Shown: one piece after another, positions 1 to 64,000 of the stretch
Position numbering within the stretch: position 1 is the first letter of the stretch
Layout: the number at the start of each line of letters is the position of its first letter
Source of the DNA: Catajapyx aquilonaris
Taxonomy: Eukaryota
Direction: 5' to 3'
Assembly: GCA_000934665.2 (NCBI GenBank)
Contig: KZ538035.1
Location: forward strand, 1-64,000
Length of the DNA stretch: 64,000 bases
The notes under the pieces: generated by a model
Database searches by the model: none
Seen by the model: only the letters and a program-made list of their open reading frames with translations
What the model was told of the DNA's origin: nothing
Position numbers and translations under genes: made by a program

Positions 1-312
1 CTTCCAGTGCCTACATATGCAAGGGAATGAGCAGTTTTGCATTTAATATTGCCTGAGATCTGAGAAGATTTCGGTGTAATTATCCACGCTCTTTTTTTCC
101 CCGTGCGAAGAACGGGTACCGCTGCTAGTATTATATAAAATGAACTGGCGTGAGATGAGGAACATTTTGGTGGCAACGGTTAGCCTAGAATTTCTAGATT
201 GTAAAATAAAAGTGCTAAAAATAGCATTATTGTGCAAAACGGACACATTTCATATGGTCCAATGTAATTGTTAAACACATGCTAAGCGCATGGAATTAAT
301 ATGGTAGGTACA

Positions 313-591
313 GTACTATCGGATTCAAATACTTTTGGCCACTTTATCCTGGTCTTTAAGTAACGCTTCACACACACACACACCTCCTTAACGTGGGGTC
401 TGTGTGAAGGTTGTGTGAAGGGTTGCTTCAAGACCAGGATAAAGTGGCCAAAAGTATTTGAACCAGGGATGGAAAAAGAACCGCTTCTTTGGGCGGTAAG
501 CGGTTCTTTTTCTATCCCTGCACATGGAAAAAAGAAGCGCTTCTTGGAAGGAAGCGGTACTTTTTCCATCCCTGATTTGAACCCGATAATA
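313..591. mobile_element. MITE inserted in the left arm of the 130-1110 element
   Basis: TIR TACTATCGGATTCAAATACTTTTGGCCACTTTATCCTGGTCT pairs with AGACCAGGATAAAGTGGCCAAAAGTATTTGAAC[insert]CCGATAATA. GTACA occurs on both flanks (308-312, 592-596). Confidence 0.75.
464..574. mobile_element. 111-bp hAT-type MITE (innermost element)
   Basis: 24-bp TIRs CAGGGATGGAAAAAG(A/T)ACCGCTTC with one mismatch. Exact 8-bp target-site duplication ATTTGAAC at 456-463 and 575-582. An 8-bp TSD with CAG termini is typical of hAT. Confidence 0.85.
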
Positions 592-1178
592 GTACATTGT
601 CATCTGATCATTACTACCGTAGAAAGACCACATCAAGGTCAAGCTGATTTGGAGAAATTAAATTCTGAAATGTCCGGAAAAGCCCCCTATAGGCTACTCC
701 ACATTATTGGATGTTGCGAGTGAACCGTTCATGGTAAGTGAACAGTTCTTATACCGCTATGTTATGCATGAAAAGACGCTTCTGGTAACTTAAAAATTGA
801 TCGAGCCTCATATTGAGAAAAATGACCCATAGTTGACCAGATTAGTGGAAAACGGACATTTCAGAATTTTTATCTCCAAGACTGCTTGACCTGTGATGTT
901 GTCCTTCGACAGTAGTAATGGACAGATGACAATGTACCTACCATATTAATTCCTCACGCTTAAAATGTGTTTAACAATGACACTGGACCATATGAAATAT
1001 GTCCGTTTTGCACAGTAATGCGAATTTTTTAGCATTTTAATTTTACAATCTAGCTTAAACCCGTTGCCACCAAAACGTTCCTCATCTCATTCCAGTTCAT
1101 TCGATATAATTTATATGAACACTGAACTAACTAGTGAAGCTTGTGATACGTTCTTGGCCAAAATTTAGTTCGCATTAA

Positions 1179-1359
1179 AGGCCCATTCACACAGGCCGTC
1201 GACGGTTTTGGTTTTGGTTTTAGTTTTGGTTTTGGACCAATCAGAGCGGGTCCTCACGGTAGCCATGACGCGTTGTTTACGTGAGGGCCCGCTCTGATTG
1301 GTCCAAAACCAAAACTAAAACCAAAACCAAAACCGTCGACGGCCTGTGTGAATGGGCCT
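1179..1359. mobile_element. Palindromic MITE, PIF/Harbinger-like
   Basis: Near-perfect arms of about 80 bp, AGGCCCATTCACACAGGCCGTCGACGGTTTTGG... / ...CCAAAACCGTCGACGGCCTGTGTGAATGGGCCT, flanked by TAA and TTA. Superfamily assignment is inferred from the TWA flanks. Confidence 0.75.
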
Positions 1360-1368
1360 TTACACGTG

Positions 1369-1639
1369 GGTGCAATACTGCCCTAACCCTTTTTTCACAC
1401 GTGACCACCTTATTTTGTTCATTCCTGGAGTGGGTGGTGCGTCGTCATCATCATCATCATCATCATCAGCAGCATCATCATAATAGCACATAAATGCCCC
1501 TTATTAGTGCCTTGTATATAATCATTATTGGGGAGATATGAAAATTGTCATATGGAAAAGGGGATTTAAGGGTCATCTGAAACTTTCAAATTCAGTTTTC
1601 TGAAAATCAGGTTTGGGAGGGTTAGGGCGGTATTGCACC
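1369..1639. mobile_element. Possible short-TIR MITE
   Basis: 22-bp inverted repeat GGTGCAATACTGCCCTAACCCT (1369-1390) / AGGGTTAGGGCGGTATTGCACC (1618-1639), one mismatch. No clear TSD. Confidence 0.5.
1446..1481. repeat. (CAT)n microsatellite with CAG interruptions
   Basis: Read directly from the sequence. Confidence 0.9.
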
Positions 1640-1999
1640 GACTCCTTCAATTGAGAGGATTAGGTATTTAGGTTACTTGTTTTACTTATTATTCGGTAAT
1701 TTTTTATCTTATGTAAGTACAGTATACACTATGCAGTATAGGATCAAGATAGCATATTATTAATATTGCAAGAAAACCGTACGTGATAAGAAAAATGGAG
1801 AGCATATCTGAAATTAAGGCCCCGGGATAGGCTCAGTCACCTATAATCCCGTGCCAAAGAATCATGTTACAATTTTGCAGGGCGTGTAATTAGCGCCAAA
1901 GATTTCATGTTAAGCTTCATTGGGGAATTATTGCACATAATAACTATGGATAATAATAATTATTATTATTAAATATAGAAGCATACCATCCTTTGTGAA

Positions 2000-2200
2000 C
2001 GGCACAGTGGCGTCGTTGTATTTGCTGGGGTCTTTCCCCTCTCAGGTCCGGAGTTCGATGCCGGGATCCGACAGAGGACACTTCCTCAATGGAAAGAGTT
2101 TCGATAAGCTCTCTACGTACATGGCGTGGGTTTTCTAGGGGTTTCCCGTCTCCTACCAGCACTACCAGAATTTATCAAGATAGCAGTCAATAAATAAAGA
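2000..2200 (+). mobile_element. tRNA-derived SINE with V-domain-like core
   Basis: A-box-like TGGCGTCGTTG, B-box GGAGTTCGATGCC (2050-2062), GCGTGGGTTTTCTAGGGGTTTCCCGTCTCCTACC resembling the V-SINE core, and an AATAAATAAA tail. Confidence 0.6.
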
Positions 2201-2273
2201 GGATCAATGAACAGATGATCCCCTAAAAGCCTATATCACGAGGGTCTCCATTGCCAACTTATTACACCCTCCT

Positions 2274-2834
2274 TCACGGAATGTAGTCGGTTTTACCTCT
2301 TTCGAAATCTTCCATCCAGGTACGTTTCCTATTCCTACATTTCTTGCACCGACCGACCTGAACTTCAAAGAAGAAGACACAAAGAGACAGCATGCATCCA
2401 AAGAAGAGCAGGTAGAACACCCCTTCCAATGTGCCGACGGAAAAGGCATCGATCTTGGGCCCAGTCTGGAGACCGACAGCGCGTATGGCTCTGAGAGACT
2501 CCATGGTGACGTTTCTCTCCATCATGCCTTCCCATCTGTACTTCATCCCGCTGGACACGTAGTTGGACAGCCAGTAGGAGAAGCTGGCCGTGAAGATGCT
2601 GTCCCTGTTCAGAACTATGGCCAAGGTGATCATGGGTGACACTCCTCGAGTCAGCCGAAGTCGACTCTCACCCCTCTGGTCCAAGAGAGCTCTTGCACGA
2701 GGAGCGTTTGTGGACCAGCGGAACACGCAAATTATGTCCTCGTCCACGCAGCGTTCGTAGCAATCGTTCAAGTCGTCGGTCGCATTCATACGTTCGTAGT
2801 ACGGCTGATAGATCTCCTTGTCTTGTGCAAATAT
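2274..2834 (-). CDS. Ionotropic receptor exon 2 (S2 lobe, last TM, stop)
   Basis: Acceptor TTGCAG at 2840-2835, in frame with exon 1. Confidence 0.85.
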   Translation of the reverse strand: MFAQDKEIYQPYYERMNATDDLNDCYERCVDEDIICVFRWSTNAPRARALLDQRGESRLRLTRGVSPMITLAIVLNRDSIFTASFSYWLSNYVSSGMKYRWEGMMERNVTMESLRAIRAVGLQTGPKIDAFSVGTLEGVFYLLFFGCMLSLCVFFFEVQVGRCKKCRNRKRTWMEDFERGKTDYIP

Positions 2835-5071
2835 CTGCAAGATAGTTTTATTCTGTATTGTTTAAATGTTACCTCTCATGAATATTTTTGCTACTGTGAG
2901 TCTGGACATCCCTGTTATTTTAAATACGTGCGACACTGAGGGCGGCCAGGGGGATGCACCAGGGAAGCGCTAGAATAATATTGTCTGGCAGCTTTATCGA
3001 GAAATATCGAAGTATGGAGGAAGGGGTAAAATGGATTGACATGTGATGACGTTGCACAAGTAGGCCTATGCATCCAGAAAAACATAATTACGAAAGCCTT
3101 GAGTCATGGTGGTAAAATGATTTTGGCTATTATGCACTCTCAGACAAGAGTAAGTCCCCAAAGTCAAATTCTGGCCTAGTCGCCTTACCTGGTGGGTTCT
3201 TTTTCCAATTTTCTATACCGACGTGTCCGGGTAGAATTTCAATCCTTCTTCTGCCCAGGGCGAGAAAAAAAAACTTCTGGCATTTCGGTTGGTCCGAAAC
3301 GTACTTACTATAGGCTACTGTATTTTTTTAAACAGTATACTCGACAGTTCCGTACGTCAGTAGGCCTGATAAGGGGCAGATGGATGGATATGTCTCACAT
3401 AACACGGGTGAAATCACTACGAGGAGGATTATAATGATGATTATGAAAAGTAATTACTAATAATAGAAATAGTCTTATTACCTCCATAAGTGATTTGACC
3501 AGCCTTTCAGTCATGACTGGAAAATTGCTGGCTAGTAATTCCTTGAGGGTCTGTGGCAGGATCTCAGAAGGAGGCGAAGTGAGGAGATCGTATAGCGCTG
3601 TCTTGTAAGCAGTGCCCAGGACGATGGATATGAAGAGCCAGACGCAGATGAACACTCGGGGAGGAAACTGAGGAGGTACGTATGTCGGAAACTGCTCCAA
3701 AAGAGACTCTGAAATATACCCGAATGAATAGAAAAATGACGAAAGACAGGTGTGGTGACGCGAGTCCTGGTCCAAGTCATTTGATGAGGACACAACAAAT
3801 AAGGTCAGAACGGAAGCGCAAAAGGTACTCAGAATAGCTATCAATCCCCACACCACTGGCTGAAATGGTCGCACGAATACGTCTGGAGTCAATATCTTCC
3901 GAGGAACTCGAGTCACCATCCCGGCGAACTCAATCCCAATTGGTGTTGTGTGATCAGTCACGATGAAGGTGGCCAACTCCATTATGCCTTCTGGCATGAA
4001 GGGATTCCTGCGAAATACGACGTCCAAGTTCATTTCGAACATCACAACGTTCTCGGGACATGGGTCGGGACAACCAGGTCTTACAAACTGGTCCAGTTCC
4101 CATCGGAACTGGAGGGCCTCACCTATGAAGCAGAAATGTCGAATACGCCACATGTCCAACGCGTTTGTGACACACTGCCCAGAGGAGAAAGGAACGGGAA
4201 ACACCGAACGCAGCAGGGCTCCTTGCATGTTGAATGTCGTGTCAGGCCACATGATTTTCTCATCTTCTGGAGAGAAGCCACTGCCTTTGAAGTCGTCGTC
4301 TTGGGTTAACAATCTGGTACTCTCTTCACCATGATTGATACCGTAGATATAGTACGGGAGGCTGAATATTCCAGGCTCGCCCCCGAAGCAGAACCAGCAG
4401 ACAGACTTGATAGACACATACCATTGCGAGGAATCAGGTGATGTTGGGTTGTCATGGCCTTTTCGCATCTGTCGGGGAAAGAGGCCCAGCTTGAACTTGT
4501 ACTGGTTGGCCGGAGGAGCAAACATGTATGACTGTGGCTCCGGTGCATCTCGTACCCAAAGCACAAACCGGTTCAGCGCCTTTCTGACAACCACGCTGCT
4601 CTCAATTCCGTTCATAAACTCTTCCAATTTGACTAGGTTGTGAGTGCAGCCCGTTATGAAGAAGAGGGTGCAGACTGGGAAAATATACTTCTCTCCAACT
4701 TTGGGCCTCTCTATACCGTCAGTCTGGTTGTGTAGGATTCCAGGTCCGGAGCAGGTCCACTTGGCACGGTCCTCCTCACCACTGACGTGGACCACCGCCG
4801 GCCGAAGCTGGGATGCAGCCCCCATTAATATCTGCACCAGAGGCCTAGGGAAGTAAGGCTCCGAGTCCAATGTGATCACCAAAGGACACTCTGGTAGCAA
4901 CGTGCGGCGCATGATATTCACCGTGGCCTCGCCCACCGCGTCTCCAGCTGTGTCCCACATAATGCTCTCTTCTGATGTTCCACTCATTGTCTTCCACACG
5001 TCGACCACAGCATTATTGCATCGCCTTACAAGCAGGATCAAAAGATATGCACTTTTAGGCAATAACAACAT
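2274..5071 (-). CDS. Divergent ionotropic receptor (variant iGluR family chemoreceptor), 2 coding exons, about 716 aa
   Basis: Join of 5071-3482 and 2834-2274 via a phase-0 GT-AG intron (ATGGAG|GTAATA ... TTGCAG|ATATTT). Motifs: PFQPVVW before M1; RVFICVWLFISIVLGTAYKTALYDLLTSP..PQTLKELL (gate helix analogous to SYTANL); SSGMKYRW; last TM LEGVFYLLFFGCMLSLCVFFFE. Start chosen at the signal-peptide-like MLLLPKSAYLLILL; an upstream in-frame ATG exists at 5170. Confidence 0.88.
3482..5071 (-). CDS. Ionotropic receptor exon 1 (N-terminus, S1, TM/pore region)
   Basis: Part of the 591-codon ORF 3395-5170. Donor GTAATA begins at 3481. Confidence 0.88.
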
Positions 5072-8000
5072 TGCTATTACTTGTTTACCTAAGGAGCTTA
5101 ATTTCTGGCGATACGTGTCAAAAGCAGCCTGACACTGACTTACTACATCAAGGGAAGTGAAATATGTCATTAATAATCGGTTTTGTTCCTGGTTTTGTTA
5201 TGAAAGTATTGTATGCTCCAGTTCTTCAGCATGTGGTGCATTAATGTTATTTTACTGGAAAAGCAGCCGACCATAACTCGATTGTGAGTCTCAGAAGCTG
5301 TCTTTATGTGGAATTCTTATTAACAATTCAGGAGAGTGCACTGAGGCTCTTCATAATGCGACGTTGGTTGCGTGCCTACGTACCGTATATTTACACTTTG
5401 GTTAATGTACTGAATCTATGACGCTGGTGAATATTTCTCATTCATCTTCATTCCACCTCGATTTTTACAACTGCCTCCAATTTAACCTTCTTAGAAATGG
5501 AAAATGAAAGGGAAAATGCCAACTAAATGTCAATGAAGGTAAGTAACGATGTCATTTTCATATCGTTTCCAGTAATTAAAGGACAAGTCACTACATAGGA
5601 GTGAATAGCATTGCCTTTATTGACAAGAAATATGTGGGAGGCGAGTAAAAAAAGTGTGGTCGGGAGTCGTACCGTATGAAAGGGACAGTATAGCCTCTTG
5701 TTTTTATTATATACAGTAAAAAGCACAAGCGTAGCAAAAGAATAGATGTCTTTAGAGATACACTCGGAAAATATTGCTGTACCCGAAGAGTCAGGAAAAA
5801 CGTGGACATGTACATTATGTGATAATATGTACAGCACAATACGGTACACAAAGTAATGAGAAGGGCTCCTCGAGCCCTTCTTGTCGTGCATTACGACAAT
5901 AATGATATTGTCACAAAAAAGTCACACGCGCACCTCATTCACTCTCAGGGCCATTTTCATCTACTATTGATTATGACGAAGTATATACGGTTTAGAAATA
6001 GAGAGAAAATAATGTCTCGTAATTGAGTGGTTCTCTGAATAAATGATATGCCCCTTTTTGTTGATTTCCTCCCCTTCTGGAAACACCCATGACTTGTGAG
6101 CCATTGGACATCCCTGCCAATTCTGATCACCTGTCAATATTTTTTATCTATTTTTATGTCTTAGTTGTGTAAAGTTGCAATTGCGGATATATCAATACAA
6201 TTTATTCCGATTACTTAATGTCCGCTAAATTATTGGTTGCTTTTCGACATAAACAACTAGGAAAATATGTAAGTTAAATTGATATAACTTACAGTGTTGC
6301 ATATTGGCATGATAAAGTGAACATGTTCAAATTGAAAATGTTTACAAAACTAATGTAATTATAAACATTTCGTTTTATGAGTCAAATTCAGAAGATCACA
6401 AGATGGCAATTGAAAATATAAATGCAAATTTTCTGGAATCCGGCAAAAATATTATCACGATTAATTTTGCGTGGTTTTTAGGTAGGAGCTACTTTACCGC
6501 TTTCTATAGGCTACCGTTCATGTATTTATATAACTGTGTGTATATAGCCATATATTAAAGGGCAGCTCAACACCGTCACTATAGTCTTCTGAGCCAATCT
6601 TGCCTTTGCACAACATCTCAAAAATTATAGTATGCTGAGAACCTGTGGAGCCTAGCTACAAGTACAATGCAGGGTACATTGAAGTTTACCTCAATCATAT
6701 TGCATCACCTTGTACATAGGAGGTATTATCTTAACGACTTAGGCAGATATAAATTATATGGTCCAATCATTTGCCATTGATTTCAAGATCGTTAAAATCC
6801 AAATGAACCCGGCTTGTATATTTAGTCCATTGACTTACACCTGTAGTTGTTATTTTTAAATCAGGATCACAATTATGTGCAAATGTTTGTTACTCCCGAG
6901 ATTACTGTGGTCCAGTACTTCCACATAAAAATTAAATTATTTCTTATATGGTTATACAATAATTCACCCCCCGATATTCTGTGCCTCATTTTTGAGGGAT
7001 AGAGCATAGCTCACAGATTTCATACTATGGAATGACTGAATAGTGGTAGAATACACTTCTTCATGCAGTTCTTGAACTTTATTACCTGAGTTGTGAATAA
7101 GAATTAGGCTATTAACCAACAGACAGTGACTTTGAATGTTGAAAACAAGTAGAGTGACTCTTGCTTGGCTTAAAACCAATACTCTGTAACCGTACGCGCT
7201 GGTAAAAAACTTAATTTCTATTACAATTCCTTAGATATTTTCTTCCGTTCATAATATTCTATTTAAAGAAGAATTCAGTTTAGTAAATCTCATGTTATGT
7301 TAGGAATGTGATCAGAGTGGATTCAGAGACAACTGTTCAAGCCTGGGAAACAGCTGTTACATAAGAAATAAGCTGTGTTTTCAAGTTAAGTGAATTACCA
7401 AGGCCCAACACAACACTCAAATTCAATACCCTTTTTGCGCCCCTGTTACATTCCCCAGAGTAGCAAAAAAGGTTGATATTTGTGCTTTGCATTAATAACA
7501 CAATGGAAAAATGCCCCGAAATTAAGTGCAGATGTCAAAGAAGGTACTATCAATCCTTTCGCTCAAAACCGAGGAATCCACATTCGATTGAAAAATCTTG
7601 GCTCTGCACCCAAAATGCAAGGGTGAAGGCGAAAGGTCCTTTGTTATCAGCAGCTGATGAACAAATCACGAGGTCGGCATACTGATCCAGATTTAAAATG
7701 GAAATTGTGTGCACCATAAAAAACTCCATAATGGAAATCGTGACCGACATGGCAGCGAGATGATGAAACGAAGAATAATTTGAGTACTACCATCAAGTCT
7801 TAACCCACTTTTCAAGGAGTCCCGGTGCAGTCATTTTCACTGATTTATCAAAGGTATCAACAAACATCGACTATCAACATAACATTGAACGGGTTTTCTA
7901 CAGTATAGCTTGAATCTGAAGGTAACAATTTGACAGAGATTCGACTAAACAACTGATGAGCACCTGTTTGAAAAATTCTGATGATGATAATAGCTTAGCC

Positions 8001-9646
8001 ACATTGATTTGGAACACTAAGAGTGGAATTGGAGCAAGAGTGGCCTTCGACAAACACATTCGTATCCAGTACTATTTTTAAGACACTAACAAGTTGAGTA
8101 AGAGTTGGAAAAGGCCTATAAGTACGTAACTATTCGTTTAATTTGAGAAAACCTCTCGTGGAGCGAATATTTATTGCGCTAACTGTTTTACTCATATCTT
8201 GCTTGTTGATTTATTGTCATGCCGGAGGCCTCCCTTTCTACTCTTACAATCCTCTTAGCCCCATTCTTTCTTGTACACTGTACCACGAGTGACTTGGGTG
8301 TCGAATGACGTGAAACACTGGGAGATCCCTCATGCACTTTGCATAAGAACAGGAGCACAAAAACAATATTGTGCTTCAATCTTTTGTACAATTTCACACC
8401 TTCACTGGGCAAGCAGTCACCATAATTCCTGTGTGTCTCTTGCCTCAGAAATAAACATGCATCGCACCACAGATGACGTGGGTTTCAAATTGTCGAGGAT
8501 AAATTTGTTATCACTAGAAAGAAATGAAAGGAAGATACTAATGGACTGATATCAGCGCTGGACATTAATTTTTTGATTAGGAGAGCATTGTTATTCGTCA
8601 AATTTGCGCCTCACTCCAGCTGAATAGCACTCGTGGATAATCACGGTGTGTAGGGCAGGGCGATGGCCTCTACGTGTTTTGCATGGTTACTTACTGTATT
8701 AATACGTGGTATTCATCTAAATGACGCATATATTCAAGCAAATGCAGGTTCACGAACATTGAGTTTGAACAAACTCGCATTCATACAAACGGACATGTGC
8801 AGCATTAATAAGTGACGATAACGGACAAGAGCTTAGCTGCAGGAGATAAGGAGCTTTTCCAAAGGAAACAGTGCTGTTCGACAGAAAGCTGCATCCCGAT
8901 CTTACAGTCATAAAAAGTGAACTGATCAAGATGCAAAGCCCGAACAGGTTCATCCTTTGGCAATAAGTTACTTTTTTATTTTTAAATATATAAGAAATCA
9001 TGATTTGTTCAATATCTCAAAAGTTTATACGGACAGAAAATAGTTGGCAAGTACTGCAGTTCACTTGCAGGTGAGTTTGGTGCTCTTCGAACTGACTCCA
9101 AAGATTACCACAGGCTCAAAAAGCCTCTAGGACATACACAGTACCGTTATAGAACCTGACCAGACTTCTGGACCTTGTGCTAGAAGGTCAGCAATGCCAA
9201 CCATATTCATAACATCAACATGTGCAGAAATGAAAAATAGTGACGAAGCTACAGTTTAGCTAACTGGCATTGTTTTTGGTCCCTGGGGAAAATTGGCTGG
9301 CGACGAGTAGTAGAGCATCATAAGATTATACCACGGCATTCGCTTGAGTCGTGATTAAAAATCCGCGTCTGAATGAGCTCTGCGATTTTATAAATCGACC
9401 GGCGAATTGTTGCCGCCTCGAGTCATAACAATACATAGTCAGCTGAACCTGTACTATGTGAATGGGCGGTGAAAAAACAGGCGAGCGAAATGATGTGAAT
9501 AAGCCTCTGAAGAGTGAAGGCGCGGGCTCAAGTGTAGGTTGCAAGTGAGTAACGAGTTGTACAATCAACAAGTGTGGTTGAGTAGTATGAAAATATTATG
9601 AAGGCTGCTGTCTTGTACAGGAGGAGGCCTATAACGGATGCAGGAA

Positions 9647-10195
9647 TTAGAACCAGGTTCGAACCCCGACCGCTTGGTCCTTATCTGGGACTGACTGCCA
9701 CGAGACGGCTTCTGTGGGGGTAGCTGTTACACCAGCCGCTGCCACCACCGCCCCTGAGGCCCCGGGCTGCTGTTGTTGTTGTTGCTGCTGCCTTGGCCCG
9801 GGGCTGGTGTTGGCGCTTCCCCCTGGGGATACGTGGCTCAAGGGGAAGATGGCCGAGCTGTAGCTGCAGCAGGCCAGTCCCAGAACGCCGCCCATCGAGG
9901 GCACACCAGCACCACCGGCACTTTTCTTCTCTTCTCCCAACTCCTCCACATCTTCTTCCACATCGTCCTCTCCTCTTCCCACTACGTCCGCGCTCCCTGG
10001 AGGCTTTGGAAGCTGTCTCCGGATGGTCCTTCCTGGCGAAGGTGCCTCTTCAGACCTCTCCGGAACAGGCTGCAGTGACAAAGAGAGGTCAGTTGGCCGT
10101 ACCTCTCCGTATAAAACATTTAGTACCTTGGGTGGTAACATGAGAAGTGCTGGTGGAACGTGGTGCGCCCTGTTAGGGCGACGGTTCTCCTCGGA
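9647..10195 (-). CDS. Putative C-terminal extension (182 aa) of the MATH-like gene beyond its TAG stop
   Basis: Same frame as exon 7 with no stop from 10195 to the TAA at 9649-9647. GC-rich and coding-like. Encodes RRQLPKPP, an acidic tract, poly-Q and ...VRTWF*. Confidence 0.5.
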   Translation of the reverse strand, partial: SEENRRPNRAHHVPPALLMLPPKVLNVLYGEVRPTDLSLSLQPVPERSEEAPSPGRTIRRQLPKPPGSADVVGRGEDDVEEDVEELGEEKKSAGGAGVPSMGGVLGLACCSYSSAIFPLSHVSPGGSANTSPGPRQQQQQQQQPGASGAVVAAAGVTATPTEAVSWQSVPDKDQAVGVRTWF

Positions 10196-10529
10196 CTATG
10201 CGTACTCCGTGTCGGTGGAGGCGCTCCTGTCTCCCAACGCATAGGGGCGGTGGTCTGCGTAATACGGCCGCTGCTGGTCGTGGTGGTGCGACGCCTGGTG
10301 GTGGTGGTGATGGTGGTGCGACCCCTGCCGGTGGTGCTGCACGTCGTCCACGTCTTCATCTTCCTCTTCGTCCCCCTCCCCTCTCAGCACGTAGCCATCC
10401 GGAGTACCAGTGCGATCCTCCGGATACCCGCCCGATCCCCTTCCGTGCGAGTAGGACATGCTCTTCTGGTAGCTGAACAGCTCCCTCTCTAGGCTGTAGT
10501 TCTCAGCTTGCAGGGCTTGGATCTCACGT
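10196..10529 (-). CDS. MATH-like gene coding exon 7 (coiled coil, acidic and His-rich tail, TAG stop)
   Basis: Acceptor TTTTAG|ACGTGAG, phase 2. Ends ...STDTEYA TAG. Confidence 0.85.
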
Positions 10530-13500
10530 CTAAAACGGTGAAAACGTGATTGATAGCACTCCATAAAGTTAGTTATTTTAAGGCCGTGTTACTTGCCTCA
10601 TTTGGTAGTTGTGCATGCGGCAAACCTCGTCGTACTTGTGGTAAGTAGACTGGAAGAGGAGGTAGGACTCCCCCCACTCGATCTGCACTCGCAGTTGGTT
10701 CTTGTCCGTTAGGTACGAGCTGGCCGGTTCCTCCAGCTGGAACATCAAATTACTTACTAATAGGTAGCAAGAAAGTCACATGATCAGATCACCTATAAAT
10801 ATACAAGGTGTTTCCAATTAGACTAACGACAATGGACTGACTATTACTCGGGTGGTCGTCTCGTTACTGAGATTTGCTTCGATCGTATGGTAAATATAGA
10901 ATATCCTATCCTTTCATTTTGATTGCCTCAGCGACTGACACGTGATGAGCCGCCATTTCATTTAACCTGAAAGGTAATACCACTTAAATTAAACAACAAG
11001 GTTCATACTAATGCTCTGCCTGCTTTCCTCGTCAGTCCATTGCTTAAACCGCAAGGCGTCGTGAGTCACTTCACATTGTTAACTTGTGAGACTCATACCC
11101 TAGCAATCGTCAATCCAAATAGGAAACACCCCGTACATATTCCAGCAGAAGCCAAATCATCAAGCCGGCAGCTATCTACCTTAATAAAACATGAAGCAGA
11201 GAGTATAAAGAGGGGACTACTATTATGTTGCTTCCTTCTAACTCATTCATCACTTGTAACGTTGTAAGCACTAGTTATAACTGAAAGACGGATTGTGTCA
11301 AATATGCCAGGGCGTAACTTAACCTAATGAATAATAATTGATTGTGAGCGTAAGCACCTCCTTCAGTCCTCTCCTCCGAAATCCCGCTTCTCTCTTCCCA
11401 AAACGGGAACAGCGCAGTAAAGGTGATGACAAATGGCAGTGATTCCCGCCCTCCGGATGCCAACATGCTTGGCCCCACCCATTTCCCGCCCAATTCGTCT
11501 TCATTCACAGCTGCGCTGGGTCCTCTCCAAATTCGTCTTATCTACCAGGGACTCACTTATCTCCCTTCCCGATAGAAGACGATGACCGCCATGGCAACAG
11601 AGGATTCAAATGGCGCCCTATTCTCTTCACCAGCAGATCCAGAGGACGCATGGATCCAGCACCAGTCACTAACAGATAGATAGCGGCGGAGATTGCTTTG
11701 AGTACCGACAAATTGCGGCCCAGTCTAGTTCTCTCATGTGAATAATAGATAGGGGCATCCCCAGTCCTGTATCCAAGCAGAACAGGGCGTAACGAGGGCC
11801 CTAATTACACCTACCCCACTACGCACCGCAGAACGACGCAGAACGTCATCGGGCCAGTCCGCATCGCCATTTGCACCTGATACACTTCTTGTTACGCACG
11901 AAGCAAAGAACGTAACAAGATGTTACATAATCCAGTGCTTGCTGGTCAACAATGAGGTTTGAATATACTGTATACATGAAGAATGGCCTAGAGCTCCAGT
12001 CTATAATTAGGTTGTTGTAAGCGTTAAAAATAGTTTAGTACTGGCGAAAGACTTTTGTTTTGGTTCTTTAGAGAAAGTTGAGAGTTTCGGAGCTTTACAT
12101 CGGCATAATACTGCTGAGAACTTCTCTCGTGGGATGCCGGTGTGGATGGCGTATAATGTGTTTAGGGAAATGTTTTCCTTTCTGGAGCATTTCCAGGATG
12201 GATGTCATGTCCAGCGGGCAAATTGGGAATGGTGGAGACGTTCTTTGATCTCCGCTGAGTAATAAGCGAAAGTATTTTATGACGGGGTTGAGGGCCTGCT
12301 CGCAGCACGTTGGATCAATTTTGACAAAAATATAGTTGTGAAAACAGGATGGGTTCAACGCAACAGGAAAGGTTAATGGCCAGGAATAGAACATTTAACA
12401 TGTTTTTTGGGCTGTGTTTACAAATTTTATAAACTTTATGGTTATAAACTTTATACTTCTGTATGGTTGAAATGTGAATTGTCCAGCCCACCATAGTGCA
12501 ACAGGTATAAGTGTCAGCATATACTATAACTCGAAAGTTACGAGTTCGTGGACCACTTCGTCTCAACCTAAGTTCATGCAGATATGTTTACGCAAGTTGC
12601 TCTGGAGTTGCTCATTCCAAGCGAGCGGTTAACATTACCAACCCATACAGTAGTCTACTTGCTGGAATCAGATTACAGCGACCTGGAGAAATAATTAAAT
12701 TGCAGCTCTACAAACTACCGTGTAATTAGGCCACAACCCATTCTTTCCACACAATGCTTTACAAAATTTTGCGCAGTTCAGATTTTGGTAAGCTGTAAGC
12801 TAATTAAGTGCCCAGACCTCTTGTCACTGCAACTCTGCTGTGATTAATAAAATAATACGCTTTTGCTTTCTTCTGCAATAAATTAGAGAATAATTCGTCC
12901 TATTATCTCGTGGAAAAAGGATTGCAGTAAAAATAGTGCAGTTTTGTCGAATATACCTGAAGACGCCTATGATACCTAGGTCATACCAGTAATACGTCTA
13001 CAAATTTGAAGTCCTTCAATAAATTTTTAGTTTATTGAAGCTTTAAAGTGTTCATAGTGCATACGTGTTGCAACTTACTTAACCAGATGCATAATGGAAC
13101 GGAAACTAACACATTCTACCCTTCCAACAATTACACTCCTTTTAAAAACATATGCTATATTGTGAACCAATCATCATCATTAAAAATTCTCCAGGCCATC
13201 ATTTGCAAATTGGCCCTAAATATAGTTTTACTAGAGTGCATCTAGGTAAATACGCTACCGGGTAATATTGGTAAAACCTTTACAGGGTATTGTACGAAGT
13301 TCGTGCACATTCCGTTCCTCCAGTGTTACTTAAGAGTAAATTCTCTGAGGTGTATTAGCTATCATATGCATGTAGGATAATGTTTCAATTAGCGCAAAAA
13401 TACTGTGCATTAGAAACACTTTATTTGACCAACAGAACGTGTTATACATAGTGGAAGCTGCCCTTCATTTTTGCACGCCTTCCTTATTGATTCGACGCAA

Positions 13501-16500
13501 TTTATGCTTGTCAATTTTCCTGCGTGAGCATCTCTGGAGGCTAGGCTGGATTTTTAATTAATCCGGTAATGACGATGCGGATAATAGGCAATCACGTTTG
13601 GAATTCCCACATACACACTGGCCCACTGAAAATCACGTTCGCAAGGACAGTCGCGCACCATGCAGAAATGCTCGCCTGCAATTGCCACGGATGTTGTTGT
13701 CATTAGCGCCCGGGGTCGCGATAATAACACTATCGCTCATACAAGGTGGAACTTTTACCAAAGAAATTAATTTCGTCCCAAATTGTGGGATCTTATCCAA
13801 TCTGCTAGTTCCGTCCGAAGAAGGGTGTCCAGGTTGTCACCAGGATTTACTACGTCCATTAGCTGGGGTGGGGGTCGGCTCTTTCGCTTTTGATCAAAGC
13901 AGGGTTCTCTGATCCAGGGGTTAACTCTCACACTCAAGCTCTAGGGACGTCGAGACGCCTTCTTTACCCCATGCCTCTCTTCTCAAAAAATAGAGGGAGG
14001 TGCAAGGCAGCTTTTTGGCCCCCTGCAACAGCTAGGGCCATACAAAATATCGATTTGAGGATTTACGCCTCGGTTTCGTTGGCAGTCCGACCTTACTACT
14101 GTATACTGTGTAGGGTTGGGAAATCCAGCCGTACAGTACTGCACAGCCTACAGGTGTGCGCCTATTCTGGTAGACAGCACGTGTTTCAGCACATATGACT
14201 AATGGTTGCTCCATATCTGCTTACACTGCTGTGCTCGTAATGTACTGACTTTTTTTCAAGTCGAAATTACACTGATTGTAAGTGGAGCCACAATTATTTC
14301 CGATCCATGGTGCAATCATTCCGCATGCAAAGCATTTGTGTTCTGTGCAGAACATTTGAGTTTGCAACAATTTGGAAACAATGTTGGAACATTGTTCTGA
14401 TGTGGAGGCACAGGATCTGATTACGCAGTCCAATTTCTGGGTTCATAGTCGGCGCCTGGGGGGTATAATGCAATTCAGGACAACGGGAGGAACTTGGTGG
14501 GCCACTGGGTCAGCTCCCTATACAGTTCCAGAGGCTCTGGAATCCAATACTGTCCAAAGGCAGTAGAAGTTCAGGGCAAAGACCAGCGAGGAAACGGGTT
14601 GGGCCACTCGGGGCACTCAGGTTGTGGGACATTTATGCAGTTTTGATAAAAACGGAGGCGGCTGAAATGGATCAATGCAGGATGGTGCATCCAGAGTCGT
14701 TGCTAATTCATACGAGGTCAACTGTGTACATGGTAGGTAAAAAGTAAGGAAACTAACATGTTTTGAACCTGTACACATTTTCAAATATGCAAATTACGCA
14801 TTATGTCCCATTATACTATGCACTGCATATCGGGTAGTGATTTTCTTCAAAGTGCGTCATTACTCTGTAGCCTTTCTCGACCTTCGCTGTAAAACAAATT
14901 ACGCAATTTCTTCAGCTACACTGCAGGTGATTTCAAATTCCATTGGGATATATTACTGCAGTGTCCGAGTACAGTATTTTTTGGTTCCCAATGGCGACCT
15001 CTCGTGTCCCATCCGGGGCTTGAAGAATGCAGCAGTCCTTGCATACCAATACTACTACTCTGCAGTAGTTAGGTTACCGTGCGCGTCAGGTTACTATGGG
15101 CGCTTTTTCCGGGGTTAACCCGTATTTGGTAGCTTGCATCCAGAAACCCTTGAAAATGCACCCTGCATCCTAATGAGGCACAAGTGTTAGGATACGCTAT
15201 TCAAAATTTTCCATCTCCAAAAAGGATCTGCCTTATAAATAATGCATCCTAAAGTATAACACCGCATGCTCCTAAAAATGAATCAATGCCTCACAAAAAA
15301 AGTGTCCCGGAATATGTCAGCCAGGTATAATTTTCCTGATTTTCACTTGGGAAGGCCCCTAGCAACAATAATATGCAATTCGGTTGTAATTAATAGGACA
15401 ATACATTATGTATGTCCATACATGATGTAATTATCTGACTATGTCCTAACTTTCAACATGAATCTTGAGTTTTGCATTATACTCCACCAACTTGTGAGGG
15501 TGTCATGGGAGTCTGCTGCAGCACCTGTCGTTTTCAGGCTGATATTCAGGCCCTCCACGCCAGTTCTCTCCACCAATTTGTCACTATTCCAACATTTTAC
15601 GAAGTTTGCGCCCGTTACTGCAGGTGATGTGTAGTTAGGGTAAAACTTTTCGTGCCATCAGGTTTCAATCGCAGGAAAGTGCAACTTCAGATGATGAGCT
15701 ACTCGTCGGAGCTCTGCAGTTGTCAAGATTCACTAAATTATTTGTTTTGAATATACGAAGAGTCAGCAGCAGATTTTCCTAAGAGAAAACAGCCCAAGGC
15801 AGGGCAGAAATATAATGCAACTTTCCTCATAAATGACGTAAATATATACCAAGCTAGCTGTAGCACACTGTTGTTCCCAGCAGTTGGATTGTTTATGTTG
15901 ATGGCTAGTTCCCACTGCCAGATAAACTATATGGTTATGCCACTCCTCTTATACAGTTAGTGCTACATACCCTATATATTAAATGAAGGGTTGCTGATTA
16001 AAAAATCAATGGTTCAAAACACGAGTATAGTTTCGCAGGTATATTTGGTTGTATTGTAGCTTACCTTCCAACGTTCAGCTATACTTCATCGTCCAATTAC
16101 TCTAATGATAACGCTAACGGCTAATTACGCGGGGTGTTATTTTCACTTCCCGAAAGCGTACAGTACATGCCGCATGTTTTTGTCCTCAGACAGGTGCACC
16201 AATAATTATTCCAATGGATGCAACCCTAGTCGTTGCTTTGTGCAAAAAATTGCAATTTGAACGGTGATCCAAATTCCCCGTGATTGCTTTAATACTCAAC
16301 ATCGATTGAAATGTAATTCTATTTATGTGGGGAAAAGAGTGACAGCAGAAAGAATGACGACTAAACTGTGAATATCGAATTATCATTCACAAACAGGCAG
16401 ACAGAATGGAAGGTCTTTTTTTTTAGCTTTTTGGAGAACCGAGCAATGAAACAAAACCTATTTTGTTCCATATCATCCATTATGCTTATTTAGTCTAGAC

Positions 16501-19500
16501 TGCCGTTTTGCTAACATGTAGACCTACAAAAACGTCCATACTGTACAAATGTGGACGTCCCTGTTAGAAGGGTGGTGCTATGTTCGTGGGAACAGTTACG
16601 TGTAATAACCTTTCGTGGACAAGATAGAGGGTCCCCAATCTGATTTATAGTATTACTCGGTAATTCTTTTTGGAGATGTGCCGAGTGGTGGACGCCCGAA
16701 TTACAACTAATGGAAATTGATGTCTTTCCGATTGATTTCGCTGGAGAGGAAATATCACAATGTCAAATCTTAATTCAACATCAGTAACTTCGCACCAGTC
16801 ACAAATACGCTTGCAGACTACTTGGCATCTAAAAAGCGGATAATAATAGGTCTAATTCTTGATTATGAACTTTGACTTACATCTGAACCGATGTTGTAAT
16901 CGGCGCGCCGAATAGGTGACTTTGTAACCTGCCAACATAGACAAAATTGCATCGTGTACATTTCACAAGTAAAGCATGCAATAAGCAGTTTGTAGCTGTT
17001 GCATATGCAAACGTGTGAGTCATAAGGCCCCACCATTGCGAGTTGAAATACGCAGCATATATACTATGTGCAGGGTGTGTCTGGCACAAACTGGTGCACA
17101 AACATTGCACTTGCATGAAGTTAAGAGGCCAAATGAAGCGCAAGTACGGGCCGTGTAAAAATATCACTCTAATTGTGGCTGTCAGTTCATTTTGAAATTA
17201 CATTACAATCCTCACACAGACGTACTGCACATGACCAGTTCAATAACCTATATCCATACAGTATGTCCATTGAAGATTCTTTGGGCTGTTATTTCATTAG
17301 AATTGACGGCGGCATGTAGAGGAATATTTTGAACGTGTAAATCAGTGTAGGCATAATAGCGAAATAGACCGGAAGCTAAGCAGAGAATTACCTCTTTGAT
17401 GGGCACGTCGGATTCCATAATTATTCCGTCATCAACGTCCTCTTGTACGTAGTAGTGTGAATATGGTCCCCGAAGCAAGGGAATGGGCTCCATGTGACCA
17501 GACTTGGCATGGTAGCGTAGAAGGTAGGCATTCCAGCACACATATCTGAAAAGCAAATCATCAGTTTACAGTTGCATCCATTCGAAATTCTGTATGCCAC
17601 ATAAGTTAATGGCATTTAAATTATCGGGATCAGGAATTATTGTTTTGATCAATGATGTGACTGAAATGAGATTGGCAATTTTCACTCACTAAATTATCTG
17701 CAACCACCACACATGGTTTACATGTGATAGTGTGGAGTATCTGCACATGGGATTTGTGGCTGGGTAAATAAATAGTGTGATAGTGTGATATAACTGTGAG
17801 GTAGATCATGTGCATATTAATTATGTAACCCACACTATAATTTAAAGGTAGGTATATTTGATCATGGTACAGTTACAAAAGCCTCATAAATATATGTCGT
17901 ATAGAATATACAAGTAGATCATTCATGTTCCCCCCCCCCCCCTTTTGGGATCAGCAAGAGATAACGAGCTGAATATTGTCGCTTCATGCCTGGGGATTTA
18001 AACAAAAAAGAGAGGGGGGGGAGAGAGATTTGATTTGCGCGGAGGTCTGACTGTAATGCAATAACCTGTGTATTGTTGGGAACCTCTCCTCAAATGTCGG
18101 TCCTTCTACTGCTACAACATGGCATGCATCCAGGTTTTTCCTTTTTGGAGTTTAAACGCACAAAAAGGCATCCATTTTGGATCAGTATAGTTAACCTGTA
18201 GGGGTTGTTAAACCACCAATAGTATTTCTAACTTTCTAAATGCACATACTGTACGCTAAATGTGCGGTAATACCTCGTAAATCATAAATCATGAAATGAA
18301 TGTAAAATTACTCGGAAAAAAAAATTCACACGACTACTTTTGTAACACTGTATCAACCCATCTCCCTTGCTTAATATAAAATGATATTCCGCCAGCACAA
18401 TAATTAGGATTCATCAGCAAAGCAATATCAACTCATTTTCGTAAGTCATGGGGAAAAACTCACAGAAAATGTTTTCTTTGATCTTGTATTAGAGATTGGG
18501 GAGAGAAGACGGATTTTGATTAAGATTCCAGGAATTAGACCGTCTTTGGCACTACCACTCCCTCGAATGAAGTAATCAATTCTTGAAACTCTTTGCAAAT
18601 GAGGTTTGGTCGGATTCGACTGGTATCAGAGCCTGAGAGAGATGCGTCGCGACGCTCTGCACCCAAAGGCTGTCAGCATGGCCAACAGAGAGAAATTCAG
18701 TACTTCTTCTCGTTTTACCCTCGCGTTAATGTCAAACAACTGGGACAGCTCTGCACTCAACTGGAGAAAACCAATCTTTTATGCTGATTTTAGTAAGGAA
18801 AGACGTTTTACTGTCGCCTCATGCAGATTACGTACTGAATTCTGCAAATGCGAAACTTGCATTTAATCTCAGGCTAACCGCCAATTCGAATTTACAGTAT
18901 ACTAATTACATTTAAATTTAGTACATTAGTGTACTTCCCGCAAGACTGTATACACTGAATGAAATAGCTTGGTTGTGGGTCTGTTAGCTGCTCTGACCAC
19001 AATATTAGTTCAAGAAAACCAATCACCTCAACAATTATTCTGATTGGTTGTCATACACAAAATTGTGGTTGAACCAAATCTGCTCATAAAATTCGGTTAT
19101 AGCAACTACAATCAAATATTTTTCTTTCAGTGTAGTAGTCCTCTTCAAAAAAAGGGCAACTGAAACACTAATGGTATAATTTGGTTTGTGACTTTCATCA
19201 AAACGCAGTCCATGAAGCAAATGAAATCCTCAAGCCCTGAGGCGGAAGTAATACTTTTTTTACGGGACCAACGCGCATTTGAAATGTAATAGGCACCGGG
19301 TAGCCTAGCAATCAACAACTATCATTCTCTCCGATCTTCCCGTGCTGTCATCAGGTTTCCCGGAACAGAAGGTTTATTAAATTGATTGATTGAGTGATTG
19401 ATTGATTCTCCCCGCAGAAAGCTGAGAGCAAAAAAAATCTCGTTTGCAGCCAGACGAATGATGTAATAACTCACTGGCTTTGAATTCATTTTATTCGAAC

Positions 19501-22500
19501 ATGTTTGAGAGTCAGGAAGTCAGAGAGCAATTTTTACTCCCTTCCCAATAGAGCAATATTGGGGTTTAAAAGGAAAAGTATTGGAATACTGGTGTTAAGC
19601 CCCTGCTGCGAAAATATTTTGACTTCTTTTAGCCAGTTTTGTCAACACATGGGTCAGACTCATAACCACATTTTTTTAAAAAACTAATACTGTATATCGA
19701 TCCACCTCCCACACAGGCTGTGATATTCTCGACCCCCTTTGACAATGATACCGCGGCAAATGTGGCACCAAAATTGCCGGAAGTTGGCCCACCCCGCTTG
19801 CGATTAGCACTATTAGACGCGGTGAAAGGCCGGCAAAAAAATGGCATATCAATTTGTCACGTTCGGTTGACAGGCCAAGGAACCGGAAACTTTCTAGCCC
19901 CTGAGCCACACCCATCATTTAGCCCTCTGACTCCAAAACCTCGAGCATATACCGAAGTATTCCGAATTAGACCGAACTATACCGAATTATACCGAACTAT
20001 ACCGAATGATACGGAATGATACCAAAGTCTGAATTTGGAAGTGGTTTGGCAAAAGAGAAGCAAATGAGATGAAAATAAGGTTGAGACTGGAAGTGCTTGC
20101 TATGATCAAAAGAAAAAGGAATAAACGAGGTGAATTTTGAGATCGGCTTGTGAGAGCTATGCACGTGGCTTTGGTTTACAGGAAAGGGTCTAGAGCAAGA
20201 GGAAGTTGGGTCTGATGGTCCCCGAGGGGAAGGAGGAAGAGGAAGGCGCGTGTTCGGGTCCGTTTCTATCAAAGGCTGTGAATTGTGGCTTCTCTAGCGC
20301 TTTGATTCCTACTTCTGCCATGAGATAAGGTGATTTATGGCACTTTGCTTCCGACTTGGCCGGATTACTCTGTATTTCCTCACTTGAGGTGCACATGTTC
20401 CAGCTGAACCACTTTGTATCCCTGCAAACATCTTGATCAACTTGGTGTTCACTGTTCATGATTAGAAGTATATACTGACGGAAATGGGTGTGAAGTATTA
20501 ACACCATTTAAAAAATTTCACAATATGAGGTAAATGTGTGATGGAAATTGTGTACACAACAGGTTTTTGTAAAATAAAGATTGCGGACAATATTTAGGTT
20601 AGGCTCCATGTATATTGGTGTGCCAATGTCCACTGAGAATCAATTGCACTGAAGCGGGAACGAGAAGTCAACATGGTGTAACCAGCGAGTTGGTAGAAAG
20701 CACAGGTTTGTTCAATTTGTGTGGTACGTAAACATTGTGGCCATGTGTAAATAGAGGCGTATCTATCGGGCGGGTGGGAACCCAGGTGCCCTTCCCAGGA
20801 ACACTAATCGGATTACAGTAGCAAAATGGACGTTGTCCGAGGCAGCCATGCACTCCACGGACGCTCTTCATACACGCCCAAACGCACAAAACGTTTAATC
20901 TCATCTGCACTCTAGTATTACTTTCAAGGGCTATATGCGCTTAGCTGCCCACATTATGTTCAATAGACTGTTGTAATAATTACAGAACCGAATTTACTTA
21001 CAACCTCTGTGAATATTGGAGACTAAAAAATGTATGTTCCTCCATCTCAGCCCTCCAGGCCTACCAGGCGGAACCGCAGAGTATAGCCATCCGAAATGTG
21101 ATTATATCGGGTAACTCAGGTATGTGGTTGCTCTTCGGGGATATGTTTGAAGCGGGAAAATTAGCATAAGGATCATGCATTAGAATTGTATATATGCGCA
21201 GACCTGGTGGGAATAATAATAGAGGCTGGTTCCCATTCTCGCCAACAGGTTTTCCGGCCAAATCGATACCTGCTGGCACAAGCAAGAAAAAAAGAACCGC
21301 CTCCACCTACACACACATTGTGTATAGACACTTTACCTTTTTTTCTGTGCTTTACTTAAATGTTGATCATGAGTGACACGACGTCCCAATTGCCTGCCTC
21401 TGATTGATTGATTGACGCAGTGGAAGGATTCGATTGATTCTCTTCGTCCCGCCCACAATCCCCACCTTCCTTGCTGTTTTTTTGTGTGTGTTGGTGTCCT
21501 CCTTTTCTCGAGGCTGGCGAAATGAAGATTGACTTTCTGGCCCTCTTTGCTTGCACACACCGCCACTAAACAAAATCAGCCCTGTCAGAGCCTCATGATG
21601 ATGCGACTTTAATTGCTCATCAATCAATTTCATCCTAAACTCCTGCAATGATCAGATCAGGGTGAAAAGACTGTGGTTCGTTTCTGTTGTAAAACCAAAA
21701 CAGTAGAAAATTTTTTAAAATATTTACAATTTCCCGCCAAAATAAACACACCTGCTGCTACTAACATATGTAGTAGCAGTGAGTGTATTAGCAAGGGACT
21801 GCATTAATTTGACTAGAAGCCTGTCTTCAATAAGTAATTGCAGTGTAATACACTGTTTGTGTCCAACCTGCTTCTTAATTTATAACGTGCTTTAGGATAA
21901 TCTAGGGTCTTGAGTATATTGTGGCGTATATCGTGCTGTCTACATAAAGAAATAGCATGTTGGCTTGGCAATTAGTTGGAGGGGACGCTTCGCACACACC
22001 TGTCGGCGTCCCGCTACTAAATAAATAAGACATGTCACGGACGTTATCGAACCAGCATTAAGGATCACGTGATAGCGTGACACTAGATCAACCACCACAA
22101 CGCCCAATCCATTTGCCAAAAGCTATGAACTTGTGTTGTCTTTAGGAAAATGGAATATGAACATTCCAACAGCGGAAGTGAAATCAGAAATTTATTTTCG
22201 CTCCCAGGCATATGTGTGTGTTTGAAGCGATGCATGCAACAGTTTTCTTCGTCGGTCGGCTCCTAGCAATATACCACAAAGCAGGTAGTGTCGTTTACGC
22301 AATTGTAGTTCCGAATGCGAGTGGCGGTGAGAGCAAGCAAGGCCTGATCAATGGGCCAATCACGTGCATCACTCGCCATCATTCTCTCTTTATCCTACTT
22401 TGAAGCGCCAGGAATGTTAAAATGAAATTCATCCACATATTCCTATAGCATAATAGCAGCGCTGGGATATTGGTGGGTCAGCAGCTGTGTGGGAGATGAA

Positions 22501-25500
22501 AGAGCGGACTGTGTGGGAGTGATGGTCGCAGAGGGCTAAAGGCAGTATCACATACTGTATAAGGCAGTGGGAGGCTGGGGTATAATCCTTTTAGATTATG
22601 TGGCTATATACACCAGTTTTCATTCGGCTGGCAAGGCAGCATGAGGGTGAAAATAATTGATGCCTCTGAACAGCCTCTGAAGCTGAGCAGAAACACCATG
22701 CCTTTGAAGCAGCAGTAGTACTTGGCTTCCGGTGCCTGCCTCTCTTGCTCAACCTCCAACCTATACTTCCAGGGGGAATTCTTCAGCAGCAAAAACCAAG
22801 GAGACGAGTCCAGGCCAGAAAAAGATGGAGCAAGAAAAACTCTAGAGAACAAACCAGGTCACATATTCCAGTACACAGCCGTACCGAATTGGCTTACAAA
22901 ACTCCGCAAGCTTGTTCGGATCTATCGTGAAAGGAGTGGAGCTCAATAACTCTTTTTCCCCGAACTTTCAGCCGGAGGAGATGCGGTAGGTACATACTGA
23001 TTATTCCGCCTACATGGCCAGGCTTCTGCGCTATAAGCCGTATATGGGATGGATGAGTGTGAGATAGCGGGCAAGAGAGGAGGAAATTCCCTGTGGGTCA
23101 TCCCGGACACAGAGCGGTCTGCAATTCCCTTGCACCATAAGAAGATAGATGGGATATTATATAAGTCGTGGCCGACTAGATGGAAAATGAACCCTCATCT
23201 CGCAGCCTCTCCACCTTCATTCCACTTCTGGAAGGACGTGAAATACATCATGCCTTCCCGTCACTTCAGGAGAATGGCTTACTACGTTTTCCTGCTAATA
23301 AAACTGACAAAAACCTCGTGTGTTGAATTATGCTCTATTATATCAGAGAGGTGGTATATCTTCCATGGTCTATAAATACATGTTCATTGTGTGGCCTACC
23401 ATCCCGGCTAACAGATGGTATACCACATAATTATAACAAGGTCTACTCACCTATACGAGGGCTACTCACCACAAAGGAGTTCTTGTCAAACTTGCTTGAT
23501 TATCTCGGAGAATTTTCAGCATATGAATAGTATATAATAACTGGTGTACTCTACTCGTACAATACGTTTTGTGTGCACTATACCCAGCAAAAACATTTTC
23601 CAGTCAAGTTCTCTCTGTCGATGTCGGACTGATTACAAACCAGCAGTGGGTCTTAAAATTTTGGTCGGCTCATCCCCAGATAAAAGTGTCCTCATTTTGA
23701 GCTGCCCGTATACGCTTCGAGCAGGTGGACCGATATCGAGAAGCGTATAGAGACAAAAGAGTAATCTGAAAGATGTTTGCCAGTGGAAATGACAACACGG
23801 AGTCAGGCCTCTAGGCAAATGGAGTCCCATGTCTGCGGCCTTTGATGTCGAAGCAGCCAGTGCGAAAAAAAAAGCAAGCCAGAGAGAGATTAGCTCTGGA
23901 TCTCCTCTTTGAAACGTGCACATACCTGTGGCCTACAACATTCTAACGCTCCGATTGCCCACGTAGAGCAGATTGCTCACTTTATAGATCCGATTTAGCA
24001 CGCTTTGATTATCCAAGGGCGAGGAACACCAATAATTCTTTTTTGCTCTATCGGTTTACAAAATGAATGCCTATGAGGCTCTTGGTGTTGGCCGGAGAGT
24101 GAGTCAACAAGTGCCGGAGTGAGAAGCAGAGAGCTGACCGATGAATGGACGGTCATTAGCCAGCCCTTTCGCATTAGCAATGTCGTGAGACTTGGCGGAC
24201 GGTGACAACCGCCTCTTCTGTCAACGTCATTTCCTGTCATGAACCCTATGTGTGCTTGACTGTTGATTTTATACGCAATTATTGAGTAGCGATGTGAAAG
24301 TAGGAGAGAAAATGTCTGACCTGAGGTGGTTTCGAGGCACGTTGTGGATGTCCTTGTAGATCATTCTCAGGCGCAGGGTCTCCGAGTGTGTGTCTGCCTC
24401 GAGTCCCCAAGCCTGCTTATCTCGGTCGTAGCAAAATGTGGCACTTGCCAGGTGGTGGTTGAATGGAGGAACCAGCACCTGACACACACAGACATTAATT
24501 CATTAGTTCATTTCACTGCCTCATTACCAGCTGTGGCCTTTCATCCAGGTCAATTATCTTGTACAGATAGGTAGTTATATTAATCAAAATACTATTACAT
24601 GCTGACATTTAAATGCGTTTTCTGAAACGCTTGCAATAATTCAATAATAGGAGAAAGGATGCGTGCTGGGATCGAACTCTGGACCTCATAAGTGTGGAAG
24701 GCTGCGGCGCTCATCACTACACTACCGTGCGCCCCTAACGCTTACAGTAATAATAAGGGAAGGACAATGCTGCCATGTGGTGCGAGAGGAAGCACCCGCA
24801 CATTATGACGCGGTACTTTTAATCGCCGATTAAATCCAAGTGAAGCCCAGATTGGCAATTACAAAATTGCACTGTGAATGGATGTCATCCATGTTATTAC
24901 CCCTGTTATAAAAGGTGTTAGCTTGACACACGTTACACTTGTTTATCCCGGGCAGAAGTTATGCAAACCACACTTATAAAGTCACAATACGCGTAACCGA
25001 CGGAAATAATTGAAATTAATGACACGGCATTTAATGGGTCCGATTAGTAACTAGTAGTCATTAAAATTTTCATGACTCGGTGCAGGAGTGAACTCGTCAC
25101 CTAGTTTAAACAAGCATCAATTGTATTTGGCTTTCCATGTTCGCGCTCTGGGTAGGCCTTATTAAAAATAAATAATGATGGGCCAAGCTTCACTATGCCA
25201 TGAAGTGGTTACGGACCCGTTTCAATTAGGGGTTTTCGATAAATATTAATAAGGATACCTCACTAGACAGCATTGATTTTCCAATTATTTGCCTCTTCTG
25301 GGACGAATAACGTAGTCATATTGTCATTCACCATATGCATGATCAAAACCAGAGTTATCGTACTTATAGGCAATTTCACCACAAAACTTGAAGATGTTAA
25401 ATTGCATAAAAGAGGACATAAACCATATTGCACTGGCCATTTCTGGTTGAAGCCATCTTAAAGAAGCAAATCTGGGAAACGTGGCAGCAATATCGATTGT

Positions 25501-27243
25501 AAGGTTATACACGTAACGCAGATAAGGTGTGACTGACTGACCTCACTGAGGGCGTTGGCCAGGAAAAGCTCCAGAAATAGCCTGAGCGTGCCCTTGAGGA
25601 CCACCTCGTGCAGGCGGGCTCTTGGTGGCCAGCCGTGACCTTTGCCCTCGCAGTCCGATATATCGTCCAGAAGTCCCGAATCAGCTCTCCTCTCACCCTC
25701 GCCCAGCATTACCTGAGTTAGTCAGAAATATTATTTTTCAAACCAATTGACCATGTAGAATTTGTGGACGTGCTCGCTCCACACTGGCGGAAAATTCTTG
25801 AAGGAAAATTCAGAAAAAAATCATTTTTGCAATTGTCATGATGACTTCTGTTGTTCATGCAAGTGAAATTCTTAATGTTTATGTATGTTACATTTATTGG
25901 AGCTGAATATTCCTGCGAGATTTTCAGCAAGTGGGGAGAGGGCTTGAGGCAGTTGGAACGGAGAAGCTATTTTTATTATTAGCCCCAGTTTATCGAAGTA
26001 GCTGATGTTGAATTTATTATACCACTTAATTACGCGTACACCCCCAATTTAGCAGCGCCTTCATTACGCTTGTTAATTGCCATTAACAATTCAGAACCTA
26101 CTGTTTGGATTCTCTGTTCCCCAACTGCTTCTCCCCTTCCGGCACTACACGTCACTCCTAATGGCAACAAGGATGCAAAGAGGCAATGTCCTGACCTTGT
26201 ACCTGACCCGACACTGCCGGTCGAACCCCGTGAGCCTGTTGAGGAAAAGCAGCAGTCTCGGGTCCGAGTCCTTCCCGTGTGGGTACACCGCCACGTTCCA
26301 GTCGAACCCCCCGAAGGAGAAGTAGGTAGACTCGAACTTGTGCACCTTGCCCCCTGTAGAGGACGAGGATGATGACCCTCCCGCAGCGCCTGTCCCTGAA
26401 CTGACCCTCAGGTCACACTCGAACAGGGTCCTCACGTTGCTCAGGCTCAGCTCCAGCTGGAACTCTCCGTTCTCGTCCGTGAAGTTCCTCTCGTACAGAT
26501 CCGTCACTGCCATGTACTTCCGGTTGCCTTGGGCAGGGGAGTCGAACGTGAACTTCACCTGGTGGTGGCAGGCAGCAGTGTGGGGGAAATGTTTTTAGAC
26601 ACAGATCATAAATGATGTCATTGCCCAAAATGTTGATTTATGATAATGGGGCGTATGTTATAGCAAGGGGACATTTAATTAGCGCGTTTAAATTAATCCG
26701 CGGGAGAGTGCTGTTGCAGCATTTGCTAATCGCTGGTCATATGTGGGCTTTATTTTTGCGTGATTTTTGCTATTGCCAGGAGATTATTGTGCAAAATATT
26801 TGCTGATACTATGTGGATTTTCCATGTTGTGGTTCATGCAAACATGGCATGATTAGTCACAGCTTAACATAGCTAATTATTATGGGATTAATTATTTGAG
26901 TTTATACGTAACTCATGCAGTGGAATATTGCAGTCAATACACCCCTGCTGACCTGCTTCCCGCTGAAGGACTCGTTAACGCTGAAGTGCTCTCGGTTGAG
27001 CAGGGTGAAGGTGAAGTCGATGTAGACCCTCATTCCTTCGGAAGGGTTCCTCCAGACCAGGTAGACCCCGAGGACCTTCTCCGTCCTGGAGAAGGTAATG
27101 GCCCAGCGCTGGTATCCGTACGTGAACTCTTTGGAGGTCACATCGCGGTGCAGGTCTCGAGTCACAGACTTGGTCACTATGAAGGTGAACACGTGCGTGT
27201 TGGCACGGTCCTGCACCTTCACGAAGCGGTACAGCAGCGACAT
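10196..27243 (-). CDS. Uncharacterised protein with three tandem MATH/TRAF-like domains plus coiled coil, 7 coding exons, 536 aa
   Basis: Join of 27243-26953, 26558-26196, 25712-25542, 24478-24321, 17545-17392, 10736-10597 and 10529-10196. All six junctions are phase-compatible and give one uninterrupted frame. MATH hallmarks: SKEFTYGYQRWAITF..LGVYL..FTFTLLN and STYFSFGGFDWNVAVYPHG..LLLFL. Heptad coiled coil REIQALQAENYSLERELFSYQKSM. Confidence 0.88.
10597..10736 (-). CDS. MATH-like gene coding exon 6
   Basis: TTCCAG|CTGGAG gives LEEPASSYLTDKNQLRVQIEWGESYLLFQSTYHKYDEVCRMHNYQM(R). Ends at AG|GCAAGT. Not in the ORF track. Confidence 0.85.
17392..17545 (-). CDS. MATH-like gene coding exon 5
   Basis: TTTCAG|ATATGTG, phase 2; YVCWNAYLL...SDVPIKE; donor GAG|GTAATT. 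Confidence 0.85.
18430..18830 (+). pseudogene. Highly decayed DIRS-like RNase H / methyltransferase-like relic
   Basis: Across frames: MGKNSQK, ILIKIPGI, EPERDASR, DSSALNWRKPIFYA. These follow the order of the DIRS motifs MGGT.S / HIPG..N / P.IDLFASR / DAF...W....YAFPP. Visual similarity only. Confidence 0.3.
19949..20026. repeat. 10-bp tandem repeat (ATACCGAAYT-like), about 7-8 degenerate copies
   Basis: accgaagtat tccgaattag accgaactat accgaattat accgaactat accgaatgat acggaatgat. Confidence 0.85.
22800..23300 (+). pseudogene. Decayed DIRS-like reverse transcriptase relic
   Basis: IFQYTAVPNWLT (cf. YQY..LP.GL), YGMDECEI (cf. YxDD) and LWVIPDTERSAIP..KIDGILYKS (cf. LGF.IN.EKS.L.P...I.FLG...DS) in the expected order, with stops and frameshifts. 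Confidence 0.3.
24321..24478 (-). CDS. MATH-like gene coding exon 4
   Basis: TGTCAG|GTGCTG; VLVPPF...CYDRDKQAWGLEAD...NVPRNHL(R); donor CAG|GTCAGA. Confidence 0.85.
24661..24735 (-). mobile_element. tRNA-derived SINE head (or tRNA pseudogene)
   Basis: The minus strand reads GGGGCGCACGGTAGTGTAGTGATGAGCGCC...GAGGTCCAGAGTTCGATCCCAGC, with A and B boxes, and resembles the head at 2000-2065. No intact acceptor stem. Confidence 0.55.
25542..25712 (-). CDS. MATH-like gene coding exon 3
   Basis: ACTCAG|GTAATG; VMLGEGERR...LANALSE; donor GAG|GTCAGT. Confidence 0.85.
26196..26558 (-). CDS. MATH-like gene coding exon 2
   Basis: CACCAG|GTGAAG; VKFTFDSPAQGNRK...FGGFDWNVAVYP...RVRYK; donor AAG|GTCAGG. 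Confidence 0.9.
26953..27243 (-). CDS. MATH-like gene coding exon 1
   Basis: ATG at 27243 (MSLLYRFVK). An in-frame TAG lies just upstream. Acceptor TTCTTTCAG ending at 27292 implies an upstream untranslated exon. Donor CAG|GTCAGC. Confidence 0.9.
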
Positions 27244-30200
27244 GCTCCGCTCTGTGCATCCGCGCCCGCACTCACACACACACTCCTAAATCTGAAAGAA
27301 TAAAAATGTACAGGGTGTTTCACACTGTATTTTATCCCACATCAATGTGAATATGATAAAAATTTGAATATTTCGAATGTGCTTTTATTGCAGTACACAA
27401 AGTAAAACAGTGGAAGTAAGGGTGTCCTCCTGTCAGATTCCGACGGCCTTTATACACTCGCTCATGCGAAGCTCTCGGAGTGTAGGAGACCGTAAGGGTG
27501 AAGCTCGTTAAATGAGTATTATTATGGTTCTCGCAGATGGGCATGAATTTGAAGAGCTCTTGCTCCCACTTCGCACCAAGTACAACCAACTTTACGCGAC
27601 ATACTTATACGTCAACGAAGAGTTTTTCTTCCATAGCGAGGGCCACCCTCTCCATCCGATTAATCTGGAGCTCATTTTTCATGCGGCAATTTGTGCGGAA
27701 TAATTACTCGTGTGCAAACAGGATTCTTGCTCTCTTACCATCTGGTCTAATTAATGACGCTTATAAGTTAGACACTTCAAGCGGATCATGTACGTGCTTG
27801 ACGTGATGTGGCGTGCATTCAATGAGTCTGCATGTGGATATACTTTTGTTTCCGCTTCCTGTGCACAGTGAATGCATCTAGCGAGAGCTGAAGGTCTGCT
27901 ATTCTAAACGCCTTACTTCCAGTAAACTTCTCTAGAGCCCGCCTCTGGTTCCAATAATAGGTATACTGCTGGCTCAATCTACTCTCAGGGAACGATAGAA
28001 GGATTACGAAACTGCTATTGCAGCAGGAGGAATGGCCAGTAGAGAAAGTAGTCGCATTGCAGTGCTGCTGCTGTTTAGAGTGAGATGTGGAACAAAAATA
28101 TCTATAAAAATATCAGTTGCCCAATTTTTATCAAGACTATGTGTCTGTTTGTTGAATATTAACTGTTAGTGGTTTTTGGCTGCTCGCCCCATTTCAGTTA
28201 ATAAGTCTAACACATTTACTGCGGCCAGTTATAGGCCATATGAACACCAATTAATGAGATTAAACACTTGGAATCCTCCACTTGTTGCTTGAATATGAAA
28301 TGATGAATTCACAGCCTTCATTCAATCAGCAACGCGAGATATTACCCGGATATTATTCGTTCGATCCTAAATTTATTGGATCGACATTGCCTTTGGGTTC
28401 TGCTTCAGACGATATCAAAATACCTTAATATTATTGATTTATGAATGTTAAAAATATTATCTAAAATATCCGGTGCACCAAATAGTCCACAGTGTACAAA
28501 ACAGCTGCTCATATAGGAGTAGTTTCCCGGTGCATTTCAGATCATTAAAAAAATAGTTCGGCCATATAAAACCCACGTGTGCAATCCCATCACGCGTAGC
28601 ATGTGCCGCCAACACTTCCGACGCGTCTCCTCACTCATATTTGGATGCTCATAACTTTTGAGCTGCACATGCGTCCTTTAGAGCCATATTCAGCTCCCTC
28701 GAAGCCCATGATCTGCTGCCTTCAAACTTGTACACCTCCATAACAATTTACATACATGTTGTTGTATGGATGTGGGATCCTTTTATGTCCTTCGCCCAGT
28801 TCTCTTTTTTGGGGGTGATAGACCACTTTGGAATAGGGGCTTTCATGTGGCCGAAAATAGAGCTCACTATGCGGTTATATTTTCATAATTCATATTTTGC
28901 GGGATGTGCTACATTACACACAGTCCCATACACTGGGTTACCGTGTCATTATTGCACGATTCAACATATGACAATATGCGGTAATCAAAGCTGATGCCAT
29001 CACTATACACGTTTTATGGAAATGTAGACTACTAATAATTTCGTTAACAGTATCCTAATCAATTGTGTAAATGCAAATAAGAGTCACATTTTGATCAAAA
29101 TAATTGAGTTGGAAATTTCAGGAATGGTCAATAGTGTTTTTCATTATCAAAACTTGAATTAAATTTATGCGTCCAATAAAAGGGCTGAAAAACTTGACAA
29201 TCAGGCATCTCCACTTCAGCTATTTGTTACTGTTACCATGCACATCCTCCTCATTCGTCAGACTGGCTTACTTATGACAGGTCAGGAAAAAAAAAAGCAA
29301 AGACAAGTTCTGGTACTCTCTCCGCCAATCCATCTCGGGTTGACAGAAATTACTCGGCCTTGTGACCTTGAGACCATGTGAAAGGGTTTTACAGACACAT
29401 GTGGCGGTAAGTGCTGAAAGTACATTTACATGTAGTAAAGCAATGTAAATAACGGTATTGTTTTAGCAACAGAAGGTGAATGGAACAGGAGCTCCATAGT
29501 GCAATATTGATTGTTTTTGTAATGGGCAAGGATGGTGGGTCATTACACTGTCCCACAATTAGAGAAAATAATTGGGCCCAAGTAAAACCCTTATGATAAT
29601 AAATGCCACCCCAAATACTCGAATCTATTTATATAGAGCATGGACTAAGCTTGTGGGTTCAGCATTGTCGGGAGCTTGGTAAGCTCCTCACATGATGTAT
29701 TCAGAGAATAGCATTAAGGCTCATTATATCATCGTTTACATTATGCCCGTAGGATAAAAATTCGCATTAAAGTTGTATTAATGCAAGAGAGATGGGCAAA
29801 ATATCCTAAGCAATATCGTCAAAAATTGTAATGTTATGGAAGGGTATTATGCTGATTAAGCCTCACTGTGTTTTATGCATGCATTAAAAACATTGTCGAC
29901 CAGAACGCAATATATTCTTGTAGAAATCATGGGGATTGTCCAGCATAAAAGATCAGATAACACCATGTTCTTTCTTTCATGTTTAATGTAGGAATTTATT
30001 TTATACTCAGTAACAAATGCTGATTTGTGCCCTGTAGTGCATTTTTTGTTTGATAATAATTTTGGCCTCCTTCCATTCACCGGCATTCAAATGATGCGAA
30101 ACAACAACTGACAGGTCCAAAAAAAACTTGCATTTCCATTGACAAACAGCATAGTGAATGTGCCATTGTACTGGAATAATTCTCCGCACTCAAAATGACA

Positions 30201-30872
30201 TAACGCTCTAAAGGCCTGCCTGGAGGGCTTGGCAAAACCAGCAGACAACACATTTATCCAAACTGAATATCCCTACACAAAGTGTCTAGCCAACAGGCTT
30301 GAACAGTAAGCAGGCTCCAAAAGCAGCATCTGGTCAACTCGGCTGCGTATCCAGTGATGAATTTTCCCAACTCCTGATCCTCACAGACCACAAATGGGTG
30401 CTTCTGGGAAGACGAACGGACTAGAAACTTGGCTGGCAGACACCAACCAGCACCAGCAGTTCAAACTCCACGTCTCAAGAATCATATATAGTAAAACCGG
30501 TCGCCTTTATGGGCCAGTTGTTCGCGGGTGAACCTCTACTGTACAGTACTTCCATAAACCTTGAATAATTCGGCAGAATATCGGTCCTCGACATTATGCA
30601 ATTTACATCAGTAGTGCCAAATAGACTGGTGTATTATTTATATCCAGGATTAGTTGCCCTCAAATTTGCGTAATACATTCACCACATGTTAATCAAAAGG
30701 GACGACCTAGAACTCCATTAGCCATTACCTCTCTAATACTGTGTGCCCTCCTTTCATGTGGTGTAATATATTTCGAAACGCAATTATGTTCCAAAATGCT
30801 GATGCATTCTACCAGTATTTGAGTTAGAAATCGTTAAGTTTGCGGTGAGCCGAATTTGGAACTAGAAAGCCT

Positions 30873-30891
30873 TGTGTGTGTGTGTGTGTGT
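30873..30891. repeat. (TG)n microsatellite
   Basis: Read directly from the sequence. Confidence 0.85.
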
Positions 30892-33800
30892 ATTACTCCC
30901 TGACTGTGCGAAATGATGGCGAGGCTTTTGCAGGGCCAGACCCCGTGTAGCAGCAGCCGAAAAAGCAACGAAGCAACAAACGCGCTGCGGGGATGCAAAC
31001 GTTTTCTGTGAGCCCCAGGCGGCCTCGCAATCCTCCCCACGATGCACTTCAACAACACTACTATAGCGCCTTAATTGCTGAATAATTAATGGTTAATCCC
31101 CTCACCTCCCTACCTACCCCCTGCCTTTCCCACTACCTCCCAACCTTTGCACCTTCCCACACCTGCTGCGGTGAGATTCATTATTCCTAGCCTACTAATC
31201 TAGAAACGTGCTAATTAGCTTCAAAGAAGCAGCTCTACGAATTAGTATTTCTCCACATTGACCATTATGAAGGTGCTAACAGAAATCACTCCACTTCCAG
31301 CATGGGATTGAGCACCATATAATACTGATTAATTTTCAAAACCTATACGTATATAGCTGGGTGGTATACCCTGTAAGGGCAGTGCAGGACCGGGGGCTAA
31401 CGTGCTGGGAAATGAACAAAAGGCCGTCCGTTCCGTTGATGAATGAAACTGGGAATGATAATGTGGAAATGAGTAATATGCGAGGGACCGTGGCTGGCAA
31501 ATGCGAGCAGTTAATTCCCCGCAGGAAGCAGGCACGGACGCTAATTGCAGCAGAGGAAAGTCACAGGCTCCGGAAGAGGAGAGACGCTCATTCCCCCGAC
31601 CTTCAGGAACCATCTCGCATATTTTTGAGCCACGAAATTGGGTCAACACTCACAAATTTCACCAACCAGCAACATGGCAGAATGGAGGTCAAGCCGGTAT
31701 TAAAATATTGAGCCCCGTTCGGTTATAAGATCCAGGCACTTTCTAATCTCTGGCAACCCTGCACTACTTTGCTTACTAAGAAGACAGCTACTTTTCCCCC
31801 CCCCNCCCCCCCCCCCTTTAGACTACCTCTCCGGAGAAAAAGAAGAAAGGTAGCCATCCTCTATGCATGCACAACCATAGTGCAGGTCTTAGAGAGCTTT
31901 CAGGCTTTTGGATGCTGTTCAAACAGGTACATGTGTTCAGAAAATCCTCTTGGCTATTCTCCCTCGGGAACAGACCAAAGTGGGAATTCGCCATCTCACT
32001 ATTGTCAATCTTCATTCAGACCCTCGCTTGTTTGGCAGTCAGAATGCATCTTGGAGGGTGTTTTTTATCTGGCATTTTTCTTGAAACATATTGCGTCATA
32101 AGTGGGTACGGATGAGGAGGCGGGGCAAGTTTGCAGAGTTGAGTGCGGAATTTCCGAAGGGAGCAGGATCACGGTAATGGGCAAACTTGGAGTAAAGAGG
32201 CTTACGTCAAGGAGAATTTGCAGCTACAGCCTAGGGTAGCTCGTAAAAAAGCATGTTGTGGAAAACTGCTGCGCTTCAATCAGCCGACTGCTGGAAGCAC
32301 TGGAAAGGAAGAAATAATCAATTTGGACTCTCTTTGACTAGCAGAATGGACCGCTTTTAGATTTCCGATTCCCTCCAGATTGATTTTCAATCCAGACTTG
32401 GAGCTCAGGTTTACCATGGTATTACAACACTTTGCTCGATTCTTTATGTCGGCTTGTCATAACCCCTCAAGAGTTCATTTCTGCTCGAGGCATCGATATA
32501 AACCATTTCATCATGAATCAAAACGAGGGTGTTACAAACTCAAATGAAGGACATCTGGTTTGGATCACTCAGAAAACTGACAATAAAATCGGGGTATAGC
32601 AACAGTTGAATGCAGAAAGCGACGCAAAAAAAAATAGACAATCTTTTTTTTGTCTCTTCTTTTCTCTTGTGGTCACTACTTCGGAAGAGTGGTGTTGGGG
32701 ATTTGGAGGCGGAGGAGGTGGAGTCGAGCTGACATTCGACACCAGTCTTCCATTCCCCGGATGTTTTTTCCCCGCAAAAACCGCGAGCCGAGAAGCCATT
32801 TGTCCCAACAGCCAATGACTCCGATCCTCTTCGCTGACTCCATTTTCAAATGCTGTTTCCAAGTGAACAAAGAAAGACCCAAGTTTTTGGTCCTACTGAA
32901 TCTCTAGACTTTTTTTCCCCTTCTGTTTCTCTGGCTCTCTCAACTGATCCGCAGACAGGGTGGGGACAAGGCAGGGTGGGAGGATTATAGAAGAGAAAAA
33001 GAGTGTAGCTTTTTTTTCCAAGAAGAAGTAGCTAGCTCCGTTTTACAAGCACGATTGTGGTCTCGTTTGTCTCCATTATGTAGTGGGAGCGTCCCACTTA
33101 ATCGCGCTGGCTCGGAATAAGAAAGAGGTAATAATCGGCGCAATTACTCTGTCTCGGAGTGCTCATAAAGCGCTTCATTTCGTAGTTAATGGTACCTTCT
33201 CAGTTCGTATACCCTCTATCTTTGTGGGAACAAAGACGCACCATGGACCGCCCCTGTTAGTTGCAAGAGGGTTGTTATATCCCGCCTGTTTCCTTTGCAA
33301 ACAAAGTTGTAGGACCGCATGCAGATATCGTGTCTCAGGGGGCCTAAATGAAAAATTTAGTGAAGTTGCTCCCCGAGCCAAATTGGATGAGACAAATTCA
33401 GGAGGAGATTCAATAATGAATATGTTGTTTAACCGGAGCAGTACCAACGTATGGATTTATTGAACGTTCGTCAAAAGAACAAAAGTGGTTGTCATATATA
33501 CAGAAACGTATTCCGCACAGTATTGTTCACAATGGTTCATTGTCCTGGATGGTCCAGTTACACTATGGAATCCGGCCAGTTGGATGGCATATATGCACAC
33601 TCAAACAACTCCATCAGTCAAACACTTTTGAACAAAATTTAATTAACGGCATAATCCATTGTAATATGCTTCTTTGTAATCCCCGTACATATTCTGATCT
33701 GACGGCTGTCAACCGAATTGGCCTTCTTACTATTACGCATGAACGCGCCGGAACAGAAGATGTGCATTACAGCGATGCATTCGTATGGGCGTGAATATTA

Positions 33801-33949
33801 ATCCCGTCTCGTAACATTATAGAGAGAGTTCCGCAAGAGCGCGCACTCGAATAATCCTTGTCCGATACTTTTTAGCTCCAGTAGTACATCAGCAATGATC
33901 TCAAGCGAAAATTCACAACTGCTAACTGCTAATAACAATTAATTATTTA

Positions 33950-35640
33950 CGCATGCTCTCCACCGAACCAAGTGCAAGATCAGCATCTGCAGCAACATCG
34001 GTGGTGGCAACGACCATGCAGTTATATGAATTAGTTCTCGGCCTGCCAAGTATCGATTGTACAGTAGCACAAGGACCTTCAGCTGCTTGGCCAAGCTGGT
34101 CTGCTGCTGCGGCGGCACCCACTTGTAGCTGGCTCAACAGGCAGCAGCGGCACCAGGGAAAACAACCAATAGCTGCGTATAGGGTCGAACACTTGCTTAC
34201 AGAGGTAGTGTACTTGCAAAGTAGAAGACTGTCGGGGGTGGTTGGGAGGAAGGGAGGGTTAGAAGAGGGCTTAGCGTGCCACGTACAACTCTCGAGCAGG
34301 GGGGCTTAAGCCTTTCGGTTCCGAACCGATGCACTTGATCCAAATAGAGAGCCATGTCTGATCCTGCTCGACATCCAAGAAGAATCTTTTCCTTTTCAAG
34401 CCAACCCCACTCAATGCCTGGAGATTGATTTATGCCTGAATACATTATCGGTTCTTAACTACACTTGCTCACGTCCTCGGCTGCCTTCAACTCCAGAGGG
34501 AACCTCCCACCTAGTGTCAACTTACAAGCAGCGTAGCACTAATATTTGCACCGCATGGCTTTGTCTTTGTCGCACTCTATATAGCTCTCAGAAATGAAAC
34601 ATGGTGGCGGTGCACAGGCGTATGCCCTACATTCCCAATAATATCGATTTTTTTCGTTTATTTGCACAACTTATAAGAATATAAGGTGAAAACTGTCTCC
34701 GCATGCAAAATACGATTTTCTGCCTGACTAATTTCAACATTGCAGAGTGTTTCATAATGATTCAAACATGAGGTAATCTGGGCATTTTATGTACGAAAAT
34801 TACGTTCGATTCCGCATCATAATATTATACACATAATTATAATTAATAAAATTGTGCATTACACAACAATTTCATCGCCTCGTTGGTTCCCGTGGGTGCT
34901 CCATATAGAAGTTTGTCTACATTATTCCTATGGAGGAAAGATTTACTAGTTTTTCTGGGTCTCTCAGGTCATTGTGTGAATGGATAGATCAACCTGCAAT
35001 CTGTCGAGTACGTTACTCCAGCTCTTACGCAACGAAGCACTTCCTTAATCCCAAGTGGACATCGAGCCAGCCATATTTCCCAAGCCATCCTGCTTAAAAG
35101 GAGTGTAAGTGACGATAACGAATGTTTCAGACTGTTGGATACCCCCATAATGGCTGCTGGAACTGTCGAGAGAGTGCTGCCTCCTCCTCGGATTCACCAT
35201 TGAAGAGGCTGTTGCTACAAGTGCAACTCTAGCCCAATTCTGGTATCAAGAAGCACACTAAAGCTGCTTCACTCGTATCAAGTAGAGGGTGGGGGCTACA
35301 ACCAGGAGGGACATGTATAATGCAAGCTGGACGAGTCAGGCAAGAGCTCTAGTAATGAAGGTCGTGGGTTGGCACAGCCAACTACTCTTTGTGAGGCGGT
35401 TATGCCTGGGCACAATGCAGGCGACGTGTTCGCTTCGCGCTCGACTGATTGCCACGCGTCCACTCAGGCTACCGGGTTTATGCTCCTCACAAAAGCCGAC
35501 ACTTATTAGCTGACAAGATCTGCACAAAGGCTTCCGTTTTCATCGATGTTACAGGCATCGAGATACTCCACTCTACCTTACTTAATATTAATTCACTAGA
35601 GCTTTCAGGAGTAGGCGGGCCTGTCAAAATTGTTTTCTGG
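33950..35640 (-). pseudogene. Decayed DIRS-like RT-RNase H-methyltransferase-like region, interrupted by an AT-rich block
   Basis: In order on the minus strand: VEYLDACNI (YxDD-like), LISVGF, ITRALA*LVQL, INQSPGIEWG..KILLGCRAGSDMALYL...RFGT (RNase H-like), AWSLPPPMLL (YAFPP-like). Visual similarity only. Confidence 0.4.
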
Positions 35641-38159
35641 AGTGTCTATTAAGTGGGGCCAATTTGGACGACCACTTTTTATTTGATTAAAAGCTAGGGT
35701 TACGATGGGGGGTTAATGACGCTCTAAAAATTTTGCTAACTGCTTCTCGGTGCTTTGGAGTAAAAATCGCGAAATAATATCGGATTTGATCAATTTGATA
35801 AGCCCATCTCTTAAGAGAATGAGTGATGCGAATGTAAAGGAACACCAATGGGAAGAATTTATCCTGGATGGTTGTGTATGAAAAAAAATTCGTGAGCACA
35901 GCGTTTTCAGGCAGAAAACTTACTTTGGGAGCAGCCAAGGTCCTCCTTGAATTGGATAGGTCAGATCGAATTTGACGGCGGCTTCTCTCTGGGAAAAGAT
36001 TTGGGTGGGCGTGTTGGGAATATTTCCCATCCCTCCCCGCGCTCTTGAATATGATGAGAATGCGCCTTGTCTCGACTACATTTTATCCGAAATCCAATGC
36101 CACAACAGTGTAGAAGCAGTAGCCACGATTTGATTGAAGCCTTTCACATCATTCTGAAGTGTATTTGCCTCATAAATAGAATGATGGACTGGTAGTGGGA
36201 GCCTTGAGAGAAGGAAGAATGATGTCTCAAGAAAGTACCTTTTGCACAGGAGTAAAGGGAGGGAAAATAATACTGTAGAGCTGTAGAGGATGGGAAAATG
36301 GGCGTGGTAAGTACCTTGTGATGATGAAACTTGAATCGGCCTTTGGCTTTGCCTCTCCATCGTCTTCTCCTTTTCCAGTTACTTCTCTCAAAAAGCCATT
36401 TAGCACCGGACAAAAGGTGGCTGGGAACAAAGACAGCCTGGGATCCCTCTTTGCTCTGAAGATCTTCACTTGTCAGCCTGTCTCTTTCCTGCCTGTTCAC
36501 ATTGCTTTCCTTTCGAGAACACGTCACAATAAAACGGCACAAAGAAACAAGCGAGACCAGTCATTAATAAAGAGTCGTCTTACAGCAATAGTTTCTACCT
36601 ACCTACAAAGTTTCGGGAGCCCTAGAAATTGTTTGTGCTCTTTGAAAATCATATCTGACAATGAAATTTTGCATCATTTTAAGGTAAAAAAAAAGAATTA
36701 CATGCTAAATTATGCGCCAGTCATTTCTGCTTTGAGACTCACACGGCTCCACAATAACAAGCAGTTTTGCAAAATTAAATTAGCTTTTTTATCGGGAGTG
36801 ACCACATGATGAGGGATTTGGTCAGGTGTCACTTGGTAAGCCAATACAATTATAATTTCCAGATAGCATGATATCCTCACCACAATTACAGATAAAAATG
36901 TTGGGTATTACTGTACATTACCACATTAGCATAATTCTTAACTGAAACCTGGCATTCAATGCACGGCAAATATAAGAGTGCTAGGAAGTCAATGACCATA
37001 AAACCAACCTCATTCCTAGTTATAAAATTTTTTACTGCAACAATAACTTCCCAAATTGATTCTCCGTCCTTTTGACAAAAGTGCCAATTATCCTGCGCCA
37101 GTGTTACATGCTCGCTTCCGGGATGATGAGAAAAGCACAAACGGCACAGAGCAGGCACAGAGAGCAAGGATTAGCCCTGACTGTAAGTTATCCTGACTGT
37201 TCAGACCCACCCTTTTGCCTCTTCTGCGCAACGGGATGCCTGACAAGCAGGAACTCACAATATATTTCTGCAGTCCTTGTTGTTGTCGACGCTTGTTGTA
37301 GGACGCTGTGTGATTTACCACGAATGCATGTTGCGTAATCGAGCATTTTTGCAGCTATTCATCTGGGTACGCACTTTGCAATGAACCTCATCACATAATG
37401 ACCTGCATTGATTTCTTTAAAAAAATTGAAAGGACTGTCAGTACGAAAAAACAATGTTGTTAACTATTGTTTGTTCGCGAGGGGTTGTATGGCGCTGTCA
37501 TACGGAATTATCTGGAGTACACATTGCGTCATGGCTTCTGAAAATATGCCAGAACAATTAGCTTAATATAAACTTATTTTTACAGTTGGTTTTCTATCGT
37601 TATTATCGTGTAATTACAGGCGGAAGTACAGCAAGAAACTTTTTCTAGTGCCATGCAAACCCATTCCTATACCGTATTATGCGCAAAATAATTGTTACAA
37701 AATCTGTGCCACACTGCATGTTAAATACACCAGTAGGCTTTCTAAGTAGGCCTACTGGGGGTGCTTTCAAAAATAATGTCCTATAAAATACTGTACATCT
37801 ACGAGGATACATTTAAAAGTTTAAAAGGTCACATTCGTGGATATGCATGCTTCTATGAATTATAAGCTCATTTATAGGATCATTAGTAGACCTATACTCC
37901 GCATGCTAGTTGAAAAAAAATTATTGACTCAATGTCAAAGTTGACTCGTGCCAATGAAAATGATGGGAAACACTGCATTCCTGTCAAAAATGCGCGCATG
38001 GGTTTTTGGACAGTTACAACTCCATAATCCATACATTGCGTATAGCTGGTATAGGGACGTTTTCAATGCTGCATTAAGAGAACCGGCAAAAACAGTCTCC
38101 CTTAATGCATCATTGAAAACGGCAATAACCTCCTGAAAACCTTTCTTTCCCAGTATTAT

Positions 38160-38482
38160 GAGTGCAGCAAGTGCGTTTTCCCGTTGTGGCAAAGGCACCA
38201 TTTTATTGGACCATAATTTTGCCTTAACTGAACTCTAGGAACCCTAGGAAGGCGGTGGCGAAGGAAACTCTTTGCAGGCAATCTACACGAATGACTTTGT
38301 GCAGAGAGTGTGTAATATAGGTTAGAGTAGCCAGGAAGACAAGGCAGGTTTGGTAGGCAGGAAGGAAACAGAGGTGGTGTGAAGGAAACTTCTTTCATTT
38401 TGTACCCGCGAGTTCTAGAAGTTGCTTTCGGACCCGACAAGTGTTCCAATTAGTCTGCTGACGTGGAGCAACCAGGGGGAAT
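38160..38482 (-). pseudogene. Decayed DIRS-like RNase H end / methyltransferase-like relic
   Basis: IPPGCSTSAD*L (cf. HIPG..N..AD.LSR), then PPLFPSCLPNLPCLPGYS (cf. DLFAS..N..LP.Y.S). Confidence 0.25.
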
Positions 38483-38500
38483 AAGGGGGGGGGGGGGGGG

Positions 38501-38516
38501 NNNNNNNNNNNNNNNN
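38501..38516. other. Assembly gap (16 N) after a poly-G run
   Basis: N run in the sequence. Single or double Ns also occur inside G/C runs at 31805 and 43028-43029. Confidence 0.98.
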
Positions 38517-40544
38517 GATAGGAAAGGTGTACGTGTCTTCAGTTCCGGAAACGACAGCCTTTGTTCTAAGCGGTGCATCGGAGAAGTTGGAGACATGTTC
38601 TTCTACTCCTCATTCCATTTGGATGCTTCTCTATAAAGGTTTCTTCTCTGAAACGCTGATGCAGCAAAATCATACGGTCGGAGGCGGGCCAAACGTGTAC
38701 CTTTTCGTATTAATTGCCTGCAAAAGGTCACGATTCGCGATACCCCTTTAATGAACCTTAATAACATTCCCCTTACAATTAAGCAGTGTCACCCTATCTC
38801 TCTAATGTAAAGATAACATATTGTGGTAGTGAACAAAAGGTGTCAGAAAAGTAAAACAAGAAGCAAAGTTGGCACAGTCCATAGTACATATTATAAATCG
38901 AAAGCAAGTTTGAACGTTCAGTGAAGAAGCGTGACCGGCATAATGATGACGCCAACTCTTTAAAGTTAACACATTAAAGTGTAATAATGTCCTGTAACAA
39001 ATGTGCGGATAGCACTAAATGCATTTATTTCTAAGAAATAAGATTTTTTTTGACAGTTACTCCTGCTCCCTGACCCAGGCTTATTCACTTGTTGGGAAAG
39101 GCACTTGAGGGAATCCTTTGTGGAGCAGATCGTTGGCAGGGGGGGCCAAAGGGAACGGGGGATTTCGCTCAATAATCCCAACAAAAGCTACCTGCCTGCC
39201 CGCCTCTCTGCCTGCCACAGCAGCGGGGCCCCTACCCCACTTCCAACCTTAGGATACATCCCAGTGTTTGGGCTGATGGAAGGAAGGGGGGGGGGGGGGA
39301 TCTGCCCTTCTTTTTGTGTATTCCGCCTTTCTCGGCGGAATGCGAAGAAAATGGGAAAGGAAGTACTACCCAGCCAATCAGGAGGGGCAATAAAGGAAGA
39401 AGGAGGGGGAAAAAAAAATTGAAAGCCAACTCAGCCACCGTCACTTTCAAGCGAGTGTAGGGCTTTGGCCACCATGTATGGTAATGGCTGCCAATGATTT
39501 GGAAATGTTATTATTGTCAGCAACTTCATTTTATGGTTATCAATGTGCGGTTTCACAACAATCATACTATGCAAAATCATGCCTAGAGTGAAATGGATGA
39601 AAGTGGGCTTCAACTGTTCCAAACTAGCATTTCCCCTGTGTAGGTGAGCCAAAGTTGAAATATTAATTTCAGATGAAACGAAAATTGTACTCCGCATTCG
39701 TTCTATGCAAAACACTACTTGCATAATGAAATGCACGCTAGTGCTTTTGCAGCATGTGTTTCCGGAAGGTAGAATTACTCCTGAATTTTTCATTAGAGGA
39801 ACAGTCCCTGGGGATACATACAACGCACAATTATGAGAAGAAAATAACAAAAGCAGAGGTAAGAACAAGGAAGAGAAATAAAAAGAGAGACAACCCTTTT
39901 AGAAGGCTAATACCTTCCAAAAAAAATCCAATATGAAAGTAATCCAACCGCCAGTGGTAATTTGTAAAAAAAAGGGCGCATAATTTAGGGCCGGAATTGT
40001 GCTAACTCTTGGTATTCCGGGAATAAATGACAGACAGCTGCATGGTCGCACAGCTCGCATTTTGATTGGCGTTTCCAAGATGATTGGGAAATTTTGGCCT
40101 GGAATGAGCCCACGCAGCATCACTGTGACGGCTTTGATGAGGCCCGACCTGTTTATTGCATCCCCCTCGATATATGCTGTCCCTTCAGTGATATAGAGTG
40201 TTGTGATGAAGCGTGTGCAAAATACAAATCGCAGTTGGGAGCCAAATATCAGCTGGAAAACTGGCTGATATACCATGTAGTGTTATCAGTAACCTGTTGC
40301 ACCAACACAACGGATATATCAATCACGCCATGAAGTGGATTATTACAAATTCTTGTGCCACCTCATGCATCCGGTACACAAATTAGTATCGCTTTACTGT
40401 TAAACTGTCATAAGCGTAACCTTTGGTCTTCCAAAGCAGCTCTGCATGAAGAGCAGCGTAATCCACACTTTCCCATATCTATTACAGTGTTGTCATTTTG
40501 GCAACATCCACTAGTTTGAAAATGATTTTGAGGGTGGTCGCTTC

Positions 40545-40625
<81 letters not shown>
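40545..40625. repeat. (AAT)27 perfect microsatellite
   Basis: 81 bp of uninterrupted AAT. Confidence 0.97.
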
Positions 40626-40626
<1 letters not shown>

Positions 40627-43600
40627 TTCCAGCTCCGTACATATTGTAACGTGGGAAACACAGCAATGTTGCTCTCCCTACCTAGCCTATTAGAGCTGTA
40701 TGAAGTTCGTGGTATGGAGCCAGATCCTCTGTAATCCAAGTGATCCGCTCCCCGCTGCTTCGGACTCACTTGCTCCTCCGCCAATTAGCAAGAATCAAGC
40801 GCCTCATTATTGCAACTTGCGTCACGCGTCAGTTCCGAACGCTATATTATGCGACCTCCATTACCGGTAGAAAAGCACACACATTTGGAGCAACAAGTGA
40901 ATTTGCCAGAATTAGACTTGCTAACTGGCGTTACCAAAATAGTGTTTTTGTGTTGCAAATTCGAGTCAATTTTCCCCGCTCTCATATTTTGACAGTGGGG
41001 TCAGTTTGCTGGAGAGTGGTAAATGCAGGGATGGGCATCTGCAATCATTTCTTGCCAACGTTGACTCTCTTTGTTTGGTCCATCGGTAATAGCTTTCCAA
41101 ACAATGCTGACAGATTGAATTGGAAGCGCAATCGCTTCATGATGAATTATTTACACAATACAAAGCTTGCACTATACAGGAAGATTGCGTGGCATGTGAG
41201 TAGGTTTGTTTGTCGTCCTTCCTGACATAATTATAGTTTGCTCAATTCTGATGACAGTGAGGTAGGGGCAAAATGCAACAGCGGCTGTCATGACCCTGAT
41301 TATTTTGTAGTAGCACCAGCTCTGGAATGACCGCCAGTGTAGTGGTTTACAACATGGGAATTTTTGCGTTGAGGCGTGAAATTGGCTCCGGACATGAGGA
41401 TTACTCACTGGCGCATTATCCGACAGGTTATGGTTGTGCTCGGATAAACCCATGCCTGAAGCACACAGTGTATATGCAGTCAACGAGGCCTCTCCCACAT
41501 TTCTGACACTATTAGGTAACCTAGGGGGCGTTTAGGAGGAGGGCGCTCCTGGTGAGGCCCTCGGGAGTCATTCCGTCTCTTTGAGGTTCAATCTGGGAAT
41601 ACGATAGGATATCCGGTCGATAAGTGTACGGGCTTCCGTTCCCCTAGACGTAATGGAGCTCAATGTTCTGCTGCCTATTTCTCAGCCCGGAAATGATCTG
41701 CTTGCCTCCCCACCTAACTGCATGTCTTTTCACTTTCCACGAGCTTTGATCAAGCCAGGCTGGATTGAGTTAAGGGACGACTACTAGGAGGCCTGGAATG
41801 CTGGGAGGTGCAGTTCACGGGTCACGGAGGAATTTTGGCCAGAGAAAATATTTTGATATAATATCACGCTTTGTAACCGGCACCTGCAAGTGGCTTTCTT
41901 GTATTGTCGGTCCTTCATGGCTGTGGATTCCGGGGAATTCAAAGCAAACATAGGGAAAGTCATGGTTGGAAGTTACGCTTGTCACATGACACCTTGCATT
42001 ACCTTCTGCTGGTGCAGGAAGTGCAAGCGGTTTCGGTAGGGCAATTTATGGGGCAGAATTTGATTCTGAATGAGGTGTCGAGACAGAGAATTCATTCTGT
42101 CGTTGTATTATTTTCATACTTGGAATATCGGTGCGGCCACGTTTCGATTACTTTCCTTGAATGCCAACATATTTGGTATGCACAGTAAAACGTTGAAAAG
42201 GCCCGTAGCGGCCGTAGCACAGAGAAAAATGGTTATAGAAGACTATGCCATGCAATTTTTGGCGCGCGAGAGGTCGTGAGCTGTCGTGGGAACTGGGACC
42301 TTTCCCGATTAAATTCTGCTTTATGTTTGATCATACCCTATGAATCGTCACATTCAAACTAGCATATGTGTCACCTAAAATATTCCCCACTCTAAACTCA
42401 CTATTGATGAATGTCACTGCCTCAATGATTATTTTAAATTAACGCAGATTAATGCATGTTGGAGCTGCAAATGCTGTCCATTAGCCTCAGCATATTTCAG
42501 TGACTAAAATCAATGCAGATTACTATTTTTTTATTGAAACCCAAGCCTCTTTTTAGGTCCACATTTCAAAATCTGGCCAGCTGCTGTTGGTGCAGAGAAC
42601 AAACCACAGTCACAAAGCCCACTATCCGAGTACATAATGGCCTCCTTTTCTTGGTTAGCCACGCACTGATCAAACTCCAGTTGACTGCACGAGCGTAATG
42701 TACGTCGAGTCAGTTTTTTTTCTTGGGCTCAATATTTGCCTTCTTGTTTGCTTGGCGAGGGTTTCATTGACTTTGCTGTTGAAGGGACTCTGGATGGACG
42801 AGGCTCCAAGCCGTCTCTTCTCTATGTACAGTACCAACCCCAATTATTGAGTGCTCTTTTCGCACACTGTCAACGACTCACTGTTTGAACTTTTCCTATA
42901 CATTTTGTACAGTGTCATAGAGTAGACCTACATCATTCAAGAAATGCCATTGTGAACCATTTTTAATTGTCTTTTTTCTCTGAAGTGAAAGTGGGGCACA
43001 GCCCCACGGAGGTGTGGGGGGGGGGGGNNGGGGGGGGGGGGGGGGGGGGCGAAGCCCCACCGCCTCGCAAAGCGAGTCCTAACAACCCTAAAGCTACAAG
43101 CACTTTTTTCACGAGTGTTACAGTACGTTCTTGACCTTTACACGACACCTGTGCTACTCGATTTTCCAACATTGATCAGATCTTATCACAACTAATAAAA
43201 GTTCCCCGTACCATTTCAGTCAATTTATCTCGAAGTCAATCGCATTAAGCTCCCTAGCTGAACAATCAATTTAAATAAGGACAGGAATCTTTCCTTCATG
43301 TTACAGGTAACCGATAAGGACATTTCATTTCTTTACCTTGTTAAAATTTAACAGCGCCCCAAGTAGTTTCGCGGTGCCGAGTGCACGCTTCTGCTTGAAA
43401 ACAGTCCCCTTGGCCCCTGAAGCAAAATATTAGTTCACGGGCTGTTCCATAAGGCGGAAGGGAAATAGGTCGTGGCCAGGCAATTTAGGAAGTAATTGAG
43501 CCGCACGACTGCATACCAATGAGACAATGAGATTAATCGCAACGTACTGCTCCAGTGAAATGCTTCTCACGCGCTGCGGGTCTATTATTGCGTTTTAGTC

Positions 43601-46600
43601 CATAGATGAATCTAAGCAATAATGGTGCTACCAGATGTGAGTCACTAATATTTGCCATTCTTATCCGGAAGATATCATCATCCCTGTAGCGAGAACATGA
43701 ATGATGGGCGTCTGCATTTCGTCTGTCTGGTGTTGGGATGGACAGAGATTAGTAGGTGGTTTAGAAAAGGGGGATTCCCTGTGAGTCAGGCAGATTGGGT
43801 GGGTCTGGAAGTACAGCTGCATCCTGGCAGTGATATGTCACCAGCTAGACATTGCTTTTTTTTACCAAGAGAACAGGTCAGCTGATGGGCTTGTGGCTAC
43901 AATCCACCGGGATTTTGGCGTCGAAAAAGATGGAAGTGGAGAAGGAGATCACAGAGACAGAGAAAGAATGAGAGTTTGCTGGATTCATTCCACAGACATA
44001 TTGCTCGCCAAAGTAGCTTTTACCAACTCCTTTTTTTCCCCTCGAGTCGGGTAAGGACTTTTCAGCCGGGAGATTGACTTCGACTACATTGAACGGATTC
44101 CGACTTTCAGGCAGTTTCTGGAATGTTACTCTTGTCGGATTGTTTCCAGGCACTTGCAGCTCGCTTCATTTTAAGGCAACCTATGCCGTGCGGTGCAAAT
44201 AATATAAATTGCTATACGTTACCAGTCATATAAGTTTGTGAGTTTTTGTATAGGACAATACGAGGACAATGTCGTACATGATACACAAATACGTGCGATA
44301 CTACTTGTACAAAAAATTCATTGATTTTATATGAGCGAGTTATGAACGTGACCATTATAAGAAAATTGTGTTGTTATTCCCAGGCTAGTAAAATTAGGGG
44401 TATATTTCCGTAATTACTTCTTAATTCCGCATACTTGAGCCTCATATCCTAGCTTTTGATTATAATCCCACTAGATCACGTAAGCCTTTCACTTTACTCC
44501 TTGTTATCTTGTATACTGCCTAAAGGGAACGACTCTATAAATGGACAGTAATTTTTTAAAGTATTAACGGCTTTCATAATTCAAAGCTTAAGATTACAAT
44601 ACACCCTTAGCATGCCATGCCGCTGATGTGCCGTGGTAGGCACTATTGCATATTTAAAAATTTGTCGCCCACCTCCACAAATAAACATTTTAAGAGATAC
44701 CAGGAAATTCCACGTGGATATACGGTAATTTGAAAAATACAGTCCCACATGGTTGCCTTTTCAAGTAATGAGCTTTGATGGTAAGCATCCACGCAAAACT
44801 TCGAGTGTGACTGGAACAGCTTAAACCCCCACGTTTTTCGGTAGAACTGCCAGAATGAATGTGAGGTGGGGTTAGGGATCCACCCTCAGGGGCTCATTTG
44901 CATGAGGTACACGAGATAGCTCCTGCGGGAGGCTGGCAAGCAAGCAGGCAAGCTACACTCCTTTGTCCCGAACCGCCACGGGCTGCAATAGCACATGATA
45001 GACCACCGTGCGGCTGCACGACCAACACTGCAGGCTGCAATTCAAATTGGCATCCCAATTACATAGTTGGAGCTATGGGACACTGGGCAAATAAGCAGGC
45101 CAACTCCTTTGTCTCCATATTTCCAAAATCCCTGTAGAGATCTCAATTTCACTTGAGCAACTATATCCTACAGGGTGAAACATATAGTGAAAGCTCAACT
45201 TGAAACGTCTGGTTAAAATTTCAGGAAGACTTTTCCCTGCAATGCGCCTCCCCCTCTGCATATAGGCCTGTGTAGATCCCCATCCTGTGCCACTCCTCTG
45301 TTTTCTGTGGCGTCTAAAGGAGAAACGGTGCTTCTAATTAGGGGAAAAATCAATGGTGGACCCACCGCGCCCACACACGACGTTGACAACAAACGGAGGA
45401 AGCAGCAGCTGCACTACTTTATTGCGCTGAATCAACCGCGTTTGGAATTTATTCATTTAATGCTGTTCGGCTGAATTCAACTCTGGATTACACAACTCAC
45501 TTCTGCCATCCCAAGGAAAAACATCCTAACTGCATAACTAGTAAGGGTGAAAGTCGCATGCATGTCCTGCACTGATCCCTCCTGAGGCAAGGGGGATTAG
45601 TGAAGAGCACGCGACTTTCACCCTTACTAGTTTTGCAGTTAGGATGTTTCTTTTTGGGATGGCAGACTTGTCACCGTCATGCCACAGGCGACACCCGTGT
45701 CCAACCGCTGTGACGTCCTTGACGGTATTTTTCCGCATTTATGCCAGCAGAACCGTGTGCATTGCCATAATTAGAATCTCGCTAATCCCTGGCCAAGGAA
45801 GAATGCAGACGTGCCCAGCAGTGCTTTTAATTGATTAAAAACAGCGTGCCCTTTCGCACTTCATATAATCTCACAATGCAAGCGGGGCTCAGATTCATTT
45901 AAAACTTAGTTCATTACGCGGAACACAATTGAAGTGCCACTAGACTGCTGCCATTATTTACAAATTCGACTGAAAATGGCTGCTCTGTGCCAACCCGTAC
46001 GATTACCGCCTGGGAGTAGTTGGCGCAAGTTGGCGTGTTTCTTCAGGTACACGACACGCAAGATGCGTCTCATGGTACTGGTGATGAGACGTCTGAGACA
46101 TCCTCTCTCGGCTGCAGCAGGATGTCATCGTTGGATGCTGCTGTCTGGATCGAGTCTGATAATGAGCCTGGCGGCCCAACTTAATGAGGCGGTGAGACCA
46201 TCTAATTAGGGGAACTTATCGGTTGTAGCAGCAGATTGAACCGTGTCACTTTCGACCTTTCGTTTGCCATCCCTCAACAGCGCTGTCTTCTCTCCGAGTA
46301 TTATCCATAGATTCAAGCTGCGTTTTGCAGAATACTCCCAAATCCCTCAAAAGCGAAATCCTAGTCCTAAAGTCGGTAATTCGTTTTCAGAAAACCAGAG
46401 GCAATAAATTTGGAAGCAGACACTTTCAAATCCAATATTGTCTAATTGTGAGATACGTCTTTGACGGATCAAATTAGGGCGTCCCACACTCTGTGTCAAG
46501 TCAGCCTTAAACGAGAATATAGCTCGTTACGTTGCAACTTTGTCCTTTTTTATATTGATTTACTGGGGGATCTGAGTCGAGATCGTGACTTGGAGTCGAG

Positions 46601-49600
46601 CACCAGGATCTCAGACCGTCCTAAGGACACTGATGTGTTTGCGTTATCCGCGGGGAATATGGTTGGTAAACACACAGAATTCTAGGCCACCAACAGTTTG
46701 CTGCCCACTGGTCATATTTTTCCGAATTATTTCTCTCTGAAATTTCAGAGTATTGCAACCAACATACAGTGTAACATTAGAACAGAAGAGAAAACAAGAG
46801 TCAGAAAACAGAAATGTGAGTATGATGTAGGATGTACAAAGAGCTGACAGTTTTCAATTTATTTCCGCAGTTAGTATGACATTCATTTTGTGCAGTATAC
46901 AGTTTTTATTCTGCGTTTATTGTCGTCATAAAGCACGTTTGCAATTAGATTCTCGTTATTACAGTAACTGGACGAGTTATGCAACTGTGAGCAGTGACGT
47001 CAAAGGGATATACGAAAACTGATACGTTTTCTTTGCACATCTAGACGCCCATGATGGTATCTCCACCTTGCCGTGTTGGGGTCCGTGTGTTCTCTTATCG
47101 ACGGAGGCTTCGCCTACTGGCGGGGTCACCCAAGTTAGAGCCCCATGTAACAGTATTGGAAGCAAGAGTATAGTATACTATTATTGTCGGACACAATGTC
47201 TATGCTGTGATATTTTTTTCTCTCTCTCAGGCGAGAACCCATGAGCGTGTATTGTCGCAATATATTACCAGATGGATGAATAATGACTGTCATCACTTAA
47301 TTTACCCGATACCAAGCCGGGTCTACATCTGACAATAAAATGGCAAGAAGCCGGGGTTAGTTAACGTCCAGAAGGAACGAAAATATGGCTAACCGGGGCG
47401 GGGGGTCGCGGGCAGGGCCGCGAGCCTTTGTTCAACTTTTTTTTGCAATTTCTGTGTCAATTGAACAATTTTTGCAGTCTACAGAGTGTATGTTTTCTGG
47501 AAAGAGGGCAGTTGTAGACGGGGTGTAAACCAAAATTGGTCCACAATAGTAGAGGAGATATGCACGGTCTGTTTACAGTCCGTGGAAATATGTCTGGATT
47601 TCCCTATTTTTTCTCTGAACTTATTCGTAACCATAATTATATGCGTACGGTTGACTGGCTCACTTTCATCTGAGTGAACCTTACAGCAGAGTAGTTTGCT
47701 GCACGTCCAGATAGCCGGTTTCACATGAGAGACGTACCCCGAGCTTCCTCGCATTCAAAGCGGTTCGCAGTGAATCTTTCATCATCAAGTAGTCCTCAGA
47801 TCTCTTAAGATGCAACTGAAGGAACTTCCACTGCTTCTTAAAAGATCCGCAGTAGATGACGATGAAAAATGAAATGGGATGTGGGGAGGGTGGATCTTCA
47901 ACAATACAAAAAGGTCAACGAAAAATCACTTTAACCAAATGATCTATTACTGTCATAACCCTAGTTTTAAACACAGTCAAGCATTATGTTGCATATAGTG
48001 CACCAACAATATTGTTCATTGATATTCATATAAATTTTTGCATCACATTTAAATGAGTATAAGCCGCTTACAGCTGCAGAAATTGAAATGTATATTCGTC
48101 AAATGAATTCTTCTACTCCCATTGTATTATTTTAATTCTCATAATATAGTAGGAACTGTACAGTGCATTCCACCTCATCCAATTAATGCAAAGAGGGCTA
48201 AGCTGCACTGACCTGAGTGAATTACTAGATAGTAACATAGCTGAAAATGTTCAAAGCCTAATCTCCTCAGGGCCAGATCAGAGTTGATGAAATCAAGTGC
48301 TCTAGGATTGTGATACGCAACCTACGCATCATATTCCCTTGCCCTTTCCTCGCTCTAGAATCTAGCTCATTATAATAATGCTCAGGACGGTTTGCGGCCC
48401 CTATTACTTTCACCTGATTGCGTTATTTTCATTAAGCTCCTCTTTTCAAGAAGTATACATATAACGTTTACATTAGCGGGGCCTACCTATGCAGAAGGTG
48501 ATTAAAGCCTGTTATGTGCTGCTTTTTCGCTGGGTAGACGTGAAATCTGCAACATACTGTACTTTTAAAGGCCTAGTTTGCAACATATTGAGAGTGATTT
48601 TCTGATCGCAGGTTATGACTACACTAATCAAGACTTAACAACATTTATCATAGTATATATTATATACTTAGAACTTACGAATTTAAAAACTATACTCATC
48701 AGCTATAAGACTTTAGTGATGCGACAGAAATGTTTTATCGCAGTGTCTGAAAGATTCCGGTTGGAAATTACGTATAGGAATTGCGCAATTAAGTTATAAT
48801 TGTTTTGCTCTGCTCTGCTCCATATGTTGCAGACTATAATTAGATAGATGAGTATTCAGCCCTAATCCAGTAATCAGTAGGCTATTGTAAATTTCACTAG
48901 ATCTAAATAATGCGTATACTGTCACTAATCACCTCTTCTCTACAAACGCATGTACTGCAGCAGCCAAATTGTAAATTGACAGCAGCCAATTGACAGAAAC
49001 TGTTCTTGTTGCGAGGCTCCCAACCAGTTCGTTGAAAAACGCATGATGTCACTTCCCAATACCAACACAGCAGTAATGGATGTCAAGACCTCGGTATGAT
49101 CTGAGTTGCTGAATATTAGTAGACATCGACTGTCATTTAAGCCCATTCGTTGGAGCCTTGTAAATGAATGGTTTTCGTCAATTAGACTGCTATAGTAGTG
49201 CACTATAATAAAACAGCCGGGTCTATATGACTTACCACTCATGATCATGCATCTACGAGTAAAAAGTGAGTTTTTGCATGTCATGCACAATGGGCACGGT
49301 ACAGTACGTACGTGGCATTGGTGGCAGCTCATGCGTATATTTATAGGTATATCGTATAATTATGTTCCTGTGCAATTTCACCAGGTAAGTTTTTTCCTTC
49401 GCGCTACAGGCTTCACATTCCAATGTTCAGGGTGTCTATTTGGCATATTTTCTCTTGAACATTGGCCCTTGTGATATTCCAGGAAGGAATAACTTACTAT
49501 ATAGGTAGAAGTTTGTCGATACGAGTACTTGCGGTTCAGGCTTCATTACGGAGATATGTCGCATGTGAAGGATAGTTGAATCACACAGGCCCGTAATAGC

Positions 49601-52600
49601 GGTCACTTACAAAAACGAATATGATGACCCATGAGTAATGAGATTTGGGGGAGGGAGGAGGGCTACTACCATCATCTGCACGGAAACGAAGGTTATCTTG
49701 TTAGCAGGCAACTATATGTCCGTCATGAAGCCGAAATTGACAAAATCGTACAGAAGAACTTGCGTGATAATGAACTGCGATGAGATGTTAACTGCTCCAA
49801 GTGCTTTTGGTTCCTTCTTACACAACACTATCTAAAACTACTACAAGTATACCGTATGTTATTATGATTGGTGAGACCTTTTACCCACATTGACGCTAAT
49901 GTTATGATAAGAAAATGTGTTTGATTATTGCACACCCCAGATATCGTTAAAAAAATAAACCACTGCATTTCAGAGCTAGATTGGCCGCAGTGGGAAGTTC
50001 TTGACGACTGTTTTAAAACTTGACATGGGCATTATTTTGAAAGCGTCTTGGGCTACAGAGATTCAAGTTTCTCCCTTAGACAATAACAGCTGCTAACAGT
50101 CCTTTTTCTCTCTCTCTCAGATGATCAAATCCAACTATAGTTGAAAGGCTTTTGCCTATAAGTATGTTCCTGGTGCACTTTCTATTTTAAAGAATAGAAT
50201 AATGGCATCAGTTTGTAAATGTTAATTACACTCTCAGTCTGAGAACATGAGAGCAAGTCAATTTTTGAATGAACCTCACCATTTACGTATAACCTACTTA
50301 TTTGATCGTCTGAAATGCTATCCCTTCACAGAAGTAACTATAATTATACTGTGTCTACACCACGGGTGTATTCTGAGTTTGGACTTTAAACACAATTTGA
50401 TGCAATATTCAACGCTAATACATAGCATATTATACCCTTAATATTGCTACCAAAGCACAACCACGTTTGTAACAATAAATACAATGATTATTATCATTGT
50501 GGTTATCTATATTATTTTGTATTTTCCACTCCTCTACGCAATAACAGAATGGTGTAAAACTTACAGGCTATGAATTACCCGTGCTTTTCTCATCCTCTAA
50601 AGTGTACTTATCCACAATCTTATTTTAGAAACTCAGCTTGCAAAACTTCGCAAACGGTCTAAGTACAGTATACACAACTGCAGGAGACAGAGTCGCAAAC
50701 GAGCAAACACGATGTCTGTGATCATTGCAAGTCGTCTGCAGTTTAGTGCAGGTATTTTGGGGGCTCTAAACCGTAACCTAATGCCGAACCTAACTAAACT
50801 CAATAAAACTATTCGTCCTATAAACTCTGAATGCTAAAACGACCTATTGTCGCCCAGTATAGATTAAACGACCGAATGCTTCGAAGGCGGCAATAAGAAT
50901 CACAGCAGAGAAAAAGTCACGAATAAACTTCCACTCAGTTACGGTTATGCTTCAATGTGATCAATTGAGCGAGAGTTATTAGAGGAAAACAGGCGACAAA
51001 CGGAGAGGTAATAAGTGTAAAAGAACCGAATGATGCGTTTGTGGACGTGTCCCAGTAGATTTAGTGGTGGGTGGGACGGAGGGACGCAAGAGTTTCAGAG
51101 TGGGATTGAAATGGCCTTCTGTTGATGGCACGGCCAAGGTTCTAAAAGCTTTATAGACTGTTGTGTGCAAGGGTTAGAGGTGAAAGAAACGGCTGCATCG
51201 CTTCCCATGAGGCGCAGACGTCCAAGCACAAAGAAAGAGAGGCGTTCTCTTGTTCACTCAATATAGATTTGTGATCCATTTATAAGGAGGGCGTTTCATC
51301 ATCTTTGCCTTTCTTGTCAACCGCAGCTGTACGCACTGGGTCACATCAATGTGCAATTGTTATCAACCTCGGGTCGATATCTTCAAGTAATCAAATTAGG
51401 TAGTTTCATATTTTAATAATATTACTATACATTCAGAGGGCAAGTATCGTTTGGACATAGAAATGTTTAAATAATGTTTACCAAAAAATGAATATGCACA
51501 TGAGGGTATAGTTGCAATATGAGTCATTTTTCCTATTATGCGATCACGGCAGTCCCTTCCCCCCCCCCCTCCTCACGTCCTAATAAAAGGCAGCTCTGAT
51601 GACTATTCCAAGAACTCATAATGGCGGGCTTTAGACCAAACAAGCAAGTCGAGTCTTCTCTCCTCGCGCATTTTTCCAAATAATCTCCATTTAGCATTCA
51701 ACGTCCAAAAACCTTTCACCAACTAATCCAGGAAACGCTGCCTGGATTTTTTCCACCGTCACCCTCCATTGGCTTGAAAATCCCACCATAATCGACTAAT
51801 AATAATGTCATTAAACTTCATCGAAGCTCCCACTTTTGCTGGTACCTTTTTAAAAATTCCCACTCTGTTTACCAGACCAAAAAAATCCTAACTTTTCCAG
51901 ACTAGTCCTAGTATTAAACCATGTTACGTCGACTGATGCATTCCTTTTGAAACCCACCTTCAATTACGATTTCCACTTCATACCTGCCGTTGTGCCCCAG
52001 CACATTAACATGCATTACAATACGGTTTCGGGGAAGAGTGGCAGGATGTACAAACAACAACTAGGATTTCCAGTGATGCCACACCATTACGAGGCCAGGA
52101 GACGGATATGGTGTCCAACAGTTCATCTGCTTTAACTCGAATCTACTGAATTAATTTGGAGAAATTCATGGGCGTCTCCTTATCTTTGTGCAGGTAGCCT
52201 ACAAATCCTTTACTACTATAGGCCCTATTCATATTCCATGAGCAACTAAGCTGTAACAACCGGTATCCAGATATAGATTTCTCCACTAATAGGCAGTGTA
52301 GACTTAGCGTCGGCATATCCTGGAGGCGGTGACTATTACGTGCTGATGATTTGTATTTCAGACTTCTCTGGCATTTTTGTTTGCACGAATCCCGGATTAG
52401 AGGCCAGAGTTTTGAAGCCAGCGGCACCGAACTTCTCGTAGCAATCAGTCATAATCAGGAAGTGGTTAGAAGGACGCCAAGGAAGGAGGGGGTCTTCCTA
52501 TTAATTTATTGTTTATTCTAATCTGTCTCGTGGTTATTATTTTATGTTCATGGCACTTTCATGCCCACACACCCATATTTAGAACCCACTTAATTGTTAT

Positions 52601-55600
52601 TGGTTAGTTTAGTTTATTCGCAGCAGAAATTAAGGTTGGCAGAGGAAAGACCCAGTAGACTGATAGGGATCGGTAAGTGGAGGAGATAAAGGGACAGCAG
52701 CTATAGGTCGTCATAGGTTATGCAACACCAGGTTAGTTTAAAACTGGACTGACACTTTGCCAACCTTGTTTTGGTTGTCAATCTTCATTTGAACTCTGTT
52801 CACTGTACAGCATGACAGGTGCCAGTTTAGTTTATATTATATAAATGTCAGTGTACTTTATATCTCTCATGGGATGGTCTATAATTCTTTTATTATTAAT
52901 TAAAGTTTGCGCCGGACGGCACAGTTCTGCAAAGCAGTGCAAATGTCCAATACATCACTATAAGTTTTCATGAACTACACTGTAACCTGACCCTGCAGTC
53001 TATTTTACGACGCCTATATCCACAATGAATGTCCGATCGTTTCAGTAGAAATTTCTTTTTCTGACAGCACCTTATTTCACGCTTTAGAAAATGGTGCACA
53101 AGAAGTTGTGTCGCGCCTTGGATTGTCATGAAAACTTTTTAGTCTTTTGTATAGAGGCACATAAAGTTGCAAGGAGGGTCCGAAGCATTCAGAGGCATGA
53201 AGAAAGGAGGAAGAGAGGTGGGTAGCGATTAGTAGACTGAGGGATCGGAATGCACAATAAGGAGGGACGAAGATCGATCCCTCTTGCCTCCTTCAGCAGC
53301 CTTATTTTCGGATTCCGATCTTCTCCTGAGAGACGCCTACACGCGAAAAGAGGACGTGACTGCGAGAGTAATTACTTGGCCGGCAAGTTGAAGCACCGCA
53401 TACTTACTCATTTGACCCGGCTGGGCTTCTCAGATGCTTAACTTGTCTATAGAGTTAGGGAGCTGAGGGCACAGTAATCAACCGATCCAGGCTATGAAGT
53501 TACAGTGATGGCTAACCAGACTGTCTCACAAAGCTTGCACTGAGAGAGAAATCTGTTCCTCCTTGGAGATCTGGTCGACTATAGATGAGACCTGGTTCTC
53601 CCTCTAAGTGGACCGACAACTACGAACATGGCAACTGAAATTGCGTCAATATTATTGCAGTGCCCGAAGAAGTAGTGAGAATTCTCGATCTATGTGCAGG
53701 AATGCAAGGCATTCAGTGGGTCTTCCACCAACAGCACTGTGAATTGTGCCTTCAGTGTTCTGAGTACTTGGGGAATAACTACAACAGATTCACAGCATCC
53801 AAAAAGTGGTTGCTGGAGAGCCAGGAAAGTTTGACATAACCGTGGTGCCAATGGATTCGGCTCCAGGAGGGTCCTATCGATAATGTGCGCTTATCTGCCG
53901 ACCTGCAAGGGCTATGTATTTGTGGCCAAAAAATGCAAAAAAAAAGTAAAATGCCCCTCGAGAGAATATAAACAAAATGAACTTTTCAGAAGAGATCAAA
54001 CCATAAGTTGTACTTTCTGTAAAAGGTACTCCCACCTCCTTTTTGTTTCAACCTGGCATGGTGCAACCCAACGAACACGATTTGCATTGCTATGTTAATA
54101 CTATCGAAACTTTCCTTTCATTTTGGGACACTTGTCACGTGGAGATTCGGGGCATTAACAATTTAGCCAATAAATACGTGATATTGAAATGAACTAAATT
54201 GACAAAAATGCTAGCTTCATTTAGTCTACAAACCTAAAGTGGATGGAATGAAATAGAAGTAATCCGACATGTTGCCTGACCACCAATTGACTTATAGATC
54301 GGCAATAATACTGCAGTCGAACCTTGCTAACAAGTGCAGCCTAATGAAAGGTGCGTGCGTTGAGAGACATGCTTGGACCAGGTTTCGTGTACAGCCTAGG
54401 GGGGGCGTGACAGACACAAGCTAATTTACCCTGGAACCCCCCACAGTACATGGTGTGACACGCACGTCAGCGTGTCACTTAAATCAGCGAAGCCAGCTGA
54501 TAGAAGAAGCAAGCCAAGGCGTCGACTGACTGGCTGGTTTGTTCCGTGGCTCGTTTTGTTCCCTGGAGGCAGGCGCCCTTGACTAGTTCCATTCAATTTA
54601 CGAGCCAATCAGCCAACCCTCAACATCCGGAGAGACCCACGTAAAAGAGGAAAGTACGCCTCAAGATAGCCTTCCATTAGCAGCTGGCTTATCTCTCGGG
54701 GGACTCGCAAGTGCTAATTTGTGAGTCAGCTGCGGAAGATGCTCTCATCGAACTGCCTTCCAATGCCAGACACACTAAGATGGCCCTCTAAAAAATTTTG
54801 CTTCAACCAGCCAGAATCCATCTCCTCCTATAAGAAAAACCCATTCTCTCCACCCACCATCCCTGAATTCATTCTTACGATAGTGGATCTCTCCCCCTCT
54901 CGAAATTTGATATCATGTCACTCAGAACGATGTCGCATATTTCAACCTAGTTGGGCTCCATGCAACTTGGGGACAGAAGATCTGGCCAATCACGGCAGCA
55001 TTTTGGAAGGCACGAGGTTGTGGCCAGGGATAAATGAAGCAGTCGCGCGCAACGGTTGGCTTGGAAATTTCGTAGACGACATGGGTGCGAGACTTGCGGC
55101 GGAAGAGGAATTCTTGTGGAAAACGGAGACGTCAAAGCATTCCAAATGATGAGAGATGTACCTGGCTGCCTTCTGCTTGTTGCGAGGGAATTTATTTCGA
55201 CGTCTGACGGTTACCATTGCATCTGCCTTTTTCTGGCAGCTTCAAATGGATGCGTTCAATTATTTTGGATGGCCTGGATCCATCATCCACGTTTTTTTCC
55301 AGATATGGGTTCGCTTATGCGTGAAGGAGGAACGTTTAAGGGAATGCCTTTACGGGCAGAAGAGTCGACACTTCTCAGAAGTGGAAGGGGTTTCTAAAAT
55401 AGTCATAACTTTTTATTGTCGCTTCATAAGTTATTACCCACACTGGAAAAACTCAAAGTGGACTATAACTTCAAATTATGATCCATAACTCAACATATGA
55501 TTATACAGTTACTGTCCTCAGTTATCGTGGTTCTAAAGTATTCACGGAAACTTAACTTTTCTTTTGCACGAGTACTCAGTAACATTATATGATACATAAT

Positions 55601-58078
55601 TTCTGGCCCCTGGCCTTTTCTGTCTCATTAACCTCAGAGACAAGAGAATGGTGGACCTGAATAAAAGCTACATAATTGGGACTTTGTGAAGGAAAGCAAT
55701 TTAGCAATCTCGTAACTTTTACATTTATGAGAGAGATGTATTTATTGCTGCCAGTATTTAACATCATGTTAGTTTAAGTGTATAGAAGTAGTTGGATCTC
55801 TGGATGCGAGGTTGCCAAGAGAGAAAGGCTGTCCATGCGACTGGTTAGGTATAATTATTTGTGTTGATAAATCCTAGTTGTTAATTTTGGATATTTGGAT
55901 TTGTGATGAACTGTTTCATGTGAGCAAACACTGCTCATTTTCATTGCGAACTTGAAAATGTCATCCAAGTGCCATCCCGGGAGGGTCAGGTGTGTCATAG
56001 TCATGCACTGATCTGACTGATGCACATAGTTATATGGTGAAAGGTTATGTCAGACCTTATTTTATAATACACTATTTTGTGTTTTTGAGCAGCCTGTTTA
56101 ATGTTTTATTACACAGAATAGTATGTCATTTTAACTCATCGTCGACTACCCATAAGAAAAATGCCGTTATGATGATGATGGTGATTTGCCAAGAGGCGAA
56201 TTTATTCTCGACCAAGTGCTCTACTGTCACGTGATACCATCATGGTCACAGAATGAATTCTTGCATTAAGTATTCATGTATGCATATTTAGCGCAGGTAA
56301 TCTAAAACCTTTTGTATTTTAACGAGATCAGCAGGAAAAGGTTGTGGAGTTAATCCACAGTGGTTTTTGACATGGATATACTTGGTAACGGGAGCTCGCA
56401 TTTTCTAATATTTGTGCTGCAAAAAATGGGCACTGACCATTTTTAAAAGACGCAATGTGTAAAGGTTTAATGCTGACTTGATCATTATCAATAAGGATTG
56501 ATACCAGTTTTTGATAGATAAAAAAAACCTCACCCGGCGTAATTCTAACAATGTTTTGAATTATGCATAACTTTTGGGACGGGAATATTGATTGAAGCAA
56601 ATTAATGTGGTGGTGCAGGAATTTTAATATCTCATCAATTAAAATGCTCTCACTCGCTTTAACAGCAAATCAAGCCATGTCAAAAATGAACACTGGACAC
56701 ATCTGACTGTGAGAAAAAAGTTGTTCAACACCTGACCGCGAAGTAGTTTGCCTGAATCATGAAACATCCTGTATAATAATATGTTACCTAATAATTATTA
56801 TTCTACAGTGTACGACAACATGTGGAATTTGGTAAATTCTACAGAAAGAACAGTCATCATTAACACATTTTGTCACGGAACGCAGGGGTTTAGGCTAACT
56901 ATTACAGTGCAACACTGCTGGGTCTGGCCAATTGTTACCAAACTCTATCCATTAATCTGTTTTGGAATTACTGCCAATCATTTCTAGGCCACTTCTATTC
57001 GTTTCCTATCCCCCAACTTCAGGCATAAAAATAAAGACAGTAAATTAGCATAACCTCAGGTGCCAAGGGGGAGCGTGGACACAATATTCAACCTTAAAGC
57101 GTATGAAACTGTCAGTATTCTACGAATAGTGTGCTTCCTTATTCAACTGGGACATTCCTCAGATGATGGTAAAATTGTACCACACCTGAAATAGTGCGCG
57201 TCTCTGCAGTGTTTTATAGGAACGGTCACATTTGAACTTAGGAAGTGATGGTTACCATAAAGTGCTCATAGGACATAGTGAAGCATTGTAGAGCATCAGT
57301 TCTCATAGCAGGAAGGAATAGAGACAAAGAATATCGAGCGAGGGAAGGAGGGGGACCATGCCCAATATCAGGAACAAGGGGTTGAATCGAGGCTGCCAGT
57401 ATATACTGTAAGACACAAAGGAAGAAAGGTGAAACTGCAAAATTAATTACTTAGACATGAATTAATGCACACGCACCCATATTCAAATTCCGGTCACGCG
57501 AACCTGGATATTATACTCCACGTTAAGCTTGGGCTGCATGTATGTCACCGAATTGTGCCTTGACTGGTCTTGTTAGTTACACTAAATCATATTACAGAAT
57601 GAAGTGAGTTTATTCAAGTTGAGTTTATATAAATTCGGTGAGCTGAATAATTCATTCTAATATCGGTGTAAATTTTTGAATTATTAGTAAGTGGGCTAGC
57701 AGCGCATGAAAAGACATAATTCAATTTCAAACATGAACCATGCAACGTTCCCGCTTGAAAATATAATTTAGTTACTAGGGATGAGAGTGTGGCGTAACAA
57801 TTGACTTGTCAACCCATTTAGTAGAATACGATTTTTTCTTAAAAATTCGACGAAGCGTGGAGAACTATAATCATAAAGAGTACTGTAGCCTATGATTGGA
57901 AAGGGACAAAGCTGCGGGACTGCAGCACGTCTATTTGTACGTGCAATGCACGTTAACTACGACAATATGAACTCATATTTATATTATGCAAATCAAATAA
58001 CGAGTGCACTGGAAAGGCGTGGAGAAATAGAAATGTTTTAATAAAGATTTTAATAAAACAGGTTTCATTTTTACCATT

Positions 58079-58369
58079 CTCTCTAAAAAAAATAGAGTTA
58101 AAAAAACTCAAGTTGGGTTCTTTTTAACTCTTTTAAACCTTGAAAGTGGTCATTACCAAAAATGAGTTATAATAACTCTTTCGCTGGAGTTAAAACAACT
58201 CTTTCAGTTCATTTCATCCTCCGAAAGAGTTATTCATTAACTCTTTCGGAGGATGAAATGAACTAAAAGAGTTGTTTGAACTCCAGCAAAGAGTTATTAT
58301 AACTCATTTTTGGTAATGACCACTTTCAAGGTTTAAAAGAGTTAATTTAACTCTTATTTTTTTAGAGAG
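58079..58369. mobile_element. Foldback-type palindromic MITE, about 290 bp
   Basis: Termini CTCTCTAAAAAAAATA / TATTTTTTTAGAGAG. Near-perfect arms over 110 bp around a loop of about 5 nt (TCCGAAAGAGTTA TTCAT TAACTCTTTCGGA). Internal AACTC/GAGTT subrepeats. Confidence 0.85.
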
Positions 58370-60235
58370 TTGATATTACCATTTTTGCCAGTAATATTTA
58401 AAATGGGTGTGAATGAGTTTTTTTTTTTGCAAAAATATTCTGTTACCTGCCACACCCTATATTGCGCAACTTTATCACCCTCTCCGGATGTTGTCATGAA
58501 CACCAGTCCTTCACTCAGCGCCTTGCACTAACGTCTCCTTCATGCATGTTTTGTTTATAAAAATAATGGTCTTCAGACTCTCTCAGGAAACATATTTCTC
58601 CCAGTGTTCTCCACGTTATAAAGTCTGACGTACACCACTCTCCAACCTCCGCGTTTCGAAGAATATATGGGGTGTAATCGAAATCCTTTTAGAATCCCAT
58701 CAATCATGTCTGCCACTTGCGACGTGAAGTAACAAGCAGAACAAAAATGCTGCTATAACCTTCAGTCAATAAACGGTACCATTTTTTTGTTTATTTTAAG
58801 CATGTCCTGCATGATGGCATCGCCAACTGTGGACATTATCATATTCTAATCACGCTTTCATCGGAGTTTGTTTTGGATTTAAAAATAACACTGTGCTGAG
58901 AAGGATCCCAATTCCACATCAGTATAAAGCCAATGGTCGGTTTGGTGCCGAAAAATATAGGACCGGGTTCAGCGGTAGTGGTAAATCCGGCCCTACCCGT
59001 GGGTGTTGGGTAGGTGGACATTGGCACAGACGAAAAGAGATAGGCAATCGATTTGGGCTGCCTGCTGTGTGGCGTTTCGTGTCGCCGAATGAATTTGTAG
59101 TTGGCTTACAGTTAACCAGGATCAAAAGTGTAAACTGGTCTTCACACATTCCCTTATCGCCTTTCAGACCTTGCAACTCCACACTCGTCAATTCGAGCCC
59201 CTATCTAATCTGATTCATTTTTTTACCCCTCACCCTCTACCGCTCCGGTAACATTAACACTATACTATCCTACCTACTTTACACTTTGGTGTGACGTTAC
59301 TGTAACAATTGGAAATTGCATGATGTGTCTACTGAAGTATTACAGTGGAATTTGGAAAAAAAATCAGAGCTGGGGAAAGGAATATAGTTGTTATGCTCAC
59401 TATTGTCAGGAGTTGCACATAATGCCTAAACATAACATTCATTATTAGCCCACTACAGAGCACTGAGGCACCCATGTACGTTTAATCTTAATTAACGTGC
59501 AATTTTTTTAAATGAAACCTTTAAATGTACTGGAACGAACGTTTCCCATCAGTCGTTAATCTAAAATTACCAATCCTTTACCAATTCTCTCTAAAAAGCG
59601 CTTCCATAATGCAGGGCATTGTAGACTACCCAAAGCATTACCGAATTTTGATTATTAGCCCTTTTGTTACGTTACAAATGGAAAACCCCGGTAAGTACTT
59701 TCTAGTGTTCCGATATTCAAGCGGTACAGGCCGCTGTAACAATCATCGATTCCCAATAGCGTGCATATTTTACGGCCATTGTGACATTGAGTTCCCAAGC
59801 ATTTCGTGACACACACCAAGGCATTCAAAGGACTCAGAAATTAGTAACTAGTACTACGTACTAGTAGACGGTAATCCGACCTCTCGTACCGGCTTATTTT
59901 TAACCCCCCCTGTGCACGATAGTCCAAAACCGAGTCCTACTGCGGTCTGCTGATAACTGGAAGGCAACAAGTGCGCAACTTATTACTAATTCAAAAAGCC
60001 AGCAACAAGTAGCGCAAGAGATGAAGCGCGTTCTCTTTCTCTCATTTTGCCCAAGGCTGGGTATATCTCCGGATTTAGATTAGGACCGAAAAGCTCCCTA
60101 GCCAAAGGTTAACTCTGCTGGTCCGCCTTGCTGCTTAGCTTTCGGAATGAGCCCGATGAGTTGAAAACTTCTTTAAGTCAGATCTGTCGCAGTACCCCCA
60201 GGAAAGCTGATTAACCCAGGAATCGTAATGCAAGG

Positions 60236-60371
60236 TTAGGATAGGATAGGTTAGGATAGGTTAGGTTAGATTGTAGGTTAGGTTAGGTTAGGATAGGTTA
60301 GGATAGGTTAGGTTAGGATAGGTTAGGATAGATTGTAGGTTAGGTTAGGTTAGATTATAGGTTAGGTAAGG
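60236..60371 (+). repeat. Interstitial telomere-like (TTAGG)n array with ATAGG variants
   Basis: About 136 bp of TTAGG/ATAGG pentamers with three TAGATT(G/A)TAGG interruptions. TTAGG is the ancestral arthropod telomere repeat. Confidence 0.9.
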
Positions 60372-60601
60372 TTTCAGCAGGTGACGCCCAAGCCTTACTT
60401 CTCCCTAGACACACCATACCCATTTACTAATTCATGTCCAACTTATGTACATAGGTGCTGAGTAATAGAATTTCATTTGGCGCCCATCCATTCAAACCTC
60501 CGATTCCCCCCAACTTGATTAATTCACGGACGACGAAGCTCTTTCGCAGACATTTACACTCGAGGGCCTCCTCTTTCCCCCTCCATCCGGGGGGGGTGGC
60601 T

Positions 60602-60623
60602 NNNNNNNNNNNNNNNNNNNNNN
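60602..60623. other. Assembly gap (22 N) next to poly-G
   Basis: N run in the sequence. Confidence 0.98.
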
Positions 60624-63600
60624 GGGGGGGGGGGGGGAGACGCCTCTTCACGAGTTAATGAGGCCAGCAAGGGAGGAGCGTCTCCAGAAGCAGCATAGCA
60701 CTCACTCCAAACTCATTCGACTTTCAGGAGAAGCATTACGGATTATTGCAGCTATTGTAACGTTCCTCTCAGACCTTGCCCTCTTCGTACGTAGGGGACT
60801 GCTGCGGAAAGAGGATGCACCAAAACTTCCGCGTTTGCGGCTCTTTATACTGTTTGACTTTGGAGTTGGTGGCCACAAGTGACCTGCTGCTGTTATCTCT
60901 TCTAATCATGGAATGCACGTGTTGTTCATGCTGGTAAATCTACTTTTGGGAGCGAGAACGGGGCAGGAGTCAAAATGTGCGAAATGAGCTATTTGCAATT
61001 CTGGACGTCTGTGAATTGCAATGCTCTTGCCAATACTTAGTCAACTGGGAATTTTTTTGCTGCACTCTGAATAACAAGTAGTTAAGAACTGTCAAACCTT
61101 AGCGGCAGCATCATCCTCAATGTAATCAGAATTGCCATTATCTTGGGGTAATGATTTTTTAAACCCCGGCATTACAGGAAGATGACTTTTTAATGCTACA
61201 AAAAATCTCTGCACATAGCGATTTTGTGTGTATAAAATATGCAAAATATGCGTTCCTTCAAAGTATGAAATTGGGTCACCATTGTGAATCAAAAAAAGTT
61301 AGCTAAAAATACCTAGAAAAGCTGCACCGTAAAGGTAGTAGATTTGTTCAAAGTTTGACTTTTATTTTATCGTGTGATCGTAAAGACTTGCGTAAAGTGT
61401 GGAAAATGGGAGTAAGTTCTGTAAGTTTTTTAAAAATGTGAATTTCACACTCAAGATAAGTTCTTTGACTTATTTCGAATGCAAGCAACACTTTGTGCTA
61501 TCGCACAACGTAGCGCATAAATATTAGTAGACCTATACATGAAAGTTTGTGGCCATTATAAGTTGGGCCTGAGATTATTTTCAGCAAACTTTAAAGCGTA
61601 TGAGAAGACTATACAAGATTTCAAAGAAGTGAGAACTTCAGGAACTCTGAAAAATTGGTACCTTCAGGCGTTTAATAATGTCCAACCGAATTCCACTTTG
61701 TCATTTCAGTTCTGTAGCAGGAAAATACTGTTTGCTCAAAAAGATATATTCATGACCTGTACAGTAAAGCTTGTGCCATAAAAATAGCAGTCTATTTACT
61801 AAGCCATGCATAGATGTAGGCCAACTTTCGGCCAAACGCAGCATTATTTAGTACTCGTATACGTGTAGTACATATCTCTCTATTTCGTGCTTACGTGAAT
61901 ATACTATGACCTGAGTTGAGTCGTCCTTTGTTTCAGCATGGAACGAATGGCTTGAGGTGAAGAATTCAATCCGCGTGTTACGTCATAGCTACGGACGACA
62001 TTTAGGGCCTCATGTTCCGCTGGTTGTAGAACCCGTAAGGTTGTGTGTAATCCCAAACCAGTTCGGGGATTACGTCTATACGTTGTCGTTTAACTCACAG
62101 TTGCAGAGGTCCCTAAGGAGCGGTGGGGATGCCAGCTATTTTTGAGAATGGCAACGAGAATACCGACACTACTAACCTGCTATACACATGTGACCTTGAA
62201 TGTTGAGAAAATTTTCTTAGGCTCTATTATTTGTCATTTTTGAAAAAATATGTACCTTAGATGAGTATTTCCAAATGTTGTTCGTGTTCTTTTATCATTT
62301 GGTTTTACCAAGGCATCGCGGCAGAATTTCTGGCTGTGGATTGCAGACGATATCTCTTCACGTCACATAAATGCAATATTTCTGACTCTCCATGCATAAC
62401 CTTGCCCAATATTTCCAGCAAATCAATAGACAATGACAATAAATTCCCGTGGCTGCAATGAATAATTTTTCTTTGAGGCAGGAATAAAGCCTTTTGAATA
62501 TTGGTTTCATTGATTCCTGCTTTACTGTATGCATTACTGAGCAGTACAAACTAGTGATTTTGTGCATATAGTTCACGAGTGCGTGTAATGTAACAAAAAA
62601 GTGCCTCTTTTTGCATTGCTTAAATTAAAGCGTATATATAGTAACATCAGCATTAGATAATGCAAGAGGGTCATTTCCTAGCAGTAATGATTTTTAAAGC
62701 TGCAGTATTAGGCGCGTGTGAATAATTACTTTTTAATGTATCGCAAAGTAGTTAGCTGTTAGTACAGTATAGTTTTTACGCTTAAATATATTTTAACCAG
62801 ATATTCCGACAGACAAGCCATGACGGGAATAAAATAGCGCAAAAAAGGTTCAGTGCATAAAAAATATCAATTCCGAAAGGCTCATCCCTCCCTACTTCTC
62901 GTCCATCAAATTTTGCGCGACTCCTTTATTGTCCCGCCCAAAAAGGCCATGCACATGAGTGTGCGTGCAGTGGAACGGAAAACGGCTGAAAGATCCAGTC
63001 AATGTGCATTTTCGTCATGCACTGCACATGAGATGTGCCCTTTAACAAGTGCCAGGTTGGCACATCTTGTTCAACTTTATATAACGTGCGCCAGTACTCG
63101 TACTTCATTTTTTTTATTCAGCACATGAGGCAATATAGTGCCTTTCATGTTCTAACGTGACTCATTACGGAATATCGGCGTAACTATATGTTCCAATATT
63201 GCAAAATGTAGTTTCTTATACTGGTATTTAAAACTTTCACAATATAGTCAAATACGAGCCTTATTGTTAACAAGGATTCAAAATCATAATGGTGTCATTA
63301 GCGATCGTCCCAGCTTATGAGTTACTTGTGATTCCTAACTAGAAGAATACAGCTCGGCATGAATAACAATGAGTTTACTGCTCGAATAAGCGGGGAGAAA
63401 CGTCGCGTCGGTTCTAAGTCGATTCTGCTTCTGAATCAGGGACGGAAAAAATTGATGTGAAGGATGGTCCTGAATAATCAGGATTGGAAAAGACAAGATG
63501 GCCTACTATTCTGCCATGAGAGGCGGGGCTCCATCCGATTCAATGGCTCCTGCCGATATCTGCAGCATCACGTAGATAGAAAAGCTGCTACCATCCTCCT

Positions 63601-64000
63601 ATCCCTACACCTCAGCCTCTCTCTCGATCGTTGCCTTCCAATTTAGCGCACCATCAAAGTCTGTCCTTATCTATACTGTAGGCCTATACATCCTCATTTT
63701 TGATACCCTCCCTTTTCCAACTATTTTCTGGATTGTCTCATCTGACAGTGTGTGGGCTACGCATCACCTTTCCAACGCCTACACATGCCTTGTGTCCTCA
63801 CTTGTCACTGTGGTTTCGAGTAGGCGTAGCAATCGACTGAGTGCGTTGGCCACGTATCCTAGCTACACGATACCATAACATCCACCTTGGTTGTATCGGG
63901 AAAATCCGAAGAGAGAAAAGGGTGGTCGAGCGAGGTGTCATCTCCAATAACACTAACCGAGGGATCCAATCAAGTCTTTCCGGAGGTACCTCCGGAAAAT

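Follow-up and report, generated by a model that had tools for sequence, protein, structure and literature searches.

A candidate stop-codon readthrough extension behind the conserved stop of a MATH-domain gene in Catajapyx aquilonaris

Readthrough genes in Pancrustacea

Programmed stop-codon readthrough was reportedly found to be abundant in Pancrustacea by Jungreis et al. in 2011, and the phenomenon itself is familiar and frequent in this group, so that a further instance would be unsurprising in kind. In a mosquito and in a fly, functional readthrough is estimated to affect 5-6% or more of all stop codons, and it is described as abundant across Pancrustacea (Jungreis et al. 2016, PMC5100048). 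The genes in these sets share with the locus described here a stop codon conserved in position, an in-frame open reading frame (ORF) behind it and a disordered extension. They were, however, recognised by PhyloCSF, by ribosome profiling or by reporter assays, and the context enriched among them is TGA-C, as opposed to TAG-T here.

A PhyloCSF screen of Bombus terrestris yielded 851 readthrough candidates, and its Table S21 includes the transcript XM_012308853.2, with the stop context TGA-CAAGTG, an extension of 167 codons, a PhyloCSF score of 187.4 and a PhyloCSF-Psi score of 44.7 (Sun et al. 2020, PMC7826183). The six bases following this stop are identical to those of the ant-like loci described below (TGA caagtg), while the 167 codons fit the length of the bee extension ORFs (154-162 aa) plus a few codons. 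XM_012308853.2 is probably the bumblebee ortholog of the gene described here, as judged from a table row that carries neither a protein nor a gene name. If this candidate is indeed the ortholog, the screen amounts to an earlier comparative-genomic prediction of readthrough in this gene, albeit for a transcript that differs from the window in lineage, stop codon and tail sequence alike.

For Catajapyx aquilonaris, the open frame behind the stop is directly observed. We tentatively propose, at a probability of roughly 0.45, that this frame is translated and that it is reached by readthrough of the stop codon.

The MATH-domain gene and its stop codon

The window, by which we mean the whole 64,000-nt stretch of DNA analysed (contig KZ538035.1, positions 1 to 64,000), harbors a seven-exon MATH-domain gene on the minus strand (27243-10196) with a product of 536 aa (Table 1). 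The product is colinear from end to end with the orthologous proteins P0006, P0005 and P0007 (59-60% identity). P0006 matches the Pfam family MATH_2 (PF22486; 45.9 bits, cut-off 32) in two stretches, the first-pass annotation having labelled the protein 'triple-MATH', while the single exons of the window, taken alone, score below the MATH_2 cut-off. Pfam returned no family for eight other ORFs of the window. Both the family coiled-coil (REI.ALQAENYSLER.LFSYQ) and the terminal ...DRS.STDTEYA are present in the gene, and the family alignment (A1) contains 18 invariant columns, including E, I, L, EN, LER, LF, YQ and TEYA. On the basis of this full-length colinear similarity, the gene is assigned to an arthropod MATH-domain family ending in ...S-T-D-T-E-Y-A.

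Table 1. Coordinates of the gene, its stop codon and the features located behind it
Feature	Position	Strand	Remarks
Exon 1	26953..27243	-	start codon, MSLLYRF...; MATH-like
Exon 2	26196..26558	-	MATH_2-like
Exon 3	25542..25712	-	
Exon 4	24321..24478	-	5' border less certain: chosen by frame, orthologs vary there
Exon 5	17392..17545	-	
Exon 6	10597..10736	-	
Intron 6	10530..10596	-	67 nt, GC-AG type (GAG/GCAAGT ... ttttag/A), phase 2
Exon 7, coding part	10199..10529	-	coiled-coil REIQALQAENYSLERELFSYQKS, His-rich linker, ...DRSASTDTEYA
TAG stop	10196..10198	-	context TAG-TCCGAG; directly 3' of the family's invariant C-terminal ...STDTEYA
Tail (in-frame post-stop open frame)	9650..10195	-	182 codons, GC 0.604
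Predicted hairpin	10156..10187	-	starts 12 nt past TAG; stem GUCGCCCU/AGGGCG; weak
Acceptor-like site	10169..10184	-	ccgtcgccctaacag/G, first exon base 10169; rough score 3.7; hypothetical
Intron-like segment in tail	10070..10126	-	57 nt, AAG/GTACTA ... ctgcag/C; in frame, stop-free
RRQLP pentapeptide	10007..10021	-	tail residues 59-63; sole element in common with Hymenoptera extensions
Hydrophobic patch	9839..9895	-	MGGVLGLACCSYSSAIFPL, residues 101-119; Cys-containing; the only one in the tail
TAA ending the tail	9647..9649	-	beyond it GC drops and stops are frequent in all frames
First canonical AATAAA past TAG	8975..8980	-	1218 nt from TAG; about 670 nt past the tail end

The minus strand reads ...TCC ACC GAC ACG GAG TAC GCA TAG, the last codon being the TAG at 10198-10196. 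A motif of the S-T-D-T-E-Y-A type forms the C-terminal end of the protein in 63 of the 120 listed motif-bearing family proteins, and the position of the stop agrees across the 25 metagenome loci with an orthologous last exon that were compared, while its identity varies across the family (TAG in the window; TGA, TAA or TAG elsewhere). Judged from these comparisons, the TAG stands at the ancestral stop position, where every complete ortholog ends, and a sequencing error, a nonsense allele or editing of the TAG was therefore rejected.

Leaky stop contexts comprise TGA-C, or a CARYYA-type sequence after UAG, and are a supportive, non-obligatory feature of readthrough. The first-pass annotation had cautioned that TAG-T is not the leakiest context, a caveat that stands: the sequence here (TAG-TCCGAG) is of neither type, and TAG-T is not known to be leaky. 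The long extensions found in relatives all follow a TGA. Folding of the hairpin 3' of the stop is weak (z -1.71; folding equally good in 11 of 200 shuffles), and neither a readthrough-type leaky context nor a stimulatory RNA structure was found at the TAG of the window. A search of window positions 7500-10800 against Rfam returned only a chance match to isrG (15.5 bits; gathering score: 100).

The open frame and its counterparts in relatives

The open frame reported by the first-pass annotation was recovered as described, running from the TAG through 182 sense codons (SEENRRPNRAHHVPPALLMLPPKV...VGVRTWF) to the TAA at 9649-9647. Among dinucleotide-preserving shuffles of the 546-nt tail, 15/5000 were open over all 182 codons and 181/5000 over at least 100 codons, while an estimate based on independent bases places the chance of a full-length open frame at 0.0022. 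The same annotation had described an exon-like GC content followed by a fall into AT-richer DNA, and this pattern is likewise observed (tail: 0.604; exon 7: 0.627; further downstream: 0.443, 0.401 and 0.401). The GC-rich block begins at the coding sequence (CDS) and ends with the ORF, the surrounding non-coding DNA having a GC content of 0.40-0.44. The codon-position periodicity of the tail is weak (chi2 17.8, p 0.007), but exceeds that of all five equal-length non-coding controls (1.1-10.6). The conserved extensions of termite-like and ant-like loci yield values of 11.4-14.7, and in both its GC excess and its weak three-base periodicity the tail matches these extensions.

In conceptual translation, the tail is mostly disordered, acidic and rich in Pro, Gly and Ser. 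Its earlier description as Q-rich holds for a single run of eight Q and for nothing beyond that run. Pfam identified no family in the tail, and no canonical poly(A) signal occurs between the TAG and position 8980.

An alternative, which we consider somewhat unlikely, is that the tail belongs to the 3' UTR and is not translated. It would then be GC-rich, T-poor DNA of trinucleotide-type low complexity (acidic GAN runs and a CAG/CAA run) in which the frame continuing from the CDS is free of stops by chance. The likelihood of such an event, at 0.3% per gene, is not small when very many genes are scanned, and the tail DNA is generally poor in stops, since, of the five remaining frames of these 546 nt, four contain ORFs of 106-139 codons. 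Codon usage carries no frame signal in the tail either (frame 0: -0.18 bits per codon; frame 1: -0.21), which is not CDS-like in this respect, six of the seven real exons being positive in frame, and its GC3 (0.61, vs 0.77 in the CDS) equals its overall GC. The codon-usage argument is weakened, however, by the fact that the conserved extensions of relatives also depart from their own CDS in GC3. Against chance openness, frame 0 is the only stop-free sense frame of the tail (stops in frames 0/1/2: 0/4/4; next three 546-nt blocks: 7/7/8, 6/13/10 and 10/6/12), and both the extent of the GC-rich block, from the CDS to the end of the ORF, and the periodicity speak against a UTR. In two insect orders, furthermore, this gene has an extension past the equivalent stop that is under selection as coding sequence, which raises the prior well above the genome average.

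These extensions are carried by the orthologous gene of Hymenoptera and Blattodea, represented by the loci L001-L006 and L018-L021 and by the proteins P0141 and P0162-P0218, including Camponotus EAG_03561 and the bee LOC genes. In six termite-like loci TGA-G is followed by 123 in-frame codons and in four ant-like loci TGA-C (TGA caagtg) is followed by 173, while the post-stop frames of Daphnia-like and several other loci comprise only 0-52 codons; the short frames of non-insect relatives such as the Daphnia-like loci count in favor of the UTR interpretation. The termite-like and ant-like extensions are homologous, as evidenced by a C-terminal block of 28 aa (54% identity; tblastn E 4e-6 to 2.8e-5). 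Up to their second stop, the termite-like extensions evolve like coding DNA, with variable sites distributed over the codon positions as 9/5/16 and without gaps, as against 19/23/15 and gap runs of 4, 1, 3, 5 and 1 past that stop. Conserved residues are located upstream of the first ATG, which is codon 65 of the termite-like extension and codon 38 of the ant-like one, and the part preceding the ATG evolves like the remainder. Both types of extension are GC-richer than the DNA after them. The extension is widespread in Hymenoptera and also found in one cockroach, with 57 database proteins matched; in these, the extension of a hymenopteran or blattodean was annotated as an ORF of its own. Pfam assigned no family to the ant-like and termite-like extensions. 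In four loci of the ant-like or termite-like type, no Rfam family reached its gathering score and no SECIS model matched; together with the loss of selenoproteins in Hymenoptera, this led us to reject selenocysteine insertion at the TGA of these lineages. By these comparisons, coding selection acts on the sequence behind the stop both in ants, bees and wasps and in termites and a cockroach. The orthologous extensions represent a strong precedent for ribosomes passing this particular stop in other insect lineages.

The tail of the window has in common with these loci the position of the stop directly after ...TEYA, an in-phase open frame and an extension that is mostly disordered and GC-richer than the UTR after it, at a length of 182 codons as compared to 123-173. 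The hymenopteran and blattodean extensions, however, follow TGA-C or TGA-G, can be summarised as RRQLP ... RVHQNLV.MMDRRLSNVQ ... FWE.L..LVCSLG..ASRAAK and share the conserved helices RVHQNLVRMMDRRLSNVQ and FWETLTGLVCSLGALASRAAK, while the tail follows TAG-T and lacks both blocks. No match to the tail was found among 1.84 billion representatives at E <=0.001, a result that favors the UTR interpretation, and a query composed of the last exon, an X and the tail, searched for longer proteins, retrieved five orthologs only, all of which match the pre-stop part over at most 38% of the query. A hidden Markov model of the helix block W-E-x-L-x3-V-C-S-L-G-x2-A-x-R-A-A-K found no occurrence when all six frames of the window were searched (the top score, 8.4 bits at E 0.69, lay outside the tail), and against the full extension profile the tail scored -1.0 bits, with 379 of 2000 shuffles as good. 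The RRQLP pentapeptide occurs in 15 of 62 extension sequences; at least one of 130 conserved 5-mers was reached by 660/20000 shuffles of the tail (p about 0.03), and hhalign aligned tail and extensions over 14 columns (E 0.2). By eye, GVLGLACCSYSSAI in the hydrophobic patch is reminiscent of GLVCSLGALAS, a helix in the extensions of ants and termites, but no score supported the likeness and it was set aside. In a quick tree, the window falls outside the insects that have the extension, yet inside Pancrustacea.

Routes to the tail

In the proposed mechanism, the gene would normally end at the TAG at 10198-10196, giving a free, invariant C-terminus (...STDTEYA). A fraction of ribosomes would decode the TAG as a sense codon and continue for 182 codons, or for 163 if the 57-nt intron-like segment were spliced, to the TAA at 9649-9647. 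The product would be a long isoform of low abundance, its conserved C-terminus now internal and buried, and it would gain a mostly disordered, acidic, Pro/Gly/Ser-rich tail with one RRQLP and one hydrophobic, Cys-containing patch. The tail frame holds with or without putative splicing of the 57-nt segment (10126-10070), which was rejected as a convincing intron (donor: 0.7, weak, vs 2.9-7.7 for real donors; acceptor: 2.8; all splice sites were rated by a rough score built on the splice-site consensus).

The readthrough interpretation of the first-pass annotation is supported in part. It is favored by the ancestral stop, the want of a convincing donor within the exon, the location of the poly(A) signal beyond the tail, the GC content and periodicity and the orthologous extensions, and disfavored by a tail without homologue or conserved blocks, its codon usage, the TAG-T context, the short Daphnia-like frames and the acceptor-like site at 10169. 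On balance we infer that the tail may be translated in Catajapyx aquilonaris, that ribosomes would gain access to it through readthrough and not through splicing, and that it may have a function.

A coding tail could also arise through alternative splicing, which we regard as quite unlikely. The GC donor of exon 6 (phase 2) would be joined to 10169 (...HNYQM-R-AHHVPPALL...), replacing the coiled-coil and STDTEYA, or another weak donor and acceptor pair would be used. The claim of the first-pass annotation that exon 7 contains no convincing donor upstream of the TAG was borne out, the best candidates reaching at most 1.0 on the rough score, as compared to 2.9-7.7 for the six real donors of the gene. 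The acceptor-like site does outscore the real acceptors (3.7 vs 1.0-3.1) and is frame-compatible with the exon 6 donor, such that joining the two would lead into the frame of the tail while bypassing the TAG, but a frame match of this kind has a chance of one in three. Short introns do occur in this gene (67 nt), and in one gene model from a wasp (P0141; 665 aa) MATH protein and extension are fused via a predicted intron that removes the stop. This protein was found through its cluster, is probably an ab initio model and is the only one of the 120 listed family proteins with such a junction, while every Nasonia isoform predicted by Gnomon is short (501-518 aa), with X1 (P0137) ending in TEYA. 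Moreover, the frame of the ant-like and termite-like loci is open from the stop and conserved before any AGN codon usable as a shared acceptor, which splicing would not need, and the spliced isoform would drop the most conserved segment of exon 7.

Very improbable is a third alternative, in which all or some of the tail constitutes a small ORF or gene separate from the MATH gene, with a start of its own (Met at tail residue 19 or 101), as NCBI and other pipelines annotate the 'hypothetical protein' of ants and bees. The 57 stand-alone database proteins, the adjacent LOC numbers of the MATH gene and the extension 'gene' in bees (143179187/143179188 and 143145990/143145991), and the start of five of six bee Gnomon models at an ATG shortly before CRRQLP (that of Apis laboriosa begins MMDRR) are in line with it, but the conserved RRQLP / LPRRPG ... 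R.H of the ant-like and termite-like loci lies upstream of the first ATG and shows coding-type evolution, the ORF of all ten such loci is in phase with the MATH stop and open from it, the initial 'M' of Logan ORFs may be a GTG or TTG start (P0176 MERDLL vs L018 QVEREL), and no feature marks either Met of the window as a start. A 93-nt in-frame gap in the bee Gnomon models may be an intron.

Returning to readthrough, a broader proposal, which we advance as unlikely on present comparisons, is that readthrough of the MATH gene is ancient, predating the split of Hymenoptera and Blattodea and possibly reaching non-insect pancrustaceans. It would serve as a switch: ...STDTEYA would become buried, and the protein would acquire a disordered tail containing RRQLP and a Cys-bearing hydrophobic segment; the tail of the window would be a diverged homologue, retained through a change from TGA to TAG, and the 'separate genes' of bees and ants would be mis-split extensions.

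What is new here are the long in-frame ORFs behind the orthologous stop in metagenome contigs with the last exon. For annotation, the comparison points to a coding stretch behind the stop that, in the ants, bees and wasps as well as in the termites and the cockroach, is now either left out or entered as a small 'hypothetical protein' of its own. With TGA-C, TGA-G and TAG-T at one orthologous site, the locus furthermore represents a test case for the persistence and turnover of readthrough sites in arthropods. If the readthrough reading is true, one uncharacterised pan-arthropod MATH-domain gene would give rise to two proteins, one with a free ...TEYA end and one in which this end is masked and followed by a tail.

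The MATH-domain gene and its conserved end

The window harbors a seven-exon gene with a product of 536 amino acids. A search with the ortholog P0006 (E ≤1e-20) returned 153 proteins, 120 of them listed, of a pan-arthropod family annotated as uncharacterized or MATH domain-containing and found in insects, crustaceans, myriapods and chelicerates. The window product shares 59-60% identity with the best family members from end to end, and Pfam MATH_2 scores above cut-off in two stretches of P0006. In a quick tree, a well-supported insect clade excludes the window protein, which groups loosely with those of a collembolan (69% identity), Daphnia and a copepod.

Features of the window; exons were placed by tblastn with orthologs and inspection of borders, and the splice score is on a rough scale from the splice-site consensus
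Feature	Position	Strand	Details
Exon 1	27243-26953	-
Exon 2	26558-26196	-
Exon 3	25712-25542	-
Exon 4	24478-24321	-
Exon 5	17545-17392	-
Exon 6	10736-10597	-
Last intron	10596-10530	-	67 nt, GC-AG (GAG|GCAAGT ... ttttag|A), phase 2
Exon 7, including TAG	10529-10196	-
His-rich insert	10340-10270	-	HHRQGSHHHHHHHQASHHHDQQ, in exon 7
Stop codon	10198-10196	-	TAG
Open frame (tail)	10195-9650	-	546 nt
Acceptor-like site	10169		first exon base; score 3.7
Intron-like segment	10126-10070		57 nt; donor 0.7
ORF cluster	2200-4650	both	100-195 codons, GC about 0.5
N runs	about 42990-43030, 60600-60625		41 N in all

Unspliced, the last intron would encode MRQVTRP and a stop; five family proteins of other species among those listed terminate at ...QMR, the same exon border, and may represent retained-intron or truncated models. 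The His-rich insert is missing in most orthologs, with His-rich stretches at about the same position in Macrobrachium, Neodiprion, Cloeon and the database protein P0009. Elsewhere, the ORF cluster contains no Pfam family and may represent another gene or the degraded copy of a mobile element; the N runs, within G/C homopolymer-like stretches, are assembly gaps unconnected with the tail or the MATH gene.

The gene ends on the minus strand with ...TCC ACC GAC ACG GAG TAC GCA TAG. The corresponding motif, [ST][DE][TSP][ED][YF][AV], occurs in 63 of the 120 listed proteins and forms the C-terminal end in all 63. The last-exon coiled-coil is found in 67/120, of which 56 finish with [ED][YF][AVI] and 11 have another ending or are truncated. 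Since the conserved motif is C-terminal in every listed relative that carries it, the TAG is, as judged from these sequences, the normal and ancient protein end. A sequencing error or nonsense allele is ruled out, as the relatives' proteins end at the same place.

The open frame behind the stop

The first-pass annotation, which proposed stop-codon readthrough adding a 182-residue tail, was correct in its coordinates and peptide: 182 sense codons lead from the TAG to a TAA at 9649-9647. The first canonical AATAAA lies 1,218 nt past the TAG, and the tail is therefore probably within the mRNA.

That the frame is open by chance in a 3′ UTR appears less likely than readthrough. Over 182 codons, only 15/5000 dinucleotide-preserving shuffles of the tail were open, while 181/5000 reached at least 100 open codons. 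The tail has no stops in frame 0 and four in each of the other two sense frames, as compared to 6-13 per frame in the next three 546-nt blocks, and the GC-rich block ends with the frame (0.604, then 0.443, 0.401 and 0.401). Codon-position periodicity (chi2 17.8; p 0.007) exceeds that of five non-coding controls (1.1-10.6), but is far below the value of 57 for the CDS scaled to tail length. In favor of a chance opening, a model of codon usage built from the 536 codons of the gene itself, which scores 6/7 real exons positively in frame, shows no frame preference (-0.18 bits/codon in frame 0 versus -0.21 in frame 1), and the tail lacks a homologue, with no matches at E ≤0.001 among 1.84 billion representatives. 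GC3 is 0.61 in the tail versus 0.77 in the CDS, and ORFs of 106-139 codons are also present in four of the tail DNA's five other frames. Pfam families were likewise absent from the tail, and a query joining last exon, X and tail matched five orthologs, each in the pre-stop part alone.

Entry into the tail by alternative splicing is doubtful. The acceptor-like site has a codon position that allows the exon-6 donor to be joined to the tail frame, and such a splice would omit both the coiled-coil and the TAG. The absence of a convincing donor within exon 7, as initially proposed, was borne out: the best candidates score ≤1.0 on the rough scale, versus 2.9-7.7 for the six real donors. Within the tail, the intron-like segment resembles a short in-frame intron with a weak donor. 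An independent ORF is highly improbable.

TAG-TCCGAG is not known to be a leaky stop context. Folding of the 123 nt behind the TAG is marginally more stable than that of shuffled sequences (z -1.71; 11/200 as good), with a predicted hairpin beginning 12 nt past the TAG; no comparable signal follows the stop in the ant-like and termite-like sequences. No Rfam family reached gathering score in four ant-like and termite-like loci or in window positions 7500-10800, and thus no SECIS element was found.

Selected extensions in Hymenoptera and Blattodea

Scanning metagenome contigs by alignment of last-exon peptides yielded 25 loci (L001-L025) with arthropod copies of this exon. Six termite-like loci (L001-L006) have TGA-G followed by 123 in-frame codons, and four ant-like loci (L018-L021) TGA-C followed by 173. 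Shorter frames follow the stop in L007 (TGA-G, 33 codons), L009 (TGA-G, 45), L013 (TAA-T, 52) and L008, L010, L014-L017, L022 and L023 (TAA or TGA, 0-23). The locus ends within the frame in L012 (TGA-A, at least 76) and L011 (TAG-G, 3), and L024 has no stop up to its end. L025 (3001-3817; TAA-C, 149 codons) and L023 represent a second, divergent last-exon relative ending in ...RRWESGK rather than ...TEYA, and the L025 frame is unlike all other extensions.

The ant-like and termite-like extensions are, on comparative grounds, real coding sequence. The six termite-like loci comprise four distinct sequences, in which variable sites by codon position number 1/0/13 for the last exon and 9/5/16 for the extension, which has no gaps; the 221 aligned columns past the second stop show 19/23/15 and contain gap runs of 4, 1, 3, 5 and 1; the ant-like loci are too alike for this test to inform. 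The first ATG lies at codon 65 (termite-like) or 38 (ant-like), behind conserved residues (LPRRPG... and RRQLP...RVHQNLV, respectively), and the part ahead of it evolves like the remainder (4/3/8; synonymous-only changes in eight codons versus amino acid changes in five). P0186, from a second blattodean lineage, retains 88/123 residues with whole-codon indels only, and a cockroach fragment (P0216) retains the N-terminal half. The JGI gene caller translated TGA as W in two termite-like host contigs (P0171 and P0186), P0171 being L004 under table 4 as a fused last exon-W-extension ORF. A 28-residue block near the ends of both extensions shares 54% identity (tblastn E 4e-6 to 2.8e-5, for a small database), and the two are homologous. 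AlphaFold2 predicts helices at 26-61 and 144-166 of the ant-like extension (pLDDT about 70-83), the rest being low-confidence.

The tail is not a member of this family by any score. A helix-block HMM, run on every reading frame of the 64-kb window, found no match, the full extension profile scored -1.0 bits (379/2000 shuffles as good), and hhalign aligned only PSPGRTIRRQLP with PTPSNYRRQLP (E 0.2). By k-mer shuffling, the exact RRQLP match has a chance of 3.3%, with at least one conserved 5-mer reached in 660/20000 shuffles. In its intrinsic properties the tail behaves like these extensions, which show no stronger periodicity (chi2 11.4-14.7), are likewise GC-richer than the following DNA and depart in GC3 from their own CDS.

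Readthrough and the annotation of the extension

We consider translation of the tail likelier than its absence, given that the frame stays open for so long, that the GC-rich block stops where the frame does and, above all, that two insect orders carry an extension under selection past the corresponding stop. Translation is still putative, because homology is missing, TAG-T is not known to be leaky and Daphnia-like relatives have short frames. Readthrough of the TAG is the most probable reading, at roughly 45%.

Jungreis et al. (2016; PMC5100048) put the share of stop codons subject to readthrough at ≥5-6% for Anopheles and Drosophila, and estimate the process to be abundant in Pancrustacea. 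Sun et al. (2020; PMC7826183) list 851 PhyloCSF candidates in Bombus terrestris, including, in Table S21, XM_012308853.2 (TGA-CAAGTG; 167 codons; PhyloCSF 187.4; Psi 44.7). As a putative bumblebee ortholog of the MATH gene, this transcript agrees with the ant-like loci in the six bases after its stop and has a fitting length. Among the matches listed for readthrough, MATH domain and Hymenoptera, no paper concerned the MATH gene. The family-level extension is probably already in the published bumblebee list and, as far as these sources extend, otherwise undescribed.

A profile search matched the extension 57 times; most of these records come from ants, bees and wasps (vespid, braconid, ichneumonid and chalcid) and annotate it as a 'hypothetical protein' of its own. 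The LOC numbers of the MATH gene and the extension 'gene' are adjacent in bees, while the 665-residue wasp model P0141 fuses them via a predicted intron removing the stop. LOC116423832 of Nomia melanderi is a 484-residue MATH protein in one annotation and a 119-residue extension ORF in another, indicating that pipelines split or reassign the locus. Seven bee models (P0211-P0215, P0217 and P0218; six named as NCBI LOC genes and one unnamed Xylocopa product) lack the same 31 residues, YVGQAAHKRRRTTFWETLTGLVCSLGALASR, present in P0179-P0184. These form the hydrophobic helix of the extension, and the in-frame 93-nt gap may be an intron, possibly alternative. Current annotations treat the extension as a gene of its own, and the Catajapyx aquilonaris tail adds a new candidate case to stop-codon readthrough, a well-known phenomenon.
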